Source of the DNA: Mycobacteriales bacterium
Lineage (GTDB): Bacteria > Actinomycetota > Actinomycetes > JAFAQI01 > DASSKL01
Reading direction: 5' to 3'
Length of the DNA stretch: 64,000 nt
Assembly: GCA_035690485.1 (NCBI GenBank)
Contig: DASSKL010000010.1
Coordinates: 856 to 64,855 of the forward strand
Numbering within the stretch: position 1 is the stretch's first letter; each line of letters starts with the position of its first letter. The notes under the pieces are model-generated. The model had not been told where the DNA came from, made no database searches, and worked only from the letters and a program-made list of their open reading frames with translations. Below are positions 1 to 64,000 of this stretch, one piece after another. The translations under genes were made by a program, and so were the position numbers.

Positions 1-376
1 CGGCCCGGTGCAGGGCGGCGAACAGCCAGTCGCCGCTGCGATCACCGGTGAAGATCCGTCCGGTGCGGTTGCCGCCGTGCGCCGCCGGCGCGAGCCCGAC
101 GACCGCGATCCGCGACCGCCGCGGACCGAACCCCGGAATCGGCCGGCCCCAGTAGATCTCCTCGCGGAACGACGCCCGCTTCTCCTCGGCGACCTGCTCG
201 CGCCAGGCCACCAGACGGGGGCACGCGCGGCAGACGGAGACCCGGCCGCTGAGGTGGTCGAGCGTGGGCGCGCTGCCGGCGAGGCGGCGTACGTCGTCGG
301 CGCTGCGCGCCACCGGCGTCGTGGCACTCGCGAGGTCGCCGGGCCAGCCTGATCCGGGAGGTACGCAGCGGCTCAT
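1..376 (-). CDS. Uracil-DNA glycosylase family 4/5 (UdgB-like), N-terminal part; continues beyond the window edge
   Basis: Reverse-strand frame not in the ORF track (no in-window stop) translates cleanly from ATG 376-374 as [11 protein letters not shown]...[76 protein letters not shown]. The [17 protein letters not shown] motif is typical of UDG family 4/5. ATGA start/stop overlap with ppx. Confidence 0.6.
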
Positions 377-1311
377 CCGTCGGCCAGCCGGTAGGCGATG
401 CCGTCGAGGATGTCGTGCTCGGAGGCGACGACCCCGTCGCAGCCCAGCCGGTCGATGATCCGGCGCAGCACCAGCGCACCCGCGGCGATGACGTCGACGC
501 GACCCGGATGCATCACCGGGATCGCCGCACGTTGCGCGCGGTCGAGGTAGAGCAGCCGCTCGCTGATGTCGCGCACGCGGTCGGCCGGGATCCGGGCGTG
601 GTGGATGCGCTCCGGGTCGTAGTCCGGCAGTTCGAGCGCGATCGCCGCGACGGTCGTCACCGAGCCGGCCAGACCCACGAGCGTGCGCGCCTCCTCGAAC
701 GGGACCTCCTCCCCGGCAAGCGCGATCGCCGAATCGATGTCGTCGGTGGCGGCCGCCACCTGCGCCGCGGTCGGCGGATCGGCGGCGAAGTGCCGCTCGC
801 TCATCCGCACGCAGCCGATGTCGACCGACCTGGCCGCGTGCACCTCCCCGTCGCCCAGCACGAACTCCGTCGACCCCCCGCCGATGTCGACGACGAGGTA
901 CGGCGGATCGACCGGGCAGCCGGCGAGCTCACGGGTGGCGCCTTCGTAGGACAGCGCCGCCTCGGCCATGCCGGTCACCACCTCCGGGTCGACACCGAGG
1001 ATCTCGCGCACTCCCGTGACGAACTCCTCGCGGTTGGCCGCGTCGCGGGTCGCCGACGTGGCGACCATGCGCACCGGCGGCGATCCGCACCGCTCCAGAT
1101 CGGACGCGAAGGAGCGCAGGGCGGCGAACGTCCGCTCGAGGGCCTCGGCCGCGAACCGGCCGGTGCGGTCGACGCCCTGGCCGAGCCGGACGATCTCCAT
1201 CCGGCGTACGACGTCGACGAGCCGCGCCCCGTCGACGTCGGCGACCAGCAGCCGGACCGAGTTGGTGCCGCAGTCGATGGCGGCGACCCGGCTCACGACA
1301 CCTCCACGCAC
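373..1311 (-). CDS. ppx: Exopolyphosphatase / guanosine pentaphosphate phosphohydrolase (Ppx/GppA family)
   Basis: 312 aa; N-terminal [16 protein letters not shown]...DIGGGSTE, the actin-like ATPase fold of Ppx/GppA. Conserved position downstream of eno-ftsB-DUF501, as in mycobacteria. Confidence 0.85.
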
Positions 1312-1765
1312 GGGCCGCGTGCGCCCCAGTCGGGCAGCAGGTCGAGCACCTCATCGCCGAGCGGGTTGACGCCGCGCCCGGCGGCGAGGGCGTGGGCGGC
1401 GAGCACGTGCAGGCACTTCACCCGGTCGGGCATGCCCCCGGCGCTGACGCCGATGCCGAGCGGCTCGACGGCGTCACGGCGACGCAGGTAGTCGTCGTGG
1501 GCGGCGCGGTACGCGGCCGCGAGGTCGGGATCGGCGTGCAGCCGTCGGCTCATCTCGCGCATGAGCCCGGAGCCCTCCAGCCGGCCGATCGCCGACGAGG
1601 CGCGCGGGCACGACAACCAGTAGAAGGTCGGGAACGGTTCGCCGTCGGGCAGCCGGGGCGCGGTCTCGAGGACGTCGGGCAGCCCGCAGCTGCAGGTGTG
1701 GGCCGCTCCGCGCAGGCCGCGCGGCGGCCGGCCGAGCTGCGCGGTGGCGACCGTCGTCAGGTCGG

Positions 1766-1769
<4 letters not shown>
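1293..1769 (-). CDS. DUF501 family protein (Rv1025-like)
   Basis: Start taken at the internal Met (MTDLTTVATAQLGRPPRG...); 4-nt overlap with the upstream ftsB-like gene; conserved partner of eno/ppx in actinobacteria. Confidence 0.7.
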
Positions 1770-5292
<3,523 letters not shown>

Positions 5293-5296
<4 letters not shown>

Positions 5297-6384
5297 CGGC
5301 CCTCCCAGCGCTGCTGCCACTGCCGCACGTCGAACTCCTTCGGATCGAGCCCGGCGCTGCGGGCCTCCCGCTCGACCTCGGCGAGCCGGTCTCGGAACGC
5401 CCTGGCGCGGCCGCGAAGAGCCGCCTCCGGGTCGACGTCCTGCAGCCGCGCGAGCAGGACTGCGGCCCACAGCAGCTCGCCGACCGTGTCGACGCCGGAC
5501 CGCTCCTCGACGACGGCCGCAGCGGCGCTCACGGCCTGCCCGGGCGTCTCGGCAGCGGCGATCTCCGGCGACAGCAGGCCCGGCGGCAGGCCGAGCTTGG
5601 TCGCCTTGCGCTGCAGGGTGGCGGCGAGGGTCAGCGCCGGCTGCGACATCGCGACGCCGTCGGTCACCGACGTACGCCGCTTCTCCTCGGTCTTGATGAC
5701 GTCCCAGTTGGCGACGACGTCGTCCGCCCCCGCCACCTCCACGTCGGCGAAGACGTGCGGGTGCCGGCGGACCAGCTTGTCGACCAGCCCCGACGCGACG
5801 TCGTCGATCGACCAGGGCCGCTCGGTGTCCTCCTGCGCGACCCGCGCGTGGAAGGCGACCTGTAGCAGCACGTCGCCGAGCTCCTCGCGCAGCGCGTCGC
5901 GGTCCCCCTCCTCGATCGCCTCGAACGCCTCGTAGGCCTCTTCCAGCAGGTAGGGCCCGAGGCTCTCGTGCGTCTGCTGCGCGTCCCAGGGGCAGCCGCC
6001 CGGCGAGCGCAGCCGGTCCATCGTGGTGACGACGTCGAGCAGCCGGGCGCCGGGCAGGTCGAAGGAACCGTCGAGGACCTCGACCTCGAGGCCTGCGTCA
6101 CCCAGCGCCCGCAGCGCGCTCAGCAGGGCGTCGTCGCCCTCCGGCGCGACCAACCAGACGGCGGGCACGGCCCGGGCGCGCTCCCGCAGCTCCCGCGCGG
6201 TGGCCTCGGGTTCGCCGTCGAGGACGTCCACGTCGATGCCGGCGTGCCGGACCGCCTCCAGCTGCGGGTGCTCGGGGTCGCCGGTGAGCGCGACGCCGGT
6301 GCGCAGCGTCTCCCACGCCGGCCAGGACAGCAGCCCGGGCGCCACCCGGGGCGAGGTGGCGAGAAGGACGACACGGTCGGGCAC
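5293..6384 (-). CDS. mazG: Nucleoside triphosphate pyrophosphohydrolase MazG
   Basis: 363 aa; two MazG-like EExxE repeats (YLLEEAYEAFEAIEEGDRDALREELGDVLLQV); conserved position between mfd and eno. Confidence 0.85.
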
Positions 6385-6418
6385 CTGCCCACCATGCCAG
6401 AGCCGGTCGGGCTGCCGG

Positions 6419-7438
6419 TCAGCCGCCGAGCGGGAGAGTCGGCTGGGCCGTCGGCTTCGACTGCAGCGGCTTGGACAGCGTGTCGACGCGGGCGACGACC
6501 TGGTTGGTGTTGGGGTCGTAGCGGCCGAAGCGCGGGTTGATGTGCACGCCGAGCCGCTTGGCGGTCGCGGAGAGCACCTTGGCCTCCAGCGTCGACTGCT
6601 GGTCCTGCAGGTAGGCGCGGCGCAGGTCGGGCTTGGCCTGCGCGAACGTCGTCGTACGCCGCGCGATGACCTTCACCACGTGCCACCCGAACTGGCTGTG
6701 CACCTCGATGATCGATCCGGGCTTGGCCGCGAAGATCGCGTCGGCGAAGGCGGGGACGAACTGCCCGCGCCCGGCGTAGCCGAGCTCGCCGCCGTTAGCC
6801 GCCGAGCCCTGGTCGGTGGAGTACTGCTTGGCCAGCGCGCCGAACGACGCCGGGTCCTTGCGGGCCTCGGCCAGGATCTTGTCGGCGGTCGCCTTGTCCT
6901 TGACCAGGATGTGGGCCGAGCGCACCTGGTCGTAGTCGTCGATGTGCTGCTCGTAGAGCTGGCGCAGCGTGCTGTCGGGCACCTTGACGTCGGCGACCAG
7001 CTTGTCGCCGAGCTTCTGCTGGAGCAGCACGTCCTCGACGAGGCCGCGCAGGTCGCCGGGGGCGAAACCGGACCGCTCCGCCTGCTGCTCGAGCGCCTTC
7101 ATGCCGCCGGCCTGTTGGGCGTAGACCTTCAGCTGCTGGTCGATCTCGCCGTTGGTGACGGTGATGCCGCGCTCCTGGGCGGCGGTGCGCACCACGGCGG
7201 AGCCGACCATCCGGCTGAGCTGGCTGCGCTCGAAGTCGAGCTTGCTGCCGAGCGCCTGGGCCGCCTGCGGGTTTCCCGTGTAGGCGCGGTGGACCATCGA
7301 GGCGAGCTGGTCGACCGAGAACGACGTGTTGCCGACGACGGCCGCCGCGCCGGGGTTCGTGGTGCACCCGGACAGCGCAAGCCCACCGGCGAGGGCCAGG
7401 ACGGCTGCGGCGGTGAGTCGACGGGAGTTGCGGATCAA
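6419..7438 (-). CDS. SurA/PpiC-type peptidyl-prolyl cis-trans isomerase lipoprotein
   Basis: TTG start at 7438 preceded by GAGAGGA; signal peptide with lipobox LALSGC; parvulin domain SAHILVKDKATADKILAEARKDPASFGALAKQYSTDQGSAANGGELGY. Confidence 0.7.
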   Translation of the reverse strand: MIRNSRRLTAAAVLALAGGLALSGCTTNPGAAAVVGNTSFSVDQLASMVHRAYTGNPQAAQALGSKLDFERSQLSRMVGSAVVRTAAQERGITVTNGEIDQQLKVYAQQAGGMKALEQQAERSGFAPGDLRGLVEDVLLQQKLGDKLVADVKVPDSTLRQLYEQHIDDYDQVRSAHILVKDKATADKILAEARKDPASFGALAKQYSTDQGSAANGGELGYAGRGQFVPAFADAIFAAKPGSIIEVHSQFGWHVVKVIARRTTTFAQAKPDLRRAYLQDQQSTLEAKVLSATAKRLGVHINPRFGRYDPNTNQVVARVDTLSKPLQSKPTAQPTLPLGG

Positions 7439-7473
7439 CGAAGGTCCTCTCGGTCCGGCACGTGCACGGTGCG

Positions 7474-11007
<3,534 letters not shown>

Positions 11008-11070
11008 GAGTTGTCCCCAGGATATCGGGCGGATCCGGCGCCCGGATGCCCTGCCTCGGGCCACGAAGGG

Positions 11071-11649
11071 TCAGTCGTTGTAGCGGTTCTGGGCTCGCTC
11101 GAGGCCTTCGGTGAGCAGCGCCTCGACCGCGTCGGCGGCGCGTTCGAGGTGCAGGTCGATGTCCTTGCGCTCGGCGGTCGAGAAGTCGCGCAGCACCCAC
11201 TCGGCCGGGTCCTGCCGGCCCGGCGGACGGCCGATCCCGAAGCGCACCCGGTAGAAGTCGCCGGTGCCCAGTGACGCGCGCAGTGACCGCAGGCCGTTGT
11301 GGCCGTTGTCGCCGCCGGCGTACTTCAGCCGCAGCGTGCCGTAGGGCAGGTCGAGCTCGTCGTGGACGACGGCCAGCCGATCGGGAGGGATCTTGTAGAA
11401 GTCGCGGAGCGCGCAGACCGGGCCGCCCGAGTCGTTCATGTAGGACAGCGGCTTGGCGAGCACCACGCGGCTGCCGCCGATGCGGTCCTCGAGGACCTCC
11501 GCGCGGCCGCGGTGCACCTTGAACCTGCCGGCGAGCCGCTCGGCGAGGACGTCGAGCACGAGGAAGCCGGCGTTGTGCCGGTTGGCGACATGGCGCGGGC
11601 CCGGGTTGCCGAGGCCGACGACCAGCCAGGCGCCCTCCGATTCGGGCAC
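11071..11649 (-). CDS. pth: Peptidyl-tRNA hydrolase
   Basis: 192 aa; [12 protein letters not shown]...NRHNAGF signature. Confidence 0.95.
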
Positions 11650-11658
11650 CGGGAGGGC

Positions 11659-12393
11659 TTACTCGGCGGGAGTCTGCTCGGGCGACGGTCCGCCCTCGCC
11701 GGACTGCGTGTCGGGCACGACGTCGCCCTCGCCGGTCGCGGCCTCGCTCTCGGCCTCGGCCTTGGCCGCCTCCTGTGCGGCAGCACCGGCCTCGCCCGCG
11801 CCGAGCTCGGCCTCGGCCTGCGCGAGCTCCGCGTCGATCTGGGCCGCAGTGGGGGCCTGGGCGATGTGGATGATCGTCGCCTCGGGGTCGGTCTTGAGCT
11901 CCGCGCCCTCCGGCAGCTTCAGGTCGCCGGCATGCACGGACTGGCCGACCTCGAGCACGCTGATGTCGAGGTGGATCGGCTGCGGGATGCTGGTGGCCTC
12001 GACCTCGAGGCTGACGGTGGTCAGTTGCACGTCGAGCAGCCCGTCGCTCGGCGCCTCGCCCTCGGCGACGACCGGGACGTCGACGGTGACCCGTTCGCCA
12101 CGGCGGACGAGCAGCAGGTCGACGTGGGCGACGGCGCCACGCAGCGGGTCACGCTGGATCGCCTTGGCCAGCGCGAGCTCGGACGCCCCGTCGATCTGCA
12201 GGTCGAGAAGGACGTTCGCGCCCGCCTCCGTCCGCAGCGCGTGCTCGAAGTCGCGCGCCGGCAGCGCGATGTGCCGCGGGTCCTCGCCGTGGCCGTAGAG
12301 GACGGCGGGCACCTTGCCGGCCCGACGGGTGCGCCGGGCGGCACCTTTGCCGAACTCGGTGCGCGGTTCGGCGGCGATGCGGACCTCGGACAC
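11659..12393 (-). CDS. rplY: 50S ribosomal protein L25 / general stress protein Ctc
   Basis: 244 aa; L25/Ctc N-terminal domain followed by an acidic Ala/Glu-rich tail; conserved pth-rplY pair. Confidence 0.9.
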   Translation of the reverse strand: MSEVRIAAEPRTEFGKGAARRTRRAGKVPAVLYGHGEDPRHIALPARDFEHALRTEAGANVLLDLQIDGASELALAKAIQRDPLRGAVAHVDLLLVRRGERVTVDVPVVAEGEAPSDGLLDVQLTTVSLEVEATSIPQPIHLDISVLEVGQSVHAGDLKLPEGAELKTDPEATIIHIAQAPTAAQIDAELAQAEAELGAGEAGAAAQEAAKAEAESEAATGEGDVVPDTQSGEGGPSPEQTPAE

Positions 12394-12476
12394 GGCGGGA
12401 CTCCTCGAAACGACGTACGACGTGAATGCTCACGGTGCACGAGCGGCCCGCGGCGCGAGTTGCCAGTCTAAGCCGG

Positions 12477-13457
12477 TCAGGCGTTGCCGTCGAAGAGGGA
12501 GGTGACCGAGCCGTCGGCGAAGACCTCGCTGATCGCCCGGGCGACGAGCGGCGCGATCGAGACGACGGTCAGCTTGTCGAACTGCTTCTCCGGCCCGATC
12601 GGCAGCGTGTTGGTGAGCACGACCTCGCAGATCCGGCTGTTCTTCAACCGGTCGATGGCCGGCTCCGACAGGATCCCGTGCGTCGCGGCGACGATCACCG
12701 ACTCGGCACCGTCGGCGAACAAGGTCTCGGCCGCCTTCGTGATGGTGCCGGCGGTGTCGATCATGTCGTCGACCAGGATGCAGGTGCGGCCCTGCACCTC
12801 GCCGACCACGCGGTTGGCGACGACCGAGTTGGCGACCGTGATGTCGCGGGTCTTGTGGATGAACGCCAGCGGGGTGCCGCCCAGGCGCTCGGTCCAGCGC
12901 TCGGCGACCCGCACCCGGCCGGAGTCCGGCGAGACGACGGTCACGCGGCTGAGGTCGTAGTTCTCCGAGATGTGCTTCGCGAGCAGGGGCAGCGCGAACA
13001 GGTGGTCGACCGGCCCGTCGAAGAAGCCCTGGATCTGGCTGGTGTGCAGGTCGACGGTGAGGACCCGGTTCGCACCGGCGGTCCTGTAGAGGTCGGCGAC
13101 GAGCCGGGCGGTGATGGGCTCGCGGCCACGACTCTTCTTGTCCTGGCGGGCGTAGGGGTAGTAGGGGACGACGACCGTGATGCGCTTGGCCGAGCCCCGC
13201 TTCAGGGCGTCGCACATCACGAGCGTCTCCATGATCCACTCGTTGACCGGCGCCGTCATCGACTGGATGACGAACGCGTCGCAGCCGCGGACCGACTCCT
13301 CGAAGCGGGTGTAGATCTCCCCGTCGGCGAAGTCACGACTGTCGGTCGGGCTCACCGCGATCTCCAGCTCGCGGGCGATCTCCTCGGCCAGCGCAGGGTG
13401 CGCGCGACCGGAGAACAGCATCAGCGTCTTCTCGCCGGTGGTCTTGATGCCGGTCAC
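12477..13457 (-). CDS. prs: Ribose-phosphate pyrophosphokinase
   Basis: 326 aa; PRPP-synthetase motifs ([26 protein letters not shown]). Confidence 0.95.
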
Positions 13458-14941
13458 GGCTGGTTCTCCCCTGGAAGTTGGTCGGTCGTGGAAGGGGAAG
13501 GTGCCTCCATTGTGCCGCCCGCACCGGCCCGCCGAGCGGCGGCGGCCGACTTCGTCCCGGCGCGTCGCCGCAGGACCCAGTCCACGACGTTGCGCTGGCG
13601 GGCCCGGGCGACGGCCAGAGCCCCGGGCGGCACCTCGTCGGTGACCACCGAACCCGCCGCGGTGTAGGCGCCGTCACCGACCCGCAGCGGCGCGACGAGC
13701 ATCGTGTCGCTACCGATCCGCACGTCGTCGCCCACCGACGTGTGGTGCTTGTCGACCCCGTCGTAGTTGACGAAGACCGTGGCGCAGCCGATGTTGGAGC
13801 GCTCGCCGATCGTCGCGTCCCCGACGTAGGTCAGGTGCGGCACCTTGGTGTCGTCGCCCACGACGGCGTTCTTCATCTCGACGAAGATGCCCGCCTTGGT
13901 GCGCGCGCCGAGACGGGTGCCCGGGCGCAGGTAGGTCCACGGTCCGACGTCGGCCTGCGGGCCGATGACCGCGCCGACCGCGACGGTGTTGACGACTCGG
14001 GCCTCCTCGCCGACGGCGGTGTCGGTGAGCGTGCAGTTGGGTCCGACGACGGCGCCGTCGGCGAGCGTCGTACGTCCCTTGAGCTGGGTGTTGGGCTCGA
14101 TCGTCACGTCACGGCCGACGGTCACCTCCGCGTCAAGCCAGGTGGTGGCCGGGTCGACGATGGTGGCGCCCGCGCGCATGGCGGCCTCGACGAGACGGTC
14201 GCGCAGCACCCGGCCGGCGTGCGCGAGCTGCACGCGGTCGTTGACGCCGAGCGTCTCGTCGGCATCCGCGACGGTGTGGGCGCCGACCCCACGCCCGTCG
14301 GCGACGAGAATCTCGATGACGTCGGTGAGGTACTGCTCGCCCTGCGCGTTGTCGGTGGTGATGCGCTGCAGCGCGTCGTGCAGCAGCGCGGCGTCGAACG
14401 CGTAGACCGACGTGCCGACCTCGCGGATCCGCCTGGTCTGCTCGTCGGCGTCGCGTTCCTCGACGATTGCCCGCACGCCGCCGGCATCGTCGCGAACCAC
14501 CCGGCCGTAGCCGGTGGGATCCACCAGGTGAGCGGTCAGCAACGTGGCGGCGGCGGCCGACTCGGCGTGCTCGTCCAGCAGAGCCGCGAGGGTCGCGGTC
14601 GTCAGCAGCGGCGCGTCGCCCGGGACGACGACGACGGTCCCGTCGAGCCGCGGCAAGGCGTCGAGGGCAACGCGTACGGCGTGACCGGTGCCGTCCTGGG
14701 ACTCCTGGACCACCGCCGTGGCGGAGGGATCGATCTCCGCGAGGTACTTGTCGACCGCCTCGCGACCGTGGCCGATGACGACCGCGACATGGGGCGCCTG
14801 GAGGGGCGCGACCGCGGCGAGCACGTGCCCGAGCAGCGAACGGCCGCCGATCTCGTGCAGGACCTTGGGGTGAGCGGAGCGCATCCGGGTGCCCTGTCCG
14901 GCGGCGAGGACGACGACCGCGGCGGGCCGGCTCTCGGTCAC
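13454..14941 (-). CDS. glmU: Bifunctional UDP-N-acetylglucosamine pyrophosphorylase / glucosamine-1-phosphate N-acetyltransferase
   Basis: 495 aa; N-terminal LAAGQGTRM nucleotidyltransferase domain plus a C-terminal left-handed beta-helix hexapeptide-repeat domain; 4-nt overlap with prs. Confidence 0.95.
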
Positions 14942-15010
14942 GCCTCAAGGCTAGCGGTGGGCTCGCCGCCCCGGCACACCCGCGACGGTTGCCCACCACG
15001 CCGAACACGT

Positions 15011-15048
15011 CGGAAAACTGCCAGGCGAGGCTAGGCAGTACCTCGCCT
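15011..15048 (-). terminator. Putative intrinsic terminator downstream of tRNA-Gln
   Basis: Inverted repeat aggcgagg / cctcgcct (15023-15030 and 15041-15048); on the minus strand it is followed by a UUUUCC run (reverse complement of gaaaac at 15013-15018); lies between the tRNA-Gln 3' end and the glmU start. Confidence 0.4.
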
Positions 15049-15081
15049 AAGAAGCAAACGGGGGATCAGCAGAATTGCAAT

Positions 15082-15156
15082 TGGCTGCGCCGTCTGGACT
15101 CGAACCAGAAAACCCGGAGTCAAAGTCCGGTGTGTTGCCAATTACACCACGGCGCA
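15082..15156 (-). tRNA. tRNA-Gln (anticodon UUG)
   Basis: 75-nt cloverleaf read off the reverse complement: 7-bp acceptor stem UGCGCCG/CGGCGCA, anticodon loop CUUUGAC, T-arm UCUGG-UUCGAGU-CCAGA, 3' GCCA. Confidence 0.9.
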
Positions 15157-15198
15157 ATCAACAATTCGTTGGCGATTCCGGTGAATGCTTCGCCAGTC

Positions 15199-15650
15199 TC
15201 AGTATATCGGCTGCGAACGCGACGGCGCCGTAAGGGCGGCAGCAACGCCGACCCACGCTCTCGTCCGTGGGTCATGACGCTTCAGGGAAGTCGCCGTGAA
15301 CGAGGTCAGAGGGTGCCCGACGACATCCGACCAGTAATGCATTGCGGCCTTGGCGTCGGCAGTCTCGTGAATCTGCAGTCGGAACCGCAAACGATCGGAT
15401 TCAACGCCCACCAGCAACAACCAACTGAGAAACGTGGTGACCATCGTCGGGTCGGAGTTGCAGAACGTCACGCGCTCGCGGCGCGAAGTAAGGCTTGTCC
15501 TTGGCTCCCTCCGCCCAGTAGAGCGCGACACCGATCAGGTAGAGCTCTCGTTCGGTCACCTTCCCGACGGATGCGCTGGCCCGAGCCTTCGTCACGAGGC
15601 GCTCGATGTTGCGGCGGCGACGAACAAGGGCCCGGCCCGGCGCAGCGCGC
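15199..15650 (-). pseudogene. Frameshifted, lower-GC hypothetical ORF remnant adjacent to tRNA-Gln (possible relic of a tRNA-targeting mobile element)
   Basis: Two overlapping minus-strand ORFs in different frames (15401..15898 and 15199..15531) that join into one reading ...ELYLIGVALYWAEGAKDKPYFAPR / RERVTFCNSDPTMVTTFLSWLLLVGVESDRLRFRLQIHETADAKAAMHYWSDVVGHP.... Local composition is visibly AT-richer than the flanks. No recognisable family. Confidence 0.3.
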
Positions 15651-15873
15651 GGGCGCGCCCGGCCCGCGGATCTTCGTCGAAGTCCATGAGCTGATCTTCC
15701 GCGAACCCCCCGACACCTGGGGGCATGGCGAGCTGCCCTGTGGGCAAACCGGGCGCAGGGGTTTCGTCGTACATCTCCAGGAGAGCCCACAAGCAGCGCC
15801 ACCCTCTCTCGCCAACCTACGGATGCGTAGGTTACGGTGGCGTAGCCAGCACATCGGTATGCCGAGGAGCAGC

Positions 15874-16854
15874 ATGACCGCACCCACGACCACCGCACCC
15901 GCCCGCCCGAGCCGGCCGACCGCCAACGCGCCCAAGCCGTTGCAGTTCGTGCCGGGCAGCATGACCAAGGCGCGGGTTGAACAGGTGGCGCTGGGGCTGT
16001 TCATCGCGATCCCGGCGCTCGCCGTGGCCGCCGCGGTGCCCGTCGCGTGGGGCTGGGGCCTCGGCTGGCGCGACATCGTGATCGCGATCGTGATGTTCTA
16101 CTTCACCGGCCACGGCATCACGGTCGGCTTCCACCGCTACTTCACCCACGGATCGTTCAAGGCGAAGCGGCCGCTGCGGATCGTGCTCGCCGTCGCCGGC
16201 AGCATGGCCGTGCAGGGCTCGGTCGTCCGCTGGGTCGCCGACCACAGGCGCCACCACGCGTTCAGCGACCGCGACGGCGATCCGCACTCGCCGTGGCGCT
16301 ACGGCGAGAACCTCAAGGGCCTCGCCAAGGGCTTCTGGCACGCCCACATCGGCTGGCTGTTCGACACCGAGCAGACCAACCAGGAGCGCTTCGCACCGGA
16401 CCTCCTCGCCGACAAGGACATCCGCCGGGTCGACCGCGCCTTCCCGACCCTGACCGCCGTCACGCTGCTGCTGCCGCCGCTGGTGGGCGGCCTGTGGTCG
16501 CTGTCGTGGCAGGGCGCGCTGACGGCGTTCTTCTGGGGCAGCCTGGTCCGCGTCGCGGCCCTGCACCACACGACCTGGTCGATCAACTCGATCTGCCACA
16601 TGTGGGGTTCCAAGCCCTTCAAGAGCCGCGACCGCTCGGTCAACGTCTGGTGGCTCGCGCTGCTGTCCATGGGCGAGTCGTGGCACAACCTGCACCACGC
16701 CGAGCCGACCAGCGCCCGGCACGGAGTGAGCCGCGGCCAGATCGACACGAGCGCCGAGCTCATCCGCCTCTTCGAGAAGCTCGGCTGGGCCTACGACGTC
16801 CGCTGGCCGACGCCCGAACGACTGCGCAAGCTGCGGGTCGCCGAGGTCGCGTGA
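15874..16854 (+). CDS. Membrane-bound acyl-CoA (stearoyl-CoA type) desaturase
   Basis: ATG at 15874 preceded by GAGGAG; 326 aa; His-box motifs HRYFTH, HRRHHAF and HNLHHAE with TM segments. Confidence 0.85.
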   Translation: MTAPTTTAPARPSRPTANAPKPLQFVPGSMTKARVEQVALGLFIAIPALAVAAAVPVAWGWGLGWRDIVIAIVMFYFTGHGITVGFHRYFTHGSFKAKRPLRIVLAVAGSMAVQGSVVRWVADHRRHHAFSDRDGDPHSPWRYGENLKGLAKGFWHAHIGWLFDTEQTNQERFAPDLLADKDIRRVDRAFPTLTAVTLLLPPLVGGLWSLSWQGALTAFFWGSLVRVAALHHTTWSINSICHMWGSKPFKSRDRSVNVWWLALLSMGESWHNLHHAEPTSARHGVSRGQIDTSAELIRLFEKLGWAYDVRWPTPERLRKLRVAEVA

Positions 16855-16904
16855 CCGACGGCGCCAGCCAGCCTGTCGAGGGAGCCCGCCCGGTCCGGGT
16901 ACGC

Positions 16905-17498
16905 ATGTCCGGCAAGGAGCGCCGGGAGCAGCTCCTCGAGATCGGCCGCGTGGTCTTCGCCGAGAAGGGCTTCGACGCCGCATCGACCGAGGAGATCGCC
17001 GCCCGCGCCGGCGTCTCGAAGCCGGTCGTCTACGAGCACTTCGGCGGCAAGGAAGGTCTCTACGCCGTCGTCGTCGACCGCGAGATGCAGCGGCTGGCCG
17101 ACCGCATCACCAGCGCGCTGACCGCAGGCCATCCGCGGGAGCTGCTGGAGCAGGCCGCCCTCGCGCTGCTCGGTTACATCGAGGGCGACACCGACGGGTT
17201 CCGCATCCTCGTGCGCGACTCCCCGGTCGCCTCGGAGTCGGGCACGTTCGCCAGCCTCATCAGTGACATCGCCAACCGCGTCGAGCACATCCTGGGCAAC
17301 GAGTTCGCGATGCGCGGCTTCGACCCGGGCCTCGCGCCGATGTACGCCCAGGCGCTCGTCGGCATGGTCGCGCTCACCGGCCAGTGGTGGCTCGACGCGC
17401 GCCAGCCGGGCCGCAACGAGGTCGCCGCCCACCTGGTCAACCTTGCCTGGAACGGCCTGTCGCACCTCGACAAGGCGCCGACGCTGCGTCGACGCTGA
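16905..17498 (+). CDS. TetR family transcriptional regulator (probable regulator of the adjacent desaturase)
   Basis: MSGKERREQLLEIGRVVFAEKGFDAASTEEIAARAGVSKPVVYEHFGGKEGLY is a TetR-type HTH. An alternative GTG start at 16851 would give a GTGA overlap with the desaturase stop. Confidence 0.8.
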   Translation: MSGKERREQLLEIGRVVFAEKGFDAASTEEIAARAGVSKPVVYEHFGGKEGLYAVVVDREMQRLADRITSALTAGHPRELLEQAALALLGYIEGDTDGFRILVRDSPVASESGTFASLISDIANRVEHILGNEFAMRGFDPGLAPMYAQALVGMVALTGQWWLDARQPGRNEVAAHLVNLAWNGLSHLDKAPTLRRR

Positions 17499-17520
17499 CC
17501 CTGCGGGGCAGGTCCCCCGC

Positions 17521-18339
17521 GTGACCTTGCTCGTCGGCACGTCCGGATGGCAGTACGCCGACTGGCGCGAGCCGTTCTACGCCGGGGTGCCCCAGCGCCG
17601 GTGGTTCGAGCACGTGCTCGCGGCCTTTCGCACCACCGAGCTCAACGTGTCGTTCTACCGCCTGCCGAAGCGCGAGACGTTCGAAGGCTGGGCCCGCCGC
17701 TCGCCCGCGGACGCGATCGTCACGGTCAAGGCCAGCCGCTACCTCACCCACGTCAAACGGCTTCGCGACCCGGCGCCCTCGGTGGCGCTGCTCGTGGAGC
17801 GCGCGACCGGCCTGGGCGCCAAGCTCGGCCCCGTGCTCGTGCAGCTGCCACCGGACCTGCACGTCGACGTGGACGGGTTGCGCGCGACGCTCGACGCATT
17901 CCCCTCCGGCGTACGAGTTGCCGTCGAGCCCCGGCACGACTCGTGGTGGACCGACGAGGTCCGAGACGTGCTCGCCGCGCACGGTGCCACCCTGGTCTGG
18001 GCGGACCGCGAGGAGAGGTCTCTCGGCCCGCTGTGGCGCACGGCCGACTGGGGCTACCTGCGGCTGCACGCGGGAGCCGCCGACGTCTGGCCCTTCTACC
18101 GCCCGGAGGCGCTGGCCGGCTGGGTCGACCGGCTGACCGGCACCTGGCCCGACGACGCCGACGTGTTCGTCTACTTCAACAACGACCCCGGCTGCGCGGC
18201 CGTGCACGACGCGGTGCACTTCGCGGCGTACGCCGAAGGCCACGGCCACCCGGTCTCGCGGGTGCCGCAGCACCCCGAGGTGGCCTACGCCTGCGGGGCG
18301 AGGAGCTCGACCCGGTTGCCGAACGGGTCGTCGCTGTAG
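17521..18339 (+). CDS. DUF72 (UPF0759) family protein
   Basis: GTG start; VTLLVGTSGWQYADWREPFY...VYFNND is a typical DUF72 opening and body. Confidence 0.7.
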   Translation: MTLLVGTSGWQYADWREPFYAGVPQRRWFEHVLAAFRTTELNVSFYRLPKRETFEGWARRSPADAIVTVKASRYLTHVKRLRDPAPSVALLVERATGLGAKLGPVLVQLPPDLHVDVDGLRATLDAFPSGVRVAVEPRHDSWWTDEVRDVLAAHGATLVWADREERSLGPLWRTADWGYLRLHAGAADVWPFYRPEALAGWVDRLTGTWPDDADVFVYFNNDPGCAAVHDAVHFAAYAEGHGHPVSRVPQHPEVAYACGARSSTRLPNGSSL

Positions 18340-19435
18340 AAGCGGCGACGAGGCGCTAGCTCGTCGTCCCAGGTCACCGAACGGCCGGCGGCCGCAAGCC
18401 GGTCGGCCAGGCCGTCGAGGTCGTGCACGACGAACGCGACATGCGCCTTGCGCGCCGGGCGGAACTCGGCCTCGACGCCCAGGTGCACCTCGGTGCCGTG
18501 CCCCCGGAACCAGCAGCCGCCGCGGGCGGCGAGCACCGGCGGCTTCGGTGCCTCGACCAGGCCGAGCAGGTCGGCGTAGTAGCCGCGCGCAGCGTCCTCC
18601 CCGCCGGTCGGGATCGCGACCTGGACGTGGTCGAGGCCGGTCACCGAGGCCGGCTGAGCCGCGCCGCCGCGCCGGCCCACCGCGAAGATCCGGCGGAACG
18701 GCAGCAACGTGCCGTGCTCCCCCTTCGGGTAGGCGGCGCGCAGCCGCGCGGCCAGCTCGGCGAGGAACTCCGCCTGCTCGGCCCCGTCGAGGCGGGCGAG
18801 AACCGGCCGCAGCGCGGTTCCCTTGACCCACTCGAGCACCGCATCGTCGCCGGGGAGCAGGTGCTGGTAGGTCGTCTCCCACACGTCGGCGTGCAGGCCG
18901 GCCGCGGCGAGGGCCGCGAGGTAGTCGCCCGGTTGGCACACCCCGGCGCCGCGGTCCGCGTCGGCGCCGAGCAGGTCGCGCCACCGCGGCGAGCGGCGCA
19001 GGTCGAGGATCGCCCGGTGGCTGGGCGCCTCGAAGTTGCCCGGCACCTGGAAGGCCAGCGTGCCGCCCGGTGCGACGTGCCCGGCGAGCACGCCGAGCAG
19101 GTCGATGTGGCCGGGCACCCACTGCAACGTCGCGTTGGCCACGAGGACGTCGACCGGCTCGTCCGGCCGCCACTCGCGCAGGTCCTGCTGCCGGAACTCC
19201 AGCCGCCCCGGAAGCTCCAGAACCTTGGCCTCGGCGAGCATCTCCGGCGAGCTGTCGATCCCGACGACCCGAGCGGCCGGCCAGCGCCTGGACAGCGCGG
19301 CCGTGAGCTGTCCCGGTCCGCAGCCGAGGTCCACCACCCGCCGGGCCGCGGGGACGTCGACACGGGCCAACAGGTCGAAGAACGGCCGCGCCCGCTCGTC
19401 GCCGAAGCGCTGGTACTGCTGCGGGTCCCACCCCG

Positions 19436-19439
<4 letters not shown>
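18285..19439 (-). CDS. Trans-aconitate 2-methyltransferase-like SAM methyltransferase fused to a C-terminal VOC/glyoxalase domain
   Basis: GTG start with a GTGA overlap to the ABC-F stop. N-terminal part (WDPQQYQRFGDERARPFFDLL...VVDLGCGPGQLT) resembles Tam; the last roughly 125 aa (GLDHVQVAIPTGGEDAARGYYADLLGL...HVAFVVHDLDGLADRLAAAG...DPFGNRVELL) is a glyoxalase/bleomycin-resistance fold. Confidence 0.7.
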
Positions 19440-21171
<1,732 letters not shown>

Positions 21172-21172
<1 letters not shown>

Positions 21173-22137
21173 CAGCGACGCGGACCGGCGGGCGCTGCCT
21201 CGACCGGTTCGTCAACAACGACCCGCGCCCCTGCGACCGGCCCGTCGGCCCGGCGGATGCCGCGGCAGACGTCCATGCCGGCGAGCGCGGCCGCGACGTG
21301 GACGCCGTCGTCGGCGGAGCGCGTGAGGAACGCGACGGTCGGACCGGACCCCGACACGACGGCGCCGACCGCCCCGACCTCGCGACCGGCTTCGAGCACC
21401 CGTCCCAGCTGCGGTCGCAGCCGCAGGGCGGCTGGTTGCAGGTCGTTGCACAGCGTGCGCCCGAGCGCGACCGGGTCGCCGCTGCGCAGCGCCGCGAGCA
21501 CGCCGTCGAGGTTGGCCTCGGGTTGCGGCTGCTCCGCGCGCATCGCGTCGAGCGCGGCGTAGACGGCCGGCGTCGACAGCCCGCCGTCGGCGAGCGCGAA
21601 GACCCAGTGGTAGGTGCCGCGTCCGAGCACCGGTGAGAGCTGCTCCCCGCGCCCGGCGCCCAGCGCGGTGCCGCCCTGCAGCGCGAACGGCACGTCGCTG
21701 CCCAGCCCGGCGGCCAGGCCGAGCATCGTCTCGCGGTCCAGCCCGGTGTCCCACAGGGCGTCGACGGCGACCAGCGCACCGGCGGCGTCGGCGGAGCCGC
21801 CCGCCATGCCCCCGGCGACGGGGATCCCCTTGCGGATGGTGAGGCGCACGGCCGGCTCGCGGCCGGTGAGCGCGGCGACCGCCCGCACGGCCTGCACCGC
21901 GAGGTTGCGGTCGTCGAGGGGCACGTCGTCGGCGCCCTCGCCCACCACGCCGACCGAGAGCCGCTCGGCCGGCTCGACGACCACGTCGTCGTAGAGCGAG
22001 ACCGCGTGGAAGACCGTCGAGAGCTCGTGGAAGCCGTCGTCGCGCAGCGGCCCGACGCACAGCGCGAGGTTGACCTTCGCCGGCACCCGCACCGTCACGG
22101 CGCCGGGCGCCGGACGTGTGTCGTGCGGCTGGCTCAC
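21172..22137 (-). CDS. ispE: 4-diphosphocytidyl-2-C-methyl-D-erythritol kinase
   Basis: 321 aa; GHMP-kinase motif PVAGGMAGGSADAAGAL; conserved upstream of ksgA. Confidence 0.9.
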
Positions 22138-22146
22138 CCCTCGATG

Positions 22147-23058
22147 CTAGGAGGCGCCGGTAGCCGCCCCGCGCGCCGCGGCGATCCGCGCGAAGTCGTC
22201 GACGCCCAAGCCCTCACCGCGCGCACCGGGGTCGACGCCCGCGGCGCGCAGCACCGCCTCGGCCGCCGAAGGAGACCCGGCCCACGCGGAAAGCGCCGCC
22301 CGCAACGTCTTGCGCCGCTGGGCGAACGCCGCGTCGATGACGGCGAACACCTCGCCGCGGCTCGCCGTGGTGGCCGGAGGAGCGTGCCGGGTGAAGGCGA
22401 CCAGCCCGGAGTGGACGCGCGGCTCGGGCCAGAAGACCGTGCGGGAGACCGGACCGGCCCGGCGTACGTCGGCGTACCAGCGGGCTTTGACCGACGGCGC
22501 GCCGTAGGTCCGGGACCCCGGGCCGGCCGCGAGCCGGTCGGCGACCTCGGCCTGCACCATGACCAGCCCACCGGCCAGTGAGGGGAACCGCTCGAGCGCG
22601 TGCAGCAGCACCGGGACCGCGACGTTGTAGGGCAGGTTCGCGACCAGCCGCGTGGGGGGCTCGCCGGGCAGCACCTCGAGGCGCATTGCGTCGGCCGTGA
22701 CGACGTCGAGGCGGTGGGCGTAGGCCGGAAGCCTCGTGCGCACCGTCTCGGGAAGCGCCCCGGCGAGCACGGGGTCGATCTCCACGGCGACAACCCGTCC
22801 GACCTCCGGCAGGAGCCCCAGGGTCAGCGAGCCGAGCCCGGGGCCGACCTCGAGGACGACGTCCTCGGCGCGGACGCCGGCCGCGCGCACGATCCGGCGG
22901 ACGGTGTTCGCGTCAATGACGAAGTTCTGCCCGAGCGTCTTGGTCGGCCGCAAGCCGAGCGCCGCAGCGATCTCGCGGACCGCGGCGGCGCCGAGCAGCC
23001 CGGAGCCGGGGCGGTCAGCTGTAGAGATAGTGACCGCAGACCGGCCACGGCGAGTCAC
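22147..23058 (-). CDS. rsmA: 16S rRNA (adenine1518/1519-N6) dimethyltransferase RsmA/KsgA
   Basis: LGQNFVID plus [14 protein letters not shown] motif. Start is ambiguous: GTG 23058 (44-nt overlap with rpfB) or GTG 23130 (116-nt overlap). Confidence 0.8.
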
Positions 23059-24259
23059 CGCTGCGGGAGTAGAGGATCTGCGCCCGGTAGGTCTGCTCGC
23101 CCGAGGAGGCGTCGATCGGGTCGCCTGCACCGCCCACGCCGTGCCAGGTGCCCAACGAGAACTGGTAGAGCCCGCGGTAGGTGCCGCCCGGCGAGACGGC
23201 GCGCGGGTTGCCGCCGGACTCGCACTGGGCGAGCGCGCCCCAGTTGAGGCCGTCGGCGCTCGGGGCGTGCTGGGGCGCGGCCGGCCTGACCTTGGTGCCG
23301 ACGACGACGACGCGGGTGACCGGAGCCTGGGTGACGACGCTGTTCATCAGCTTCTTCTTCCAGGGCTTGCCGTCGCGCATCGTGTAGATGTAGTCGAGCG
23401 TGCGGACCCCCGGCCGACCCTCCTGCAGCACCTTCTTCTGGTCGCGGTACATCGAGGAGTCGTAGCGGGTTTCCGTGCCGAACGGCAGCGCCACGCTCTC
23501 CAGCACCCGGCGGTCACGGATGCGGGTGACGGTCACGACGAGGCCGTCGGTGGGGTAGGTCCACGACGGCACGCTGACCAGGTCACTGGGCGCGAGGTCG
23601 AGGTGGAGCTGCCAGCGCAGCAGGTCGTCGACGCTCCTCGCCGTCGTGGTCGGCTGCAGCGTGTGGCCGTCGACCAGGATCGTCGGGTGCTGCGGGGTGC
23701 GCACGGTCAGGCTGAGCCCCTTGCGGGGGATCGTCAGCGAGCGCGAGGCGGAGATGAACTCGCCGGACTCCCGCAGGCCCAGCTCGCCGAGGGCGTCGTC
23801 GACGCTGGCGGCCGTCACCCAGACCTTGCGCTCCTTGCCGTTGACCGTCAGCGCGAGCTCGCGCGCGTGGCGCACCACGACGCGGCCGCCGTCCTTGATC
23901 GCCGCATGCTCGTCGGGGACGACCAGGTCGTGCGGGCCCACCTCGACGCCGGCACGGTCGAGGACTCCTGCGACGTCTCCCGCGAACGTGTGGATCTGGC
24001 GCTGCTGGCCGTCGACCGAGACCGTGACGGTCTTGCCGAGCGCCGCGTAGGCCACCGCACCACCGCTGAGAAGGGTGAGCACGGCCACGAAGAACGCGAG
24101 GGCGGCAGGAGAGCGGCGCACAATGCTCCAAGGTCGTGCGATCCGGGCACGGGAGCGAGCACGCGCAGGCCGCGGTACTCCCCCATCCTGGATCGGATCC
24201 CAGGCCTGGCTTCGCGCCGCCGCCCCCCGAAGCGTGCCCGGATGTCCCGATCCGGCCAA
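23015..24259 (-). CDS. rpfB: Resuscitation-promoting factor RpfB (DUF348 repeats, G5 domain, lysozyme-like transglycosylase domain)
   Basis: 414 aa; N-terminal TM/signal, repeated DUF348-like segments, and a C-terminal Rpf catalytic domain ...[36 protein letters not shown]; conserved tatD-rpfB-ksgA order. Confidence 0.85.
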
Positions 24260-24325
24260 CAGTTCGGGGACCTTAGCGACCGGCGTGGCGGATTGACAAA
24301 TCGAGGGTGGGGACAGGAGGGGTGT

Positions 24326-25141
24326 TCAGAGCCCGAACACGCGTGCGGCAGTGGCCGCGACGGCCGCGCACAACGTATCGGTTTCGACCCCTTTGACCTC
24401 GGCCAACGCGCGCACGGTGAGCGGCACGAGGTAGGGCGCGTTGGGCCGGCCGCGGTAGGGCACCGGCGTGAGGAACGGTGCGTCGGTCTCGACCAGCAGC
24501 TGGTCGATCGGCGCGACGGCGGCCGCCGCCCGCAGGTCGTGGGCGTTGTTGAACGTGACGTTGCCGGCGAAGCTCATCACGAAGCCGCGCTCGGCGCAGG
24601 TGCGGGCCATGGCCGCGTCGCCCGAGAAGCAGTGAAAGACCGTCTGCTCGGGAGCGCCCTCCTCGGCGAGAACCCGCAGCACGTCGTCGTGGGCGTCGCG
24701 GTCGTGGATGACGAGCGCCTTGCCCGACTCCTTCGCGATCGCGATGTGCCGCCGGAACGACGCCTCCTGGACGGCCCACTCGGGCTCGCCGGTGCGGAAG
24801 TGGTCGAGCCCGGTCTCCCCGATCGCGACGACCTGCGGCAGACCGGCAAGCCGGGCGATCTCGGCGAAGTCCTCCTCGGTGGCGCTCGGCGACTCGTTGG
24901 GGTGGATCGCGACGGTGGCGTGGACACCGGCGTGCTGCTCGGCGGTCGCCGCGCACCACTGCGACGAGGCCACGTCGATGCCGACGGTGAGCAGGGGCGC
25001 GATGCCGGCCGCCCTCGCCTCGTCGACCGACGTCCGGACGTCGTCGCCCATGAGGTCGAGGTGGCAGTGCGCGTCGGGGACGGCGACGGCCAGCGGCTCC
25101 GGCGCGGGCGGCCTCTCGCCCTCGCGCTTGCCTCGGCTCAT
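24326..25141 (-). CDS. tatD: TatD family metal-dependent DNase/hydrolase
   Basis: Start at MSRGKREGE... (ATGA overlap with the metG stop); PDAHCHLD motif; 272 aa. Confidence 0.85.
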
Positions 25142-26931
25142 CCGGCCCGCTCCTCCAGGCGGGCGAGCTCCTCGTCGACGACCGACGGGTCGAGCTTGCG
25201 GAACACCGGCGTCGGCGCGGCCAGCGGCGTGCCGGCGACGATCTCGCGACGTTCCCAGGCCGGTACGTCGTCGTAGTCGCCGGTGATGACGGGGTACGGC
25301 GTACCGCCGTCGAGGTCGTCGGCCTCGCGGATCTCCGGCGCGGGGGAGAACCGGCCGGTGCCGCCCAGCAGCTCGTGCACCCGCTGCGCGCTGTGCGGCA
25401 GGAACGGCGCGAGCAGCGTGTTGCAGTCGCTCACCGCCTGCAGCGCCACGTGCAGCACGGTCTCCATCCGCTGCGGGTCGTCGTTCTTGAGCTTCCACGG
25501 GGCCTGGTCGGAGAGGTACTTGTTGGCCTCGCCCACGACCCGCATCGCCTCACCGAGCGCGGCCTTGAAGTGAGAGCCGTCGAGATGCCCACCGACGGTG
25601 GAAAAGCCTTGCTGCACCGAGGAAAGCAGGGCGCGGTCCGCGTCGGTGAGGTCGCCCGCGGCGGGGATGGAGCCGACGTTCTTGGCCGCCATCGACACCG
25701 ACCGGTTGACGAGGTTGCCCCAGCCGGCGACCAGCTCGTCGTTGTTGCGCCGGAGGAACTCCGACCAGGTGAAGTCGGTGTCCTGGTTCTCCGGGCCTGC
25801 GGCCGCGATGAAGTAGCGCAGCGCGTCGGCGTCGTAGCGGGAGAGGAAGTCGCCGACGTAGATGACGACCCCACGACTCGAGGAGAACTTCTTGCCCTCC
25901 ATCGTCAGGAACTCGCTGGACACGACCTCGGTGGGCAGCTGGAGCTCGCCGTAGTCCCCCGGGGTGCCGCCCTTCGCGCCACGGCCGTCGTAGCCGAGCA
26001 GCTCGGCCGGCCAGATCTGCGAGTGGAACGTGATGTTGTCCTTGCCCATGAAGTAGTAGGACGCCGCATCGGGGTCGCACCACCACTGCTGCCAGGCGTC
26101 GGGGTCGGCCCCGCGCCGGGCCCACTCGATCGACGCCGACAGGTAGCCGATGACCGCGTCGAACCAGACGTAGAGCCGCTTGTTGGGGTTGTCCTCCCAG
26201 CCGGGCAAGGGCACCGGGATGCCCCAGTCGATGTCGCGGGTCATCGCCCGCGGGCGCAGATCGTCCAGCAGGTTCAGGGAGAAACGCAGGACGTTGGGCC
26301 GCCAGCCGGTGCGGGTGCGCAGCCAGGCGCCGAGTGCGTCGGCCAGGGCCGGCAGGTCGAGGAAGAAGTGCTCGGTCTCGACGAACTGGGGCACCTCGCC
26401 GTTGATGCGGCTGCGCGGGTTGATCAGGTCGGCCGCGTCGAGCTGGTTGCCGCAGTTGTCGCACTGGTCCCCGCGGGCGCCGTCGTAGCCGCAGATCGGG
26501 CAGGTGCCCTCGATGTAGCGGTCGGGAAGCGTGCGGCCGGTCGACGGGCTGACCGCACCGGTGGTCGTCTGCTCGATCATGTAGCCGTTGCGGTAGAGCG
26601 TCTTGAACATCTCCTGCGCGACGGCGTAATGGTTGCGCGTCGTCGTACGCGTGAAGAGGTCGTAGGACAGCCCGAGCGCGGTGAGGTCCTCGACGATCAC
26701 CCGGTTGTAGCGGTCGGCGAGCGACTTGGGGGTCACCCCCTCCTGCTCGGCCTGCACGAGGATCGGCGTGCCGTGCTCGTCCGTGCCGCTGACCATGAGC
26801 ACGCGGTCGCCGGTCATCCGCCGGTAGCGGCTGAAGATGTCCGACGGCACGCCGAAACCTGCGACGTGCCCGATGTGCCGGGGGCCGTTGGCATAGGGCC
26901 AGGCGACAGCGGTGAGCACGTGGCGGGGCAT
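25138..26931 (-). CDS. metG: Methionyl-tRNA synthetase
   Basis: 597 aa; class-I HIGH motif ([12 protein letters not shown]), KMSKS-like KFSSSRG, and a CxxC...CxxC zinc knuckle. Confidence 0.95.
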
Positions 26932-27022
26932 GCATCCACCCTAGTGAGAGGCGTCCAACCACTTCGGTGGCGCGCAAACACCAGGGATGTGGCTGTCTCG
27001 ACGTGCGGATCCAACAACACCA

Positions 27023-27889
27023 CTAGTGCCGACGAGGGTGGTCGTTCTTCGCGGCCACGACCGCGGCGTAGACCTCGCGCTTCGGCAGGCCCGTCTCGCG
27101 CGCGACCTCGCCGATCGCGTCCTTGCGCGACTGCCCCGCCTGCTCGCGCGCCCGGACGAGAGCGACCAGATCGTCGCTGCTACCGACGTACGCCGCGGCC
27201 GGGGCGCCACCCACGACGAGCGTGATCTCGCCCCTGACCCCGGCGGCGGCCCAGGCGGCCAGGTCGGCCAGGCTGCCGCGGCGCACCTCCTCGTAGGTCT
27301 TCGTCAGCTCGCGGCAGGCCACCGCCGGGCGGTCGTCGCCGAAGGCCGCGGCCAGGTCGGTGACGGTGGCCGCCAACCGGTGCGGCGCCTCGAAGAGCAC
27401 CAGTGTGCGCGGCTCCGTGGCGAGCTCGGCCAGCCGCGCGCGGCGCTCGCCGGCCCGGCGCGGCAGGAAGCCTTCGAAGCAGAACCGGTCCGTGGGCAGC
27501 CCCGACACCGCCAGCGCGGTCGTCACCGCCGACGGCCCCGCGAGCGCAGTGACCGGCAACCCCTCGGCCGCGGCGGCGGACACCAACCGGTAGCCGGGAT
27601 CCGACACCGTCGGCATGCCCGCGTCGGTGACGAGGAGCACGGTCGCGCCACCGCGCAGGGCGGCCAGCAGCTCCGGCGTACGCGCCCCTTCCACGGAGTC
27701 GTAGTAGGACACGATCTTGCCGCCGAGCGTGACGTCGAGATCCGCGGCGAGGCGGCGCAACCTGCGGGTGTCCTCGGCGGCGATGACGTCGGCGGTCGCC
27801 AGCAGGTCGCGCAGCCGCGGCGAGGCGTCGGCCGGATCGCCGATCGGTACGCCGGCCAGCACGAGCCGCCCCGCGTCGTCGCTGCGCAT
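27023..27889 (-). CDS. rsmI: 16S rRNA (cytidine1402-2'-O)-methyltransferase RsmI
   Basis: Start at MRSDDAGRLVLAGVPIGD; tetrapyrrole-methylase fold; divergent to pmt, as in mycobacteria. Confidence 0.8.
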   Translation of the reverse strand: MRSDDAGRLVLAGVPIGDPADASPRLRDLLATADVIAAEDTRRLRRLAADLDVTLGGKIVSYYDSVEGARTPELLAALRGGATVLLVTDAGMPTVSDPGYRLVSAAAAEGLPVTALAGPSAVTTALAVSGLPTDRFCFEGFLPRRAGERRARLAELATEPRTLVLFEAPHRLAATVTDLAAAFGDDRPAVACRELTKTYEEVRRGSLADLAAWAAAGVRGEITLVVGGAPAAAYVGSSDDLVALVRAREQAGQSRKDAIGEVARETGLPKREVYAAVVAAKNDHPRRH

Positions 27890-27929
27890 CCGGCCATCCT
27901 GCCGCGCCGGCGGTCCTAGCATTGGCCGC

Positions 27930-29543
27930 GTGGCGACCGGGCTGGCAACGGGGGGCCCCGCGCCCGACGCGACCGCGGAGCTGCCTGCCGCCGACCAGCA
28001 CGCGCGGCTGGCCCGCATCCGCGCGCGGCTCGTGGTGCCGCTGCCGCGCGACGTGCTGTGGGGGTGGCTCGGCCCGCTGCTGGTGACCGGGCTGGCCGCC
28101 TACCTGCGCTTCCACCGGCTCGGCGTGCCGCAGGCGAAGGTCTTCGACGAGGTCTACTACAGCCACGACGCGTGGAGCCTGCTGCACCACGGCGTCGAGC
28201 TCAACGCGCACGACAACGGCCCCGGCTTCGTGGTGCACCCGCCGCTCGGCAAGTGGATGATCGCGTTCGGCGAGTGGGTGTTCGGCTACAACTCCTACGG
28301 CTGGCGGTTCTCCGCGGCGCTCGTCGGCACGCTGTCGGTGCTGATCCTCGCCCGTACGGCGCGGCGGATGTTCGGCTCGACGCTGCTCGGCTGCCTCGCC
28401 GGGCTGCTGCTGGCGCTGGAAGCGCTGGAGTTCGTGCAGAGCCGAGTCGCGATGCTCGACATCTTCCTGATGTTCTGGGTCGTCGCGGGGTTCGCCTGCC
28501 TCGTCATCGATCGTGACGACGGCCGGCGGCGCCTGGCCGAGCGTATGGAGGAGTGGCCGGCGTCGGCGCGGGGCCGCGGCCCGTGGCTCGGCGTGCGCTG
28601 GTGGCGGCTCGGTGTCGGGATCTGCGCGGGTGCCGCGTGCGCGACCAAGTGGAGCGGCGTCTGGTTCGTCATCGCGTTCTTCCTGCTGGCGTGGGCGTGG
28701 GACGCGGGCGCCCGCCGGGCGGCCGGCATCCGCCACCCGCGCCGGGCCGCGCTGCTGCTCGACGGCCTGCCCTCGATCGTCCTGCTGCTGCTCGTCCCGG
28801 CGATGGTCTACGTGCTGTCGTGGCTCGGCTGGTTCATGGCCACCGGCGCCACCGCCTGGGATCACGACAAGTTCGTGCACCCGGGGCAGGGCTGGTTCGC
28901 GCACGCCGTCGCGGTCGTGCACGGCTGGGTGAGCTACCACCGCGAGGTCTACAACTTCCACGTCCACCTCGACGCGGGCCACCCCTACAAGTCAGAGCCG
29001 TGGGGCTGGCTGCTGCTGGCCCGGCCGGTGGCGTACTTCTACTCCTCGCCGGACCTGGGCCAGCTCGGCTGCCATGCTCAGCAGTGCTCCCGCGAGGTGC
29101 TCGCGATCGGCACGCCGGCGATCTGGTGGGCGTCGATCCCGGCGCTGCTCTGGACGATCTGGGTGTGGGTCGCCCGGCGCGACTGGCGGGCGACCGCCGT
29201 GCTCTGGGGGTTCGGCGCGGGCTATGTCGTGTGGCTGGCCTTCCCCAGCCGCACGATGTTCCTCTTCTACGCGCTGCCCGCCGTGCCGTTCATGATCCTC
29301 GGGCTGACACTGGCGGCCGGCTCGTTGCTGGGCCGCGCACGAACGACGCTGCTGCGCAGACGGTGGGCCGCGGCGGCGGTCGGCGCCTTCGCCCTGCTGG
29401 TCGTGGCGAACTTCTTCTACCTGTATCCGATCCTCGCCGCGAAGGTCATCCCGCAGAGCGAGTGGCACGACCGCATGTGGTTCCGCCAGTGCACGAGCGC
29501 GAGCAGCGACCACACGGTCGAGGTCGCGCCCTGCTGGATCTAG
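27930..29543 (+). CDS. pmt: Protein O-mannosyltransferase (GT39, dolichyl-phosphate-mannose-protein mannosyltransferase family)
   Basis: GTG start at 27930; multiple TM helices; KVFDEVYYSHDAW...HPPLGKWMIAF motif region typical of PMT-family enzymes. Confidence 0.8.
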   Translation: MATGLATGGPAPDATAELPAADQHARLARIRARLVVPLPRDVLWGWLGPLLVTGLAAYLRFHRLGVPQAKVFDEVYYSHDAWSLLHHGVELNAHDNGPGFVVHPPLGKWMIAFGEWVFGYNSYGWRFSAALVGTLSVLILARTARRMFGSTLLGCLAGLLLALEALEFVQSRVAMLDIFLMFWVVAGFACLVIDRDDGRRRLAERMEEWPASARGRGPWLGVRWWRLGVGICAGAACATKWSGVWFVIAFFLLAWAWDAGARRAAGIRHPRRAALLLDGLPSIVLLLLVPAMVYVLSWLGWFMATGATAWDHDKFVHPGQGWFAHAVAVVHGWVSYHREVYNFHVHLDAGHPYKSEPWGWLLLARPVAYFYSSPDLGQLGCHAQQCSREVLAIGTPAIWWASIPALLWTIWVWVARRDWRATAVLWGFGAGYVVWLAFPSRTMFLFYALPAVPFMILGLTLAAGSLLGRARTTLLRRRWAAAAVGAFALLVVANFFYLYPILAAKVIPQSEWHDRMWFRQCTSASSDHTVEVAPCWI

Positions 29544-29574
29544 CCCGGCCGGCCGCCGGCGGCGAGGTTCGCCA

Positions 29575-29952
29575 CTAGCCGACCACCATCAGCACGTTGC
29601 TCTCGTGGTCGCGAAGCCAGAACATCGGGGGCACCGGACCGCCCATGCGCTGCACCTCGGCGTCGACGTCGACGCCGGCCCCGCGCAGCTGTGCGTGGTA
29701 GCCGTCGACGTCCTCGGTGTGCAGGCTGATGCCGGTCTCCCGGCCGCCGGTCTTGGCCTCCGGGTGCGGGGGCGCGAGCGCGATGGTCGTCTCCTGACCG
29801 GGCAGCCCGACCTCGATCCAGCGGTCGGGGCCGGGGCCGAACGGGATGTCCACCCGCTTCTCGAAACCGAGCTTGCCGACGTAGAAGTCCACCGCGGCGT
29901 CCTGGTCGGCCATCGGGACGATCACCGTCGCGATCTTGCTGGCTTGTGCCAT
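29575..29952 (-). CDS. VOC/glyoxalase family protein
   Basis: Start at MAQASKIATVIVPMADQDAAVDFYVGKLGFEK (internal Met); 125 aa. The upstream part of the listed ORF merely translates the att/tRNA-like repeat. Confidence 0.7.
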   Translation of the reverse strand: MAQASKIATVIVPMADQDAAVDFYVGKLGFEKRVDIPFGPGPDRWIEVGLPGQETTIALAPPHPEAKTGGRETGISLHTEDVDGYHAQLRGAGVDVDAEVQRMGGPVPPMFWLRDHESNVLMVVG

Positions 29953-30090
29953 GGCTCCTCCTGCTCGTCGAAGCTGTCCGCAAGTAGACGACGAAGCGCG
30001 GCAGAAGTCATCGGGCTCGGGGTACGCCGGCAGAAGACTTACCTCTGCGCCACCCTGGACCTGGCACGGCCCGGCTCGGGTCAGAACCGA

Positions 30091-30123
30091 CGTGCGGGTG
30101 GTGGAGCTGAGGGGATTTGAACC
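30091..30123. repeat. att direct repeat (distal copy): 33-bp perfect duplicate of the tRNA-Ala 3' end plus 8 nt of 3' flank
   Basis: cgtgcgggtggtggagctgaggggatttgaacc is identical to 40112-40144. No D-arm or anticodon arm lies upstream, so this is a partial tRNA copy and not a gene. Confidence 0.85.
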
Positions 30124-30142
30124 ACTCGTCGCTCGCTTCCTA

Positions 30143-30168
30143 CCTGCGACTATACGCAAAGTCGCAGG
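30143..30168. other. 9-bp inverted repeat hairpin just inside the left att site
   Basis: cctgcgact-atacgcaa-agtcgcagg; could be an Int/Xis arm-type site or a terminator for the convergent cargo gene. Confidence 0.3.
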
Positions 30169-30307
30169 TCAGCGCGGTGGTCGTGAGCAGCCGGCGGTCG
30201 TTCGACGCCGTTGTACGCCGTGCCGTTATGCCCCGGGGCATAACGGATGATCTTGTTGCGGGGCGGCGAGACGTCCGATCGTCCGTGCGTTGATCAAGAG
30301 AACGGCA

Positions 30308-30883
30308 TCATTCAGAACCCGGCGCGTCGGGGGTCAAACCGAGCCGGTGCCCGGAGCCGCGCAGCCAGTCAATGACCCGCGCCCGAGCAACCCCGTGTCC
30401 GGCCGGCAGCAGCGCGGCGCGGTCCAACAGCGTGCCGAGATCGGCCAGGCGGGCCTCGAGAAGCGCATAGGCAAACGCGAAGTCCTTCTCCCGGTGTGCC
30501 GCGAGCTTCGCGACAATCAGGTCGTGTCGCTCCAGGCACAGCGCCGTCGCCGGCTCGGCCGCTCTGGCGTCGAACCGCACCAGTCGCTCCCGCCAGCCGA
30601 CGGGCAAGATCGCCGTGCTCACGTCGACGCCCTGGGCGTAGTAGGCGAACGTCTGGTGAAACGACGAGAGCTCGCCGATGGCGCCGTCGACGAGGTTGGC
30701 CTTCGCGGAGTCGTCGTCGTCGAAGAAGGCAAGATCCGCTTCGACCGACAGCCACGCGATCTCTGGCAGATCGTCCTCGCCGAAGGTGCCGAGGATCGCC
30801 TGTGAGCCGAGGACGAGGATGTCGGGGTCTCCGGCGACGCGAGCTGCCGCGCGGAGCACGTGCGCCAGCTCCTCGCGTCTCAC
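30308..30883 (-). CDS. Nucleotidyltransferase-fold protein, AbiEii-like putative toxin
   Basis: GTG start at 30883 with a GTGA overlap to the upstream HTH gene; hG[GS] motif (ILVLGSQAILG) followed by an acidic [DE]h[DE]h site (LSVEADLAFF) as in pol-beta-superfamily NTases; 192 aa. Confidence 0.5.
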   Translation of the reverse strand: MRREELAHVLRAAARVAGDPDILVLGSQAILGTFGEDDLPEIAWLSVEADLAFFDDDDSAKANLVDGAIGELSSFHQTFAYYAQGVDVSTAILPVGWRERLVRFDARAAEPATALCLERHDLIVAKLAAHREKDFAFAYALLEARLADLGTLLDRAALLPAGHGVARARVIDWLRGSGHRLGLTPDAPGSE

Positions 30884-31404
30884 CGCACCTTCGGCGAGTT
30901 CGCCGCCCCCAGCACCCGACGCCGTTCCTCCTCGGACAGCACCCCGGCGAAGGGGTTGTTCTGCCGCAGCTCGCGGGATCTGGGCGACGGTGAGGTCAAT
31001 GCGGTCAGCAGCTCGGTCAGCGGGCCTTCCAGCAGCCGCTCCCACTCCCGCATCCAGATTCGCGCGGCCCCACGCGAGGAGGACTCCCGCATCCGGCGCA
31101 GGTTCTCGCGAGCCAGCGCCCGTGCGCTGTCCGGATCTTCCGCTATCCGGCCGGCGATCGCATGCGCCAGCAGCAACGACCGCACCTGATCGCGAGTCAT
31201 CCGGCGTGCACCTGCGGCAACCACGTCGACGTCGCGCTGACGGACCCGACGGTGCTTACCCACCCATGAACACGGCAGGACGCCTTGGTCGCACAGGTCA
31301 ACGACGTGCTGGCGGGACACGCCCAACCGCGCCGCGGCCTCGCCAGTGCTCAACAACTCCTCGCCAGTGTCGGCGGCCAGGCGTTCGGCAACGGTCCCTC
31401 TCAC
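30880..31404 (-). CDS. HTH_17 (MerR/excisionase-type) DNA-binding protein with a C-terminal helical domain; AbiEi-like putative antitoxin/regulator
   Basis: GTG start at 31404; LSTGEAAARLGVSRQHVVDLCDQGVLPCSWVGKHRRVRQRDV helix-turn-helix; 4-nt overlap with the downstream NTase gene; C-terminal domain contains RSLLLAH (Rx5H). Confidence 0.5.
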   Translation of the reverse strand: MRGTVAERLAADTGEELLSTGEAAARLGVSRQHVVDLCDQGVLPCSWVGKHRRVRQRDVDVVAAGARRMTRDQVRSLLLAHAIAGRIAEDPDSARALARENLRRMRESSSRGAARIWMREWERLLEGPLTELLTALTSPSPRSRELRQNNPFAGVLSEEERRRVLGAANSPKVR

Positions 31405-31532
31405 GGCAACTACGCTAATGCCTAACCACCAAAAACACAATGATGGAGCGGCGATATTGGGTTTTGATCGGGTCGCAGGCACCATGCACGGGCGTCTGTC
31501 GAAGCCTGCGGCAGTAGCGGACGCGCACAAGG

Positions 31533-31991
31533 TCAGGACAGATCCAGATCCTGCTTCATCGCGGCCAGCTCATCCGCCGCCGAGAGGCGCAGCAGATCGT
31601 CCTCACGCTTGTGCCGCAGGAGGCTGTCCACGAGGACGCGCCGATGAGTCCCCACCATCCGATAGCCGATCTTGCCGTCGTTCAGCAAACCGATGAGGTA
31701 GGGGCGGGAGACGTTGAGCAGGTCGGCGGCCTGCTGGGTGGTCAGCTCGGCCGTCGATGGGACGACGGCGACCCCGTGACCGGCAGCCATGTGCGCGAGG
31801 ATCCGCACGAACACCCTGAGCGCTGCCGCGGGCACGAGCACCGTCTCCCCGTCGTCCTCCTCCACCCTCAGGTGGATCGACTCGGGCAGCCGCCGGTGTC
31901 GGGTGAGGTAGGACTGCAGCGCCGGTAGGGCCTCGGCAGCACGCGTGGCGTCGTCCTTGCTCGGCAAGATCGTGTCGAGCGCTGCGGTCAT
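31533..31991 (-). CDS. Hypothetical protein with a C-terminal HTH_17 DNA-binding domain (element regulator candidate)
   Basis: 152 aa; C-terminal LTTQQAADLLNVSRPYLIGLLNDGKIGYRMVGTHRRVLVDSL; the N-terminal roughly 80 aa has no recognisable family. Confidence 0.5.
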   Translation of the reverse strand: MTAALDTILPSKDDATRAAEALPALQSYLTRHRRLPESIHLRVEEDDGETVLVPAAALRVFVRILAHMAAGHGVAVVPSTAELTTQQAADLLNVSRPYLIGLLNDGKIGYRMVGTHRRVLVDSLLRHKREDDLLRLSAADELAAMKQDLDLS

Positions 31992-32440
31992 GACTCACCT
32001 CCTCCGCAGTCGCAGTATCCGCAACAAACGAAACAGACGCAATGACGCGTCCGCCGCGATCTTCAGGGGCCATCGGCACCCAAGCAGCCCCCGCGGCCAC
32101 CGTGCTCGAGGCCGCCAACCCGAACGGGAGTGGGTCCGGCGCTTCCCCCCGGGAGGCGAGACACCGGCCCCGTATCGGAGATACCGGGGTGTGTTCCGTC
32201 TGGTTTGTGTCCTGGGTCAGGTTCGTTGGGTCACATGTTCTTGGTGATCTCGTTCGCGTTCGGGATCTTGTTGTCGTGGGTGTTGGTGTCGTGTGAGCCC
32301 GTGATCGCATTCTGGAGATTGTGGTCACTGGCGACTCCTGTGCCGAGATTGGCTCCCTGCACTCCTTCCGCGTCGATTCCGCCAGGCGGAACACCAGCCC
32401 CACTCGGCTCGCTCGAGCTTCGATCAGTCCGCGGCCCGCG

Positions 32441-32488
32441 CGGGGACGCAGGCGGGGACGTCAGCGGGGACGCGGGCGGGGACGCGTG
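32441..32488. repeat. Four tandem 12-bp iteron-like repeats (CGGGGACGNNNG) upstream of the relaxase gene
   Basis: cggggacg recurs at 32441, 32453, 32465 and 32477 (exact 12-nt period); two more copies at 32695 and 32707; sits in an 850-bp non-coding region. Confidence 0.65.
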
Positions 32489-32498
32489 TCGGGTTGCC

Positions 32499-32606
32499 GG
32501 ACAAGGTGTTGGCCAAGGATCTGGACAAGGTCGTCACGCCTGACGAGCAGAATCCGGGGCGCTTTCGGCTTGCGGCCAAGGGTTCGGATAAGGATCTGGA
32601 CAAGGT
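32499..32606. repeat. Direct repeats AAGGATCTGGACAAGGT (x2) / GGACAAGGT (x3) inside the candidate oriT/regulatory region
   Basis: aaggatctggacaaggt at 32515-32531 and 32590-32606; ggacaaggt also at 32499-32507. Confidence 0.6.
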
Positions 32607-32694
32607 ACGGGCGCCAGAGTCCTCGCCGTGCAGACGGACCGGTGGCCTGATTTCAAGATCCCCCCACGCTCGAAACCGGCCCCGGGGGCGCCGG

Positions 32695-32718
32695 CGGGGA
32701 CGTCGGCGGGGACGCCCC
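32695..32718. repeat. Second cluster of two 12-bp CGGGGACGNNNG iterons about 130 bp before the relaxase start
   Basis: cggggacgtcgg cggggacgcccc at 32695-32718. Confidence 0.6.
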
Positions 32719-32845
32719 GAGCTTGCAATGCGCGCATGGATCTCGACCCCGGTGCGCCCACCCGCCGTCCCCGCCCGCCTGCCGCCCCCTCCCCGTCGAC
32801 CCGGGCTACCGCTGCGAGGGGTGGGCGGCGGTGATCTCGGTCGAG

Positions 32846-35701
32846 ATGCTGACCGGCGGACCCGGCGCGGGGGACTACTACCTGCGCCGGCAGGCGGACT
32901 GCGCGGCTGACTACTACGTCGGTCGGGGCGAGTCGGAGGGCGTGTGGGTAGGTGCCGGCGCCGAAGCGCTCGGCCTGACGGGTCCGCTGGGTCCAGGCGG
33001 CGAGCATGTGCTGCGAGCGATGCTCGCCGGCCGCGCTCCGGACGGCCAGGTGTTGGTGGCGGCGGTGCTTCGGGCGGTTCCGGCGTCCCGGCTGCCCGCC
33101 GGCCCACTCGTGGAGGCGGTCAGGGCGGTCGCGATCGGCCAGCAACTGACCCCGTCCGAAATCCTGCCGCGGACGCCGGATGCGCGGTACCGGGTGCTGG
33201 AACGGCGGATGGACGGGCCGCGTGGCGCGACGGCGACCGTGGGCGCGGAGGACGCCGAGCGGCTGTGTTCGGCGGCCGGCCTCGACCCGGTCGCGGTGTT
33301 CCGGGCGGCGGACGGCACGGACCGGTTCAGCCCGGCGCTCGCGGCGGCCGACGGCCGAGTGGACATTCGCCGCGCTGGGATCGACGTGACCATGTCCGCG
33401 CCCAAGTCGGTTTCCGTCCTCTACGGGCTCGGCTCGCCGGCGGTCGCCGGGCAGGCGCGGGCCGCCCACGACGCCGCGGTCGCCGAGGCACTGCGCTACC
33501 TGTCGCGGGAGGCGGGGCACGGGCTGCGCGGGCATCAAGGTGATGGGCGGCGGGCGGCGCGCATCGGCACCGACGGGCTGATCGCGGCGGGGTTCACCCA
33601 CCGGACGAGCCGCGCGGACGACCCGCAGTTGCACACCCACCTGGTCATCCCGAACGTCGTACGGGGTGAGGACGGCCAGTGGAGCGCGGTGGACTCCCGG
33701 GCGGTCTACCGGCACGCCACCACGGCCTCCTACCTGTACCAAGCAACGTTGCGGGCCGAGCTGACCCGCCGGCTCGGCGTCACGTGGACCGCCCCCAAGC
33801 GGGGCATCGCCGAGATCGTGGGGGTGCCGGCTGGGCTGCGCCGGCTCTTCTCGACCCGCAGCGTCCAGATCAGCACCGAACTGGCCCGAACCGGCCGGGA
33901 CGGCCCCGCTGCGGCGCAGGTCGCCTGCCTGGCCACCCGCCCCGCCAAGTCCCACACGCCGGAGGTCGCGCTACGGGAGCGCTGGCAGCTGCGCGCCGCC
34001 GAGGCTGGTCATCCGGGCGAGCAGCTGATCGACCAGACGGTCGGCCGGCAGATCGAGTTGCCGGCGTTGCCGACGTTCGCCGAGATGAGCGACAGGCTGG
34101 TCGCCCCGACCGGGCTGACCTCGATGCAGACCAGCGTGGACCGCCGCGATCTGCTGCAGGCCGTCTGCGAAGAACTGCCGCCCGGCGCACCGGTCTCCCT
34201 CGAGCTGGTCGACGCCTACGCCGACGCCACCCTCCGCTCCACGGAGTTGGTGCGGCTGGCAGGCGCCGCCGCGGTGGTTGAGGATGGGCCGCGCTGGTCC
34301 ACAGCTGAACTGCTGGCCACCGAAAAGCACGCCTTCACCGTCGCCGCCACGCTCCGTGCCGCCGCCCCCGCCCGCCCGATCCGCTCTATCGCTTTGCGCG
34401 GCCTCAATGGCGAACAGGCGGCGCTGGTCCGCGGATTGCTCGAGCATACAGGCGGACTGACGATCGTCGTCGGCCCGGCGGGCGCCGGTAAGACCGCCGC
34501 GCTGAAGACCGCCGTCGAGGCATGGTCCGCGGCCGGCGTACCCGTGCACGGCGCGACGGTCGCCGCGCTCACCGCCCGCGAACTATCCCGGGCCACCGGC
34601 ATGCCCACAACTACGTTGACCCGCCTGCTTGCTGACGCCGACCGGCCTACCGCCGACGGTCACCCTCCGGCAGGCCTGCCGGCCGGGTCGGTGCTGGTCG
34701 TCGACGAGGCCGGCATGGTCGACACCCGCACCCTCGTCCGGCTTCTCGACCACGCCGCGGCCAGCCGAGCGAAACTCGTGCTGGTCGGGGATCCGGCCCA
34801 GCTGCCGGAGATCGGCGCCGGCGGGCTGTTCACCGCGCTCACCCGCCATCCCGACACCATCCGGCTGCAGGGCAACCAGCGGCAGCACCGACTGTGGGAA
34901 CGGGTCGCGCTCGCCCAGCTGCGCACCGGTGACATTGCCGGGGCCCTGGATGCCTACGAGGCGCACGGGCGTATCCACACGGCCCCGACCGCGGTCGACG
35001 CGCAGGTCGAGATCGTCAGCGACTACCTCGCCCTCCGGGACCAGACAGTCCATCCCGACCGGGTGCTCATGCTCACGTCCACCCGCGCCGACACGTGCGA
35101 GCTCAACGAGCTGACCCGCGCCCGGCTGCGCGCCCACGGCCGGCTCGCCGGCCCCGCACTCACCGTCATGACCGCTGACGGGGACGTACGTGACTTCCAG
35201 GCCGGCGACGAGGTGGTGGTCATCCGCAACGACCACAGCCGGGGGCTGCTCAATGGCACCCGGGCCACCGTCACCGCCGTCGACCCCCACGCCCAGTGGC
35301 TCGCCTTGACCACCCGCGACGGCGCCGGGCACACCGTCGGCACCGACTGGCTACAGGAGGATCGACTCGCCCACGGTTACGCGCTCACCGTCCATAAGGC
35401 CCAAGGCTCCACCGTCGACCACGCCCTGCTCTACGGCACCGGCGCCCTCAGCCAGGAAGCCGGCTACGTCGCCCTGTCCCGTGGCCGCGAGAGCAACCAC
35501 CTCTACGCCGCGAACCCCGACCTCGACGAGCTGTACGCCGTCGAGCGGCAAGTACCGGACTGGCTCGCCGACCGGCTCGAACAGTCAGCCCGGCAAACGC
35601 TCGCCCTCGAGCAGTACCCGGACGGCGGATCTCATCCGGACGGGCTGTTCGACTGGCTGCGAGATGACGGGCGCGGCCACGACCTCGGGATCGGCCGATG
35701 A
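32846..35701 (+). CDS. traA: MobF-family conjugative relaxase fused to a RecD-like helicase (TraA/TrwC-like)
   Basis: N-terminus MLTGGPGAGDYYLRRQ...DYYVGRGESEGVWVGAGAEALGLTG; ...TMSAPKSVSVLYG...; HTHLVIPNV three-His motif; C-terminal VVGPAGAGKTAAL Walker A, VVDEAGMV and YALTVHKAQGSTVDH helicase motifs. An alternative GTG start lies at 32831. Confidence 0.85.
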   Translation: MLTGGPGAGDYYLRRQADCAADYYVGRGESEGVWVGAGAEALGLTGPLGPGGEHVLRAMLAGRAPDGQVLVAAVLRAVPASRLPAGPLVEAVRAVAIGQQLTPSEILPRTPDARYRVLERRMDGPRGATATVGAEDAERLCSAAGLDPVAVFRAADGTDRFSPALAAADGRVDIRRAGIDVTMSAPKSVSVLYGLGSPAVAGQARAAHDAAVAEALRYLSREAGHGLRGHQGDGRRAARIGTDGLIAAGFTHRTSRADDPQLHTHLVIPNVVRGEDGQWSAVDSRAVYRHATTASYLYQATLRAELTRRLGVTWTAPKRGIAEIVGVPAGLRRLFSTRSVQISTELARTGRDGPAAAQVACLATRPAKSHTPEVALRERWQLRAAEAGHPGEQLIDQTVGRQIELPALPTFAEMSDRLVAPTGLTSMQTSVDRRDLLQAVCEELPPGAPVSLELVDAYADATLRSTELVRLAGAAAVVEDGPRWSTAELLATEKHAFTVAATLRAAAPARPIRSIALRGLNGEQAALVRGLLEHTGGLTIVVGPAGAGKTAALKTAVEAWSAAGVPVHGATVAALTARELSRATGMPTTTLTRLLADADRPTADGHPPAGLPAGSVLVVDEAGMVDTRTLVRLLDHAAASRAKLVLVGDPAQLPEIGAGGLFTALTRHPDTIRLQGNQRQHRLWERVALAQLRTGDIAGALDAYEAHGRIHTAPTAVDAQVEIVSDYLALRDQTVHPDRVLMLTSTRADTCELNELTRARLRAHGRLAGPALTVMTADGDVRDFQAGDEVVVIRNDHSRGLLNGTRATVTAVDPHAQWLALTTRDGAGHTVGTDWLQEDRLAHGYALTVHKAQGSTVDHALLYGTGALSQEAGYVALSRGRESNHLYAANPDLDELYAVERQVPDWLADRLEQSARQTLALEQYPDGGSHPDGLFDWLRDDGRGHDLGIGR

Positions 35702-35919
35702 GGCTGCTGACCATCCCCGAAGCGGCCACGGAGCTGCACGTCCCCGAAGGCTGGCTGCGCAAGAAGGTCACCGCTCGCGAAGTGCCCTTCACCCGCCTGG
35801 GCAAGCACGTCCGCTTCACCGACGACCAACTACGCGCCATCGTCATAGCCGGCGAGGTACTACCGATTGTCGTACCCGCCAGGCAAGGCCTCAGCCGGCG
35901 CGCCAGGAAGCTCGCATAA
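35698..35919 (+). CDS. xis: Excisionase/Xis-like HTH_17 DNA-binding protein
   Basis: 73 aa; LTIPEAATELHVPEGWLRKKVTAREVPFTRLGKHVRFTDDQL; ATGA overlap with the relaxase stop. Confidence 0.7.
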   Translation: MRLLTIPEAATELHVPEGWLRKKVTAREVPFTRLGKHVRFTDDQLRAIVIAGEVLPIVVPARQGLSRRARKLA

Positions 35920-35974
35920 CATGCTCGGCCAGTTTGCAGGACCCTGTCGGTTCCTTGAGGGTGCACTCGGAATT

Positions 35975-36008
35975 GGATCCGGACACCACTGTTGCGGTGT
36001 CCGGATCC
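35975..36008. terminator. Bidirectional hairpin terminator between convergent xis and the secreted-protein gene
   Basis: Perfect 13-bp inverted repeat ggatccggacacc-actgttgc-ggtgtccggatcc, 56 nt after the xis stop and 46 nt after the stop of the minus-strand gene. Confidence 0.45.
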
Positions 36009-36053
36009 AATGGCCGGATTGCTACGCCCTACCAGTTGGGTGAGTGTGCACTC

Positions 36054-36902
36054 TCAGATGCTGGCGCACGCATCGCCGCGGTCGTAGTACGGCGACGGCG
36101 TTTCCCACCAGGTCGCGTCCCACACGGTCGAGTAGTTGACTGGGCCGTAGACGACAACGACTTGTTGCCCGTACGTCACGTTCGTGTCAGACGAGTTCGC
36201 GCCTCCGGTTCCTGGGTGACAGGACGTTGCGCTGATTCCTTCGTTGGACACGGACACATGGCCCTGGTCGACCCAAGATCCCAAGTACGTGTAGGTGCCC
36301 TTGATGTAGTTGGATCCGCCGACCAAAGTCGTACCCACGCATATGGTGCCGCTGGACGTAGTGGCAGCACAGGCTGAGCCGACAGGAACAGACGCCGGGG
36401 AAACCTGTGTCGGCGACTGCGTCTCGGACGGGGATGGGCTAGCACTTGCTTGATCCGCAGACGGGCTAGCACTCTCTTGCGGCCCAGACGCGGAAGAGTT
36501 GGAATTCGCTTGCGCCCCCGAGGGCACTGGCACCGACTTCGGATCGCAACTGATCACACCGGCGACGGCCAAGGTCGTTATGTCCGCAGGCATGCCCTTG
36601 ATCCCGCTGGCGCCGCTAACGGGGATGTACTCGAGGTTCTCAAGGTGGCAACCGGAGGGAGCAAGCTCGTCCCATTTCGCGCTTCGCATGCTTGCTTGCT
36701 GGTCGGCTGCCCAGGCTTCCCACGCGCTTCTCGGCGCTGCTGCCGACGGCGCGGCCGGAAGTGGGTTTGCGTCCACGCTGGAAACAGGTTGCCCCGTTGG
36801 CGTCGGAGGCGAACCATCTGCAGCCGCGGGTGCAATGTCTGCGCCTCCCACGAAACCCAACGCGACGGCGAACGTGACTACGAACGACTTGCGACGAGCC
36901 AC
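36054..36902 (-). CDS. Secreted Cys-containing protein of unknown function (two domains joined by a Ser/Pro/Gln-rich linker)
   Basis: GTG start with AAGGGGG RBS; signal peptide VARRKSFVVTFAVALGFVGGADIAPAAA; low-complexity linker SGPQESASPSADQASASPSPSETQSP; C-terminal domain with about 5 Cys; lower-GC codon usage. Confidence 0.5.
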   Translation of the reverse strand: MARRKSFVVTFAVALGFVGGADIAPAAADGSPPTPTGQPVSSVDANPLPAAPSAAAPRSAWEAWAADQQASMRSAKWDELAPSGCHLENLEYIPVSGASGIKGMPADITTLAVAGVISCDPKSVPVPSGAQANSNSSASGPQESASPSADQASASPSPSETQSPTQVSPASVPVGSACAATTSSGTICVGTTLVGGSNYIKGTYTYLGSWVDQGHVSVSNEGISATSCHPGTGGANSSDTNVTYGQQVVVVYGPVNYSTVWDATWWETPSPYYDRGDACASI

Positions 36903-36943
36903 TGCAACCACCCCCTTCTTGTCAACAATTGGACTTAGGTGTC

Positions 36944-38062
36944 TCAACTCGATGGACGAGTCTCTGGCGCGTTCAGCGTGATCGGGCCTGGCAGCGCGGC
37001 AACGGCGATGCTGTCGTCGAGTCCCCATTCCAGTCGGGCACTTCCCTGGCCGGCGGGGACCTCGATTTGCATCGCGAATGTGGCGCTGTCCCCGGCCTTA
37101 ATGCCGTTTGTCTCGTCGCAGTTGAGGCGGTACTGGCCGACGGTGGCGTCAGTTGGCTGGTCGTAGCCGGCACCCATGTATTGGGTGTAGATCGGACAGC
37201 GGTTGAAGATCACGTCCCGATCGGACGGATTGTGGAGGGTAACCGTGTAAGTGACCGTGTCTCCGCTGGTAGCCGCGCGGGGAGCGCTGATCGTGATCAC
37301 CAAGCCGTTCAACTCCGAGGTGGCCGCCGCGGGCGTGGTGAACGCGCTGTACGTGAAGGCCGTATGCCGAAAACCGTTGCACGGAGTGTCGGTCGCAGCG
37401 GGGAAGGCGATTGTCACCTCGCCGCCCCCCGGGGCCGGCACCCGGAAGGCTGTCGCGGTGGCATTGGATTCGCCAGAAGGCATTGGGGGCAACGTGTCGC
37501 ACTCGTCTGAGTAGCTGAACACGATCGCCGCACGCTCCCCAGGCTTTAGGTTTGCCGGCGGGGCGGTGTGCACATGAGGGTCAGCCGTCACGGTCGTCCC
37601 GCTGACCCGACCACCGCCGGTCAGTTCCACGCTTATGTCAGAGGCATAGCCGGACAGCGTGCAGGGCTGGCTGCCACGATTGGTGAACCAGAGCAGAAGG
37701 CGATGATCGTGAACACCAAGGCCCGCGTCGACTGGTTCGGCGCGACCTTGCATTTCCGCGGCGCCGCAGGCTGGATACTCGGCCGAGTTGTCGACTTCTA
37801 CGGGCTGGTTGACCCATGGCGCCGGCTGCGCGCTTCCCATACGGATCGGGACCGGCTCAGTAGAGTGCCCGGCGAGGCTGTAGGTAGAGAGGACGGCGAC
37901 GACGGCGGTCGTCGTGGCCGTCGCCGTTAGAACCGCGACAGCGCGGCGAGAGCGGCGTCGGCGGTCGATACGCCGGTGCAGTTCTTCCAGAAATTCCCCC
38001 TGTACCGCAACGACGGGAACGTCTTCGAAGGCACGAACTAGCTCACGTTCTGCATCGTTCAT
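36944..38062 (-). CDS. Anti-sigma factor with extracytoplasmic DUF4232-like domain
   Basis: ATGA overlap with the sigma gene; N-terminal cytoplasmic segment MNDAERELVRAFEDVPVV..., a single TM (AVAVLTATATTTAVVAVLS), and an ectodomain with HRLLLWFTNRGSQPCTLSGY typical of DUF4232. Confidence 0.55.
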   Translation of the reverse strand: MNDAERELVRAFEDVPVVAVQGEFLEELHRRIDRRRRSRRAVAVLTATATTTAVVAVLSTYSLAGHSTEPVPIRMGSAQPAPWVNQPVEVDNSAEYPACGAAEMQGRAEPVDAGLGVHDHRLLLWFTNRGSQPCTLSGYASDISVELTGGGRVSGTTVTADPHVHTAPPANLKPGERAAIVFSYSDECDTLPPMPSGESNATATAFRVPAPGGGEVTIAFPAATDTPCNGFRHTAFTYSAFTTPAAATSELNGLVITISAPRAATSGDTVTYTVTLHNPSDRDVIFNRCPIYTQYMGAGYDQPTDATVGQYRLNCDETNGIKAGDSATFAMQIEVPAGQGSARLEWGLDDSIAVAALPGPITLNAPETRPSS

Positions 38063-38556
38063 TTCGGTTGCTCCGCTTCCCGCAATGGCGAGCCGAGCCG
38101 TTCTCTTAGCGTGCGCAAGGCCTTGGCCGACTGGCTCTTCACGGTGCCGACGCTGCATCCCAAGGCCGCTGCGGCCTGTTGTTCGGAGTAGTCAGCCACA
38201 TAACGCAGCGCCAACACCGCTCGCTGACGCGGAGGCAAAGCGGCGAGCGCGTCCCACACCTCGAAACTCCGGCCGACCGGCTCATAGAATTGCTCCGGAA
38301 CTACGGCGACCAGGCGTTCCAAGCGGCGACGTCGCCACCAACTGATCCTCTGGTTCACCATGACCTGACGGACGTACCTGGCCGGGTCCCCGCTTGCGAG
38401 CACACGAGACCACCGGGTCCCGACCTGCAACAGCGCTTCCTGCACCAAGTCGTCGGCATGCGCGGAGTTGGCGGTCAGCGCATATGCGAAGCGAGAGAGT
38501 TCCGGCATACGGACACGCACGAACGCGTCGAACGACGCTCGTTCGTCGGCGTCCAC
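38059..38556 (-). CDS. ECF (sigma-70 family group IV) RNA polymerase sigma factor
   Basis: 165 aa; region 2 (ADDLVQEALLQVGTRWSRV...YVRQVMVNQRISWWRR) and region 4 HTH (QRAVLALRYVADYSEQQAAAALGCSVGTVKSQSAKALRTLR). Confidence 0.8.
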   Translation of the reverse strand: MDADERASFDAFVRVRMPELSRFAYALTANSAHADDLVQEALLQVGTRWSRVLASGDPARYVRQVMVNQRISWWRRRRLERLVAVVPEQFYEPVGRSFEVWDALAALPPRQRAVLALRYVADYSEQQAAAALGCSVGTVKSQSAKALRTLRERLGSPLREAEQPK

Positions 38557-38760
38557 GCTTCACCACCTTCCGCCAGTAGCACGCACGAGGAGGTGGAAAG
38601 GTTGCCCGGGCCGACCAGCAGATTGGGCGACAGGGTTGCCGGACCAGGCAAACGTTCCTGAAAGCGACCTCCGTAGTCAGGTGTACGGCCCCCGACTCCG
38701 GGCCGAATCGCCATTGTCAGTCAGACCGGGCATGCTGCGCCCGAACGAGGAATGGCACCC

Positions 38761-40020
38761 CTATGCCGGCTTCTCCTCAAGCACGAGCACCGCCGCCTCG
38801 ACGCTGTCCCCTCCGGTTGCGGTGACCACCTTGCGACCGCCGAGTGCCCGGTCGATGGCGAGGTCGGCTATCTCGTGGGTCTGGAAGAGCAGCCCACCGT
38901 AGACGTCGACGGTGATCTGGATGCTCTTGTGGCCGAGCCGCTTCTGGATCACCGGCAGGGGGACGCCAGCCGAGATCAGCCAGGCGGCGTGCGTGTGCCG
39001 CAGGTCGTGGAACCGCGGCGTCTTCGCCAGTCCTTTGGCCTGCGCGGCCTTGATCGCGCGCTGCCATCCGCCGTACCAGTTGCCGTGCACCCGCCGGCCG
39101 CCGCCGCGGGCGCTGAACACCAGATCGTCCGGGCCTCGACCGGCCACGACGCGGCGCAACGCCTCGACGACGCGCGGGGCCAGGGTGATGCGCCGCCGGG
39201 ACTCGCGCGTCTTCGGCTTGCCGATGTAGGCGACGCCGTGCTGCCCGAGCGCGAACTCGCCCCGGCCGTTGCTCTTCCAAGCCCGGCGGATCGTCAGCAT
39301 CGCCGGTGAGCCGTCGATGTTGAGGTCCTTGACCTTGAGCGCGGTGAGCTCGCCCCAGCGCAGCCCCGTGCCCACGGCGACAGTCAGGAAGTCGCGGTCA
39401 ACCTCGGGCATGCACGAGCGCAGGAGCGCGAACTCCTTCTCGGTGAGGAAGACCTTGTCCTCGTCGTCCTCAGTGTCGTCGTCGGTCGGCGGCAGTTTCA
39501 CCCCTTCGCAGGGGTTGCGGCCGATCAGGCCCTTCTCCACCGCGCTCTTGAGCACGGCCGCCAGCAGGCCGTGGTAGTTGGCGATCGTCTTCGGGCTGGC
39601 GCCGGCCTTGCGCCGGGCGACGATCCAGTCGCGGTCGTCGTCCGACGTCAGGTTCTCGATCGTCGGCTGGCACCGCTTGATCTCGGTGAGCCAGCCGTCG
39701 AGCGACGTCAGCTGCTGGACGTACTTCGTCTGCGTGTCCGGCCCGGCGCTGGTGAGCCGGCGGACGTACGCCGTGCCGAACTCGAGTAACGGGCGCTCCT
39801 CCGCCGGCTCCTCCCACGCCTCACCGAAACCCATGCCCTTGACCCAGCCGTCCGGCCACCGCTGACCGGCGGCGTCGACGAGCGCCGCGAACTTCAGCGC
39901 CGCCCGGCGGTCGGCGAACGTCTCGGACTGCCATGGTGCGCCGCGGCTGCCACCGAGCAGCCACTGCACCTTGTAGGTGCGCTCGCCGGACTTGTGCTTG
40001 CGCGTGACGACGCTCGCCAT
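38761..40020 (-). CDS. int: Tyrosine-type site-specific recombinase / phage integrase
   Basis: ATG 40020 with GGAGG 6 nt upstream; N-terminal MASVVTRKHKSGERTYKVQW AP2-like domain; catalytic region with R...HDLRHTHAAWLISAGVPLPVIQKRLGHKSIQITVDVYGGLL (R, HxxR, Y). Lies directly 3' of tRNA-Ala. Confidence 0.9.
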   Translation of the reverse strand: MASVVTRKHKSGERTYKVQWLLGGSRGAPWQSETFADRRAALKFAALVDAAGQRWPDGWVKGMGFGEAWEEPAEERPLLEFGTAYVRRLTSAGPDTQTKYVQQLTSLDGWLTEIKRCQPTIENLTSDDDRDWIVARRKAGASPKTIANYHGLLAAVLKSAVEKGLIGRNPCEGVKLPPTDDDTEDDEDKVFLTEKEFALLRSCMPEVDRDFLTVAVGTGLRWGELTALKVKDLNIDGSPAMLTIRRAWKSNGRGEFALGQHGVAYIGKPKTRESRRRITLAPRVVEALRRVVAGRGPDDLVFSARGGGRRVHGNWYGGWQRAIKAAQAKGLAKTPRFHDLRHTHAAWLISAGVPLPVIQKRLGHKSIQITVDVYGGLLFQTHEIADLAIDRALGGRKVVTATGGDSVEAAVLVLEEKPA

Positions 40021-40111
40021 GACCGCCTCCAAGATCAACCGTTATGCCTCGGTTATGCCTCGGGAGCGACCGTAGAGCGGCCCTGCGACAGTTTTCGCAG
40101 GTCAGAGCCTT

Positions 40112-40144
40112 CGTGCGGGTGGTGGAGCTGAGGGGATTTGAACC
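40112..40144. repeat. att direct repeat (tRNA-proximal copy) overlapping the 3' 25 nt of tRNA-Ala
   Basis: Identical 33-mer to 30091-30123. Confidence 0.85.
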
Positions 40145-40196
40145 CCTGACCCCCTCGATGCGAACGAGGTGCGCTACCGGACTGCGCCACAGCCCC
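40120..40196 (-). tRNA. tRNA-Ala (anticodon CGC)
   Basis: 77-nt cloverleaf GGGGCUGUGGCGCAGUCCGGUAGCGCACCUCGUUCGCAUCGAGGGGGUCAGGGGUUCAAAUCCCCUCAGCUCCACCA; G3:U70 Ala identity pair; anticodon loop UUCGCAU; encoded CCA. Confidence 0.9.
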
Positions 40197-40252
40197 GCGG
40201 TGCTGTCCAAGTTACACGAACGCGGCGCCACCCCTGCGTGGACGCAGCGGCG

Positions 40253-41146
40253 TCAGTCTCCGACTGCCCGACGTTCGACGATCTGGTCGAGCTCGTCGTC
40301 CTCGTCGTCCCAGCCGTCGACCTCGACGGCAGGCTCGTCGTCGAGGAACGCGTCGCTCCACGCGCCAGGTCGGGTGAGGTCGATGACCGGCATCGCCGGC
40401 GGCTTGAGCGTGTAGGTCGGCGGGGGCACCGGCACCGGCTGCCAGCCGTCGGTGCCGGTTGCGCCCTCCTCGATTACGCCCTCTGCCACCATCGGCTCGA
40501 CCGTAGACACCTCGGTGGCGGCGGCCGGCGCGTAGGCCGGGACCTCCGGCTCCTCGGCCGGCACCGGCGGCGCGGGGCGTGCCGGCGCGGGCCGCGCCGG
40601 AACCGGACGAGCGGGGGCGCGGCGCATGGGCCGGCGGGCGGCGGAGCGCGCCTCGATCCGCAGGTGCGCGACGTAGGCGACCAGCAGCAGGTCCACCAGG
40701 AGCTGCACCGGCAACGGCAGCACGCCGACCGCGACGAGCACCAGCGACAGGAAGACCAGCGACACCAGGACGAGCAGCACCCGGCGCCGGCGAGCCATCA
40801 GGCCCCGGCGGGCGTCGGCCGGCCGGGCCGGCCGGGATGCCGCGACCGGCGGTCGTGCCCCGGCGGGACGGGAGGCCGGCCGGGGCTGCGGCGCAGGCTC
40901 CGGCCGGGTCTGGCGGGCCCGGCGAGCCGGGTCGGACGCCCCCGAGACGTGCCAGGACATCGCGTCGGGCAGGCGACGGGGCATGACGACGTACCTCTTC
41001 GACGTGGTGGACCGGGACGCCATCGGGATGGCGCGCCGGGACAGGACCCGCATCGCAGCGGAGAAGCGGTCGGCGGACCGGGCCTCGAGAGAGGCGTCGT
41101 GTCGCCGGAGCCACATGGGGACGAGAACCGCCGCCCACATGGCCAC
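40253..41146 (-). CDS. Proline-rich conserved membrane protein (Rv0996-like)
   Basis: 297 aa; single hydrophobic segment VLLVLVSLVFLSLVLVAVGVL flanked by Pro/Arg-rich regions and an acidic C-terminus; conserved position upstream of rimJ. Confidence 0.45.
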   Translation of the reverse strand: MAMWAAVLVPMWLRRHDASLEARSADRFSAAMRVLSRRAIPMASRSTTSKRYVVMPRRLPDAMSWHVSGASDPARRARQTRPEPAPQPRPASRPAGARPPVAASRPARPADARRGLMARRRRVLLVLVSLVFLSLVLVAVGVLPLPVQLLVDLLLVAYVAHLRIEARSAARRPMRRAPARPVPARPAPARPAPPVPAEEPEVPAYAPAAATEVSTVEPMVAEGVIEEGATGTDGWQPVPVPPPTYTLKPPAMPVIDLTRPGAWSDAFLDDEPAVEVDGWDDEDDELDQIVERRAVGD

Positions 41147-41324
41147 GATCGCGGCGTAGATCAGCCCGCTCAGGACAGCCTCCAGACCCTTGTACCTACC
41201 GCCGCTGAACGCTAGTCAGGCCCTCCGCGTGCGGCACGCATCTGGCCCGGTGTGTCGCCGGGTTCCTCACCGGCCGAGGGGACAACGGCGTCGTATCTCG
41301 GCTGGTTCCTCATCCAGCGACCGA

Positions 41325-41933
41325 TCAGCGCGCCGCGGCGGCGAGCGCACGGGAAAGGAGACCGGCGGGTGCATCTTCCACCGTGACCGCGTAGCTGATG
41401 TGGTCGCGGTAGGCACCGTCGATGTGCAGGTAGCGCCGGCGCAGGCCTTCCTCGCGGAACCCGAGCTTCTCGACGACGCGGCGGCTGGCGGCGTTCTCGG
41501 GCCGGATGTTGGCCTCGACGCGGTGCAGACCGGCCCGCTCGAAGCAGTGGTCGACGGCGAGGGCGAGCGCGATCGGCATGATCCCGCGGCCCGCCACGGC
41601 CGAGTCGATCCAGTAGCCGGCATGACCGGAGTTCAGCGAGCCGCGCACGATCGTGGCGATGGTGACCTGGCCCACGAGCCGGCCGTCGAAGAGCAACGCG
41701 AAGGGCAGCGCCGATCCCTCGCGGCCCTTGCGGTTGAGGTCTCGCCGCATCGCCAGGTAGACCGTGGCGCTGGGGTCGGATCGCCCACTCTGGCCCGGCG
41801 GGGTCGCCTCCCAGGGCCGCAGCCAGTCCTCATTGCGGCGGCGCACGTCGACCCACTCACCGGCGTCGCGCAGCCGCATGGGCCGGAGGGTGACCGGGCC
41901 GTGGCCGAGGCGCGCCGGCCATCCCGCCGCCAC
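41325..41933 (-). CDS. GNAT family N-acetyltransferase (RimJ-like ribosomal-protein acetyltransferase)
   Basis: 202 aa; GNAT core with RGIMPIAL... and HRVEANIRPENAASRRVVEKLGFREEG. Confidence 0.8.
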   Translation of the reverse strand: MAAGWPARLGHGPVTLRPMRLRDAGEWVDVRRRNEDWLRPWEATPPGQSGRSDPSATVYLAMRRDLNRKGREGSALPFALLFDGRLVGQVTIATIVRGSLNSGHAGYWIDSAVAGRGIMPIALALAVDHCFERAGLHRVEANIRPENAASRRVVEKLGFREEGLRRRYLHIDGAYRDHISYAVTVEDAPAGLLSRALAAAAR

Positions 41934-41936
41934 GGG

Positions 41937-42434
41937 TCAGTGGTCCTCGCCGTGCAGCTGCGCGACGGCGTGCCCGATGACCGGCGCGAGCACCGCCATG
42001 CCGTCGCGGACGCCGCCGGTCGAGCCGGGGAGGTTGACGACGAGCGTGCCGGCGGCGACACCGGCGACACCGCGGGACAGGATCGTCGTCGGGATCTGCT
42101 CGCGGTTGTACTGCCGGACCGCCTCCGCCAGCCCGGGCGCCTCCTTGTCGAGCACGGTGCGGGTCGCCTCCGGCGTGACGTCGCGCGGTGCGAACCCGGT
42201 GCCTCCGGTCGTGACGCAGACGTCGACCTCGTCGGCGATTGCGCTGCGCAGCGCGGCCACGATCTCGGGCACCTCGTCGGGCACGACGACCACGTCGCCG
42301 ACCTCGAATCCCTGGTCGCGCAGCAGGCCGGCGAGCAGCGGTCCCGAGGAGTCGTGGCGCGCGCCACCGTGCGAGCGGTCGGAGACCGTGATCACCCGGG
42401 CGGTGGCGCCGGCAGGAAGTCCTTCGCTACCCAT
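41937..42434 (-). CDS. mogA: Molybdenum cofactor biosynthesis protein MogA/MoaB
   Basis: 165 aa; VCVTTGGTGFAPRDVTPEAT motif. Confidence 0.85.
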   Translation of the reverse strand: MGSEGLPAGATARVITVSDRSHGGARHDSSGPLLAGLLRDQGFEVGDVVVVPDEVPEIVAALRSAIADEVDVCVTTGGTGFAPRDVTPEATRTVLDKEAPGLAEAVRQYNREQIPTTILSRGVAGVAAGTLVVNLPGSTGGVRDGMAVLAPVIGHAVAQLHGEDH

Positions 42435-42903
42435 CCCGCCTCCAGTCGCCGCTCTTGCCGCCGGTCTTCTCCACGACGCAGATGTCGGTGACGACCGCGG
42501 CCGGGTCCACCGCCTTCACCATGTCGACGAGGGCGAGCGCGGCGACGGTCACCGAGGTGAGCGCCTCCATCTCGACGCCGGTGCGGTCGGCGGTGCGCAC
42601 GGTAGCGCTGATGTCAACCCCGTCGTCAGCGACGTCGAGGTCGACAACGACCCCGTGCACGGCGATCGGGTGGCAGAGCGGCACCAGGTCGGGCGTGCGC
42701 TTGGCGGCCATGATCCCGGCGATGCGGGCGACGGCGAGCGCGTCGCCTTTGGGCACGCCCTCGCCGCGGAGCAGCTCGACGACCCGTGGCGACACCAGCA
42801 CCCGGCCCCGCGCGGTCGCCGTGCGGACGGTCACGTCCTTGGTGGCGACGTCGACCATGCGGGCCGCGCCGGTCGCGTCGACGTGGGTCAGCCGCTTGCT
42901 CAT
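42427..42903 (-). CDS. moaC: Cyclic pyranopterin monophosphate synthase MoaC
   Basis: 158 aa; [15 protein letters not shown]...[28 protein letters not shown]. Confidence 0.9.
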   Translation of the reverse strand: [158 protein letters not shown]

Positions 42904-44165
42904 CGCTGCCTTCTCTCGAGCATCAGGCAGTCAACCGCCGCGCCCGCAGGTAGCTCGGTCGTCTCCTCCGGGACGACGACGAGCGTGTTGGCGGCGGCGT
43001 AGTCGGCTAGCAGGTGCGAGCCCGGGCCCTCGAAGGGCGCGACCACATAGGCGCCGTCCTTGACCCGCAGCCGGCCGCGCGCGAACTGCCGGCGGCCCGC
43101 CCCCTTGCGAATCGGGCTCTCGAGCTTGGCGCGCACCGTGGGCCGCTGGATCGGCTCGGTGCCGAGCATGCGGCGCAGCGCGGGCCGCACGAACACCTCG
43201 AAGGAGATCAGCGCGCTGACCGGGTTGCCGGGCAGCCCGAAGAACGGCGTCGCCTCCGGTCCGACGGTGCCGAACCCCTGGGGCATGCCGGGCTGCATGG
43301 CGACCCGGTGGAAGCCGACGGTGCCGAGCTGGGACAGCACCTCTTTCACCACGTCGTAGGCGCCGGCGCTGACCCCACCGCTGGTGATGATGCAGTCGGC
43401 GCGGATCAGCTGGTCCTCGAGCGTGTCGCGGAACTCCCGGGGGTCGTCGGTGGTGATGCCGACCCGGAACGCGATCGCGCCCGCCTCCCGGGCCGCGCAG
43501 GTCAGCCCGTAGGAGTTGGAGTCGACGATCTGACCGTGGCCCAGCGGCGTACCCGGCTCGACCAGCTCGCTGCCGGTCGACAGGATCACCACACGCGGGC
43601 GGGGGCGGGCCAGCACGCGGGCCCGGCCGACCGCGGCGAGCAGGGCGACCTGCGCGGCACCGAGATGCGTGCCGGCCGGCAGCACCTGCTGGCCCGCCGT
43701 CACGTCCTCGCCGGCGCGGCGGATGTGCGCACCCTCCGGCGGCGTACGCCGAATCGCCACGGTCGCGATGCCACCGTCGGTCCACTCCACCGGGACCACC
43801 GCGTCGGCGCCGGGGGGCAGCGGCGCCCCCGTCATGATCCGGACGCACAACCCGGGCTGCACCGTGTAAGGGGTCGCGCTGCCGGCGGCCACGTCGCCCA
43901 CCACCGGCAGCATCGTCGGGGACTCCTCGGAGGCACCGGCGACGTCGGCCCGGCGCACGGCGTAGCCGTCCATCGCGGAATTGTCGAAGGGCGGCAGCGG
44001 GTGGCTGCTCGTGACGTCCTCGGCGAGCACGCACCCGTGCGCGTCGAGCAGCGAGAGGTCGAGCTCGGACAGCGGGGAGACCACCTCGAGGATCTCCTCG
44101 AGGTGCTGCTCGACGGTGCGCTGCGGCGGGGCGTGCCCGTGGTCGCCGTGCGGTGGGGAGGTCAC
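42900..44165 (-). CDS. moeA: Molybdopterin molybdenumtransferase MoeA
   Basis: GTG start at 44165 with a GTGA overlap to the galU stop; 422 aa; SGGVSAG / GLPGNPVSA MoeA motifs. The upstream 140 aa of the listed ORF is an antisense artefact. Confidence 0.85.
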   Translation of the reverse strand: MTSPPHGDHGHAPPQRTVEQHLEEILEVVSPLSELDLSLLDAHGCVLAEDVTSSHPLPPFDNSAMDGYAVRRADVAGASEESPTMLPVVGDVAAGSATPYTVQPGLCVRIMTGAPLPPGADAVVPVEWTDGGIATVAIRRTPPEGAHIRRAGEDVTAGQQVLPAGTHLGAAQVALLAAVGRARVLARPRPRVVILSTGSELVEPGTPLGHGQIVDSNSYGLTCAAREAGAIAFRVGITTDDPREFRDTLEDQLIRADCIITSGGVSAGAYDVVKEVLSQLGTVGFHRVAMQPGMPQGFGTVGPEATPFFGLPGNPVSALISFEVFVRPALRRMLGTEPIQRPTVRAKLESPIRKGAGRRQFARGRLRVKDGAYVVAPFEGPGSHLLADYAAANTLVVVPEETTELPAGAAVDCLMLERRQR

Positions 44166-45088
44166 GGCCGCACCGGCTCCTCGTCGCCACCGGCCAGCCG
44201 ATCCGGCAGCCATTCCTGCAACCAGGCAAGGAAATCCGGCCCGAGATCCGGCCGGTCGGCGGCGAGCTGCACGACCGACCGGAGGTAGTCGCCCTTGTCT
44301 CCGGTGTCGTAACGACGCCCTCGGAAGACCACTCCGTGCACCGGGCCGGCGCTCTTGCCGTAGGCCTCGATGGCGTCGGTCAGCTGGATCTCGCCGCCTC
44401 GGCCGGGTGGGGTGCTGCGGATGACGTCGAACAGCTCGGCGGCCAGCACGTAGCGACCGATCATCGCGAGGTTGCTCGGCGCCTCGGCCGGTTCGGGTTT
44501 CTCGACCATGCCGGTGACCCGGACGACATCGGCCTCGCCCGTCGGCGCGGTGGCGGCGGCGCCGTAGAGCCGGATCTGCTCGCGGGGCACCTCGAGCAGG
44601 CAGATGACGCACCCGCCGTAGCGCTGCTGCACCTCGATCATCCGCGGCAGCACCGGGTCGCGCTCGTCGATGAGGTCGTCGCCGAGCAGCACGGCGAACG
44701 GTTCGCCGCCCACGTGGTCGGCGGCGCAGAGCACGGCGTGGCCGAGACCGCGCGGGTCCTGCTGGCGCACGAAGTGGACGGTCGCGAGGTCGGTCGCGGC
44801 GCGGACCCGCTCCAGCAGGTCCTTCTTGCTCGGCTGGCCCTCGAGGGTGTCCTCCAGCTCATAGGCCCGGTCGAAGTGGTCCTCCAGCGCGCCCTTGTTG
44901 CGCCCGGTGACCATGAGCACGTCGGCGAGGCCGGCGCGGGAGGCCTCCTCGACGACGTACTGGATGGCCGGCTTGTCGACGACCGGGATCATCTCCTTCG
45001 GGACCGCCTTGGTCGCAGGCAGGAACCGCGTGCCGAGACCCGCGGCGGGGATCACCGCCTTGCGGGCGCGCGCCGGGCTGCTGCTCAT
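44162..45088 (-). CDS. galU: UTP-glucose-1-phosphate uridylyltransferase
   Basis: 308 aa; KAVIPAAGLGTRFLPATKAVPKEMIPVVDKPAIQYVVEEA. Confidence 0.9.
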   Translation of the reverse strand: MSSSPARARKAVIPAAGLGTRFLPATKAVPKEMIPVVDKPAIQYVVEEASRAGLADVLMVTGRNKGALEDHFDRAYELEDTLEGQPSKKDLLERVRAATDLATVHFVRQQDPRGLGHAVLCAADHVGGEPFAVLLGDDLIDERDPVLPRMIEVQQRYGGCVICLLEVPREQIRLYGAAATAPTGEADVVRVTGMVEKPEPAEAPSNLAMIGRYVLAAELFDVIRSTPPGRGGEIQLTDAIEAYGKSAGPVHGVVFRGRRYDTGDKGDYLRSVVQLAADRPDLGPDFLAWLQEWLPDRLAGGDEEPVRP

Positions 45089-45112
45089 GAGCCGGACCCT
45101 AACGGGGCGCGC

Positions 45113-47134
45113 TCAGCGCCGCTGTTGCTGCTGTGCCGGAGCCCCGCGGAGCGTCGCGTGGGGCACGGCCACCCGCCACTGGTCGCGGCCCTCGGTCTTC
45201 GCGGCGTACAGCGCCTCGTCGGCGGCCCGGATCAGGCCGGGCCCGTCGGCCGCGTGGGTCGGGTAGGTCGAGACACCGACCGACACGGTGACCCTGATCG
45301 CCGGCTGGTCGTCGCCGTGACCGTCGAACGACCGGTTGCGAACGACCTCGCAGATGCGCTCGGCGGACGTCGTCGCGCCGGCAGCGCCCGTCTCGGGCAG
45401 CAGCAGCACGAGCTCCTCACCGCCGTAGCGGGCGACGACGTCGACCTCGCGGATCACCGAGTGCACCCGGGCGGCCAGCTCGACCAGCACCGCATCACCT
45501 CGCTGGTGGCCGTAGGCGTCGTTGACGTCCTTGAAGTGGTCAAGGTCGAGCATGAGCAGGCTCAGCGGTCGGCCGAACCGGGTGGCCCGCTCGATCTCCT
45601 GCTCGAGGGCCATCTGCAGGTAGCGGTAGTTCCACAACCCGGTCAGCGGGTCGGTGATCGAGAGCCGCTGCGCCTCCTCGTGCAGCAGGACGTTCTCGAC
45701 GGCGACGCTGGCCTGCGCGGCGAACGACCGGATCGTGACGAGGTCGCCCTCGCGGAACTCCGACGACCCGTCGGGGTCGTAGAGGTTGAGCACGCCGACG
45801 ACACGTTCCCCGCTGTGCAGCGGCGCAGCCAGCACCGCCGCCGCCTGTGGCTCCTCCGGCGACAGCACCAGCTGCCCGGGCCCGACCCGACCACGCAACG
45901 GTTCGGCCCGCACGGCCACCCGACCGGTGACACCGGAGCCGAGGGGGATCGAGAGCGTCTCGCCGACACCACGCGGTCCGAGGCCGACGCCGACCGCGAG
46001 CTCGAGCCGGCTGCGATCGGGCGAGACGAGCAGCACCGCGCCCGCGGTGGCGTTGGTGGTCGCCATGGCCGCCTCGAGGATCACGCCGAGGATGCGGTCG
46101 AGGTCGTGGGTGCTCGACAGCGTGTCGCCGAGCCGGGAGAGGTTGCGCCGCAGCTGGTCGCGACTCGCGACCAGCGCACGGATGTGCGACTGCAGCTTGT
46201 CGGTCATCTCGTTGAACGCCACGGCGAGCATGCCGACCTCGTCCCGGGAGCGCACCGGGATGCGGGTGTCCAGGTCACCGCCCGCGACCCGGCCGGCGGC
46301 GTCGGCGAGCTCGACGAGGGGACGCGTCGTCAGCCCGGCCAGCAGCCACGCGACCGCCGTCGCGACGAGGAGCGCCACCAGCAGCACCACCGCGACCACG
46401 GCGACCAGCCCGCTGCGCCCGGGTTGGGCATCGCTGACCACGACGAGCGGCCCGCCGGGCACGCTGTGTGCCGCCGTGACGATCTGGCCGCCGGCGTGCA
46501 CGGAACCGCTGGCGGCCACGGCACGCTCGGCGACCGCGGCGACCTGCGCGGCGCGCCGCGGCGGCAGCGTGCTCGCCACGGGCTCGCCCCGGGAGACGAT
46601 GGTCAGGGCGGTGTCTGCGCCACCTGCCAGCGCGCGGAGCCGCTCCCGCGGCAACGGCACCCCGGCGACGACGGTCCCGCGCGCGGAGCCGTCGGGGTTG
46701 TGCAGCGCGACTGAGGTGACCAGCACGTAGCCACCGGCGCCACGACCCGCCACGCAGGAGCCGGCCGGAGCCGCGGCGCCGACGGGGCCGCCGCCCGGGA
46801 GCTGCGGCACGGTGCCGCGCTCGGCGACGACGCGGCCGGCCGGATCGAGGACGGCGGCGTAGCCGACGACCTGCCGGTCGACGACGTCGGCGACCGCGGC
46901 CGACGTGGTCGCCGTCGGTAGCTCGTGCGCGACGAGGTCGGCGCCGACCTGGGCGGTGCGGCAGAGGTCGCCGACGACCTCGGTGATGGCGGCCCGGCCG
47001 GCGGACAGCCGCTCGTCGACCTGGCTCTGCAGCGCGGAGGGGACCCGGGTGAGCATCAGGACGGCCCCGGCGGCGACGGGCACCAGCACGACGAGCACGA
47101 ACGCCAACCACAGCCGGGCGCGGAGGCTGCTCAC
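45113..47134 (-). CDS. Membrane sensor diguanylate cyclase (TM - HAMP - GAF - GGDEF)
   Basis: GTG start at 47134 (GAAGGG RBS); TM helices, HAMP (LADAAGRVAGGDLDTRIPVRSRDEVGMLAVAFNEMTDKL), GAF, and a GGDEF domain with the active site RYGGEELVLLLPETG. Confidence 0.8.
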   Translation of the reverse strand: MSSLRARLWLAFVLVVLVPVAAGAVLMLTRVPSALQSQVDERLSAGRAAITEVVGDLCRTAQVGADLVAHELPTATTSAAVADVVDRQVVGYAAVLDPAGRVVAERGTVPQLPGGGPVGAAAPAGSCVAGRGAGGYVLVTSVALHNPDGSARGTVVAGVPLPRERLRALAGGADTALTIVSRGEPVASTLPPRRAAQVAAVAERAVAASGSVHAGGQIVTAAHSVPGGPLVVVSDAQPGRSGLVAVVAVVLLVALLVATAVAWLLAGLTTRPLVELADAAGRVAGGDLDTRIPVRSRDEVGMLAVAFNEMTDKLQSHIRALVASRDQLRRNLSRLGDTLSSTHDLDRILGVILEAAMATTNATAGAVLLVSPDRSRLELAVGVGLGPRGVGETLSIPLGSGVTGRVAVRAEPLRGRVGPGQLVLSPEEPQAAAVLAAPLHSGERVVGVLNLYDPDGSSEFREGDLVTIRSFAAQASVAVENVLLHEEAQRLSITDPLTGLWNYRYLQMALEQEIERATRFGRPLSLLMLDLDHFKDVNDAYGHQRGDAVLVELAARVHSVIREVDVVARYGGEELVLLLPETGAAGATTSAERICEVVRNRSFDGHGDDQPAIRVTVSVGVSTYPTHAADGPGLIRAADEALYAAKTEGRDQWRVAVPHATLRGAPAQQQQRR

Positions 47135-47217
47135 CGCGGGAACCCTTCGTCGACGGCCCCCCGCCAACTCTGCTTGCGCTGCGCTCCCCCGCCGTCGCGC
47201 TGCGTCATTGTGGACCG

Positions 47218-47814
47218 GTGCCCGCCACCCCGCCAACCGCCATAAGTGTGGTGAAGTCACGCCTGCGGGCGCAGCTGCTGGCGCGGCGGGCGAGCAGGTC
47301 GCCGGCGGAGCGTCGCGCCGCCGCCGCCGGGCTGGCGCGCCACCTCGACGCCCTGCCGGAGATCGGTGCCGCGCGCTGCGTGACGGCGTACGTCGGAGTG
47401 GACGACGAGCCCGGCACCGGGCCACTGCTCGACGAAGCGGCGGCGCGCGGCCTGGAGGTCTTGCTGCCGGTGGCCCTCCGGGGCGGGCGCCTGGCCTGGG
47501 CGGCGTACACGGGAACGGCCGACCTCGTGGCGGGACGGTTCGGCCTGCGCGAACCGGCCGGCCCGCGGCTCGGGCCGGAAGCCGTCGCCGAGGCCGACCT
47601 GTTGCTGGTGCCGGCGCTGGCCGTCGACCGCGCCGGGCACCGGCTGGGCCGGGGCGGCGGACACTACGACCGGTTGCTGGCGAGCCTGGCGCAGCCGGCG
47701 TACGCGGTGGTCTTCGACGACGAGGTGCTCGACGCCGTGCCCGTGGACGCCCACGACCGGTCGGTCACCGGCGCCCTCACCCCGTCAGGCTTCGTGCGGC
47801 TAGTGAAGAGCTGA
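47218..47814 (+). CDS. 5-formyltetrahydrofolate cyclo-ligase
   Basis: KSRLRAQLLARRAS...GLREPAG...RLGRGGGHYDRLL motifs; start ambiguous (GTG at 47218, 47248 or 47251). Confidence 0.75.
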   Translation: MPATPPTAISVVKSRLRAQLLARRASRSPAERRAAAAGLARHLDALPEIGAARCVTAYVGVDDEPGTGPLLDEAAARGLEVLLPVALRGGRLAWAAYTGTADLVAGRFGLREPAGPRLGPEAVAEADLLLVPALAVDRAGHRLGRGGGHYDRLLASLAQPAYAVVFDDEVLDAVPVDAHDRSVTGALTPSGFVRLVKS

Positions 47815-49056
47815 CCCAGCGAGCCAGTCGGCCCAGGACATGTTCCAGTCGGCGGTGCCGGCGTCCCAGCGCACCGGCAGGCGGGGGGTGTTGAAGATGT
47901 CGATGATGTCGCCGCGCTGGGAGAAGTTGTAGAACCACTCCGCGTCGGACGGCGCGAGGTTGACGCAGCCGTGGGACACGTTGGTGTTGCCCTGGTCCGC
48001 CACCGACCACGGGGCGGAGTGGACGAACGCGCCGCCGTTGGAGATGCGGACGTCCCACTTGACCGTCTCGTAGTAGCCGTCGGGCGAGTTGCGTGGGATG
48101 CCCACCGTCGCGGAGTCCATGATCACCGTGGGCGCCTTGTCGAGCGCGATGTGGACGCCGCCCATCGTGGGCCACTTGTCCTCGCGGCCCGCGCTGATCT
48201 TGAACGTCTTGACCAGCTTGCCGTTGGCGAAGACCTGCATCGAGTGGTTCTTGACGTCGACCTTGCTGACGTGGGAGTCGCCGATGCGGTAGGTCGCGGT
48301 GTGCGCGTCGCGCTCGCCCCAGACCCCGTCACCGAGGTAGAGGTGCGCGAGGTTGACGCCGAAGGTCACGGTCGTGCCGGGCGCCCAGTAGTTCTGGGGC
48401 CGCCAGTGGATCTCGGTGCCGCTGATCCAGTGCCACGAGCCCTCGACGCTGGGGCTGGTGCTGATCGTCAGCCGCCGCTCGACGTCGGCCTTCTCGCTGT
48501 CGGGCACGGTGCGGTTGAAGGTGACGATCGCGGGCTGGCCGATGCCGACCACGGCGCTCATCGCCGGGTTGAGCACCGGCCGCAGGTGCTTCTCGGAGTC
48601 GGCGACCAGCACCTTGAGGTCGTCGGTGTGGCTCTTGCCGCGCAGGTCCTGGTAGGCGACGTGGACCGTGTAGGTCTCGAGCGGCTCCAGCGTGTTGCTG
48701 CTGCGCCACTCCGACCCGTCGGCCGTTGCGTGACCCGGCAGCGCCTGGCCGCCAGGCCCGGTGACCGAGGTCGAGGTGATCGCGGCGTGCTCGGCGACCA
48801 GCCGTAGCGGCTGGTCCCACGGCACCTGCCCCTGCGCGTTCTGCAGCGCGACGACCAGCTTGGCGGGGGGCGGCGGCAACGGTGACAGCTCGGCGGTGCC
48901 CTGTGCCGCGGTGACGCTCCCGGGCTGAGAGCCGGTGCCCAGCGTCTCGTAGGCCGCGACCCCGCCACCGGCGACGGCAAGGACGGCGACCGCAGAGGTG
49001 AGGGCGGTACGCAGACGCACGGGGCTGCTCCGGTCGACTCGGTGGGGCAGGCACAT
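47800..49056 (-). CDS. L,D-transpeptidase (YkuD domain) with N-terminal Ig-like domains
   Basis: 418 aa; catalytic HGCVNLAPSDAEWFYNF with His/Cys; N-terminal signal or lipoprotein-like segment. Confidence 0.8.
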   Translation of the reverse strand: MCLPHRVDRSSPVRLRTALTSAVAVLAVAGGGVAAYETLGTGSQPGSVTAAQGTAELSPLPPPPAKLVVALQNAQGQVPWDQPLRLVAEHAAITSTSVTGPGGQALPGHATADGSEWRSSNTLEPLETYTVHVAYQDLRGKSHTDDLKVLVADSEKHLRPVLNPAMSAVVGIGQPAIVTFNRTVPDSEKADVERRLTISTSPSVEGSWHWISGTEIHWRPQNYWAPGTTVTFGVNLAHLYLGDGVWGERDAHTATYRIGDSHVSKVDVKNHSMQVFANGKLVKTFKISAGREDKWPTMGGVHIALDKAPTVIMDSATVGIPRNSPDGYYETVKWDVRISNGGAFVHSAPWSVADQGNTNVSHGCVNLAPSDAEWFYNFSQRGDIIDIFNTPRLPVRWDAGTADWNMSWADWLAGSALH

Positions 49057-49188
49057 GATGCCCGGCGGGGGTGCCGGTCATACGACTAGACGCATGAGGT
49101 GCCAACAAGGTTGCCCGACCGGTGCATTCCGCAGCATCCGCCGCTCCGGTGATCGGTGCGGGCGGAAGGGACTACCTCGCCCGCCGCG

Positions 49189-51808
<2,620 letters not shown>

Positions 51809-51816
<8 letters not shown>

Positions 51817-52549
51817 GCCGGTCCCCGCTACCGCCGCGACGCAGGCGGCGCCGGACTACGCCATCGAGGCGATCAACGTCGTCAAGCACTTCGACGGCGG
51901 GATCGTGCGGGCACTCGACGGGGTGACGCTGCGGGTGCGCCCCGGGGAGTCGGTCGCCATCACCGGGCCGTCGGGGTGCGGCAAGTCGACGCTGCTGCAC
52001 CTGCTGGCGAAGCTCGACAGCCCGACCTCCGGCACGATCCGGGTCGACGGCATCGACCTGTCGACGCTGTCCGACCCGAGCGACTACCGGCGCACCACCG
52101 TCGGGCTGGTCTTCCAGCTGCACAACCTGCTGCCCCACCTGTCCGCCGTACGCAACGTCGAGATCGCGATGTTCGGCACGCACCTGTCCCGCGGCGAGCG
52201 GCACGAACGAGCGCTGCAGCTGCTCGCCGCGGTCGACCTCGCCGGGCGCGAGAACCGGCCCCCCACCAAGCTCTCCGGCGGCGAACGTCAGCGCGTCGCG
52301 ATCGCACGGTCGCTGGCCAACGACCCGCCGATCCTCCTCGCCGACGAGCCGACCGGCAGCCTCGACGAGAAGTCCGTCGACCACGTGCTGTCGCTGTTCC
52401 AGCGGCTGCGCCAGGACGCCCCGTCACTCTGCATCCTGATGGTGACCCACGACGCGCGGGTGGCGCAGTCGTGCGACCGGATCGTGCGGATGCGCGACGG
52501 CCGGGTGGTCGACGAGCCGAACACACCGACGCCGGTCGCGACGATCTGA
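51809..52549 (+). CDS. ABC transporter ATP-binding protein (MacB/LolD-like)
   Basis: 246 aa; GPSGCGKST Walker A, LSGGERQRVAIARSL signature, LLADEPTGSLD Walker B. Confidence 0.9.
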
Positions 52550-52575
52550 GGGACCGCGGCGGCAGGCGGCGGCCG

Positions 52576-53067
52576 CTAACCGGCGAAGACGATGCGGGCG
52601 TCGGCCTGCTGCGTCGGGTCGGGTGTCGGCTGGCTGACGTTGATCAGGCACGGCTGGGTCGCGCTGCAGACGATGTTGTGCGTGCCGAACGGGCCTTTCT
52701 TGACCGTGTAGTCGGCCTGCACCGTGCCGGTGCCGTCGGCGGTCGCGGGCACGACGGCGGTGATGTCGCAGTCGCCCTGGCCGGTCTTGCTCCCCTTGTC
52801 GCCGCACTCGGCGACGATGTAGGTCGCTCCGGGGGTGAAGCCGGTGCCGGTGACGTGCACGGCCTGCCCGTCGTGCAGTCCCTTGGCCGGTTGCACGGTG
52901 ACGTGCGGCTTGCCCGGGTGAGGCGAGGCGGTCGGAGGGGCGGTCGTGGGCGGCGCGACTTTCGTCGCCGGGTGCGCGGTCGGCGGCAGCACGACCAGCT
53001 CCTGCCCGCCCGTGCCGCACCCGGCGGCCACGGCGACGAGCACACCGGCGGCGAGGACACGGACCAC
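52576..53067 (-). CDS. Lipoprotein of unknown function
   Basis: GTG 53067 with GGAGG 7 nt upstream; lipobox LVAVAAGCG; Cys-containing C-terminal domain (AECGDKGSKTGQGDCDITA...CSATQPC). Confidence 0.5.
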   Translation of the reverse strand: MVRVLAAGVLVAVAAGCGTGGQELVVLPPTAHPATKVAPPTTAPPTASPHPGKPHVTVQPAKGLHDGQAVHVTGTGFTPGATYIVAECGDKGSKTGQGDCDITAVVPATADGTGTVQADYTVKKGPFGTHNIVCSATQPCLINVSQPTPDPTQQADARIVFAG

Positions 53068-53129
53068 GTGCACGCCTCCACGGTGCCACGTGCGGCGGGC
53101 CGGCGACCCGCCTTTGACAACGACCTGCC

Positions 53130-53285
53130 GTCGTGGTCCGCTGTAGCCGCAGTCGTCACGGACAGGGGAAGCCGGTCGAAATCCGGCGCTGACCCGCAAC
53201 CGTAGGCCTCCGGGTGGACTCCCGGGAGCGAGCCGGAACACCTGGCGGTGACGAGGGCTCCCTGACATCCGTCGAGGTTCGCGGG
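53130..53285 (+). promoter_or_regulatory. Putative cobalamin (adenosylcobalamin) riboswitch
   Basis: acAGGGGAAGCCGGTCGAAATCCGGCGCTGACCCGCAACCGTAGG matches the conserved AdoCbl riboswitch core (AGGGAA..CCGGTGAAAATCCGG..GCTGCCCCCGCAACTGTAAG); a downstream GAGCCGGAACACCTGGCGG is a degenerate B12-box-like element; about 120 nt upstream of the first gene of the cluster. Confidence 0.55.
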
Positions 53286-53402
53286 GCGGAGCCCGGGCCG
53301 TGCGCCCGTGACCGCCCCCTGTCGCCGTCCGGCGACGGGGGGTTTGTCGGTTCGGGGGTGGGTCCGGCGACGCGCCGCGATCTCCGAACCGAAAGGCCAC
53401 CG

Positions 53403-54668
53403 GTGTCTCTCGTCACCCGCGCCGCGACCGGCGTCACGCTCGCCGGCCTGCTCGCCGCCCCGCTCTGGGCCGCTCCGGCCTACGCCGCCACCCCGGCGCC
53501 GACGACCGGCGCGTCCACCACGGACCCCGCCCGGGCCGCAGCCGGGTGGCTCGCCGGGCAGCTGACCGGGCCGCAGGCCGACCACCTGACCTCGTCGTAC
53601 GTCGATCAGAACGGCGCCACGCAGACCTACGCCGACCAGGGCCTGACCGCCGACGCGGTGCTGTCCTTCGACGCGGCCGGGGTCGCGCAGGACGCCGCGA
53701 AGCGGGCGACCACCTGGCTCGCGACCCAGGTCGACGCGTATGCCGGCACCGCGCCGAACTACTACCCCGGTTCGCTCGCCAAGCTGATCCTCGTCGCGGT
53801 CGCGCAGGGCGAGGATCCGCACGCCTTCGGCAACACCGACCTGGTCAAGGCGCTGCAGGGCGAGGAGGCGTCGGACGGCCTCTACACCGACCCGGACACG
53901 CAGAACGGCTACCAGAGCGTGGTGACCCAGGCGCTCGCACTGGTCGCCCTCTCACGGACCGACACCAAGCCCGACGCCAAGGCGGTCTCCTGGCTGGCCG
54001 GGCAGCAGTGCGCCGACGGCGGCTTCCAGACCGACGTCCGCACCAGCACGAGCGCTCCCTGCACGAGCGACGCCGACACCACGTCGTTCGCCGTGCAGGC
54101 GCTCGCGGCCACGCGCACCGACGCCAGCAAGGCGGTCGCCTGGCTGACCGCGCACCGCAACTCCGACAACGGCTTCGGTACGCCGAGCAGCAACGCCAAC
54201 TCCACCGCGATCGCCGTCCAGGCGCTGCTCGCCGCGGGCGGCGACCCGTCGGCGTCCATCGCCTACCTGCGCGGCCTCCAGGTGGGGTGCGCGGGCACGA
54301 CCGCCCAGCGGGGCGCGGTGACGTTCAGCGGCACCTTCGGCGCGACCGCCGTGCGCGCCACCTCACAGGCCGCGCAGGCGCTGGCCGGCAAGACGCTCGC
54401 CCAGATCACCGAGTCGGGCGCGGGCGCGGCAGCGCCGACCCTGGCCTGCGCCGCGACGGCGACCCCCACGCCGACGCCCACCGCCACGCGCACCGTCGCA
54501 CCACTGACCGACGGCCACGTCCAGCGGCCTGCTCCCCTCGCGAGCTCCGGCACCGCGGAGCTGCCGCGCACCGGCAGCAGCGCGCCGGTCGTGCCGCTCG
54601 TGGCCGCCGCGCTGGCGGCGCTGGCCATCGGCGCAGTGCTCCTGCGATGGGGCCGGCGCACGGCCTGA
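53403..54668 (+). CDS. LPxTG-anchored surface protein with prenyltransferase/squalene-cyclase-like alpha/alpha-toroid repeats
   Basis: GTG start; signal peptide; repeated units (QQCADGGFQ, HRNSDNGFG, QNGYQSVVTQALALVAL); C-terminal sortase signal LPRTG + hydrophobic segment + RWGRRTA. Confidence 0.65.
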   Translation: MSLVTRAATGVTLAGLLAAPLWAAPAYAATPAPTTGASTTDPARAAAGWLAGQLTGPQADHLTSSYVDQNGATQTYADQGLTADAVLSFDAAGVAQDAAKRATTWLATQVDAYAGTAPNYYPGSLAKLILVAVAQGEDPHAFGNTDLVKALQGEEASDGLYTDPDTQNGYQSVVTQALALVALSRTDTKPDAKAVSWLAGQQCADGGFQTDVRTSTSAPCTSDADTTSFAVQALAATRTDASKAVAWLTAHRNSDNGFGTPSSNANSTAIAVQALLAAGGDPSASIAYLRGLQVGCAGTTAQRGAVTFSGTFGATAVRATSQAAQALAGKTLAQITESGAGAAAPTLACAATATPTPTPTATRTVAPLTDGHVQRPAPLASSGTAELPRTGSSAPVVPLVAAALAALAIGAVLLRWGRRTA

Positions 54669-54669
54669 C

Positions 54670-55524
54670 ATGGCAACGACGCGCGCCCGCAGATGGTGGG
54701 TGCCGGCGCTCCTGGTGACGGTGGCGCCGGCACTCGCCGGGCTGCTGCCCGCGGTGCCGAGCAGCGCGGCGAGGCAGATCTGCGTGGCCGTCGTCGTCGA
54801 CTTCCGGACGCTCGGCGGCAGCGTCGCATCGACCTGCGCGAAAGTGCCCGACGGCACGACCGGCACGCAGGTGCTCAAGGCCGCCGGGCACACGATGACG
54901 TTCCGCAGCGACGGGCTGATCTGCACCATCGACGGGCAGCCGGCACAGGGATGCAGCGCGACCGACAGCTCGCACTACTGGGCCTACTGGCACCGCCCGG
55001 CCGGCTCCAGCACCTGGCAGTACAGCTCCGAGGGGTCCGGCACCTACCAGCCGGCCAACAACTCCAGCGACGGCTGGGTCTGGCAGAACGGCGGCCCGGA
55101 GGGCAGCGACCCGCCGCCGAACATCCCGGAGTCCCAGATCTGCCCGCCCGCCGCGACCGCGACGCCGCCGGCTGCGCCCGCCCGGCCGGCACCCGCGCCC
55201 GCTCCGGCCGCGACGGCGGCCGCCGCGCCGGTCCCCGCCACGGGCGGCGGGTCCGCGCCCGGCGTCGCGACGGCAGGCGCCACCGGCCGGCCGCCCGCGA
55301 CCCGCGCGCCGGCAGCCGCAAAGAGCTCGCCGGCCGTGACCGCCACGTCCGCGGCACCGGCCGGCGGGAGCACGGCCACGCCCCCGCCGGATCCGGCGGG
55401 GCGCACGCGGGCCGCGGCGCACTCCGGCGGGAAGCCCGGCGGCGGCTTCCCGACCGGGCTGGTCGTCGGCGTCGTGGTGGCCGTCGCGCTCGGTGGCGCC
55501 GCCTTGCTGCGGACCCGGCGATGA
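54670..55524 (+). CDS. Secreted DUF4430-like domain protein with a C-terminal Pro/Ala-rich segment and TM anchor
   Basis: Signal peptide; DUF4430-like core VLKAAGHTMTFRSDGLICTIDGQP...HYWAYWH...DGWVWQNGG; C-terminal TM LVVGVVVAVALGGAALL-RTRR. Confidence 0.55.
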   Translation: MATTRARRWWVPALLVTVAPALAGLLPAVPSSAARQICVAVVVDFRTLGGSVASTCAKVPDGTTGTQVLKAAGHTMTFRSDGLICTIDGQPAQGCSATDSSHYWAYWHRPAGSSTWQYSSEGSGTYQPANNSSDGWVWQNGGPEGSDPPPNIPESQICPPAATATPPAAPARPAPAPAPAATAAAAPVPATGGGSAPGVATAGATGRPPATRAPAAAKSSPAVTATSAAPAGGSTATPPPDPAGRTRAAAHSGGKPGGGFPTGLVVGVVVAVALGGAALLRTRR

Positions 55525-56639
55525 CGACCGCGGCGCACCCCCTCGCGCAGGCCCGGCTGCCGCGGCTGCTGCACCCCGCCGCGTGGTGGCTGTGGGCCAT
55601 CGGTCTCGGCACCGCGGCGAGCCGCACCACGAACCCGCTGCTGCTGCTGCTCGCCATGGCGGCCGCCGGCTACGTGGTCGCTGCCCGGCGCACCGACGCT
55701 CCGTGGGCCCGCTCCTACGCGGCGTTCGTACGGCTCGCGCTGACCGTGCTGCTGATCAGGGTGCTGCTGCAGATCCTCTTCGGCGGCGGGGTGCCGGGAC
55801 ACACGCTGGTGCGGCTGCCGCAGGTGCCGTTGCCGTCATCGTTCGCCGGGCTACGCATCGGCGGCGACGTGACCGTCGAGGGCACCGTGGCGGCGGCGTA
55901 CGACGGGCTGCGCCTGGCCGCGATCCTGGTCTGCGTCGGCGCCGCCAACGCGCTCGCGAGCCCGGCCCGCCTGCTGCGGGTGCTCCCGGCCGCGATCTAC
56001 GAGATCGGGGTGGCGGTGACGGTCGCGCTGACGTTCGCCCCGCAGGCCGTGGTCGCGGCCGGCCGGGTCCGCGCCGCGCGACGGCTTCGGGGACGGACGA
56101 TCCGCGGGCTGTCCGGGCTGCGTGGCCTGGTGGTGCCGGTGCTGGAGGACGCCCTGGAGCGCTCGCTCGACCTCGCGGCGGCGATGGACACCCGCGGCTT
56201 CGGGCGCCGCGCGGGCGTGCCGGCCCGCGAGCGCCGGCTCACGGCGGCGCTGACGGTGAGCGGGCTTCTCGCGGTGTGCGCGAGCACCTACGGCCTGCTC
56301 GACTCCTCCGCGCCGACCGCGCTCGGCCTGCCGCTGCTCGCCGTCGGCGCCGCACTCGCGGCGGCCGGGCTGGCTCTCGCCGGGCGGCGTACCCCCCGGA
56401 CCCGCTACCGGCCGGACCCCTGGGCGCTGCCGGAGTGGCTGGTCGTGCTCGGCGGGGTGCTGGCGGCCGCCGCGGTCTTCGCCACCGACCCGGGCGCCCT
56501 CGACCCGTCGACGTCGCCACTGGTCGCCCCGACCCTGCCGTTGCTGCCGGTGGCGGGGCTCGCCTGCGCGCTGCTGCCGGCCTGGGCGGCGCCCGAGGTG
56601 CCCGCGGCGATGCGGACCCGCCGGGCGGTGGCCGCGTGA
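55521..56639 (+). CDS. ecfT: Energy-coupling factor transporter transmembrane component EcfT (CbiQ family)
   Basis: ATGA overlap with the upstream gene; polytopic protein with ...EDALERSLDLAAAMDTRGF, the characteristic EcfT/CbiQ coupling helix. Confidence 0.75.
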   Translation: MTTAAHPLAQARLPRLLHPAAWWLWAIGLGTAASRTTNPLLLLLAMAAAGYVVAARRTDAPWARSYAAFVRLALTVLLIRVLLQILFGGGVPGHTLVRLPQVPLPSSFAGLRIGGDVTVEGTVAAAYDGLRLAAILVCVGAANALASPARLLRVLPAAIYEIGVAVTVALTFAPQAVVAAGRVRAARRLRGRTIRGLSGLRGLVVPVLEDALERSLDLAAAMDTRGFGRRAGVPARERRLTAALTVSGLLAVCASTYGLLDSSAPTALGLPLLAVGAALAAAGLALAGRRTPRTRYRPDPWALPEWLVVLGGVLAAAAVFATDPGALDPSTSPLVAPTLPLLPVAGLACALLPAWAAPEVPAAMRTRRAVAA

Positions 56640-58240
56640 TCCGCTTCGAGCACGTCTCGGTGACCTACCCGGGAGCCGGTGACCCGGTGCTGCGGGGGGT
56701 CGACCTCACGATCCCCGAGGGAGAGCTCTGCCTGGTGGTCGGTCGCACCGGGTCGGGCAAGTCGACGCTGCTGCGCTGCGTCTCCGGCCTGGTGCCGCAC
56801 TTCACCGGCGGCCTGCTCGCGGGCCGCGTGACCGTCGACGGCCGCGACACCCGCGAGCACCCGCCGCGCGAGCTGGCCGACACCGTGGGTTCGGTCTTGC
56901 AGGACCCGCTCGCGGGCTTCGTCACCGACACCGTCGAGGACGAGCTCGCCTACAGCCTCGAGTCGCTGGGCGTCGCCCCAGACGTCATGCGCCGCAGGGT
57001 CGAGGAGACCCTCGACCTGATGGGGCTGGTCGACCTTCGCGACCGGCCGCTGCTCGCGCTGTCTGCCGGGCAGCAGCAGCGGGTGGCGATCGGTTCGGTG
57101 TTGACCAGCGGTCCTCGGGTGCTCGTGCTCGACGAGCCGACGTCCGCCCTCGACCCGGCCGCTGCCGAGGAGGTGCTCGCGACCCTGACGCGCCTCGTCC
57201 ACGACCTCGGCCTCACCGTGCTCCTGGCCGAGCACAGGCTCGAGCGCGTCGTGCAGTACGCCGACCGCCTCGTGCTCGTCCCGGGCGGCGGCGCACCGCT
57301 CGTCGACGGCCCCCCGGCAGCGGTGCTCGCGACCTCGCCGGTCGCACCACCCGTGGTCGAGCTCGGCCGCCTCGCGGGCTGGTCCCCGCTGCCGCTCTCG
57401 ATCCGCGACGCGCGCCGGCGCAGCGCCGAGCTGCGCGACCGGCTGGCCGGCCGCGTGCCGGTCCCCGCGCCGGCGTCGGCGCAGGGGCCCGTGGGCGAGG
57501 CCGGTGACCTCGTCGTCCGCTACGGCGCGACGGTCGCGTTGCGGGGCGTCTCCCTCGTCGTACGCCGGGGCGAGGTCGTTGCGCTCATGGGTCGCAACGG
57601 GGCGGGCAAGTCGACGCTGCTCGGCGCACTGGTGGGCATGCGGGCGCCCGCGTCCGGCACGGCCCGGGTGGGTGGCGCCGACCCGGCCCGGCTGCGGCCG
57701 CGCGACCTGCTGCGACACGTCGGCCTGGTCCCGCAGCAACCCGGCGACCTCCTCTACGCCGAGACCGTGGCGGGCGAGTGTGCCGACGCCGATCGTGACG
57801 GCGGAGCGGCGCCGGGCACCGCGTGGCGGCTGCTGACCGAGCTGCTGCCCGACGCCGACGGCGACCTGCACCCGCGTGACCTGTCCGAGGGTGGCCGGCT
57901 CGCGCTCGCCCTGGCCGTCGTGCTGGCCGCCGCCCCGCCGCTCGTGCTGCTCGACGAGCCGACCAGGGGCCTCGACTACCCCGCCAAGCGGATGCTGGCC
58001 GCCGCGCTGCGCCGGCTCGCCGCCGCCGGTCACGGCGTGCTGCTCGCGACCCACGACGTCGAGCTCGTCGCCGAGCTGGCCGACCGCGTCGTGATGCTCG
58101 CCGAGGGCGAGGTGGTCACCGACGGCCCGACCCGCGAGGTGGTCACCGCGTCGCCGGCGTTCGCGCCGCAGGTCGCGAAGGTGCTGGCGCCGCTGCCCAT
58201 GCTGACCGTCACCGACGTGCGTGAGGCGCTGGCCGGATGA
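56636..58240 (+). CDS. ecfA: Fused duplicated ECF transporter ATPase (EcfA-EcfA')
   Basis: GTGA overlap; two ABC domains (GRTGSGKST + LSAGQQQRVAIGSVL; GRNGAGKST + LSEGGRLALALAVVL). Confidence 0.85.
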   Translation: MIRFEHVSVTYPGAGDPVLRGVDLTIPEGELCLVVGRTGSGKSTLLRCVSGLVPHFTGGLLAGRVTVDGRDTREHPPRELADTVGSVLQDPLAGFVTDTVEDELAYSLESLGVAPDVMRRRVEETLDLMGLVDLRDRPLLALSAGQQQRVAIGSVLTSGPRVLVLDEPTSALDPAAAEEVLATLTRLVHDLGLTVLLAEHRLERVVQYADRLVLVPGGGAPLVDGPPAAVLATSPVAPPVVELGRLAGWSPLPLSIRDARRRSAELRDRLAGRVPVPAPASAQGPVGEAGDLVVRYGATVALRGVSLVVRRGEVVALMGRNGAGKSTLLGALVGMRAPASGTARVGGADPARLRPRDLLRHVGLVPQQPGDLLYAETVAGECADADRDGGAAPGTAWRLLTELLPDADGDLHPRDLSEGGRLALALAVVLAAAPPLVLLDEPTRGLDYPAKRMLAAALRRLAAAGHGVLLATHDVELVAELADRVVMLAEGEVVTDGPTREVVTASPAFAPQVAKVLAPLPMLTVTDVREALAG

Positions 58241-59214
58241 CGACTACCGCCACCTCCGCGACGATGCCGACGGCATCCGGACGGGCCGCGTTGGCCCTGC
58301 GGCCCCGGTCAGCCCTGGCGGTCACCGCGGTGACGCTTGCGGGACTGGCCGGCTTCACCTGGCCGCTGTTCGCCGGCGGCCGGCTGGCCGGCTCGCACGC
58401 GGTCGACGCGCCGTGGCTGTTCGTGGCGCTGCTGCCCCTGCTGCTCGCCGTCGTCTTCGCCGAGGTGTCCGACGGCGGCCTCGACGTGAAGGGGGTCGCG
58501 CTGCTCGGGGTGCTCGCCGCCTGCGGGGCGGCCCTGCGCCCGCTCGGCGGCGGGGCGACCGGGTTCCAGCCGATGTTCTTCCTGCTGCTGCCCGCCGGAC
58601 GCGTGTTCGGGCGCGGGTTCGGGTTCGTGCTGGGCGCGGTGACGATGTTCGCCGGCGCGCTGCTGACCGGTGGCGTCGGGCCGTGGCTGCCCTTCGAGAT
58701 GCTCGGGGCGGCCTGGGTTGGTTTCGGTGCGGGCTGCCTGCCGCGGGCTCGCGGCCGCTGGGAGATCGCGCTGCTCGCGGCGTACGGCGCGGTGGCCGGT
58801 CTGCTCTACGGGCTGCTGCTCAACCTGTGGTTCTGGCCGTTCGCGCACGACCTGCCGCCCGCGATCGCATTCGTGCCCGGCGGCTCGCTGGCCACCAACC
58901 TGCACCACTGGGTGCACCACGACGTGGCCACGTCGCTGGGCTTCGACGTGCCCCGGGCGCTCACCACGGCCGCCCTCGTGGTGATCGCGGGTCGTCCCGT
59001 GCTCCTGGCCCTGCGACGCGCGGCGCGGCGAGCGCTCTTCGAGGGTTCAGGGAAGGGGGTGGCCGTAGACACCCCAGTGCAGGAGGAAGAAGACGGCCGC
59101 GGCGACCGTGCCGGCCGCCGGGAGCGTGAGGACCCAGGCGATCACGATGTTGCCGGCCACGCCCCACCGCACCGCCGAGAACCGCTTGGTCGCGCCCACG
59201 CCGAGAATCGATGA
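58237..59214 (+). CDS. ECF transporter substrate-specific (S) component; C-terminal extent uncertain
   Basis: ATGA overlap with ecfA; six-TM small integral membrane protein. The last roughly 55 aa overlap the convergent pitA gene by 167 nt and look non-coding. Confidence 0.5.
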   Translation: MTTTATSATMPTASGRAALALRPRSALAVTAVTLAGLAGFTWPLFAGGRLAGSHAVDAPWLFVALLPLLLAVVFAEVSDGGLDVKGVALLGVLAACGAALRPLGGGATGFQPMFFLLLPAGRVFGRGFGFVLGAVTMFAGALLTGGVGPWLPFEMLGAAWVGFGAGCLPRARGRWEIALLAAYGAVAGLLYGLLLNLWFWPFAHDLPPAIAFVPGGSLATNLHHWVHHDVATSLGFDVPRALTTAALVVIAGRPVLLALRRAARRALFEGSGKGVAVDTPVQEEEDGRGDRAGRREREDPGDHDVAGHAPPHRREPLGRAHAENR

Positions 59215-60066
59215 CGTGATCACGTGGGTGGTCGACAGCGGTACGCCGAAGTGCGCGGCCGACAGGAGCACACTGGCGGCCGTGGTCTCCGCCGCGAAGC
59301 CACGTGACGGGTCGAGCTGGATGATCCTCCGCCCCAGCGTCCGCATGATCCGCCAGCCGCCGGAGTAGGTGCCGAGACTGATCGCGCCGGCCGCCAGGCC
59401 GATCACCCACCAGGGCACGTGGAAGTGCTCACGCGACACGTGGCCGGTCGCAACGAGCGCGAAGGTGATCACGCCCATCGTCTTCTGCGCGTCCTGGGTG
59501 CCGTGGCTGAACGACATCGCCGCCGCCGACAGGGTCTGGACATGGCGGAAGCCGCGGTTGAGCTTGCTCGGCGAGCCCCGGTGCACGATCCAGAGCAGGG
59601 CCAGGTGGAAGAGGTAGCCCACGACGATTCCGACGATCGGTGAGAGCACCATCGGGATGATCACCTTGTCGATCACGCCGGTCCACTTGACCGTCGACGA
59701 CGCGGCGATCGCGGCGCCGACGAGGCCGCCGATCAGCGCGTGCGACGACGACGAGGGCAGGCCGAAGTACCAGGTGATGAGGTTCCAGGTGATCGCCCCG
59801 ACCAGGGCCGCCGTCGCCAGCACGATCGCCCCGCCGGGGTCGACGGGGATCTCGATGATTCCCTTGCCGATCGTCGCCGCGACCCCCGTCGCGAGCAGGG
59901 CGCCGGCCAGGTTGAGCACTGCCGCCATCCCGAGTGCCACCCGGGGCGTCAGCGCCCGGGTCGACACCGAGGTCGCGATGGCGTTGGCCGCGTCGTGGAA
60001 ACCGTTGGTGAAGTCGAATCCGAGAGCAATGACGATGAGCAGTGCCAGCCCGATGTCGAGCGCCAT
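59047..60066 (-). CDS. pitA: Low-affinity inorganic phosphate transporter (PiT family)
   Basis: 339 aa; FDFTNGFHDAANAIATSV motif repeated (HGTQDAQKTMGVI); 10-12 TMs. Confidence 0.9.
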   Translation of the reverse strand: MALDIGLALLIVIALGFDFTNGFHDAANAIATSVSTRALTPRVALGMAAVLNLAGALLATGVAATIGKGIIEIPVDPGGAIVLATAALVGAITWNLITWYFGLPSSSSHALIGGLVGAAIAASSTVKWTGVIDKVIIPMVLSPIVGIVVGYLFHLALLWIVHRGSPSKLNRGFRHVQTLSAAAMSFSHGTQDAQKTMGVITFALVATGHVSREHFHVPWWVIGLAAGAISLGTYSGGWRIMRTLGRRIIQLDPSRGFAAETTAASVLLSAAHFGVPLSTTHVITSSILGVGATKRFSAVRWGVAGNIVIAWVLTLPAAGTVAAAVFFLLHWGVYGHPLP

Positions 60067-60072
60067 GAGCGC

Positions 60073-60693
60073 CTATGACTCCTTCACGGCGATCGTCTCG
60101 ACGGTGTCGGCGACGTTCTCGAACGCGTCGGCGGCGGCCTCGAGCTGGTCGACGACCTCCTTGAGCTTCAGCACCATCAGCGCGTCGTAGGTCCCGCTGA
60201 ACAGCTTGGCGAGGAACCGGCGGTAGAGCTGGTCGGCGCGGTTCTCGAGCTCGTTGATGCCGATCCAGTAGTCCTCGAGGTTGTGCAGCGACTGCAGCCG
60301 CCGCAGCCCCTCGGCAGTCGTGACCGCAGCCTGCTGCAGCACCTCGGTGATCGCGGTCAGCTCCGAGGGCAGGTCGTCGAGGTCGTAGAGCACGACCAGG
60401 TCGGAGGCGGCTTCGACGAAGTCCATGACGTCGTCGAGTCGGCTCGCCAGCCGGTAGATGTCCTCGCGGTCGAAGGGCGTCACGAACGTGGAGTTCAGCT
60501 CGCGCAGGATCCGGTGGGTGGCGTCGTCGCCGGCGTGCTCGCAGTCGCGGATCTTCGACGCGATCACCTGCCGGTCGCCGGGGGCGGCGGCGAGGAGGGC
60601 GCTCATGAGGCGGATGCCGTCGACGAGGTTGTCGGCCGAGTCCGTGAACATGTCGTAGAAGGTCGTCTTCGTCGGTCGAAGGCGCAGGCGCAC
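60073..60693 (-). CDS. DUF47 / PhoU-like Pit accessory protein
   Basis: 206 aa; conserved partner immediately upstream of pitA. Confidence 0.8.
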   Translation of the reverse strand: MRLRLRPTKTTFYDMFTDSADNLVDGIRLMSALLAAAPGDRQVIASKIRDCEHAGDDATHRILRELNSTFVTPFDREDIYRLASRLDDVMDFVEAASDLVVLYDLDDLPSELTAITEVLQQAAVTTAEGLRRLQSLHNLEDYWIGINELENRADQLYRRFLAKLFSGTYDALMVLKLKEVVDQLEAAADAFENVADTVETIAVKES

Positions 60694-60694
60694 G

Positions 60695-61057
60695 TCAGAT
60701 CTCCTCGTTCGCGCGGACGCGCGCGGTGACGCGCCGTTCGACCACGAAGGACAGGAAGGGAATGGTGCCGGCGAGGAGCACTCCGACGCTGCGCAGCAGC
60801 GGCCAGCGCAGCCGCATCACGGTCAGCTCGAACGCCGCGAGCACGTAGAGGATGAACAGCAGCCCGTGCACGGTCCACGCGAAACCGACCTGGTGATAAC
60901 CCCCGATGTACTCCAACGGCAGGCCGACAAGGCAGAGGCCGGTGAGCCAGACCCCGACGATGTAGGCCATCACGCGGTAGCGCGTCAGCGAGCCGCCGAT
61001 CCGGTGCGTGCGGCGGCCGGCGGTCCGCGGCGCGGGCCCCTCGGGTGCGGTGGTCAC
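60695..61057 (-). CDS. DUF3817-like small membrane protein
   Basis: Hydrophobic segments YIVGVWLTGLCLVGLPL, HGLLFILYVLAAF; start uncertain. Confidence 0.45.
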   Translation of the reverse strand: MTTAPEGPAPRTAGRRTHRIGGSLTRYRVMAYIVGVWLTGLCLVGLPLEYIGGYHQVGFAWTVHGLLFILYVLAAFELTVMRLRWPLLRSVGVLLAGTIPFLSFVVERRVTARVRANEEI

Positions 61058-61479
61058 GAGCGCGGGTTGGCAGCGAGCCAGGCGAGGTAGGCGTTGTAGG
61101 CGGCCAGCTCCTCGTCGGCGCCGTCGTCGTGGACCGCCACCGAGCTGCGCTGGGCGACAGCGACCGCGACCGCACGGCGGCGTTGCTTCTGGTGGATCGT
61201 CGGCAGCACCGGTGCGAGCTCCTCGGCCAGGTCGTCCGTCGTCGTGTCGGCGGGTTCCTCGTCACGCTCCTTGAGCTCGTCGTGCAGCATCTTGATCCAA
61301 CCGCCGATCGCGAGGATGCCGAACGACCACCACTGGAAGGCGTAGCCGAGGTTCTGGATGTCGTGGGTGCGGGAGCCCCGGCCCCACTGCCACCAGCCGA
61401 GACCTGCGAACGCCGGCTGCGCCAGCACGATCACCACGGTGAGGATCAGCCAGCGGCGGGTGAGCAGGACCTCGCGCAC
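61054..61479 (-). CDS. Hypothetical membrane protein
   Basis: 141 aa; two TM segments and an acidic tail; ATGA-type overlap with the downstream gene. Confidence 0.4.
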   Translation of the reverse strand: MREVLLTRRWLILTVVIVLAQPAFAGLGWWQWGRGSRTHDIQNLGYAFQWWSFGILAIGGWIKMLHDELKERDEEPADTTTDDLAEELAPVLPTIHQKQRRRAVAVAVAQRSSVAVHDDGADEELAAYNAYLAWLAANPRS

Positions 61480-61557
61480 GGCCTCAACGGTACCTGCGCC
61501 GCTCCGAGAAGGAACCTCCGCACCCGTTCCTTGCGCCGGGGCCGCAACGGGCCGGGC

Positions 61558-63363
61558 TCAGCTGCGGCTCAGCGCGTCCTTGGCGTGCTCGGTGAACTCC
61601 GTGAGCTTGCCCTTGAAGCCCTTGGTCGCGATGCCGACGGCGTCCTCGTCGCCGTGCGCCAGACCCTTCATCGTCTTCTTGAGCATCGAGGGCCGCACGT
61701 GCGGCGGCAGCGGGGGGATCTGCGGGTCGGTCACGAACTCCAGCAGCACCGGCCCGTCGGCCGCGAGGGCACGATCCCACGCCGGCCCGACGTCCTCCGG
61801 CCGGTCGACCTTGATGCCCTCGAAGCCGAGCAGCCGGGCGAGCTCCGCGGCGGGCACGTAGGGCACCGTCTGCGTCTCGGGGTTCTTGGGGTCGGCCGAG
61901 AGGACCCGCTGCTCGTAGGAGACCTGGTTGAGGTCCTTGTTGACGAGTACGGCGAAGATCAGCGTCGGGTTCTTCTCGAGCAGCCGCTCCTGGTAGCGCT
62001 TGACGGTCAGCAGCTCGTTCATGCCGAGCATCTGGAAGGCGCCGTCACCGGTGAACGCGATGACCGGCCGCTCGGGGAAGGCGAACTTCGCGCCGATGGC
62101 GTAGGGCACCCCGGGGAGCATCGTGGCGAGCGTGCCGGACAACGACGACTTCATCTCGTCGTGCAGGTAGAGGTGGCGTGCCCACCAGTTCGTCGCCGAG
62201 CCGGAGTCGGACGTCGTTATGACGTCGCGCGGCAACCGCTCGTTGAGCTCCCAGAACACCAGCTGCGGGTTGACCGGGTCGGCCTTCTGGTGGGCCCGCT
62301 CCTCGAGGACCTTGTCCCAGGTGTGCCGCTCCCCCATGATCAGTTTCTGCCAGGAGCGGTCCTTCTTGTGCTGCAGCAGAGGGATCAGCGCTTTGAGCGT
62401 GTCCTTCGAGTCCCCGACGAGCGACACGTCGTTGGGGTAGCGCACCCCGATCATCGAACCGTCGATGTCGATCTCGACGCACTTGGCCGCACCGGGCTCC
62501 GGCAGCCACTCGGCGTAGGGGAAGCTGGTGCCTATCATGAACAGGGTGTCGCAGCCCATCATCATCTTGTGGCTGGGCTCGGTGCCCAGCAGCCCGAGCG
62601 AGCCGGTCACGAAGGGCAGCGTGTCGGGCACGGCGTCCTTGCCGAGCAGCGCCTTCGCGATCCCGGCACCGATCAGGTCGGCGACCTGGAGCACCTCGTC
62701 GCGCGCCTTGGCCGCCCCCTGGCCGATCAGCATCGCAACCTTCTGGCCCTGGTTGAGGACGTCGGCCGCCTGCCGCAGGAGGTCCCCGTCGGGCACCATG
62801 TGCGGCTGGTTCCAGCCGACGCTGGAGAAGACGCTGCCGTGCATGCGCGGTGGTTCGGCGTACTCCGACTCGGCGACGTCGTCGGGGACGATGACAACCG
62901 CCGGGCGCCGCTCGGTCAGGGCGGACTTGATCGCCCGGTCGAGGACGTGGCGGGCGGAGTGCTGGTCCATCACGGTCGAGACGAAGCCGCCGATGTCCTT
63001 GAAGAACGACTGAAGGTCGATCTCCTGCTGGTAGTGCGCCCCGACCGACTGCCGCTTCTGCTGGCCGACGATCGCCAGCACCGGTTGGTGGTCGAGCTTC
63101 GCGTCGTACAACCCGTTGGCGAGGTGGATGGCGCCCGGGCCGGACGTGGCGATGCAGGCACCGATCGTGCCGGTGAACTTCGCGTGGGCGCACGCCATGA
63201 ACGCGGCCATCTCCTCGTGCCGCGTCTGCACGAAGAACGGGTCGTCGCCGACCTTCTCGAAGGCCCCGAGGAAGGCGTTGATGCCATCGCCCGGGTAGCC
63301 GAAGATCCGGTGGATGCCCCAGTCGCGCAGGCGCTCGAGCATGTAGTGGGCAACGTCGGCCAT
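61558..63363 (-). CDS. poxB: Thiamine-diphosphate-dependent pyruvate dehydrogenase (quinone) / pyruvate oxidase (PoxB/CidC family)
   Basis: 601 aa; N-terminal Pyr domain, FAD-binding middle domain, TPP motif GDGAFQM...N. Confidence 0.85.
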   Translation of the reverse strand: MADVAHYMLERLRDWGIHRIFGYPGDGINAFLGAFEKVGDDPFFVQTRHEEMAAFMACAHAKFTGTIGACIATSGPGAIHLANGLYDAKLDHQPVLAIVGQQKRQSVGAHYQQEIDLQSFFKDIGGFVSTVMDQHSARHVLDRAIKSALTERRPAVVIVPDDVAESEYAEPPRMHGSVFSSVGWNQPHMVPDGDLLRQAADVLNQGQKVAMLIGQGAAKARDEVLQVADLIGAGIAKALLGKDAVPDTLPFVTGSLGLLGTEPSHKMMMGCDTLFMIGTSFPYAEWLPEPGAAKCVEIDIDGSMIGVRYPNDVSLVGDSKDTLKALIPLLQHKKDRSWQKLIMGERHTWDKVLEERAHQKADPVNPQLVFWELNERLPRDVITTSDSGSATNWWARHLYLHDEMKSSLSGTLATMLPGVPYAIGAKFAFPERPVIAFTGDGAFQMLGMNELLTVKRYQERLLEKNPTLIFAVLVNKDLNQVSYEQRVLSADPKNPETQTVPYVPAAELARLLGFEGIKVDRPEDVGPAWDRALAADGPVLLEFVTDPQIPPLPPHVRPSMLKKTMKGLAHGDEDAVGIATKGFKGKLTEFTEHAKDALSRS

Positions 63364-63483
63364 CAGTCACTCCTCGTCGGCGGGCTGTCTGTTTCGTCCC
63401 TTTAGCCGTGCCCGGTGTCTCGTCCGGCGACACACCCGCTGGCCCTCAGGTGTCGGCGCCGCCGGCCCGGGAAAGCGCCCTGC

Positions 63484-64000
63484 ATGAGTCCAGGCGTGAG
63501 ATGGCTGCCAGTCCGCATGGAGACCGACACCCCGACCAGGGCGGTGCCCGCCAAGACCGACCCACTGGTGCCCGGCGGCGTCTACTCCTCGGCCGTGATC
63601 GACGTGGCGGGTCTCGAACGCGCGCTGCGCAAGGGCATCACCGGCGAGGTGCGTTTCGACAAGGGCTCGAAGGCGATGTACGCCAACGACGCCTCGAACT
63701 TCCGCCAGGTGCCCATCGGCGTGGTCATCCCGAAGACCGTCGACGACATCGTCACCGCGCATCGCATCTGCCACCGGTTCGGCGCCCCGATCACCAACCG
63801 CGGCGGCGGCACCAGCCTGTCTGGGGAGACCGTCAACTGGGCGGTGATCATCGACAACTCGAAGTACCTGACGGAGATCGGCGGCCTCGACGTGCCCGGC
63901 CGCAAGGTCACCGTGCAGCCGGGGGTCATCAACGAGCAGCTGAACAAGCACACCGGCGAGCAGAACCTCGTCTTCGGACCCGACCCCTCCTCCCACTCCC
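63484..64000 (+). CDS. FAD-linked oxidase (FAD_binding_4 / GlcD-like), N-terminal part; continues beyond window
   Basis: Absent from the ORF track (no stop in window); + frame reads MSPGVRWLPVRMETDT...RFGAPITNRGGGTSLSGETV, the FAD-binding PCMH signature. Confidence 0.55.
   Translation, partial: MSPGVRWLPVRMETDTPTRAVPAKTDPLVPGGVYSSAVIDVAGLERALRKGITGEVRFDKGSKAMYANDASNFRQVPIGVVIPKTVDDIVTAHRICHRFGAPITNRGGGTSLSGETVNWAVIIDNSKYLTEIGGLDVPGRKVTVQPGVINEQLNKHTGEQNLVFGPDPSSHS

Follow-up and report, generated by a model that had tools for sequence, protein, structure and literature searches.

The window analyzed here, a 64,000-nucleotide stretch of DNA from a Mycobacteriales bacterium, was found to contain an element of nine genes lying between two copies of a 33-bp repeat, one of which overlaps the 3' end of a tRNA-Ala(CGC) gene. 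The features of the element are as follows; loci and contigs used for comparison carry L numbers.

30091–30123: attL core, 33-bp direct repeat that copies part of the tRNA-Ala 3' end, without tRNA body; single copy in the empty-site contig L094
30225–30244: candidate arm-type sites, inverted pair GTTATGCC / GGCATAAC, 101 bp inside attL
30308–30883, minus strand: 191-aa protein, weakly DUF6036 nucleotidyltransferase-like (Pfam DUF6036 E=4.6e-4, below the curated cutoff)
30880–31404, minus strand: 174-aa HTH_17 protein with a weak AbiEi-like match (HTH_17 E=4.6e-11; AbiEi_4 E=1.6e-3)
31533–31991, minus strand: 152-aa HTH_17 protein (HTH_17 E=1.4e-9; TIGR01764 E=1e-10)
31992–32845: 854-bp non-coding region, candidate oriT/regulatory region with iterons and a palindrome, directly upstream of the relaxase gene
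32440–32485: GCGGGGACG iterons, 12-bp period, 4 copies
32499–32531 and 32573–32606: GGACAAGG-type repeats
32683–32716: GCGGGGACG iterons, 12-bp period, about 3 copies
32728–32737: unique palindrome ATGCGCGCAT
32766–32774: inverted GCGGGGACG copy
32846–35701, plus strand: MobF relaxase-helicase, 951 aa, TrwC domain and SF1B helicase (TrwC E=2e-73; AAA_30 E=3e-51)
35698–35919, plus strand: 73-aa HTH_17 excisionase-type protein, probable Xis/RDF (HTH_17, TIGR01764; phrog_1840 excisionase)
36054–36902, minus strand: cargo, 282-aa secreted Cys-containing protein (GC3 0.70)
36944–38062, minus strand: cargo, 372-aa DUF4232 protein (DUF4232 E=1.2e-10), 4-bp overlap with the ECF sigma factor gene
38059–38556, minus strand: cargo, ECF sigma factor of the SigE family, 165 aa (TIGR02983 E=1.4e-48, above cutoff)
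38761–40020, minus strand: tyrosine integrase, 419 aa (Pfam Phage_integrase E=4e-24; phrog_1 E=3e-63; catalytic motifs)
40041–40062, plus strand: candidate arm-type sites, tandem GTTATGCCTCG x2, between the integrase start and the core
40112–40144: attR core, second copy of the 33-bp direct repeat; 25 nt belong to the tRNA 3' end and 8 nt to the flank
40120–40196, minus strand: intact tRNA-Ala(CGC), the integration target, identical in L094

The 33-mer CGTGCGGGTGGTGGAGCTGAGGGGATTTGAACC was found in exactly two copies in the 64 kb, even with three mismatches allowed, and had no match in 100 shuffles; it is a pair of perfect direct repeats, as the first-pass annotation had claimed, and not a dispersed sequence. 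The bases adjoining each copy differ on both sides, and therefore the perfect repeat is exactly 33 bp, with imperfect similarity around it reaching 48 bp at 91.7% (30079–30126 vs. 40100–40147). The tRNA-Ala(CGC) gene was called by ARAGORN and Rfam, and from its position the right copy comprises the terminal 25 nt of the tRNA at its 3' end (CCA included) and 8 nt of flank; the left copy lies next to no tRNA body. The right copy had earlier been read in the same way and the left copy as an att duplication, and both readings held. Housekeeping genes had also been noted on both flanks; they were identified as MetG, RsmI, Pmt and glyoxalase on the left and SepX/GlpR, RimJ-like, MoaB, MoaC, Glp and GalU on the right.

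The check proposed beforehand was for a tRNA-Ala site that lacks the element and has its two flanks joined; it came out positive in the metagenome contig L094 (JGI 3300025909). It contained one copy of the 33-mer, no element, and the gene order GlpR - tRNA-Ala - glyoxalase - Pmt, with a glyoxalase protein identical to that of the window. Its identity to the window was 99.89% over 22730–30123 and 99.79% over 40100–44400. The predicted attB aligned with L094 without gaps over 2,180 bp (99.95%), and therefore the insertion is a discrete 10,021-bp unit, precisely and site-specifically placed. The same-site element was present in at least 20 metagenome contigs at 99.1–100% identity, and the boundaries of the element are the edges of this presence/absence polymorphism. 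The empty site by itself does not tell recent gain from precise loss. In 80 syntenic loci of other species, the order Pmt-...-tRNA-Ala(CGC)-GlpR-RimJ-MoaB-MoaC-Glp was kept and none of the mobility genes of the element was found; the Pmt-to-tRNA distance was 66–626 bp in L013, L019, and L007.

The integrase gene is terminal in the element, with 91 bp between it and the attR core, and its product contained the LRWGE Arg, HDLRH, LGH, and VYGG motifs, with all catalytic residues present. The 73-aa HTH_17 protein matched the phrog_1840 excisionase over its full length (E=5e-10), and the start of its gene overlaps the relaxase stop codon by ATGA; the gene is translationally coupled to that of the relaxase. 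These two genes answer to the tyrosine integrase abutting the tRNA and the small Xis-like gene overlapping the MobF stop of the earlier description. None of the conditions under which that description would have fallen was found to hold. Across relatives, Xis identity tracks the integrase and not the relaxase. The Xis/Int identity pairs were 68%/82%, 65%/84%, and 57%/64%, and no Xis homologue was detectable in the relatives with an Int about 30% identical, though their relaxases were the closest (52–55%). The 73-aa protein is probably the Xis/RDF paired with the integrase; being coupled to the relaxase, it could instead, or besides, be a relaxosome accessory factor. L197 was found to contain a second HTH_17 gene adjoining int.

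The relaxase scored 232 bits against the NCBIfam MobF model NF041492 (cutoff 100) and also matched TraA_Ti and TraI. It contained two DYY motifs at residues 10 and 22, FTHRTSR..HTHLVIPN at 250–270, Walker A GPAGAGKT at 543, and Walker B VVDEAG at 618, and the motif positions were invariant in 31 family members. The relaxase domain matched the solved structures 1omh and 5n8o (TrwC, TraI) with E=1e-23 and 2e-21, and the AF2 model had a pLDDT of 82. By its TrwC-type HUH domain, N-terminal tyrosine pairs, three-histidine motif, and SF1B helicase fusion, the protein fits MOBF, and the earlier call of a MobF relaxase-helicase with HTHLVIPN and Walker A was sound. The arrangement is that of R388 TrwC and F/R1 TraI, in which an N-terminal HUH relaxase with paired catalytic tyrosines and H..HxH is followed by the SF1B helicase. 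Unlike these, the relaxase of the element contained a clade-specific conserved insertion of ~97 aa between motif I and the remainder of the relaxase fold. The element also differs from R388 and F/R1 in that it has no cognate T4CP (TrwB) or TrwA-type accessory gene and is chromosomal and integrated, not a plasmid.

The non-coding stretch upstream of the relaxase gene, put at about 850 bp and iteron-rich in the first-pass annotation, measured 854 bp. 12-bp phased iterons were likewise found upstream of the relaxase in the relatives L097 and L180. No Rfam family matched 31992–32845, and the comparison of seven relaxase-upstream regions for a nic motif gave no common k-mer. The 152-aa HTH_17 gene is divergent from the relaxase gene across the iteron region, and its product is probably a regulator or relaxosome accessory factor. 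The 191-aa gene (GC3 0.85) overlaps the upstream HTH gene by 4 bp; its product is possibly the toxin partner of the adjacent 174-aa HTH_17 protein, which may be an antitoxin or regulator and whose gene was also among the gene calls in L085 and L183.

The GC content was 63.9% at 35920–38760 vs. 73% in the flanks and 72.1% in the whole window. A lower-GC interior had been placed at 36.0–38.1 kb; the lower GC is real, and its extent is slightly wider. The three genes here, for an ECF sigma factor, a DUF4232 protein and a secreted protein, form a cassette of passenger cargo that separates the convergent xis and int. The position of the DUF4232 gene suggests that it encodes an anti-sigma-like partner of the ECF sigma factor. 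The 282-aa secreted protein had no family match in Pfam or NCBIfam, and its gene was split by an IS630-type element in L082 and L090.

No T4SS, T4CP, or FtsK-type gene was found among the nine genes of the element with Pfam, NCBIfam, and PHROGs. In the Thermobifida halotolerans plasmid pTH1, MobF relaxases are paired with a T4CP, an adjacent ATP-binding protein, an SCO6880-family protein, and NlpC/P60. The first three of these (the ATP-binding protein being presumed VirB4-like) had no tblastn match in the window, nor in the relaxase-clade loci of 47–56% identity. The absence of a T4SS, coupling protein, and FtsK-type translocase, on which the first-pass annotation had relied, was thus borne out. 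A VirD4-type T4CP gene adjoins more distant relaxases of the same lineage (tblastn; L105, Pfam-confirmed). Such T4CPs are missing from this clade. It is reasonable to read the element as mobilizable in trans and not self-transmissible.

The relaxase gene was followed directly by an HTH_17 gene in the window and in six homolog loci, and in four a tyrosine integrase came next. Elements of this family, 10.7–14.7 kb long, were bounded by tRNA-derived direct repeats, with tRNA-Ala(GGC), Arg(CCT), Leu(GAG), and Ala(CGC) as integration targets, and the architecture is conserved family-wide. The clade is very large, with about 1,478 homologs at E<=1e-10 among 8,000 candidates scored. The relaxase module and the int-xis-att module seem to be exchanged independently of each other. 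No description of the large family to which the element belongs was found in the literature. Integrase and relaxase islands in tRNA genes are a well-known class, and the element is of a kind already well understood.

The 10,021-bp unit at the tRNA-Ala of this uncultured soil actinobacterium is, in our judgment, quite likely an integrative mobilizable element (IME) that needs a helper. NBU1 and NBU2 of Bacteroides are canonical examples of IMEs. The canonical class has an integrase, its own relaxase, and oriT, without T4CP or MPF; no member with MobF or MobH was known in 2017, and the only IME known from Actinobacteria was ATE-1, with MobV (Guedon et al., 2017, PMC5704250). Like canonical IMEs, the element is about 10 kb, carries a tyrosine integrase at one end and passenger cargo, occupies the 3' end of a tRNA gene, where the core is duplicated, and has its own relaxase beside a non-coding candidate oriT region but no coupling protein or channel. 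Unlike the known canonical IMEs, its relaxase is a MobF TrwC-helicase fusion, its probable xis is translationally coupled to the relaxase, and its host is an uncultured high-GC soil actinomycete.

What defines AICEs (pSAM2, SLP1) is an FtsK/SpoIIIE-type Tra translocase together with a Rep (RepSA, RepAM, Prim-Pol), and no relaxase takes part in their transfer of double-stranded DNA (Ghinet et al., 2011, PMC3218068). The actinomycete host, a size of roughly 10–25 kb, the int/xis module, the tRNA 3'-end integration, and the HTH_17-type excisionase are common to AICEs and the element. An AICE was ruled out, as no element protein matched FtsK_SpoIIIE and a MobF relaxase was found instead of a RepSA, RepAM/DUF3631, or Prim-Pol family. 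A T4SS-type ICE was also ruled out, the VirB4-type ATPase and the VirD4-type T4CP both being absent from the element. The relaxase superfamily and domain order are those of actinobacterial T4SS-type ICEs and plasmids with TrwC/MobF (Ghinet et al., 2011; pTH1). Unlike these, the element has no T4CP/T4SS genes, and its relaxase is at most 35% identical to the closest plasmid relaxases.

For such an IME we infer a cycle of excision, nicking, and helper-dependent transfer. Int, with the 73-aa HTH_17 protein as directionality factor, would recombine the two 33-bp cores, and GTTATGCC arm-type sites flanking attP on both sides may help to assemble the complex. Excision would release a circle and leave attB and the tRNA intact. 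The MobF relaxase would then nick one strand at the nic site of a putative oriT within the iteron-rich region just upstream of its own gene, and would remain covalently bound to the 5' end while the SF1B helicase domain unwinds the DNA. Since the element has no coupling protein or channel, transfer would depend on a co-resident conjugative plasmid or ICE whose VirD4-type T4CP and T4SS take over the relaxase-DNA complex. Once in the recipient, the strand would be recircularised, made double-stranded, and integrated at tRNA-Ala. Telling against this cycle, neither an excised circle nor an attP junction turned up in the viral contigs searched.

The TrwC-helicase could be mainly a rolling-circle replication initiator and the element an integrating plasmid-like replicon, with transfer secondary or absent; after excision, the relaxase would nick an iteron-flanked origin, and replication would keep the circle in dividing cells. 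Replication origins classically have iterons upstream of the initiator gene, the element contains no other Rep gene, and in mechanism HUH relaxases are akin to RCR Rep proteins. ICE relaxases can also serve as replication initiators (Ghinet et al., 2011, PMC3218068). We consider this unlikely, as the scores of the protein are those of a genuine conjugative MobF relaxase (above the NCBIfam cutoff, TraA_Ti, TraI) and same-lineage relaxases adjoin VirD4-type T4CPs. The replication and transfer roles are compatible, so it is an addition more than a true alternative.

Quite unlikely is self-transmission without a dedicated T4SS, in which the relaxase-DNA complex or a double-stranded circle would pass through FtsK/TraB-type or ESX-type machinery encoded by the host or an AICE, the phased iterons acting like a clt locus. 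Actinomycetes use single-protein TraB transfer recognising short repeats (PMC12857230), and a very large clade keeps the minimal relaxase-xis-int core, with no T4CP in the relaxase-clade contexts inspected. However, TraB systems transfer double-stranded DNA and do not need a relaxase, VirD4-type T4CPs accompany related relaxases, the element contains no translocase at all, and such a route is without experimental precedent.

A decaying remnant of a larger ICE/AICE, immobile after loss of its transfer genes and inherited with the chromosome, is very unlikely. In favour of decay, the integrase-bearing contigs were all in the same chromosomal context or ended at the 33-bp core, where assemblies break, one copy carries an acquired IS (L082), and no circular form was seen when the exact attP junction was searched in viral contigs (IMG/VR). 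Against decay, the repeats are perfect over 33 bp, int, xis, and relaxase are intact with every catalytic motif, and the presence/absence polymorphism is clean in 99.8–99.9% identical backgrounds. Recurrence of the same compact architecture at different tRNAs across many lineages points to a selected design and away from random decay, integrases 82–85% identical occupy tRNA-Leu(CAG) and, in another host, tRNA-Ala, and contig L187 suggests a second flank for the window's own element. A prophage remnant or phage satellite moved by transduction is scarcely credible: phrog_1 and phrog_1840, which the integrase and Xis match, are phage families and tRNA integration is typical of phages too, but capsid, terminase, portal, primase, and packaging genes are absent, the sole 'terminase small subunit' match, in the N-terminal HTH region of the 174-aa protein, was weak (E=3e-6), the element has a conjugative relaxase of full length, and the attP junction had no exact match in IMG/VR.

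The candidate arm-type sites GTTATGCC at both ends are new relative to the first-pass annotation. The motif occurred 4 times in the 64 kb vs. 0.27 expected, and only at the att ends. In L196 the far att site is likewise followed on its inner side by an inverted pair, at a similar distance. Tandem candidate sites were found at the same position with the same motif in L196 and L197 (Int 82–85% identical); in L182 (Int 64% identical) the position was again the same and the motif differed (GGTGTTCCCCA/G x2). Across L182, L196, and L197, the position of the candidate arm sites is conserved and their sequence co-varies.

The 33-mer CGTGCGGGTGGTGGAGCTGAGGGGATTTGAACC was found in two copies in the 64-kb window, with a spacing of 10,021 bp from start to start. 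No third copy with up to 3 mismatches was present in the window, and none was found in 100 shuffles. The bases flanking the two copies differed on each side, which limits the perfect repeat to 33 bp, within an imperfect similarity of 48 bp at 91.7%. The boundary features are as follows.

Boundary features of the element
30091-30123: left repeat copy (attL core), without tRNA body
40112-40144: right repeat copy (attR core)
40120-40196, minus strand: intact tRNA-Ala(CGC) gene (ARAGORN and Rfam)

From the position of the tRNA gene, the right copy comprises its last 25 nt (with CCA) and 8 nt downstream. The direct repeats that the first-pass annotation had placed around an island at tRNA-Ala(CGC) were thus reproduced at their exact coordinates, with the right copy as the tRNA 3' end. 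Rfam gave no match in the element other than the tRNA.

An empty tRNA-Ala site with contiguous flanks was found in the contig L094 (JGI 3300025909), which was located by exact-protein look-up of the glyoxalase gene directly left of attL. GlpR, tRNA-Ala, glyoxalase and Pmt were contiguous on this contig, which was 99.89% identical to positions 22730-30123 and 99.79% identical to positions 40100-44400 of the window and contained the 33-mer in a single copy. The predicted attB (30124-40144 deleted) matched L094 at 99.95% over 2,180 bp without a gap. The element was present at the same site in at least 20 other metagenome contigs (99.1-100% identity); together with the empty contig, these show that it is a discrete unit whose presence is polymorphic in one natural population. 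Samples with the element include ERZ27265325, JGI 3300047145, JGI 3300047153, and SRR22742169. The GTDB representative genomes (best Pmt identity 57-62%, in uncultured Mycobacteriales and Frankiaceae MAGs) were rejected as a source of a base-level empty site because of this distance, and were useful for synteny only. In 80 syntenic loci from these genomes, the gene order MetG-RsmI-Pmt-(0.07-10 kb)-tRNA-Ala(CGC)-GlpR-RimJ-MoaB-MoaC-Glp was kept. In these other lineages (L001-L080; e.g., L002, L006, L011, L014, and L070), Pmt and tRNA-Ala(CGC) were 66 bp to ~10 kb apart, and the intervening DNA was devoid of the element's mobility genes (0 of 80 loci). More generally, this site may act as a hotspot for insertions of other kinds.

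The element was found to contain nine genes, on which GC3 analysis, Pfam, NCBIfam, PHROGs, and public gene calls agreed.

Genes and non-coding DNA of the element, from left to right
Leftmost gene: 191-aa protein, weakly DUF6036-like, overlapping the gene for the 174-aa HTH_17 protein
Second gene: HTH_17 protein, 174 aa
Between the 174-aa HTH_17 gene and the non-coding stretch: HTH_17 protein, 152 aa
Upstream of the relaxase: non-coding DNA, 854 bp
32846-35701, plus strand: MobF relaxase-helicase, 951 aa
35698-35919, plus strand: HTH_17 protein, 73 aa (probable Xis), in ATGA overlap with the relaxase stop codon
36054-38556, opposite strand to the relaxase: cargo genes for a secreted protein (no family match), a DUF4232 protein, and a SigE-family ECF sigma factor
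38761-40020, minus strand: tyrosine integrase, 419 aa, rightmost gene

The integrase contained intact LRWGE (Arg), HDLRH, LGH, and VYGG motifs. The relaxase contained two DYY motifs, H..HTH, Walker A, and Walker B, all intact and invariant in position across an alignment of 31 family members, and its relaxase domain matched the solved TrwC and TraI structures. A 992-aa relaxase ORF from 32723 was rejected, since the 951-aa start at 32846 is used by the gene callers and fits the N-termini of the family. These results, with the Pfam and NCBIfam matches and the ATGA overlap, bear out the integrase, the MobF relaxase-helicase, and the small HTH_17 gene overlapping the relaxase stop that had been recognized at first pass. 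A T4CP (coupling protein), VirB4 or other MPF protein, an FtsK-type translocase, and a Rep protein were encoded by none of the nine genes, and the earlier statement that the element is devoid of a T4SS (transfer channel), coupling protein, and FtsK-type translocase therefore holds. The DUF6036-like and 174-aa HTH_17 genes are possibly a toxin-antitoxin pair, to judge from a weak family resemblance and their overlap. PADLOC returned weak "mad1" matches for the three HTH_17 proteins, generic RecD/helicase-type matches for the relaxase helicase domain, and nothing for the other proteins; these matches were not taken as a defence system. Searched by sequence against the PDB, the 73-aa Xis gave no match.

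The empty site, the repeats, and the intact integrase and relaxase support the reading of the first-pass annotation, an integrative mobilizable element (IME) in tRNA-Ala, and by its recombinase gene, discrete att-bounded insertion, own relaxase and lack of transfer genes the element is supported as a canonical IME. Actinomycete integrative and conjugative elements (AICEs) are defined by an FtsK-type Tra protein and Rep, of which the element has neither, and it also lies outside the definition of T4SS-type ICEs. In the proposed cycle, Int and Xis would excise the element, the relaxase would nick at an oriT within the iteron region and unwind the strand, and the relaxase-DNA complex would be passed to the T4CP and T4SS of a helper; in the recipient, the strand would be recircularised and then integrated at tRNA-Ala. 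We infer a helper because the element encodes neither a channel nor a coupling protein and because a VirD4-type T4CP gene adjoins relaxases of its lineage that are more distantly related (L105, Pfam-confirmed). In pTH1, the Thermobifida halotolerans plasmid from which the transfer-protein queries were taken, such a gene was found together with an apparent T4SS-type transfer cluster. The relaxase could also serve as a replication initiator, which is compatible with helper-mediated transfer. In an alternative reading, the elements of this clade, with their compact relaxase-xis-int layout, would do more than ride on T4SS helpers and would use a route so far undescribed for actinomycete elements with a relaxase (e.g., host- or AICE-encoded machinery of the FtsK/TraB or ESX type). 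The 12-bp phased iterons and the conserved 97-aa insertion of the relaxase domain, perhaps an internal DNA-binding module, would then replace the usual accessory proteins and coupling-protein recognition; we consider this helper-independent transfer very improbable. A decayed remnant is poorly supported, the catalytic motifs of both integrase and relaxase being intact. A phage satellite is poorly supported as well, and phage or satellite identity was rejected as no structural or packaging gene was found.

The iterons that had been noted in a non-coding stretch of ~850 bp upstream of the relaxase were present, with a 12-bp period.

Features of the candidate oriT region (854-bp non-coding stretch)
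32440-32485: GCGGGGACG iterons, 12-bp period, 4 copies
32683-32716: GCGGGGACG iterons, ~3 copies
32766-32774: GCGGGGACG, inverted copy
Within the stretch: GGACAAGG-type repeats
Within the stretch: palindrome ATGCGCGCAT, unique in the window

Phased arrays with a 12-bp period also preceded the relaxase genes of the homolog loci L097 and L180. L180 had GGACAAGG and a GTGGTGACG array in common with the element, and ATGCGCGCA was common to these two only. No k-mer was common to seven relaxase-upstream regions as a conserved nic/oriT motif, so the oriT is assigned by position only.

The sequence GTTATGCC occurred 4 times in 64 kb against an expectation of 0.27, and its copies would flank the core in attP in the manner of arm-type sites.

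Candidate arm-type sites
40041-40062: two copies of GTTATGCCTCG in tandem, between the int start and the core
30225-30244: inverted pair of GTTATGCC, 101 bp inside attL

In L196 (Int 82% identical), the tandem motif was found at the same position and an inverted pair ~100-120 bp inside the far att site; the tandem motif was also retained in L197 (Int 84-85% identical). In L182 (Int 64% identical), the identical place was taken by another tandem 11-mer (GGTGTTCCCCA/G), with a conserved leader on one side and GGAGCGAC on the other, and no second copy of this motif was found at the far end of L182. That the position is conserved while the sequence co-varies argues well for the function of these sites. 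The integrases of 82-85% identity that share the GTTATGCC arm repeats (L197 9816-10000 and L196 9824-10000) had other targets, tRNA-Ala(CGC) of another host in L196 and tRNA-Leu(CAG) beside an FhaA-PP2C-RodA-PknB cluster in L197. The T-arm and 3'-end sequences of the two tRNAs were alike, and the comparison suggests target switching with retention of the arm sites.

About 1,478 relaxase homologs were found at E<=1e-10 among 8,000 candidates scored, nearly all from soil metagenomes and actinobacterial MAGs; the nearest was 56% identical. Plasmid relaxases in PLSDB were at most 35% identical. An HTH_17 gene of 68-91 aa directly followed the relaxase in the window and in six homolog loci, with a tyrosine integrase next in 4 of the 6. 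No transfer machinery was found in the six loci.

Homolog loci with direct repeats
L098: target tRNA-Ala(GGC), direct repeat 48 bp, ~10.7 kb
L179: target tRNA-Arg(CCT), direct repeat 41 bp, ~12.1 kb
L181: target tRNA-Leu(GAG), direct repeat 24 bp, ~14.7 kb
L196: target tRNA-Ala(CGC), same site in another host, direct repeat 23 bp, ~11.2 kb

No att repeats of L182 and L197 were found within the contig sequence examined. Integrase homologs of up to 80-86% identity were paired with relaxases of just 43-48% identity. Across the relatives, the identity of the 73-aa HTH_17 protein followed that of the integrase and not that of the relaxase, which supports its role as the directionality factor of the integrase. 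From these identities, the int-xis-att and relaxase-oriT modules appear to recombine independently. A sister-clade relaxase (L103 9224-12706, 43% identical, 1,160-aa ORF) was devoid of the insertion and was followed by an integrase and tRNA-Arg(ACG); its C-terminal part showed a weak tblastn similarity to a T4CP (28% over 195 aa), unconfirmed by Pfam.

The lower GC content seen at first pass in the interior proved real, as the three cargo genes had 63.9% GC and a GC3 of 0.70-0.75, compared with 0.81-0.93 in the core genes of the element and 0.91-0.96 in the flanking genes. The cargo separates xis from int, two genes that adjoin each other in L182, L098, L179, and L181; composition and position suggest that the cassette was probably acquired secondarily. 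The secreted protein, for which no family was matched, contains Cys. The cargo of the relatives varied and included an RHS toxin, toxin-antitoxin pairs, SIR2-type genes, a P450 with an MMPL transporter, and a solo Cas1-like gene. Conflict-type cargo was represented by a 1,983-aa RHS/YD-repeat protein (L179 3152-9103) and a SIR2_2 and DUF6650 pair adjoining int (L181 14402-15888). The Cas1-like gene (PF01867, 268 aa; L196 16615-17421) lay inside the related 11-kb element, and no other cas genes were called near it. In one population variant, the secreted-protein gene contained an IS630-family (DDE_3) insertion of ~1.2 kb (L082 13579-14691 and L090 2294-3406, corresponding to window ~36439-36469) at a 27-bp tandem repeat (window 36436-36490).

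A 2017 review knew of no canonical IME with a MobF relaxase and of only one IME from Actinobacteria (PMC5704250). Ghinet et al. sought TrwC in actinobacterial genomes only within T4SS-type ICEs (PMC3218068), and Streptomyces IMEs from later reports measure 86-100 kb (PMC9513070). Automated surveys, e.g., ICEfinder, label every integrase-plus-relaxase island as an IME and have reported thousands (PMC10201445, PMC10484663), so that elements of this type are very probably catalogued but undescribed. We found no published description of a large MobF-relaxase IME family in soil actinomycetes. The element alone is a textbook IME, mechanistically ordinary, and overturns nothing. It is an unusually clean and fully delimited case and a way into this large family, and since occupied and empty alleles coexist in one natural population, excision and transfer can be tested directly. 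The apparent module shuffling and tRNA target switching with arm sites kept bear on how hitchers are matched to helpers and hosts, and the integrase/att pair could be of use in engineering uncultured-type actinomycetes.

The attP junction had no exact match in IMG/VR, and a wider integrase look-up returned chromosomal context only. A 10,048-bp Logan contig was rejected as the excised form, as it was just the element with a break at the repeat. With assemblies breaking at the core, the attP search came out negative or uninformative. L187 (Logan SRR31070076_39780) contained the left end of the element, 99.85% identical to window 30093-33341. At L187 1-170 (window orientation), this end abutted 131 bp of unrelated sequence and a variant core, GACGTGC[CTGC]GGGTGGTG[TG]GAGC..., and the outer flank ended with the C-terminus of a high-GC3 ORF. 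L187 represents a second insertion context, or else it is chimeric; one similar contig was found besides it.

Mismatches between copies of the element (compared with L085, L083, and L086) clustered in the relaxase gene (window 33000-35700), and the copies were nearly identical outside this gene and in the flanks. In L085, the relaxase gene held 100 of the 102 mismatches over 11 kb, giving 49 synonymous codon changes and 41 non-synonymous ones; of the 24 mismatches in L083, 23 were located in 34117-34543 and were a subset of the L085 changes. These clusters look like recombination tracts or allele exchange, or like the co-assembly of two related elements.

Follow-up and report, generated by a model that had tools for sequence, protein, structure and literature searches.

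A DUF6036-family nucleotidyltransferase and its two-domain helix-turn-helix partner form a predicted toxin–antitoxin-like module carried by a small integrative mobilisable element of a Mycobacteriales bacterium

Two overlapping genes in a 64,000-nucleotide stretch of a Mycobacteriales genome (hereafter, the window; contig DASSKL010000010.1 of assembly GCA_035690485.1) probably constitute a self-contained, horizontally mobile, two-gene toxin–antitoxin (TA)-like module of a family that is undescribed in the literature we found. We put the probability of this reading at roughly 0.6. Gene C (positions 30308–30883, minus strand) encodes a 191-amino-acid pol-beta-type nucleotidyltransferase (NTase) of the DUF6036 family, which is the predicted toxin, and gene B (30880–31404, minus strand) encodes a 174-amino-acid two-domain partner, which is the predicted antitoxin and autorepressor. 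The literature search returned no description of the pair, no mention of DUF6036 or PF19502, and no toxicity or neutralisation experiment on any DUF6036 protein, in agreement with an earlier suggestion, made from the letters of the window alone (the sequence-only reading), that the pair may be an undescribed variant. In a broader sense, the odds are slightly in favour of proteins with the C-terminal domain of B (the Bc domain) and DUF6036 NTases together representing a large undescribed TA or abortive-defence family, with a new toxin lineage, a new antitoxin fold, and a freely exchanged head.

NTase toxins such as AbiEii and MenT are a recently understood class that blocks translation by modifying tRNA ends, and they bear on both phage defence and mycobacterial physiology. 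Should the DUF6036 pair prove to be another lineage, unrelated in sequence but built on a shared operon logic, this class would extend beyond DUF1814, and there would be a new antitoxin domain to study. The frequent annotation "DUF6036 family nucleotidyltransferase" with a "helix-turn-helix" neighbour would also acquire a testable function in thousands of genomes, mycobacterial plasmids included. If the Bc–DUF6036 family is real, its toxin could have another target, and be neutralised in another way, than MenT and AbiEii.

Organisation of the gene pair

The 3′ end of B reads ...AAG GTG CGG TGA, and the 5′ end of C reads GTG AGA CGC GAG.... The stop codon of B (30880–30882) and the GTG start codon of C (30881–30883) therefore form a 4-nt GTGA overlap (30880–30883, minus strand), an arrangement indicative of translational coupling. 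The sequence-only reading had described a minus-strand pair with this overlap and had quoted the peptides ILVLGSQAILG, LSVEADLAFF, and RSLLLAH, all of which are present in the sequence; its length for the NTase, 192 amino acids, is corrected here to 191. The 174 amino acids of B are counted from the GTG at position 31404, and the starts of its homologues share this alignment column; the ORF can be extended to a TTG at 31530 (216 amino acids). A 4-nt overlap was found in 71 of 79 related loci (GTGA in 43, ATGA in 27, and TTGA in 1), and because the pair recurs with this overlap in so many independent genomes, the layout is not attributable to chance.

A relatively AT-rich spacer of 128 nt (31405–31532, minus strand) separates B from the upstream gene A and is, from its sequence, the probable promoter/operator site of B–C. 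A promoter and repeat search found no sigma-70 consensus promoter and no operator-like inverted repeat upstream of B, a negative result that counts against a TA reading. An Rfam scan of positions 29900–32800 returned just sub-threshold noise and a tRNA-like fragment of the att repeat.

Gene C belongs to the DUF6036 family

Against the Pfam family PF19502 (DUF6036), C scored 21.4 bits (E = 2.5e-4; gathering score, 23.6), and PF19502 was matched by all 46 aligned homologues of C, the best with 8.4e-11. For nearly all of the close homologues, either PF19502 was the precomputed annotation or the protein was named "DUF6036 family nucleotidyltransferase" by NCBI. On the strength of these profile matches, C is a DUF6036 (PF19502) pol-beta-type NTase and not an AbiEii/DUF1814 protein. 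Pol-beta NTases are recognised by an hG[GS] turn and a [DE]h[DE]h motif located on the strand that comes after it; in C, these correspond to L25-G26-S27 after strand 21–24 and E48-A-D50 on strand 48–53, both of which were invariant in the 46 sequences and in plasmid members with 35% identity. The two motifs are 20 residues apart in C, whereas their canonical spacing is 9–13. The family-invariant residues include G26-S27, S46, E48-x-D50, G70-E71, H76, D121, K126, R131, and K133-D134.

The AF2 model of C (pLDDT 96.7) combines an alpha/beta NTase core at the N-terminus with a four-helix bundle at the C-terminus. Foldseek gave no significant match for C in the PDB or BFVD, and sequence and profile searches of the PDB, as well as searches of NCBIfam and PADLOC, gave no match; the PADLOC match for A and B was to a generic HTH (mad1) only. 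The lack of a PADLOC or NCBIfam match for C counts against a TA reading. The best size-matched PDB neighbour of the model was MenT1 (8an4), at a non-significant TM-score of 0.42 (E = 0.29). MenT1 is the small NTase toxin of the MenAT1 system (MenA1/MenT1, Rv0078B/Rv0078A) of M. tuberculosis (PMC10435456, PMC11375011). Its chains in 8an4 have 189–195 residues and combine an NTase beta-sheet lobe with a four-helix bundle, a bi-lobed plan (PMC10435456) that the model of C seems to follow. A Ser/Thr phospho-acceptor is conserved at motif I of MenT toxins (PMC11375011), and the motif-I serine of C, S27, is invariant and could act as a similar phospho-acceptor. However, C has no detectable sequence relationship to MenT1, and whereas MenA1 is a 7.4-kDa peptide without a DNA-binding domain, B has 174 amino acids and an HTH. 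Furthermore, tRNA modification has been shown for MenT1, whereas for C it is a prediction.

Gene B combines an exchangeable head with a helical domain outside Pfam

Residues 17–60 of B (31225–31356, minus strand) form a winged HTH of the MerR/excisionase type, which matched HTH_17 (PF12728; 3.1e-11, 43.8 bits) and TIGR01764 (1e-09), both above the cut-offs. Foldseek matched this head to BldC, RacA, and the Pukovnik Xis, with target TM-scores of approximately 0.8. These results bear out the view that the head is of the MerR/excisionase type and not an AbiEi winged helix. Residues 68–174 (30883–31203, minus strand) form the helical Bc domain, with the pattern TRDQxRSL...W..EW..LL.GP...ELRQNxPFAG. 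The Pfam check on both proteins that the sequence-only reading had proposed thus gave DUF6036 for C and, for B, HTH_17 followed by a domain outside Pfam. Of 10 Bc representatives searched with Pfam, nine gave no match, and the remaining one matched just DUF2442, at its N-terminus and outside the Bc region. No PDB fold, HEPN included, was matched to the C-terminal domain by Foldseek, and neither Pfam nor Foldseek gave a HEPN match for B.

The searches identified 1027 B homologues of equal length and architecture and, for the Bc domain, 1223 cluster representatives at E ≤ 1e-3. The head attached to Bc varied among HTH_17, an XRE-type HTH (Curtobacterium and M. lentiflavum plasmids), DUF2442 (locus P0381), and none (Rhodococcus and Alicycliphilus plasmids), and a DUF6036 gene adjoined Bc wherever the context was checked. 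In metagenomes, almost all of the best 80 loci considered for a stand-alone Bc either encoded an HTH or were interrupted by a contig end. Because the distant plasmid DUF6036 genes keep Bc but swap the head, the invariant core of the module is the DUF6036 NTase plus the Bc helical domain. HTH_17 itself does not define the module, since distant members have an XRE-type HTH or no DNA-binding head.

Across the distant members, Bc retained only W121, R147, and P151 together with hydrophobic positions, and C retained its full polar, active-site-like set of residues even in the 35%-identical members. By this pattern of conservation, C rather than B looks like the enzyme. Bc is predicted to bind the NTase and neutralise it.

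The genes are cargo of an integrative mobilisable element with an orphan antitoxin

Genes A, B, and C all reside in a 10-kb integrative mobilisable element inserted in a tRNA-Ala gene, which confirms the sequence-only reading's description of them as element cargo. The 3′ end of tRNA-Ala(CGC) recurs in duplicate as a 48-nt direct repeat (30079–30126 and 40100–40147; 92% identity). The distal att copy marks the element boundary beside C, and the proximal copy, together with the tRNA-Ala(CGC) gene (40120–40196), constitutes the integration site (40100–40196, minus strand). The repeats enclose all three genes, a tyrosine integrase next to the tRNA gene (38761–40038, minus strand; Phage_integrase, 4.4e-24), and a TrwC-type relaxase/helicase (32831–35701, plus strand; TrwC, 2e-73; AAA_30, 2.7e-51), the start of which was taken from the 956-amino-acid gene call on identical metagenome contigs. 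Repeats of a tRNA 3′ end, a tRNA-adjacent tyrosine integrase, and a relaxase together identify an integrative mobilisable element. The interval from C to the end of the element contains a perfect 24-bp palindrome, CCGTTATGCCCCGGGGCATAACGG (30223–30246), which is conserved in related elements irrespective of their cargo and may be a terminator hairpin.

Gene A (31533–31991, minus strand) encodes a 152-amino-acid VapB50-like antitoxin with HTH_17 at residues 83–129, in accordance with the C-terminal HTH_17 domain assigned to it earlier, and is a neighbour rather than a member of the B–C pair. It matches the antitoxin family of VapBC50-type modules over its full length, and its family comprises more than 7,700 matches. 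In VapBC50-type modules, the antitoxin gene is followed by a PIN_3 toxin gene, 1 nt apart or overlapping. Homologues of A were followed by a PIN_3/VapC50_C gene in five loci (L083, L086, L087, L088, and L090), and the toxin gene follows even relatives of A at 84% and 78% identity. In sister elements, a VapB50-like antitoxin and a PIN toxin occupy the same slot as here, beside the palindrome and the att end, without B–C, whereas the window has the B–C pair in place of the PIN toxin gene. A tblastn search of the window for PIN coding sequence found none; the sole match was non-coding element-end sequence, which in L087 is fused onto a truncated PIN, and a PIN_3 remnant in the window was ruled out on this basis. 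With its PIN toxin gene absent, A is therefore an orphan antitoxin. The locus shows how TA cassettes are exchanged, and toxins lost, at a single site within a small integrative element.

Pairing, distribution, and asymmetric gene loss

In 79 of 80 species genomes, B was located directly upstream of C on the same strand, and the lone exception was at a contig edge. Among the 77 metagenome loci that had been retrieved through the Bc domain alone, 72 had C as the gene immediately following B. This survey of co-occurrence, which had been suggested as a check, upholds the proposal that a DNA-binding protein and a pol-beta NTase form a conserved, translationally coupled module with TA-like behaviour. 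Both proteins have also diverged together (Mantel r = 0.66; maximum of 0.15 in 999 permutations).

The conservation of B almost equals that of C (mean distances of 0.51 and 0.46, respectively). Since many antitoxins change more rapidly than the cognate toxins, this near-equal conservation counts against a TA reading. The 134 flanking genes were spread over 140 Pfam families, none of which occurs more than six times; the flanks are unrelated, and the module has no third partner. The immediate neighbours of B–C were mostly ordinary chromosomal genes, without enrichment for mobile or defence genes, and this lack of enrichment also counts against a TA reading. The flanking genes include MFS transporters (6) and rifampin ADP-ribosyltransferase (2), and TA genes (AbiEi/AbiEii, Phd/RelE, and Fic) sometimes adjoin the pair.

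Within Actinomycetota and Chloroflexota, at least 565 species genomes carried the Bc–DUF6036 pair; additional members were present in assemblies of Gemmatimonadota and Myxococcota, and more distant ones on Pseudomonadota plasmids. Distant relatives were found on 54 plasmids, of which 38 are conjugative or mobilisable, and no relatives were found in IMG/VR or GenBank phages. The plasmid carriage, the location on a mobilisable element in the window, and the TA genes that adjoin some pairs speak for the TA-like reading.

The Bc domain was present in all 76 loci chosen for C, whereas C was truncated, split, or absent in 25 of the 65 loci chosen for B (38%), a comparison that mixes curated genomes (C-chosen) with metagenome contigs (B-chosen) and in which some of the "split" C genes may be assembly errors. 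One C gene had a clean 301-bp internal deletion, and its contig otherwise shares 99.8% identity with a contig on which C is intact; in L087 only about 33 nt of C are left. This asymmetric decay fits the roles of C as the toxin and B as the antitoxin and repressor. A B–C fusion ORF in L064, from a MAG series that we take to be long-read-assembled, was left out of the evidence; a frameshift error could yield the same ORF.

Proposed function and alternative explanations

The toxicity, neutralisation, autoregulation, and target that we infer for B–C are as follows. C would be the toxin, with G26-S27, E48-x-D50, and the helix bearing K126/R131/K133-D134 binding NTP-Mg2+, and would attach a nucleotide to some target that the cell cannot do without. 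The analogy with MenT and AbiEii suggests that this target would be the tRNA 3′ end, so that growth would stop. B would be the antitoxin, its Bc domain binding and neutralising C either by sequestration or by an induced auto-modification of the motif-I serine, as in MenA/MenT. The HTH_17 head would repress the B–C operon promoter in the 128-nt spacer, and the 4-nt stop/start overlap would couple translation, so that C would never be made without B. As cargo of the 10-kb element, the module would most plausibly stabilise the element or give abortive defence.

Among the known systems, AbiE (COG5340 and DUF1814) is a type IV TA and abortive-infection system with a bacteriostatic NTase, a partner that neutralises it, and resistance to phage as the outcome. 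Its antitoxin gene comes first, then the NTase gene, with a 4-nt overlap (Dy et al. 2014, PMC3985639). Like AbiE, B–C is bicistronic, with a two-domain protein bearing a DNA-binding head followed by a pol-beta NTase, and is widespread on chromosomes and mobile elements. C carries pol-beta motifs I and II; like AbiEii, it has the G[GS]...[DE]x[DE] core and, within its C-terminal helices, a K/R-D motif. Sub-threshold AbiEi_4 matches covered the HTH in 29 of 42 B homologues (best, 2.4e-4; window B, 19.7 bits with a cut-off of 25). The likeness to AbiE drawn in the sequence-only reading thus holds for the layout, but not for family membership, because neither protein belongs to the AbiEi/AbiEii families, and it is extremely improbable that the pair is a divergent true member of this type IV system. 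C has only approximately 190 amino acids, whereas two annotated AbiEii proteins beside B–C pairs have 243 and 299, and its motifs are spaced by x20, with E-x-D instead of D-x-D. Motif IV of C is K133-D134-x-x-F137 (KDxxF, F137 invariant), which resembles only in part the +DxxD pentad specific to DUF1814 (PMC3985639). None of the 46 C members matched PF08843 (AbiEii) at E ≤ 10, and hhalign probabilities for the C profile with two AbiEii sequences did not exceed 2%; these results rule out AbiEii/DUF1814 membership of C, as its short length had already suggested in the earlier reading. The head of B is HTH_17 (XRE-type or none in relatives), not the AbiEi wHTH; the second domain of B, unrelated and all-helical, lies outside Pfam and matches no AbiEi domain; and genuine AbiEi/AbiEii pairs adjoin B–C as separate systems. 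Type VII HepT–MntA systems also consist of two genes, for a small pol-beta NTase and a helical partner, but there the NTase is the antitoxin, as is the minimal NTase in HEPN/MNT systems generally, and its partner, a HEPN RNase, has Rx4-6H as a conserved motif. With such a reversed polarity, C would be an antitoxin that NMPylates a toxic C-terminal domain of B, which contains RSLLLAH (Rx5H) and, as potential modification sites, the nearly invariant T137-S138. We regard this as improbable. The Rx5H pointed out earlier is present in B but is not conserved, its histidine (H81) being H, C, or Y across the homologues, so that the HEPN reading of B fails and was ruled out, and neither HEPN nor any other PDB fold matches the structure of the C-terminal domain. 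Since the distant members keep so few positions (W121, R147, and P151), Bc lacks a catalytic-looking set of residues. The frequent deletion of C beside an intact B, which would be lethal or strongly counter-selected were B the toxin, points to the NTase as the harmful partner, and B is upstream with a DNA-binding head, which is the usual position of an antitoxin.

Instead of a TA-like module, the pair could consist of a non-toxic enzyme and its dedicated regulator or adaptor, with C nucleotidylylating a small molecule (e.g., an antibiotic) or a protein, without addiction or growth arrest. This is conceivable but unlikely, and the corresponding role of B, as a transcription factor or a specificity subunit for C, is doubtful to the same degree. 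Lnu/ANT enzymes nucleotidylylate antibiotics, and a two-lobed NTase of approximately 190 amino acids would also suit the small resistance NTases. The high conservation of B, the mostly ordinary chromosomal flanks with their transporter and rifampin-modification genes, and the loss of C in 38% of the B-selected loci, as might befall a dispensable accessory enzyme, agree with this explanation. However, C matched no resistance-NTase family in Pfam or NCBIfam, and Bc persists without any DNA-binding head, so the conserved role of B is protein–protein contact and not transcription. Furthermore, it is unusual for a regulator and an enzyme to be strictly coupled by 4 nt and to pair one-to-one in different phyla and on plasmids, an intact C never occurred without the Bc domain (76 of 76 loci), and bona fide TA pairs repeatedly adjoin B–C, which argues for the two-gene TA-like module. 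The sequence-only reading had also allowed that A could belong to the module; it would then act as an extra regulator or a second antitoxin. A is located 128 nt upstream on the same strand, has an HTH_17 as B does, and keeps the order A–B–C on identical or near-identical soil metagenome contigs. Nevertheless, a three-gene module is very improbable, and membership of A was ruled out by the absence of an A-like gene from all 80 related B–C loci and by the PIN_3/VapC50_C partner in the five homologous loci; the A family is normally followed by this toxin gene, even at 78–84% identity, and in the sister elements the antitoxin–PIN pair fills the slot by itself.

Architecture of the gene pair

The minus strand carries three ORFs in one orientation at 30308–31991: gene C (191 aa, 30308–30883), gene B (174 aa, with a GTG start at 31404) and gene A (152 aa, 31533–31991). 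When the sequence was read directly, GTGA at 30880–30883 was found to contain both the stop codon of B (...AAG GTG CGG TGA) and the start codon of C (GTG AGA CGC GAG), giving a 4-nt overlap. This layout agrees with the sequence-only reading, and every peptide quoted there was found in the sequence. The ORF of B can be extended to a TTG at 31530; its homologues begin at the alignment column of the 174-aa form.

The sole Pfam match of C was DUF6036 (PF19502), annotated as a "nucleotidyltransferase of unknown function". The copy in the window scored 21.4 bits, just below the cut-off of 23.6 bits, and the family was matched by all 46 aligned C homologues (best E-value, 8.4e-11). None of these 46 matched AbiEii or another nucleotidyltransferase (NTase) family in Pfam, even at E ≤ 10, and searches of NCBIfam, PADLOC and the PDB sequence set returned no match for C. 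The residues G26-S27, S46, E48-x-D50, G70-E71, H76, D121, K126, R131 and K133-D134 were invariant in the family alignment. In the very confident AlphaFold model (pLDDT 96.7), the G-S pair is placed at the turn following strand 1 and E-x-D on strand 2, which is the canonical pol-beta arrangement, and the C-terminal lobe consists of four helices. A Foldseek search of the PDB with this model gave no significant neighbour; the nearest solved fold of matching size was the toxin MenT1 (8an4; TM-score 0.42; E = 0.29, not significant), which is composed of a beta-sheet lobe and a four-helix bundle (PMC10435456). DUF6036 is catalogued but uncharacterised, and no mention of DUF6036 or PF19502 was found in the literature searched.

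The head of B is of the HTH_17/excisionase type (HTH_17, 3.1e-11; TIGR01764, 1e-09) and aligns structurally with BldC, RacA and phage Xis. The remainder, residues 68–174, here called Bc, is all-helical and had no match in the PDB or in Pfam, which has no family for this conserved partner domain. Because the His position of the RSLLLAH peptide of B (Rx5H) is occupied by H, C or Y among the homologues, the peptide is not a HEPN motif, and a HEPN/MNT model fails on this point. Bc alone as a query retrieved 1223 cluster representatives at E ≤ 1e-3, with varied N-termini, DUF2442 among them.

Conservation and decay of the pair

In a survey of one genome per species, relatives of C were encoded at at least 565 loci. 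In 79 of the 80 best of these loci, C was directly preceded by a co-oriented B-family ORF, the sole exception being cut by a contig end, and a 4-nt overlap was present in 71 of the 79 (GTGA, 43; ATGA, 27; TTGA, 1). The distance matrices of B and C co-varied (Mantel r 0.66; highest of 999 permutations, 0.15). The flanks had nothing in common: 134 neighbouring genes fell into 140 Pfam families, none seen more than six times, and they included no third conserved partner or embedding pathway. In the reverse search of metagenome contigs from Bc alone, a C homologue lay directly downstream in 72 of the 77 loci with room for one. B and C are a conserved unit, of which Bc and the NTase form the invariant core, and the copy in the window is a typical representative of a widespread, unstudied family.

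Fifty-four plasmids carry more distant DUF6036 genes (32–47% identity); 28 of these plasmids are conjugative and 10 are mobilisable. Searches of phage collections yielded no relatives. Four plasmid examples with annotation each show, upstream of the NTase gene, a Bc-encoding gene that runs 4 or 8 nt into it. Bc is joined to an XRE-type HTH in the proteins of Curtobacterium and Mycobacterium lentiflavum; those of Rhodococcus (116 aa) and Alicycliphilus (109 aa) consist of Bc with no other domain. These partners keep only W121, R147, P151 and hydrophobic positions of Bc, and the distant C members retain the whole polar residue set. A constant binding domain with an exchangeable DNA-binding head, beside a constant enzyme, is the usual antitoxin–toxin architecture.

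On these plasmids, and also in a genome of the Myxococcaceae, the neighbouring genes included AbiEi/AbiEii, Phd/RelE and Fic. True AbiEi/AbiEii-type pairs adjoin Bc–DUF6036 pairs, or lie within 2 kb of them, at L181 1076–3013 (the Alicycliphilus plasmid pALIDE01, with two NTase pairs in tandem) and at two further compared loci (L092 8233–9920 and L180 4273–5528). In one actinobacterial MAG (L064:3421–4549), B and C read as a single ORF running from Bc through a linker to the NTase; either a genuine gene fusion or a frameshift introduced during assembly could account for it. In a Chloroflexia genome, an intact module adjoins a second, inverted one (L023:1984–2619, minus strand) with a full-length B and only a short fragment of C.

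The two genes decay unequally, by an amount that is approximate because the two samples compared are of different data types: Bc was present at all 76 loci chosen for an intact C, whereas, of 65 loci chosen for B with room downstream, 40 had an intact C, 14 a truncated one and 6 a split one, and 5 lacked it. In the two B genes that seemed truncated, most of the HTH head was lost or replaced and all or most of Bc was kept. Clusters of 95% nucleotide identity held both intact and deleted variants; between the related loci L141 and L137, a clean 301-bp deletion within C separates sequences that are otherwise 99.8% identical.

Predicted function and alternatives

This decay pattern is the one to expect from a C that does harm in the absence of B and a B that does none in the absence of C. 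We consider it probable (about 0.6) that the pair is an NTase toxin–antitoxin system, with C as the toxin and B as the neutralising antitoxin and repressor, forming a module of a mobile element. C would bind NTP-Mg2+ through G26-S27, E48/D50 and the helix carrying K126/R131/K133-D134 and would nucleotidylylate an essential target, for which analogy with MenT points first to tRNA 3' ends (PMC10435456). Bc would bind and neutralise C, with its ELRQNxPFAG loop, which is strongly conserved, as a possible contact; it might do so by inducing C to modify its own motif-I serine, as described for MenA1/MenT1 and MenA3/MenT3 (PMC11375011). The HTH_17 head would repress a promoter within the 128-nt spacer, the 4-nt overlap would couple C synthesis to B synthesis, and the module would favour retention of the element or act in abortive defence.

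Among other readings of the same pair, an enzyme without toxicity, accompanied by its regulator or adaptor, is unlikely, and a reversed polarity of the type VII kind is distinctly improbable. A three-gene module including A, as had been suggested, is more doubtful still: none of the 80 best B–C loci elsewhere has an A-like gene, and relatives of A pair with PIN_3/VapC50_C genes. The likeness to AbiE noted earlier stands for the layout, in which the gene for a DNA-binding two-domain protein precedes the NTase gene and overlaps it by 4 nt (PMC3985639), but not for membership. B and C matched neither of the two defining AbiE families, and motif IV of AbiEii, +DxxD, is only KDxxF in C. True AbiE membership is the least credible of these alternatives. 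On the toxin–antitoxin reading, the pair would work like an AbiE or MenAT module yet lies outside those families.

The mobile element and its cassette slot

The three genes are cargo of an integrative mobilisable element of ~10 kb (30079–40196) in tRNA-Ala(CGC), bounded by 48-nt direct repeats that copy the 3' end of this tRNA gene (30079–30126 and 40100–40147). It encodes a tyrosine integrase (38761–40038), an ECF sigma factor (38059–38556), a DUF4232 protein (36944–38158), a possible secreted protein (36054–37028) and a TrwC relaxase (about 32831–35701), whose stop codon is overlapped by 4 nt by a small Xis-like HTH_17 gene (73 aa, 35698–35919, plus strand). The latter is probably the excisionase of the element, which would thus carry three HTH_17 proteins, each with its own role, within 10 kb. 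Several JGI soil metagenome contigs contain identical copies of the element.

The HTH_17 protein family to which A belongs is very large (>7,700 matches). In five of six loci examined, a PIN_3/VapC50_C toxin gene directly follows the A-family gene, 1 nt past its stop codon or overlapping it, even beside relatives of 84% and 78% identity; no PIN coding sequence is present in the window. Gene A, an orphan VapB50-like antitoxin, does not belong to the B–C module. In four sister elements (L083, L084, L088 and L090), A and PIN are followed by the 24-bp palindrome of the window and the att end. A soil metagenome contig (L087, 1–1515) has the same chromosomal site as the window, next to a glyoxalase gene, with the order B, a C remnant (~33 nt, with indels), A, a truncated PIN_3, palindrome and att; both predicted toxin genes are destroyed and both HTH_17 partner genes kept. 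These variants mark the end of the element as a slot of toxin–antitoxin cassette exchange and toxin gene loss. Kibdelosporangium aridum (L081/L082) likewise has an A-family gene without a PIN partner, so orphan copies of the VapB50-like antitoxin recur elsewhere.

The perfect palindrome CCGTTATGCCCCGGGGCATAACGG (30223–30246) is located between C and the att repeat; sister elements with A-PIN cargo and those with A-B-C cargo alike conserve it at 92–100%. A terminator hairpin and a recombination site are both possible roles for it, and the surrounding 111 nt do not fold unusually (z = -1.3). Shortly before the start of the relaxase gene, tandem 12-nt repeats (CGGGGACGCxxG, a four-copy family) and overlapping GC-rich palindromes at 32441–32497 and 32683–32715 may be an oriT or iteron region of the element.

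Follow-up and report, generated by a model that had tools for sequence, protein, structure and literature searches.

An integrated element with a MobF relaxase

The window analysed here, a stretch of 64,000 nucleotides, carries an integrated element of 10 kb (30124-40111) that is bounded by a perfect 33-bp repeat of the 3' end of a tRNA-Ala gene. The left copy of the repeat (attL, 30091-30123) is identical to the right copy (attR, 40112-40144), which overlaps the 3' end of tRNA-Ala(CGC) (40120-40196, minus strand). In an empty-site contig (L179; L-numbers denote the fetched loci, comprising relatives, copies and empty-site contigs) the element is missing and position 30123 is joined to 40100, with 99.8-99.96% identity to the window over 25575-30123 and 40100-43973; a second empty-site contig is L187. 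The flanking genes that were sampled are housekeeping genes. With its att repeats and empty site, the element is a discrete insertion in the chromosome of an uncultured soil actinobacterium, not a plasmid, and a similarity search of the gap upstream of its relaxase gene against 72,556 plasmids gave zero matches.

Ten genes were identified in the element, including those for a DUF6036 nucleotidyltransferase, three HTH_17 proteins, a relaxase, a 324-aa protein of unknown function, a DUF4232 protein, an ECF sigma factor and a tyrosine integrase (38761-40038, minus strand; Pfam Phage_integrase, 4.4e-24). No coupling-protein or mating-pore genes are present among the ten genes identified in 30124-40111, and no helper conjugation system was found in the 64-kb window. 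The presence of an integrase and a MobF relaxase, the lack of mating-pore genes and the existence of near-identical contigs without the element identify it as a mobilizable island; att repeats, an integrase and an empty site, combined with a relaxase of its own and no coupling or pore genes, are features expected of an integrative mobilizable element.

The relaxase gene (32834-35701, plus strand, GTG start) encodes a MobF (TrwC-type) relaxase-helicase of 955 aa (Pfam TrwC, 1.9e-73; AAA_30, 2.5e-51) that scores 232 bits against the NCBIfam MobF model (cutoff 100). The protein aligns to the relaxase domains of TrwC (1OMH) and TraI, including the HxDxxxxHxH block, its N-terminal YY pairs are invariant in 30 relatives, and the N-terminus, VISV.., is common to relatives. 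By structure, the relaxase domain is closest to TrwC (6.5e-25), and the alignment to TraI extends over only about 215 residues (79 bits). A cognate MobF/TrwC relaxase with intact catalytic motifs, as expected next to a MOBF-type oriT, thus adjoins the gap. As plasmid relaxases are at most 41% identical to the island relaxase, no characterised plasmid oriT is comparable. Scans of genomes and metagenomes by relaxase alignment yielded, among the matches listed, mostly distant relatives (25-45% identity), with only L092, L109 and L120 of those listed close enough for comparison. Loci L001-L008 carry an identical HTH protein and are 99.6-100% identical to the window, which makes them uninformative for covariation.

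Two genes for excisionase-type proteins lie on either side of the gap and the relaxase. The first, divergent from the gap (31533-31991, minus strand), encodes a 152-aa HTH protein (Pfam HTH_17, 1.4e-9; TIGR01764 'excise', 1.1e-10, above cutoff) of which no homologues were found in the loci of the relatives. The second (35698-35919, plus strand) starts within an overlap with the relaxase stop and encodes a 73-aa excisionase/BldC-like winged-helix protein (HTH_17, 1e-6; TIGR01764, 7.2e-8).

Phased repeat arrays upstream of the relaxase

The gap contains repeat units that are 8-mers at 12-bp spacing. Array A1 (32441-32488, plus strand) consists of four copies of CGGGGACG, starting at 32441, 32453, 32465 and 32477, and both direct reading and repeat tools recovered the four exactly phased 12-bp repeats that the first-pass annotation had placed there. 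The two further copies that it had listed at 32695-32718 are also present, with CGGGGACG at 32695 and 32707; they belong to array A2 (32683-32716, plus strand, 118-151 nt before the relaxase start), which begins with a degenerate copy, CGGGGGCG, at 32683. The same annotation was correct in giving AAGGATCTGGACAAGGT twice (32515-32531 and 32590-32606), with GGACAAGGT also at 32499. Beyond it, the copies of GGACAAGG are members of two 12-bp-phased triplets on the plus strand, array B1 (GGACAAGG, GGCCAAGG, GGACAAGG; 32499-32530) and array B2 (GGCCAAGG, GGATAAGG, GGACAAGG; 32574-32605). The A motif also occurs once in inverted orientation, on the minus strand at 32766-32773 (CGTCCCCG when read on the plus strand).

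Between 32400 and 32830, the number of positions that repeat at an identity of at least 7/8 is 29 for a 12-bp offset, 26 for one of 24 bp, and 0-4 for each of the other offsets from 6 to 30. The window-wide rate predicts about 2 such positions per 430 nt, and no other region of the 64 kb ranks as high. Over the whole window CGGGGACG is not over-represented (16 found vs 15.4 expected); 7 of the 16 copies fall within 333 bp, where about 0.05 would be predicted from the rate elsewhere (Poisson P below 1e-10, an estimate), and GGACAAGGT occurs 5 times where 0.2 would be expected. The gap repeats are real and non-random, and a chance origin is excluded.

Arrays of 12-bp-phased 8-mers recur upstream of related relaxases, with motifs that are either different or shared (L009, L011, L012, L013, L092, L097, L108, L109, L113 and L173), at 50-400 nt from the relaxase starts. 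In 137 loci the 12-bp offset is enriched upstream of relaxases, with 82 matches vs 45-55 for other multiples of three. The 7-mer of array A is also found at 12-bp phase in L109 (GGGGACGCT), and motifs related to B have the same phase in L173 (TGGACAAGG, two exact copies and one degenerate), L097 (GATCAAGG/GATCGAGG/GGTCAAGG, nine sites) and L009 (GGGCAAGG); of the 18 occurrences of YAAGG-N7-YAAGG in 1.4 Mb, 10 lie upstream of these relaxases. L012 has three copies of GGGTACG 91 nt before the relaxase, and its GGGTACG arrays occupy three places, the first being the one ahead of the relaxase, the second an intergenic region that precedes an ssb-like gene, and the third close to the end of the locus, for which no gene context is available. 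This distribution suggests operator use.

Every repeat spacing is a multiple of three, and codon-like GC periodicity is observed at 32231-32362 (P=3.5e-4) and 32494-32640 (P=0.003), as would be seen if the gap were coding, whether through a 43-aa ORF, a plus-strand hydrophobic 103-aa ORF (ATG at 32235) or a repeat peptide across the arrays. The 43-aa ORF (32231-32362, minus strand), the reality of which is doubtful, has a GC content by codon position of 0.50/0.39/0.80 and a Shine-Dalgarno-like GGAAGGA adjoining its GTG start, and is called as a gene by some metagenome pipelines; a 159-aa ORF over the L009 arrays is called by one. It is the exception to the earlier description of the gap as free of convincing ORFs, which is otherwise nearly right. 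However, no Pfam match was obtained, the homologues of the 43-aa ORF in 5.8 billion proteins are limited to its own cluster, and six-frame translations of the relatives hold no peptide related to the small ORFs of the gap. The conserved small protein that the first-pass annotation had named as evidence against its own reading was thus found in neither collection. In addition, L009, L011, L092 and L012 carry the array motifs in both orientations, as suits DNA sites but not a reading frame, and the GC periodicity across the arrays is an automatic result of 12-bp units. We therefore regard a coding function of the gap as very unlikely.

A replication or partition site had also been proposed for this region. 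Phased direct repeats beside a lower-GC stretch resemble iteron origins, and the arrays are comparable to ParR-type centromeres, in which tandem repeats follow one another at about one helical turn; rolling-circle replication driven by the relaxase from the nick site is conceivable in principle. Against this, Pfam and NCBIfam profiles gave no domain match within the element for Rep, primase-polymerase, ParA, ParM, ParB or ParR, so that adjacent initiator or Par genes are missing, and the units, 8-mers repeated every 12 bp, differ from iterons of 17-22 bp. The gap also lacks a plasmid DNA match, and the element, an island in a tRNA gene and not a plasmid, is maintained by integration. This proposal is not supported, and an iteron replication origin or a partition centromere of the excised circle is highly improbable.

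Tandem direct repeats are bound by Xis-type proteins, and three excisionase-type proteins are encoded in the element, both of which would agree with a role of the arrays as integrase arm-type or Xis sites of an attP used in excision and integration. However, a distance of 2.3-2.6 kb separates the arrays from attL and one of 7.4 kb separates them from attR, and both att-proximal arms are marked by another motif, GTTATGCC. All four copies of this motif in the window lie within about 130 bp of the att sites, which places the recombination sites at the ends of the element, not in the gap, and makes an attP function of the arrays extremely unlikely.

The arrays could also be read as a clt-like locus for an FtsK/TraB double-stranded DNA translocase, with the island being moved in Streptomyces style as double-stranded DNA. 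In actinomycete plasmids clt consists of direct 8-bp repeats bound by TraB, and known examples include nine 9-bp repeats in pJV1 and four 7-bp repeats in pWTY27 (PMC4447253, PMC3583192). Like the island arrays, the Streptomyces clt has clustered direct 7-9-bp GC-rich repeats, in its case forming a cis site for conjugative transfer; the host of the island is an actinobacterium, and one RepSA/FtsK-xis-int element (L177) encodes a homologue of the 73-aa protein. While such repeats are present in the gap, the cognate translocase is not: no TraB/FtsK (FtsK_SpoIIIE) match was found in the element or in the window genes that were sampled. Moreover, clt is bound by FtsK-like TraB and involves no relaxase or nick, whereas the arrays track MobF relaxases, including those of L013 and L054, in which the relaxase is followed by an ORF resembling a T4SS coupling protein (judged from the translations by reading). 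Two different motifs are present in one region, and the L012 motif occurs at no fewer than two promoter-proximal regions, so that we find a clt-like role highly doubtful.

The arrays probably serve as platforms to which winged-helix proteins of the Xis/BldC type bind in order to control the relaxase operon or the relaxosome, and the excisionase-type proteins of the element are the candidate binders. The 73-aa protein combines an HTH_17/TIGR01764 domain with a wHTH fold, as is characteristic of winged-helix excisionase/BldC proteins, and its homologues are named as excisionase family. Its model (pLDDT about 90 for residues 1-50) finds its best matches in BldC, the Pukovnik Xis and RdfS, with a Foldseek probability of 1.0 and E-values of only 4e-3 to 0.2, which are weak on account of the small domain. 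HTH_17/'excise' proteins are found in 43 of the relaxase loci; in the array-bearing L012 and L109 there is no HTH_17 gene in the sequence available for these loci. A 73-aa homologue with 67% identity in L173 accompanies TGGACAAGG at 12-bp phase, yet L175, with a Xis-like protein 69% identical to the 73-aa protein, has different repeats with 11-bp spacing. Three other loci reached through 73-aa homologues (L172, L174 and L176) contain no relaxase upstream region.

On the basis of the model, the 73-aa protein most resembles BldC (27-33% identity) and mycobacteriophage Xis. Both form head-to-tail filaments on variable numbers of direct repeats (PMC5859096). The repeats bound by BldC are AT-rich 9-bp units about one turn apart, whereas the units in the island are GC-rich 8-mers every 12 bp beside a relaxase gene, a spacing longer than the approximately one turn reported for BldC/Xis-type proteins. 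RdfS of ICEMlSymR7A is a small winged-helix protein of the excisionase family, whose gene belongs to a transfer operon close to oriT and to the relaxase gene; it forms head-to-tail oligomers, binds both attP and the promoter of its own gene and is required for mobilization of a cloned oriT, and a clear repeat consensus for it is not known (PMC11963761). The modelled 73-aa protein superposes on RdfS with a TM score of 0.64 and an rmsd of 1.3 A. The gene for RdfS lies upstream of the relaxase gene (RlxS), while that for the 73-aa protein directly follows the relaxase.

A conserved hairpin with a nick-like motif

At 32172-32197 the gap contains GTATC-GGA-GATAC followed by CGGGGTGTG. The inverted repeat, in full CCCC-GTATC-GGA-GATAC-CGGGG, spans 32168-32189 on the plus strand, with a conserved core GTATC...GATAC at 32172-32184, and a nick-like single-strand segment, CGGGGTGT/GTTCC (32185-32197, plus strand; the slash marks the predicted nick), adjoins the core. 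This hairpin and its GTGT motif were absent from the features listed in the first-pass annotation. The hairpin is short and its stability not unusual (z = -0.46).

The pattern GTATC-N(2-13)-GATAC-N(2-4)-GTGT occurs once per locus in the copies of this element and in eight relatives (L009, L010, L011, L092, L109, L120, L173 and L175), with no occurrence elsewhere in the 187 fetched loci; about 0.05 chance matches would be expected from a composition-based estimate. In the six of these relatives that were measured, the relaxase N-terminus is 49-61% identical to that of the island. The motif is located 111-1219 nt from the relaxase start, and in 8 of the 9 elements it has the same strand as the relaxase gene. 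The GTATC/GATAC arms are invariant in all 9, while the inner stem is absent or changed with compensation (GGCGC/GCGCC, TGCGC/GCGCA, GCCGC/GCGGT), as read by eye, since MAFFT mis-registers short against long hairpins. The flank is conserved on one side only, the GTGT side, where (G/T)GTGT stands 3 nt after GATAC (4 nt without the leading G/T) in every element; the base after GTGT is a C in L173 and L175, not a purine. In L010 the hairpin is present and an array absent. At the level of sequence, the inverted repeat and conserved single-strand segment of a MOBF-type oriT thus appear in nine elements.

Further 3', past the hairpin and GTGT motif, no sequence conservation was found among the relatives compared. 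The AT-richer stretch noted earlier is borne out by a GC content of 0.55-0.62 at about 32200-32400 vs approximately 0.72 around it, and this region of lower GC, on the 3' side of the nick motif (32198-32400, plus strand), is rich in G+T and poor in A. The 150 nt after this motif have a G+T content of 0.71 and a GC content of 0.55, and G+T values of 0.59-0.73 were obtained for the 6 relatives tested. The stretch is possibly a melting or helicase-loading zone. A short palindrome, cgtcacgcctgacg (CGTCA-cgcc-TGACG), exists as had been annotated, but by direct reading it lies at 32532-32545 and not at 32541-32554; it was not found to be conserved in relatives. A sigma-70 promoter scan found no promoter, and an Rfam scan of 31000-34000 returned only a chance snoRNA match (E=0.84).

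The F oriT reads GTTTTTGC-GTGGGGTGT/GG, and the R100 variant GTAGTGTGT/ (oligonucleotide table, PMC3074121). As in the island, an inverted repeat is followed in F and R100 by 8-9 nt ending in GGGGTGT/G (F) or AGTGTGT/G (R100), with a TrwC/TraI-type relaxase-helicase, and both variants occur as nick cores in the island family (GGGGTGT-G and AGTGTGT-G). By analogy with these mapped MOBF nicks, we infer a nick on the plus strand after GGGGTGT, at 32192/32193, its exact position being predicted from a match of only 7-8 nt. The island differs from F in its arms, as GTATC/GATAC are unrelated to the F arms, and in being an actinobacterial chromosome island, not a plasmid. Its relaxase gene is 3' of the predicted nick on the nicked strand and would enter first, whereas in F and R388 the accessory sites are located 5' to the nick and the tra genes are the last to be transferred. 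Sites of the TraY, TraM or IHF type were not recognised in the gap.

The nick sequence of R388, ...TTGTCT/A, differs from that of the island. In R388 the accessory DNA-binding protein acts near the relaxase promoter; it is a ribbon-helix-helix protein, whereas the candidates in the island are of the winged-helix excisionase type and their putative sites are 12-bp-phased direct 8-mers. The oriT2 of pAD1 (Enterococcus) has an inverted repeat beside short direct repeats with a periodicity of about 11 bp that gives relaxase specificity, though its relaxase family (MOBC), phylum and sequences are all different from those of the island. TrwC requires the proximal arm and a 9-nt single strand before the nick (PMC4176350), and by analogy a proximal hairpin arm and about 9 nt of single strand may position the nick in the island as well.

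The arrays and the hairpin could alternatively serve in transcriptional control only, the arrays as operators for a regulator, encoded by the element, that acts on the divergent HTH gene and the relaxase operon, and the hairpin as a terminator or regulatory stem-loop, with the true nick elsewhere. The position of the arrays 50-400 nt upstream of relaxase starts would fit such a role, as would the L012 motif at three sites, two of them intergenic upstream of genes. Read on the minus strand, the hairpin comes after the stop codon of the 43-aa ORF in the island and after that of an ORF in L011, and a terminator-like site was scored at 32185-32198. However, in L009 no ORF on the minus strand ends close to the hairpin, a terminator would not retain invariant arms and a one-sided GTGT while the inner stem changes between relaxases that are 49-61% identical, and the flank of the hairpin matches the F/R100 nick sequences. 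Regulation and oriT function are also compatible, and TrwA of R388 has both. Altogether, a purely regulatory region appears unlikely.

A predicted transfer origin

We consider it likely that the gap is the oriT, and probably also the relaxase-operon control region, of the 10-kb integrative mobilizable element in tRNA-Ala, as a prediction from its sequence features. The first-pass suggestion of an oriT or relaxosome site is upheld in this respect, mainly through the conserved hairpin with GTGT and the recurrent arrays, its replication or partition alternative having been set aside. After excision, the relaxase would bind the GATAC arm and the adjoining single strand and nick the plus strand at about GGGGTGT/G (32192/32193), like TraI of F and TrwC of R388. 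On the 3' side, the 200 nt of lower GC and high G+T content could help melting and loading of the helicase domain, and the arrays and the relaxase gene would be the first to pass into the recipient. The A and B arrays, with 13 direct sites and one inverted copy, may act as head-to-tail platforms for small winged-helix proteins, for which the candidates are the Xis/BldC-like protein of 73 aa, co-transcribed with the relaxase, and the HTH protein of 152 aa encoded divergently. The bound proteins might act as repressors or activators of the relaxase-xis operon, might give the relaxosome its shape, or might do both, and excision could thereby be coupled to transfer, as by RdfS in Mesorhizobium elements.

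It is improbable that the arrays have a dual use, either as a platform on which winged-helix filaments at 12-bp spacing couple excision to nicking, or as repeats that are clt-like as well. Were they also clt-like, the island could use both conjugation routes of actinobacteria, T4SS single-stranded transfer by way of the F-like nick site and TraB/FtsK double-stranded transfer. If either form of dual use were true, these loci would represent an undescribed family of MobF mobilizable islands in Actinomycetota, in which the relaxase takes the operon position of RepSA in pSAM2-type elements.

In the literature searched, no description of an oriT for actinobacterial MobF relaxases was found, and for integrated elements the known transfer origins are few. 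Among the mobilizable islands listed in a 2017 review, none encodes MobF and a single one is actinobacterial (PMC5704250). The locus provides a testable oriT model, with a 26-nt hairpin-plus-nick motif in nine elements, an F/R100-like core and 12-bp-phased arrays. The hairpin-plus-nick motif can be used as a search key for such islands, also in soil metagenomes, and the model would be of use for annotation and oriT databases. It leaves the concepts of the field unchanged and does not describe a new kind of system, but it could help to explain the movement of small islands among bacteria in which conjugation by T4SS is considered rare.

The island and its ends

The window is a chromosome fragment from an uncultured soil actinobacterium, with housekeeping genes (MetRS, RsmI, PMT, Mfd, enolase, GlmU, IMPDH, MoeA) on either side of the island. 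A perfect 33-bp direct repeat bounds the island (30091-30123 and 40112-40144); its second copy overlaps the 3' end of tRNA-Ala(CGC), and third-position GC is lower in the genes between the repeats than in the host genes. In two contigs of the same species (L179 and L187) both flanks aligned at 99.8-99.96% identity and exactly the island segment is missing. As the flanks are joined there without this segment, the region is not a plasmid but an integrative mobilizable element, complete and 10 kb long, inserted in tRNA-Ala(CGC).

On the minus strand the island encodes, in order, a DUF6036 nucleotidyltransferase, a 216-aa HTH_17/AbiEi-like protein and a 152-aa HTH_17 protein (31533-31991), followed by the non-coding gap at 32000-32845. 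The MobF relaxase-helicase gene (32834-35701) and a 73-aa HTH_17 gene overlapping its stop (35698-35919) lie on the plus strand. A 324-aa protein without a family match (36054-37028), a 404-aa DUF4232 protein with an ECF sigma factor gene directly upstream (both within 36944-38556) and a tyrosine integrase adjoining the tRNA are again encoded on the minus strand. No coupling protein, VirB4 or FtsK/TraB was found among the island genes. The 216-aa gene, with an AbiEi_4-like product, and the DUF6036 gene (30308-31530, minus strand) look like a toxin-antitoxin or addiction module of the AbiE type; the former is called variously as 106, 174, 201 or 216 aa across contigs with nearly identical DNA. 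The DUF4232 protein is possibly an anti-sigma or membrane partner of the sigma factor. An otherwise identical island copy (L003) is entirely different past the 73-aa gene, from the match to window position 36470 onward, and carries a DDE_3 transposase in the divergent part, indicating that the cargo end varies between strains.

There are four copies of the sequence GTTATGCC in the 64 kb (0.27 expected), all within about 130 bp of an att site: an inverted pair near attL (30225-30244), and a pair within a tandem 11-bp repeat (GTTATGCCTCG, two copies) between the integrase start and attR (40041-40062). These are probably integrase arm-type sites, which places the recombination sites at the island ends instead of in the gap. 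Just within both attL (30143-30172) and attR (40082-40105) lies a similar small inverted repeat, CCTGCGAC...TCGCAGGTCAG, identically oriented at the two ends; it may be a binding site for a recombination protein.

Phased arrays in the gap and their candidate binders

The phased 12-bp repeats described in the first-pass annotation are confirmed. Direct reading of the sequence places the A motif, CGGGGACG, at 32441, 32453, 32465 and 32477, a repeat search placed further copies at 32695 and 32707, and two more copies, at 32683 and 32766-32773, are degenerate and inverted, respectively. Both reported copies of AAGGATCTGGACAAGGT (32515 and 32590) belong to larger 12-bp-phased triplets of the B motif, GGNNAAGG (32499-32530 and 32574-32605). 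The accompanying palindrome exists, although at 32532-32545, 9 nt to the left of where it had been put, and the AT-richer stretch corresponds to a GC content down to 0.55-0.62 at about 32200-32400. Window-wide, the A-motif 8-mer is not over-represented (16 copies versus 15.4 expected); seven of these copies cluster inside 333 bp. Between 32400 and 32830, 29 near-identical 8-mer pairs are found at the 12-bp offset, against 0-4 at other offsets except the second harmonic (24), and this 12-bp score is the highest among all 430-nt stretches of the 64 kb.

Upstream of related relaxases, 8-mers repeated at 12-bp intervals again form arrays, with four to five copies of CGGGCAAC in L011, at least five arrays of GGGCAAGG / GGCTTGCC in both orientations in L009, GGTGAAGT in L092, GGGGACGCT in L109, three copies each of GGGTACG in L012 and GTCGAGG in L013, nine GATCAAGG-type sites in L097, and two exact and one degenerate copy of TGGACAAGG in L173. 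Two copies of AGGGTGACGTT(C) in L108 and of CTGTCGTCATCC in L113 form units of 11-12 and 12 nt, respectively. Upstream of the relaxases of 137 loci, the 12-bp offset gave 82 matches versus 45-55 for other multiples of three, and 10 of the 18 occurrences of YAAGG-N7-YAAGG in 1.4 Mb lie upstream of these relaxases. The A motif of the window is shared with L109, with a near-match in L012, and the B motif with L173, L097 and L009. That array motifs occur in both orientations favours DNA sites and speaks against coding.

What these sites do can be read in several ways. Their distance from att, where the GTTATGCC sites stand instead, rules the arrays out as arm or Xis sites of attP. The replication or partition site offered as an alternative in the first-pass annotation is unsupported: the element lacks Rep/Par genes, the array units are not iteron-like and no similarity to plasmids was found for the gap. 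There is a formal resemblance to the clt repeats of actinomycete plasmids (PMC4447253, PMC3583192), the loci for a TraB translocase, but TraB is absent and it is MobF relaxases that the arrays track, including two loci with a T4SS coupling-protein-like ORF after the relaxase. In L012, GGGTACG arrays in 12-bp phase and both orientations occupy three places (2131-2165, 7385-7450 and 8990-9052). One of these places is 91 nt ahead of the relaxase, another precedes an ssb-like/parB-like gene pair, and one is close to where the locus ends. This pattern suggests operator use and is reminiscent of a small regulon under a single repeat-binding regulator; a purely regulatory role would fit alongside an oriT rather than compete with it.

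In 43 loci these relaxases are found together with excisionase-type HTH_17 genes, arranged in several ways, and homologues of the 73-aa protein carry excisionase names. The best matches to the model of this protein (pLDDT about 90, residues 1-50) are BldC, Pukovnik Xis and RdfS; these three bind direct repeats as head-to-tail oligomers (PMC5859096, PMC11963761), and RdfS is also linked to transfer genes and oriT function (PMC11963761). Because of this co-occurrence and fold likeness, the 73-aa protein, or the 152-aa protein encoded divergently from the gap, is the best candidate for binding the arrays. A 69%-identical homologue in L175 is nevertheless accompanied by different repeats with 11-bp spacing, and no HTH_17 gene is present in the available DNA of L012 and L109. 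In L177 (4485-7827), a 65%-identical homologue belongs to a pSAM2-like operon (a RepSA/FtsK fusion followed by xis, and an integrase in convergent orientation); a relaxase of the window's family thus sits where the replication/translocation protein stands in classical actinomycete integrative elements.

A conserved hairpin and nick-like motif

The relaxase has numerous relatives; after an identical copy, the nearest is 56% identical. The gene order is relaxase, small HTH_17 gene and integrase in L009 and L010, and relaxase then HTH_17 gene, with the integrase upstream, in L011. The regions upstream of the relaxase in the window and in the relatives compared have one short block in common: GTATC, a variable centre, GATAC, three nucleotides and (G/T)GTGT. 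It is also carried by L173 and L175, two loci reached via homologues of the 73-aa protein. A pattern search of the 187 fetched loci found it once per copy of the window's element, once each in L009, L010, L011, L092, L109, L120, L173 and L175, and nowhere else; in GC-rich DNA of this total length, about 0.05 matches are estimated to arise by chance. The distance between the motif and the relaxase start is 111-1219 nt, and in eight of nine elements the two share a strand. At its centre the hairpin has either a loop of 2-3 nt or a further stem of 5 bp (GGCGC/GCGCC, TGCGC/GCGCA or GCCGC/GCGGT), and these differing paired sequences indicate that the stem is maintained by compensating changes. In the upstream-region comparison no conservation was found on the opposite flank of the hairpin, and the stability of the window hairpin by itself is not unusual.

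The layout is that of the MOBF nick regions of R388 TrwC, F and R100. TrwC requires the proximal arm of IR2 and the next 9 nt as single strand (PMC4176350); the nick region is GTTTTTGC-GTGGGGTGT/GG in F and GTAGTGTGT/ in R100 (slash, nick; PMC3074121). The elements compared here have GGGGTGT-G, GGGTGT-G, CGGTGT-G, AGTGTGT-G or CTGTGT-C. From these parallels in layout and sequence we predict that the relaxase nicks the plus strand between 32192 and 32193.

Over the 150 nt that follow the motif, its strand is rich in G+T in the window and all six relatives tested (0.59-0.73); GC is lower in several of them, and the stretch is otherwise unalignable. No conserved small protein was found in the gap. 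A 43-aa minus-strand ORF in this stretch shows codon-like periodicity (P = 3.5e-4) and a poor start context; it had no Pfam match, only its own cluster among 5.8 billion proteins and no related peptide in any frame of the relatives, and is doubtful as a real gene. The leader of the 152-aa HTH gene contains a terminator-like stem of 10 pairs with a T-rich tail (32032-32055, minus strand), which could terminate transcripts coming from this ORF or attenuate the HTH gene.

Relation to known MOBF systems

Every sequence-level feature of a MOBF oriT that could be tested was found in the gap. The oriT or relaxosome-site reading of the first-pass annotation is supported at this level by the conserved hairpin, the F-like nick core and the recurrent arrays near the relaxase, and the region is predicted to work like a MOBF oriT with accessory-protein sites beside the relaxase gene. 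It departs from F and R388 in that the predicted nick has the arrays and the relaxase gene on its 3' (leading) side, in that winged-helix proteins probably take the accessory role instead of ribbon-helix-helix ones, and in that the site is carried by a tRNA-integrated island.

Directly after the relaxase, the more distant relatives L013 (7027-8586) and L054 (7036-8418) have VirD4/TraG-type coupling-protein-like ORFs with the Walker A sequence GPPRSGKT in their translations. If these are coupling proteins, self-transmissible T4SS elements also carry relaxases of this clade and would be candidate helpers.

As a 2017 review lists no MobF-encoding mobilizable island (PMC5704250) and no plasmid relaxase exceeds 41% identity to that of the window, we regard the element as a new member of an already known kind of system, with a motif that is useful family-wide for these elements.

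Follow-up and report, generated by a model that had tools for sequence, protein, structure and literature searches.

The locus described here raises a simple question: how did an ECF sigma-factor gene, with a membrane-protein gene and a gene for a secreted protein behind it, come to lie in a stretch of unusual base composition in an uncultured soil Mycobacteriales bacterium, and what might the three genes do there? Within the window (the whole 64,000-nucleotide stretch of DNA that was analysed), we think it probable, on balance, that they form a minus-strand sigma/anti-sigma/secreted-protein operon of foreign composition, carried by a 10,021-bp integrative mobilizable element (IME) inserted at the 3' end of a tRNA-Ala(CGC) gene (Table 1).

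That the genes are the cargo of a mobile element, as the original prediction had it, is borne out directly. The 10,021-bp unit contains a recombinase (with Xis) and a TrwC relaxase, is bounded by 48-nt direct repeats, of which the proximal copy spans the 3' half of the tRNA gene, and has no mating-pore or translocase genes; it is, in other words, an IME. A Pfam search of its ORFs found no conjugation or transfer apparatus, the remainder being HTH proteins and one weak DUF6036 match. Two contigs (L027 and L032) carry the exact empty site, with a single att copy, a precise junction at 30079..30126 and a 33-nt identical core, GGTTCAAATCCCCTCAGCTCCACCACCCGCACG; their flanks are 99.8-99.97% identical to the window and hence belong to the same species. 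Presence and absence of the element, with exact junctions, are thus found among members of one species; several samples have the same element at the same insertion site, and where a genome is without the element the sigma/anti-sigma pair is missing from the site too, so that the refuting condition originally named does not arise. Logan contigs of 10 kb stop within the att repeats, for which assembly-graph branching is an equally possible explanation, and there is no attP junction among them.

In its tRNA 3'-end target, direct repeats, integrase beside the tRNA gene, Xis, single MOBF-type (TrwC) relaxase, length of 10 kb, presence/absence polymorphism and want of a mating apparatus, the element resembles other tRNA-gene IMEs. 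It differs from them in its cargo, a signalling operon in place of resistance or metabolic genes, and illustrates cleanly, from nature, the transport of a regulatory module by a small mobilizable element. The kinds of component are all known, such that this is a fairly ordinary, though clear, case of a regulator as mobile cargo, and current understanding is not overturned by any of these findings. As to the rest of the element, the 183-aa DUF6036-like protein is a possible toxin of a maintenance pair, and the start codon of the HTH_17 gene with the AbiEi-like match is uncertain (external gene calls give 106, 174 and 201 aa). PADLOC matched none of the three cargo proteins to a defence system, and no flanking repeats, as a possible trace of entry into the element, were found around the three-gene module.

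Table 1. Positions of the element's features, and of one host promoter, in the window
Feature	Position	Strand	Evidence and remarks
Distal att repeat, element left end	30079..30126		92% identity to 40100-40147 (48-nt direct repeat)
183-aa protein, weak DUF6036 nucleotidyltransferase match	30308..30859	-	Pfam E=4.4e-4, 20.5 bits, below cut-off of 23.6
HTH_17 DNA-binding protein, weak AbiEi antitoxin-like match	30880..31530	-	Pfam HTH_17 4.6e-11, AbiEi_4 0.0016
HTH_17 protein, 152 aa	31533..31991	-	Pfam HTH_17 1.4e-9
TrwC-type relaxase/helicase, 951 aa	32846..35701	+	Pfam TrwC 2e-73, AAA_30 2.7e-51
Excisionase-like (Xis) HTH_17 protein, 73 aa	35698..35919	+	Pfam HTH_17 1e-6
Perfect 16-nt inverted repeat, ~18 bp folded	35972..36011		Between convergent xis gene and operon
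Secreted two-domain protein, 282 aa	36054..36902	-	GTG start, RBS AAGAAGGGGG
Putative anti-sigma factor, 372 aa	36944..38062	-	ATGA overlap with sigma gene, one TM, Pfam DUF4232
ECF sigma factor, SigE family, 165 aa	38059..38556	-	TIGR02983 164.9 bits, cut-off 141.55; Pfam r2, r4, r4_2
Candidate autoregulatory ECF promoter, GGGCAACCTTTCCACCTCCTCGTGCGTGCTA	38577..38607	-	AAC 38603-38601, CGT 38583-38581; 24 nt before GTG start
Tyrosine integrase, 419 aa	38761..40020	-	Pfam Phage_integrase 4.4e-24; adjoins tRNA
tRNA-Ala(CGC) 40120-40196 and proximal att repeat 40100-40147	40100..40196	-	ARAGORN, Rfam, direct repeat
Host promoter of same ECF class, GGGCAACCTTGTTGGCACCTCATGCGTCTAG	49086..49116	-	Best PWM site in window, 24.2 bits; outside element

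The first gene of the operon encodes, as originally predicted, an ECF sigma factor, and more precisely one of the SigE family: it scores above the family cut-off and has sigma-70 regions of Sigma70_r2 and r4 type only (Pfam), like the studied member of that family, S. coelicolor sigma-E. An identical protein is present in NCBI MAG records under the name 'SigE family ... Mycobacteriales bacterium'; to every other database sequence searched, identity is only 40-60%. The closest relatives, at 59% and 58%, come from two short contigs of metagenomic Mycobacteriales (L114 and L116, respectively), where each sigma gene is overlapped by 4 nt by the gene for a DUF4232 partner and is preceded by the same promoter motif as here; no integrase or relaxase gene lies on these contigs.

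That motif was found well beyond these two loci. AAC-N16-18-CGT precedes 59 of 79 sigma homologs, with 69 matches against 9.7 +/- 3.4 in shuffled sequence, clustered at -35 to -65. A position weight matrix (PWM) was trained on the promoters of 44 homologs and run over the window and 10 shuffles of it; the site upstream of our sigma gene, of the form GGGCAACC-N15-GCGTG seen in the sigma factor's clade, scores 21.7 bits, second only to one other site in the window and higher than the top score of any shuffle (maxima of 14-20 bits). The ECF motif, which it had been proposed to look for ahead of both the sigma and the secreted gene, is present upstream of 38556 and has no counterpart upstream of 36902, where no PWM site reaches 14 bits; a regular-expression match there (GAAC-N19-CGA at -72) is below the PWM threshold. 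Used as a window search in raw form, the pattern GCAAC-N16-18-CGT is not enriched (5 matches, 8.7 expected), and the PWM was used in its place. We likewise do not count as evidence a similar-looking GGGCAACC...TCGAC upstream of another member of the secreted protein's family (at L013, see below), which scores under 12 bits.

The window's highest-scoring site is nearly identical to the sigma gene's own, and lies in host DNA before an L,D-transpeptidase gene (49056..47800, minus strand; Big_10 and YkuD domains). S. coelicolor sigma-E, which has L,D-transpeptidase genes as conserved members of its regulon, recognises AAC/TC promoters, and at many of its promoters other ECF sigma factors act too (PMC6767563); the AAC at -35 and CGTC/CGTG at -10 found here, together with an L,D-transpeptidase gene under a promoter of the same type, fit that pattern. 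A resident sigma factor, encoded elsewhere in the genome, presumably serves the host promoter, and we can only conjecture that the element's sigma factor might activate it also, as a form of cross-talk. A wider rewiring of host envelope or surface genes had been proposed for this locus; one observation, the placing of the best promoter match before this gene, suggests that it may occur. Should that be so, the locus would be a testable example of a horizontally acquired sigma factor plugging into host promoters of its own class.

The third gene encodes a protein with the expected signal peptide (RRK, a hydrophobic stretch and AAA|DG) and an S/P/Q linker, here joining two domains that are both modelled by AF2 with pLDDT > 90, the C-terminal one as a beta-sandwich. 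A five-cysteine C-terminal domain had been described; the whole protein in fact has six cysteines, two in the N domain (C85, C119) and four in the C domain (C178, C188, C228, C279). Neither Pfam nor NCBIfam matches it to a known family (Pfam is silent for all 48 family members searched), PDB and BFVD fold searches gave no match at E<1e-3, and PDB sequence searches gave nothing relevant; the statement that it belongs to no recognisable family thus stands for the curated libraries. It does not stand in general: an exhaustive HMMER search revealed a small, uncharacterised family of 67 cluster representatives at E<=1e-3, found in metagenomes only, where a word-index search had returned self-matches alone. 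The family hallmarks are all present in our protein (alignment A1), namely the signal peptide, W61/W64, two cysteines in the N domain and four in the C domain, and a terminal G-x-x-C, and the family is worth flagging as one of disulfide-bonded secreted proteins. An RGD is indeed found at residues 275-277, but only its G is conserved in the 48-member alignment, and it is accordingly best taken as a chance tripeptide. No related loci were found with alignment A3 in GTDB species representatives, and JGI metagenomes held only an IS-disrupted copy of the locus itself; nor did tblastn of the secreted and anti-sigma proteins match any of 72,556 plasmids.

In base composition, the three genes stand apart from their surroundings. 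At 1-kb and 2.5-kb scales the window's GC minima fall at ~35.7-38.4 kb (0.62-0.64), and at these scales the description of this region as the most AT-rich of the window is correct; at 500 nt, a tRNA-Gln region near 15,000 is lower (0.59). The codon-position check agrees with the foreign origin that had been proposed, GC3 being 0.70-0.75 in the three cargo genes against 0.88-0.93 in the integrase and relaxase and 0.90-0.96 in the host, and relatives of the secreted protein are all on contigs of 56-68% GC. One could suppose instead that the patch is native to the element and owes its composition to amino-acid content or weak selection, and the low-complexity, S/P/Q/A-rich linker of the secreted protein could indeed skew composition locally. 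We hold this to be very improbable indeed: the deficit is at third codon positions and in all three genes, including a sigma gene of ordinary composition, homologous sigma/DUF4232 genes in other lineages (L114 and L116 among them) have a higher GC3 of 0.81-0.94, and the near-invariance of the three genes among samples (2 SNP positions in 2.5 kb) argues against decay. GC3 therefore supports the view that they are a recent foreign addition to the element. Whether the secreted gene belongs functionally to the pair is a separate matter. It had been read as convergent, and is so only with respect to the xis and relaxase genes: all three cargo genes are on the minus strand, in the order sigma, membrane protein, secreted protein, with 41 bp between the last two and no terminator detected there by a consensus scan. 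The inverted repeat beyond the secreted gene is probably a bidirectional terminator; missed by the same scan, it was revealed by folding (35950-36056, minus strand; -56.8 kcal/mol, z = -7.9, no T-run). A single operon is likely, since no ECF-type site precedes the secreted gene, though it is the layout that suggests co-transcription and sigma dependence. The secreted gene might instead be an unrelated passenger, transcribed from a promoter of its own or through constitutive read-through and functionally independent of the sigma factor, a reading that we judge unlikely, if by no means negligible. The link is not a conserved one: no family member lies within 5 kb of the sigma gene at any of 80 homologous loci, five of seven family contexts have no sigma gene nearby, and L116 lacks the secreted gene (the L114 contig ends within the partner gene and is uninformative). 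Some population variants, moreover, have an IS630-like insertion inside the secreted gene, which is tolerated and shows the gene to be dispensable, and a TTGACA hexamer lies within the 41-bp gap. This hexamer, however, is only ~20 nt from the start codon, too close for a -10 element and a leader to fit between; strand, spacing and the missing terminator all favour an operon; the shared atypical GC3 suggests joint arrival; and at L013, too, a family member adjoins an ECF sigma/TM-protein pair, making two contexts of seven, well above the 1-2% that we estimate as the base rate.

The membrane protein, the middle gene's product, we regard as the putative anti-sigma factor of the adjoining sigma factor, on the strength of its gene order, architecture and inheritance. 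The three features originally described for it hold on inspection: its ATG at 38062 overlaps the sigma gene's TGA as ATGA; hydropathy gives a single hydrophobic segment (residues 41-59), following a cytoplasmic N-terminus of ~38 aa; and the ectodomain consists of a DUF4232 domain (PF14016, residues 99-230; 42.1-42.6 bits against a gathering cut-off of 27) and a second, beta-rich domain (~245-372). A single-sequence AF2 model (pLDDT 46) was discarded, and a word-index homolog search returned self-matches only. The complete partner at L116 aligns over the full length of the protein (31% identity, E = 1e-22) and repeats its N-terminus/TM/DUF4232/second-domain architecture. It might be argued that the protein is a co-expressed target or positive co-factor, with the sigma factor controlled transcriptionally, as S. 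coelicolor SigE is by CseBC. No zf-HC2 or RskA domain is found in it by Pfam, where DUF4232 is the only match, and its NCBIfam match is sub-threshold; the cytoplasmic part is also very short beside the N-terminal domain of about 80 residues in class I anti-sigma factors. In the ECF39 group, which includes S. coelicolor SigE, transcription of the sigma gene is under the direct control of a two-component system, and in subgroups 1-3 such a system occurs with no anti-sigma factor; the ECF222/51/38/39 clade has anti-sigma types in common (PMC7826278). Against such an arrangement, the element encodes no two-component system, its membrane partner standing in place of CseABC, and the partner is translationally coupled, directly downstream, single-pass and strictly co-inherited with the sigma factor. 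Beside the 80 sigma homologs, 72 downstream ORFs were found, 47 of which overlap the sigma stop codon by 4 nt, and the 69 partners of at least 150 aa have in common an N-terminal pattern (MxxxExxLR...RxRRRR) followed by a TM segment, while their ectodomains vary (BNR propellers, esterases, DUF4232). A conserved N-terminal segment with differing ectodomains is what one would expect if a module for binding the sigma factor were joined to interchangeable sensors, and four partners weakly match NF052375, an 'anti-sigma factor' model of NCBIfam. That the protein is no inhibitor, with control being transcriptional, seems to us quite improbable.

Taking the membrane protein as an anti-sigma factor, we propose a model for how the operon might work. 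The short cytoplasmic N-terminus would sequester the sigma factor until the DUF4232 and beta-sandwich ectodomain, on receiving an extracytoplasmic cue, brought about its release; the freed sigma factor would then transcribe its own operon. DUF4232 would thereby gain a concrete function, as the part of a sigma factor's partner that does the sensing outside the membrane. The secreted protein (soluble, disulfide-bonded, two-domain, extracellular and probably glycosylated) would be the built-in output, as its gene lies so close behind the partner gene, with neither a promoter of its own nor a terminator before it. The sigma factor might also fire promoters of this class in the host, that of the L,D-transpeptidase for example, and through them the element could reach host cell-wall remodelling.

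Similar arrangements of parts are known. On plasmid pMOL28 of Cupriavidus metallidurans, the cnrYXH genes combine an ECF sigma factor with a membrane-bound regulator (the CnrY/CnrX pair) and the controlled genes for a metal-efflux pump; the present operon would be analogous in placing a sigma factor, a membrane regulator and, by our proposal, a controlled gene on mobile DNA, and differs in its secreted-protein output and DUF4232 sensor ectodomain. Sigma-BldN of Streptomyces, an ECF sigma factor that controls secreted surface proteins (the chaplins and rodlins), is held by RsbN, a single-pass anti-sigma factor without a classical domain. The likeness to our pair is one of layout, extending to a secreted output if the proposal is right; BldN has an N-terminal pro-sequence, which our sigma factor lacks.

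A further step, which as a whole we consider quite improbable, would be to see in the secreted protein a recurrent accessory of mobile DNA, making with the element's sigma factor a self-contained, mobile envelope-response module that is driven by envelope cues and remodels the cell surface. Other members of the secreted family lie beside another TrwC-like relaxase at L018-20 and near transposases at L014 and L020; relaxase genes neighbour the family in two of seven contexts. On this reading the sigma factor would share promoter specificity with the host's cell-wall regulon, and the element might both sense and remodel the surface, for instance by hiding a receptor used by phages or in conjugation, or by modifying peptidoglycan through Ldt. 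In one soil population, occupied, empty and IS-disrupted alleles are found together.

Three ORFs, every one on the minus strand, make up positions 36054-38556 of the window, and their anatomy is secure: a SigE-family ECF sigma factor, a co-evolving DUF4232 membrane partner and an uncharacterised secreted protein. All three components belong to known kinds, and what is new is confined to a secreted family with no name, the recognition of DUF4232 as the ectodomain of a sigma partner, and carriage on a mobile element. The ATGA overlap of the sigma pair could be read directly at 38062, and the partner's single transmembrane segment and DUF4232 ectodomain, as well as the signal peptide and S/P/Q linker of the third protein, were all found as originally predicted. 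The third gene had been described as convergent, but is co-directional with the sigma pair and converges only on the xis and relaxase genes.

Features of the module, the element and their surroundings (window coordinates)
Feature	Position	Strand	GC3	Details
Sigma factor	38556..38059	-	0.747	GTG start; 165 aa; sigma-70 regions 2 and 4
Membrane partner (putative anti-sigma)	from ATG 38062	-	0.735	372 aa; ATG overlaps sigma TGA
Secreted protein	36902..36054	-	0.700	GTG start; 282 aa; 41 bp downstream of membrane partner
IS630-like insertion site	36439-36472
Candidate sigma promoter	38607..38577	-		21.7 bits; 24 nt ahead of sigma start codon
Inverted repeat	35972-36011			perfect, 16 nt; between xis and operon
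Xis-like HTH_17 protein	35698-35919	+		inside repeats
TrwC relaxase/helicase	32846-35701	+	0.881	951 aa; inside repeats
Tyrosine integrase	40020..38761	-	0.931	inside repeats
Two HTH_17 proteins				inside repeats
DUF6036 nucleotidyltransferase				weak match; inside repeats
Left-end gene pair	30308-31530	-		one of the two HTH_17 genes above (weak AbiEi antitoxin match), then the DUF6036 match above
Direct repeat, 48 nt	30079-30126, 40100-40147			92% identical; right copy is 3' half of tRNA-Ala(CGC)
Host L,D-transpeptidase gene	49056..47800	-		Big_10 + YkuD
Site upstream of L,D-transpeptidase gene	49116..49086	-		24.2 bits; 34 nt upstream
Protein O-mannosyltransferase (PMT) gene	27933-29543	+
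tRNA-Gln	15082-15156
Cobalamin riboswitch	53121-53263	+		Rfam RF00174

The sigma factor scores 164.9 bits against NCBIfam TIGR02983 (SigE family; cut-off 141.55). Its membrane partner has approximately 38 cytoplasmic residues, then a single hydrophobic segment (residues 41-59), a Pfam DUF4232 match (residues 99-230; 42 bits, cut-off 27) and, beyond it, more beta-rich sequence containing two additional Cys. No classical anti-sigma domain was detected in this protein, such that we infer its role as a putative anti-sigma factor from architecture. The closest other sigmas are only 59-60% identical to that of the window; the two nearest relatives examined in context, at comparison loci L114 (59%) and L116 (58%), each have a 4-nt-overlapping DUF4232 partner, that of L116 aligning with ours end to end (31% identity, E = 1e-22). 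Among 80 more distant homologs from species-representative genomes (40-57% identical), 72 have a same-strand downstream ORF, with a 4-nt overlap in 47 of the 72. DUF4232 is found in none of the 69 such ORFs of at least 150 aa that were aligned; their commonest identifiable ectodomain is a BNR/beta-propeller, and most have no match. Common to all 69, and to the window protein, is an N-terminal MxxxExxLR...RxRRRR pattern followed by a TM segment, which reads as the signature of a conserved, putative sigma-binding stub joined to sensors that can be exchanged.

That the module is mobile-element cargo, as proposed from the outset, is borne out by its position between the direct repeats, together with an integrase, Xis and relaxase. 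A search with the flanking glyoxalase gene recovered empty sites at two loci, L027 and L032, where the flanks match the window at 99.8-99.97% identity, and where a GlpR-like gene and tRNA-Ala abut the glyoxalase gene directly, with one att copy and the junction within a 33-nt identical core. The element is therefore a precisely integrated unit of 10,021 bp, polymorphic within one species, and genomes without it also lack the sigma pair at this locus. It is found in identical form at the same site on long contigs from other samples, and the exact sigma protein is present in 160 sample blocks of the searched collection and carries the name of a Mycobacteriales MAG. No gene for a mating pore or an FtsK-like translocase lies between the repeats, which makes the element mobilizable, not self-transmissible. 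Another locus, L004, carries 24 SNPs within 430 bp of the relaxase gene (34117-34543), the remainder of its element being nearly identical to the window, and a variant at L031 is 98.7% identical with a relaxase of 956 aa; together these suggest recombination between element variants. Several Logan contigs (L006, L008, L009) start or stop within the att repeats (L006, 10,051 bp, spans window 40141..30091), which is consistent with branching of the assembly graph at the repeat and may stem from a mixture of alleles with and without the element; no circular junction was observed. The left-end genes could form an AbiE-like toxin-antitoxin pair serving maintenance; for the HTH gene, external calls disagree (106, 174 or 201 aa).

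Foreign origin of the module is upheld by GC3, at 0.70-0.75 against 0.88-0.93 for the backbone genes and 0.90-0.96 for neighbouring host genes; its composition is therefore unlike that of both host and element backbone, and it appears to be recently acquired cargo on this tRNA-Ala element. Contigs holding relatives of the secreted protein all have a GC of 56-68%. Across samples the module is nearly invariant (2 SNP positions in 2.5 kb), and no repeats marking its entry into the element were found. The claim that it is the most AT-rich part of the window stands at the 1-kb and 2.5-kb scales (minima of 0.62-0.64 at ~35.7-38.4 kb), but fails at 500 nt, where the lowest GC (0.59) lies around tRNA-Gln (14950-15600); that stretch could be another integration hotspot or merely intergenic sequence.

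An AAC-N16-18-CGT motif lies upstream of 59 of 79 sigma homologs (69 hits, against 9.7 +/- 3.4 in shuffles), with hits grouped 35-65 nt ahead of the start codon. A position weight matrix from 44 homolog sites (-35 aGGCAACCtt, -10 GCGTC) was applied to the whole window, and its top two sites, ahead of the sigma gene and of a host L,D-transpeptidase gene, exceed the maxima of ten shuffles (14-20 bits). L114 and L116 carry the same motif, including a TGCGTG -10 element. Of the two positions proposed for a promoter search, 38556 has a candidate site upstream, but ahead of the secreted gene at 36902 nothing reaches 14 bits. Neither was a terminator found between the three genes, whilst the inverted repeat 3' of the third, nested in an outer repeat (GAGAGTGCAC/GTGCACCCTC), folds as a hairpin (-56.8 kcal/mol, z = -7.9) and is probably a bidirectional terminator; the alternative of a relaxase or recombinase site (oriT-like) retains some likelihood. 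Given the sigma promoter, the lack of a site before the secreted gene or of an internal terminator, and the terminal hairpin, the simplest reading is that the three genes appear to form an autoregulated operon. By analogy with the established ECF paradigm, we propose that the membrane partner would sequester the sigma factor until an envelope cue led to its release, whereupon the operon would be transcribed and the third-gene protein secreted.

The host site, the best in the window, is nearly identical to the sigma's own promoter, both having GGGCAACCTT...TGCGT. AAC/TC promoters are the targets of sigma-E in S. coelicolor; its regulon has L,D-transpeptidases among the conserved members, and additional ECF sigmas read many of the same promoters (PMC6767563). 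There is no second ECF sigma gene within the 64-kb window, which places this promoter's resident sigma elsewhere, and cross-activation by the element sigma is a plausible possibility.

The secreted protein, whose gene has the ribosome-binding site AAGAAGGGGG, comprises a signal peptide (RRK + hydrophobic + AAA|DG), a small N domain, an S/P/Q linker of ~55 residues holding a 27-nt tandem repeat at the DNA level, and a C-terminal domain. The five Cys originally counted in the latter are in fact four (178, 188, 228, 279), with two more in the N domain (85, 119); an RGD tripeptide does exist, but only its G is conserved across the family. As neither lipobox nor sortase motif is present, the protein is probably soluble and extracellular. 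A word-index search returned only a truncated self-copy, and an exhaustive HMMER search gave 67 cluster representatives, 22 of them at E<=1e-10; the majority are 230-290 aa long and match in both domains. In a 48-member alignment W61, G276 and C279 are invariant and W64, P105, C228 and W266 nearly so; none of the 48 has a Pfam match, in keeping with the initial view that no recognisable family applies, and no PDB sequence relative was found. Ten members looked up all derive from metagenome collections (JGI, ENA, Logan), named only 'hypothetical protein'. The AF2 model (pLDDT above 90 in both domains; mean 80, pTM 0.70) predicts a helix-plus-hairpin N domain and a beta-sandwich C domain, for which Foldseek against PDB and BFVD returned only generic sandwich folds (E>=5e-3).

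The secreted gene may be either a passenger or a true output of the sigma factor. Its place behind the sigma promoter speaks for the latter; for a passenger speak the genomic contexts of seven family members, in which a sigma gene adjoins two: the present operon, with its TrwC relaxase, and L013, where the gene is divergent from a different ECF sigma (31% identical) with a TM partner. Sigma linkage is therefore occasional, not a rule, and at none of the 80 sigma-homolog loci is a family member encoded within 5 kb. Elsewhere, member P0130 (L018-20) adjoins a TrwC-like relaxase (33% identical), which links the family to mobile DNA a second time, L014 adjoins a transposase, and L015, L021 and L117 have ordinary-looking neighbourhoods. 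The P0130 contigs also encode an NYN-domain protein, a PP-binding carrier protein and an AMP-binding enzyme, with an ISL3 transposase additionally on L020.

In some population members the secreted gene is itself interrupted, at CTAG in the linker-coding region, by a 1.19 kb IS630-like element with a DDE_3 transposase, a TA duplication and perfect terminal inverted repeats (GTGGTCCGTCG...CGACGGACCAC). Disrupted copies are L003 12119-13304, L017 1379-2826 and the truncated protein P0001; L003 and L017 appear to use the two adjacent CTAG sites of the tandem repeat, unless the assembly of L003 is faulty at this point.

The Ser/Thr/Pro-rich linker of the secreted protein would make a typical PMT substrate in actinobacteria, and a PMT gene neighbours the attachment site, separated from it by the small glyoxalase gene alone; this proximity may be coincidence. 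The window also contains a cobalamin riboswitch, scoring 35.5 bits (gathering score 31.5).
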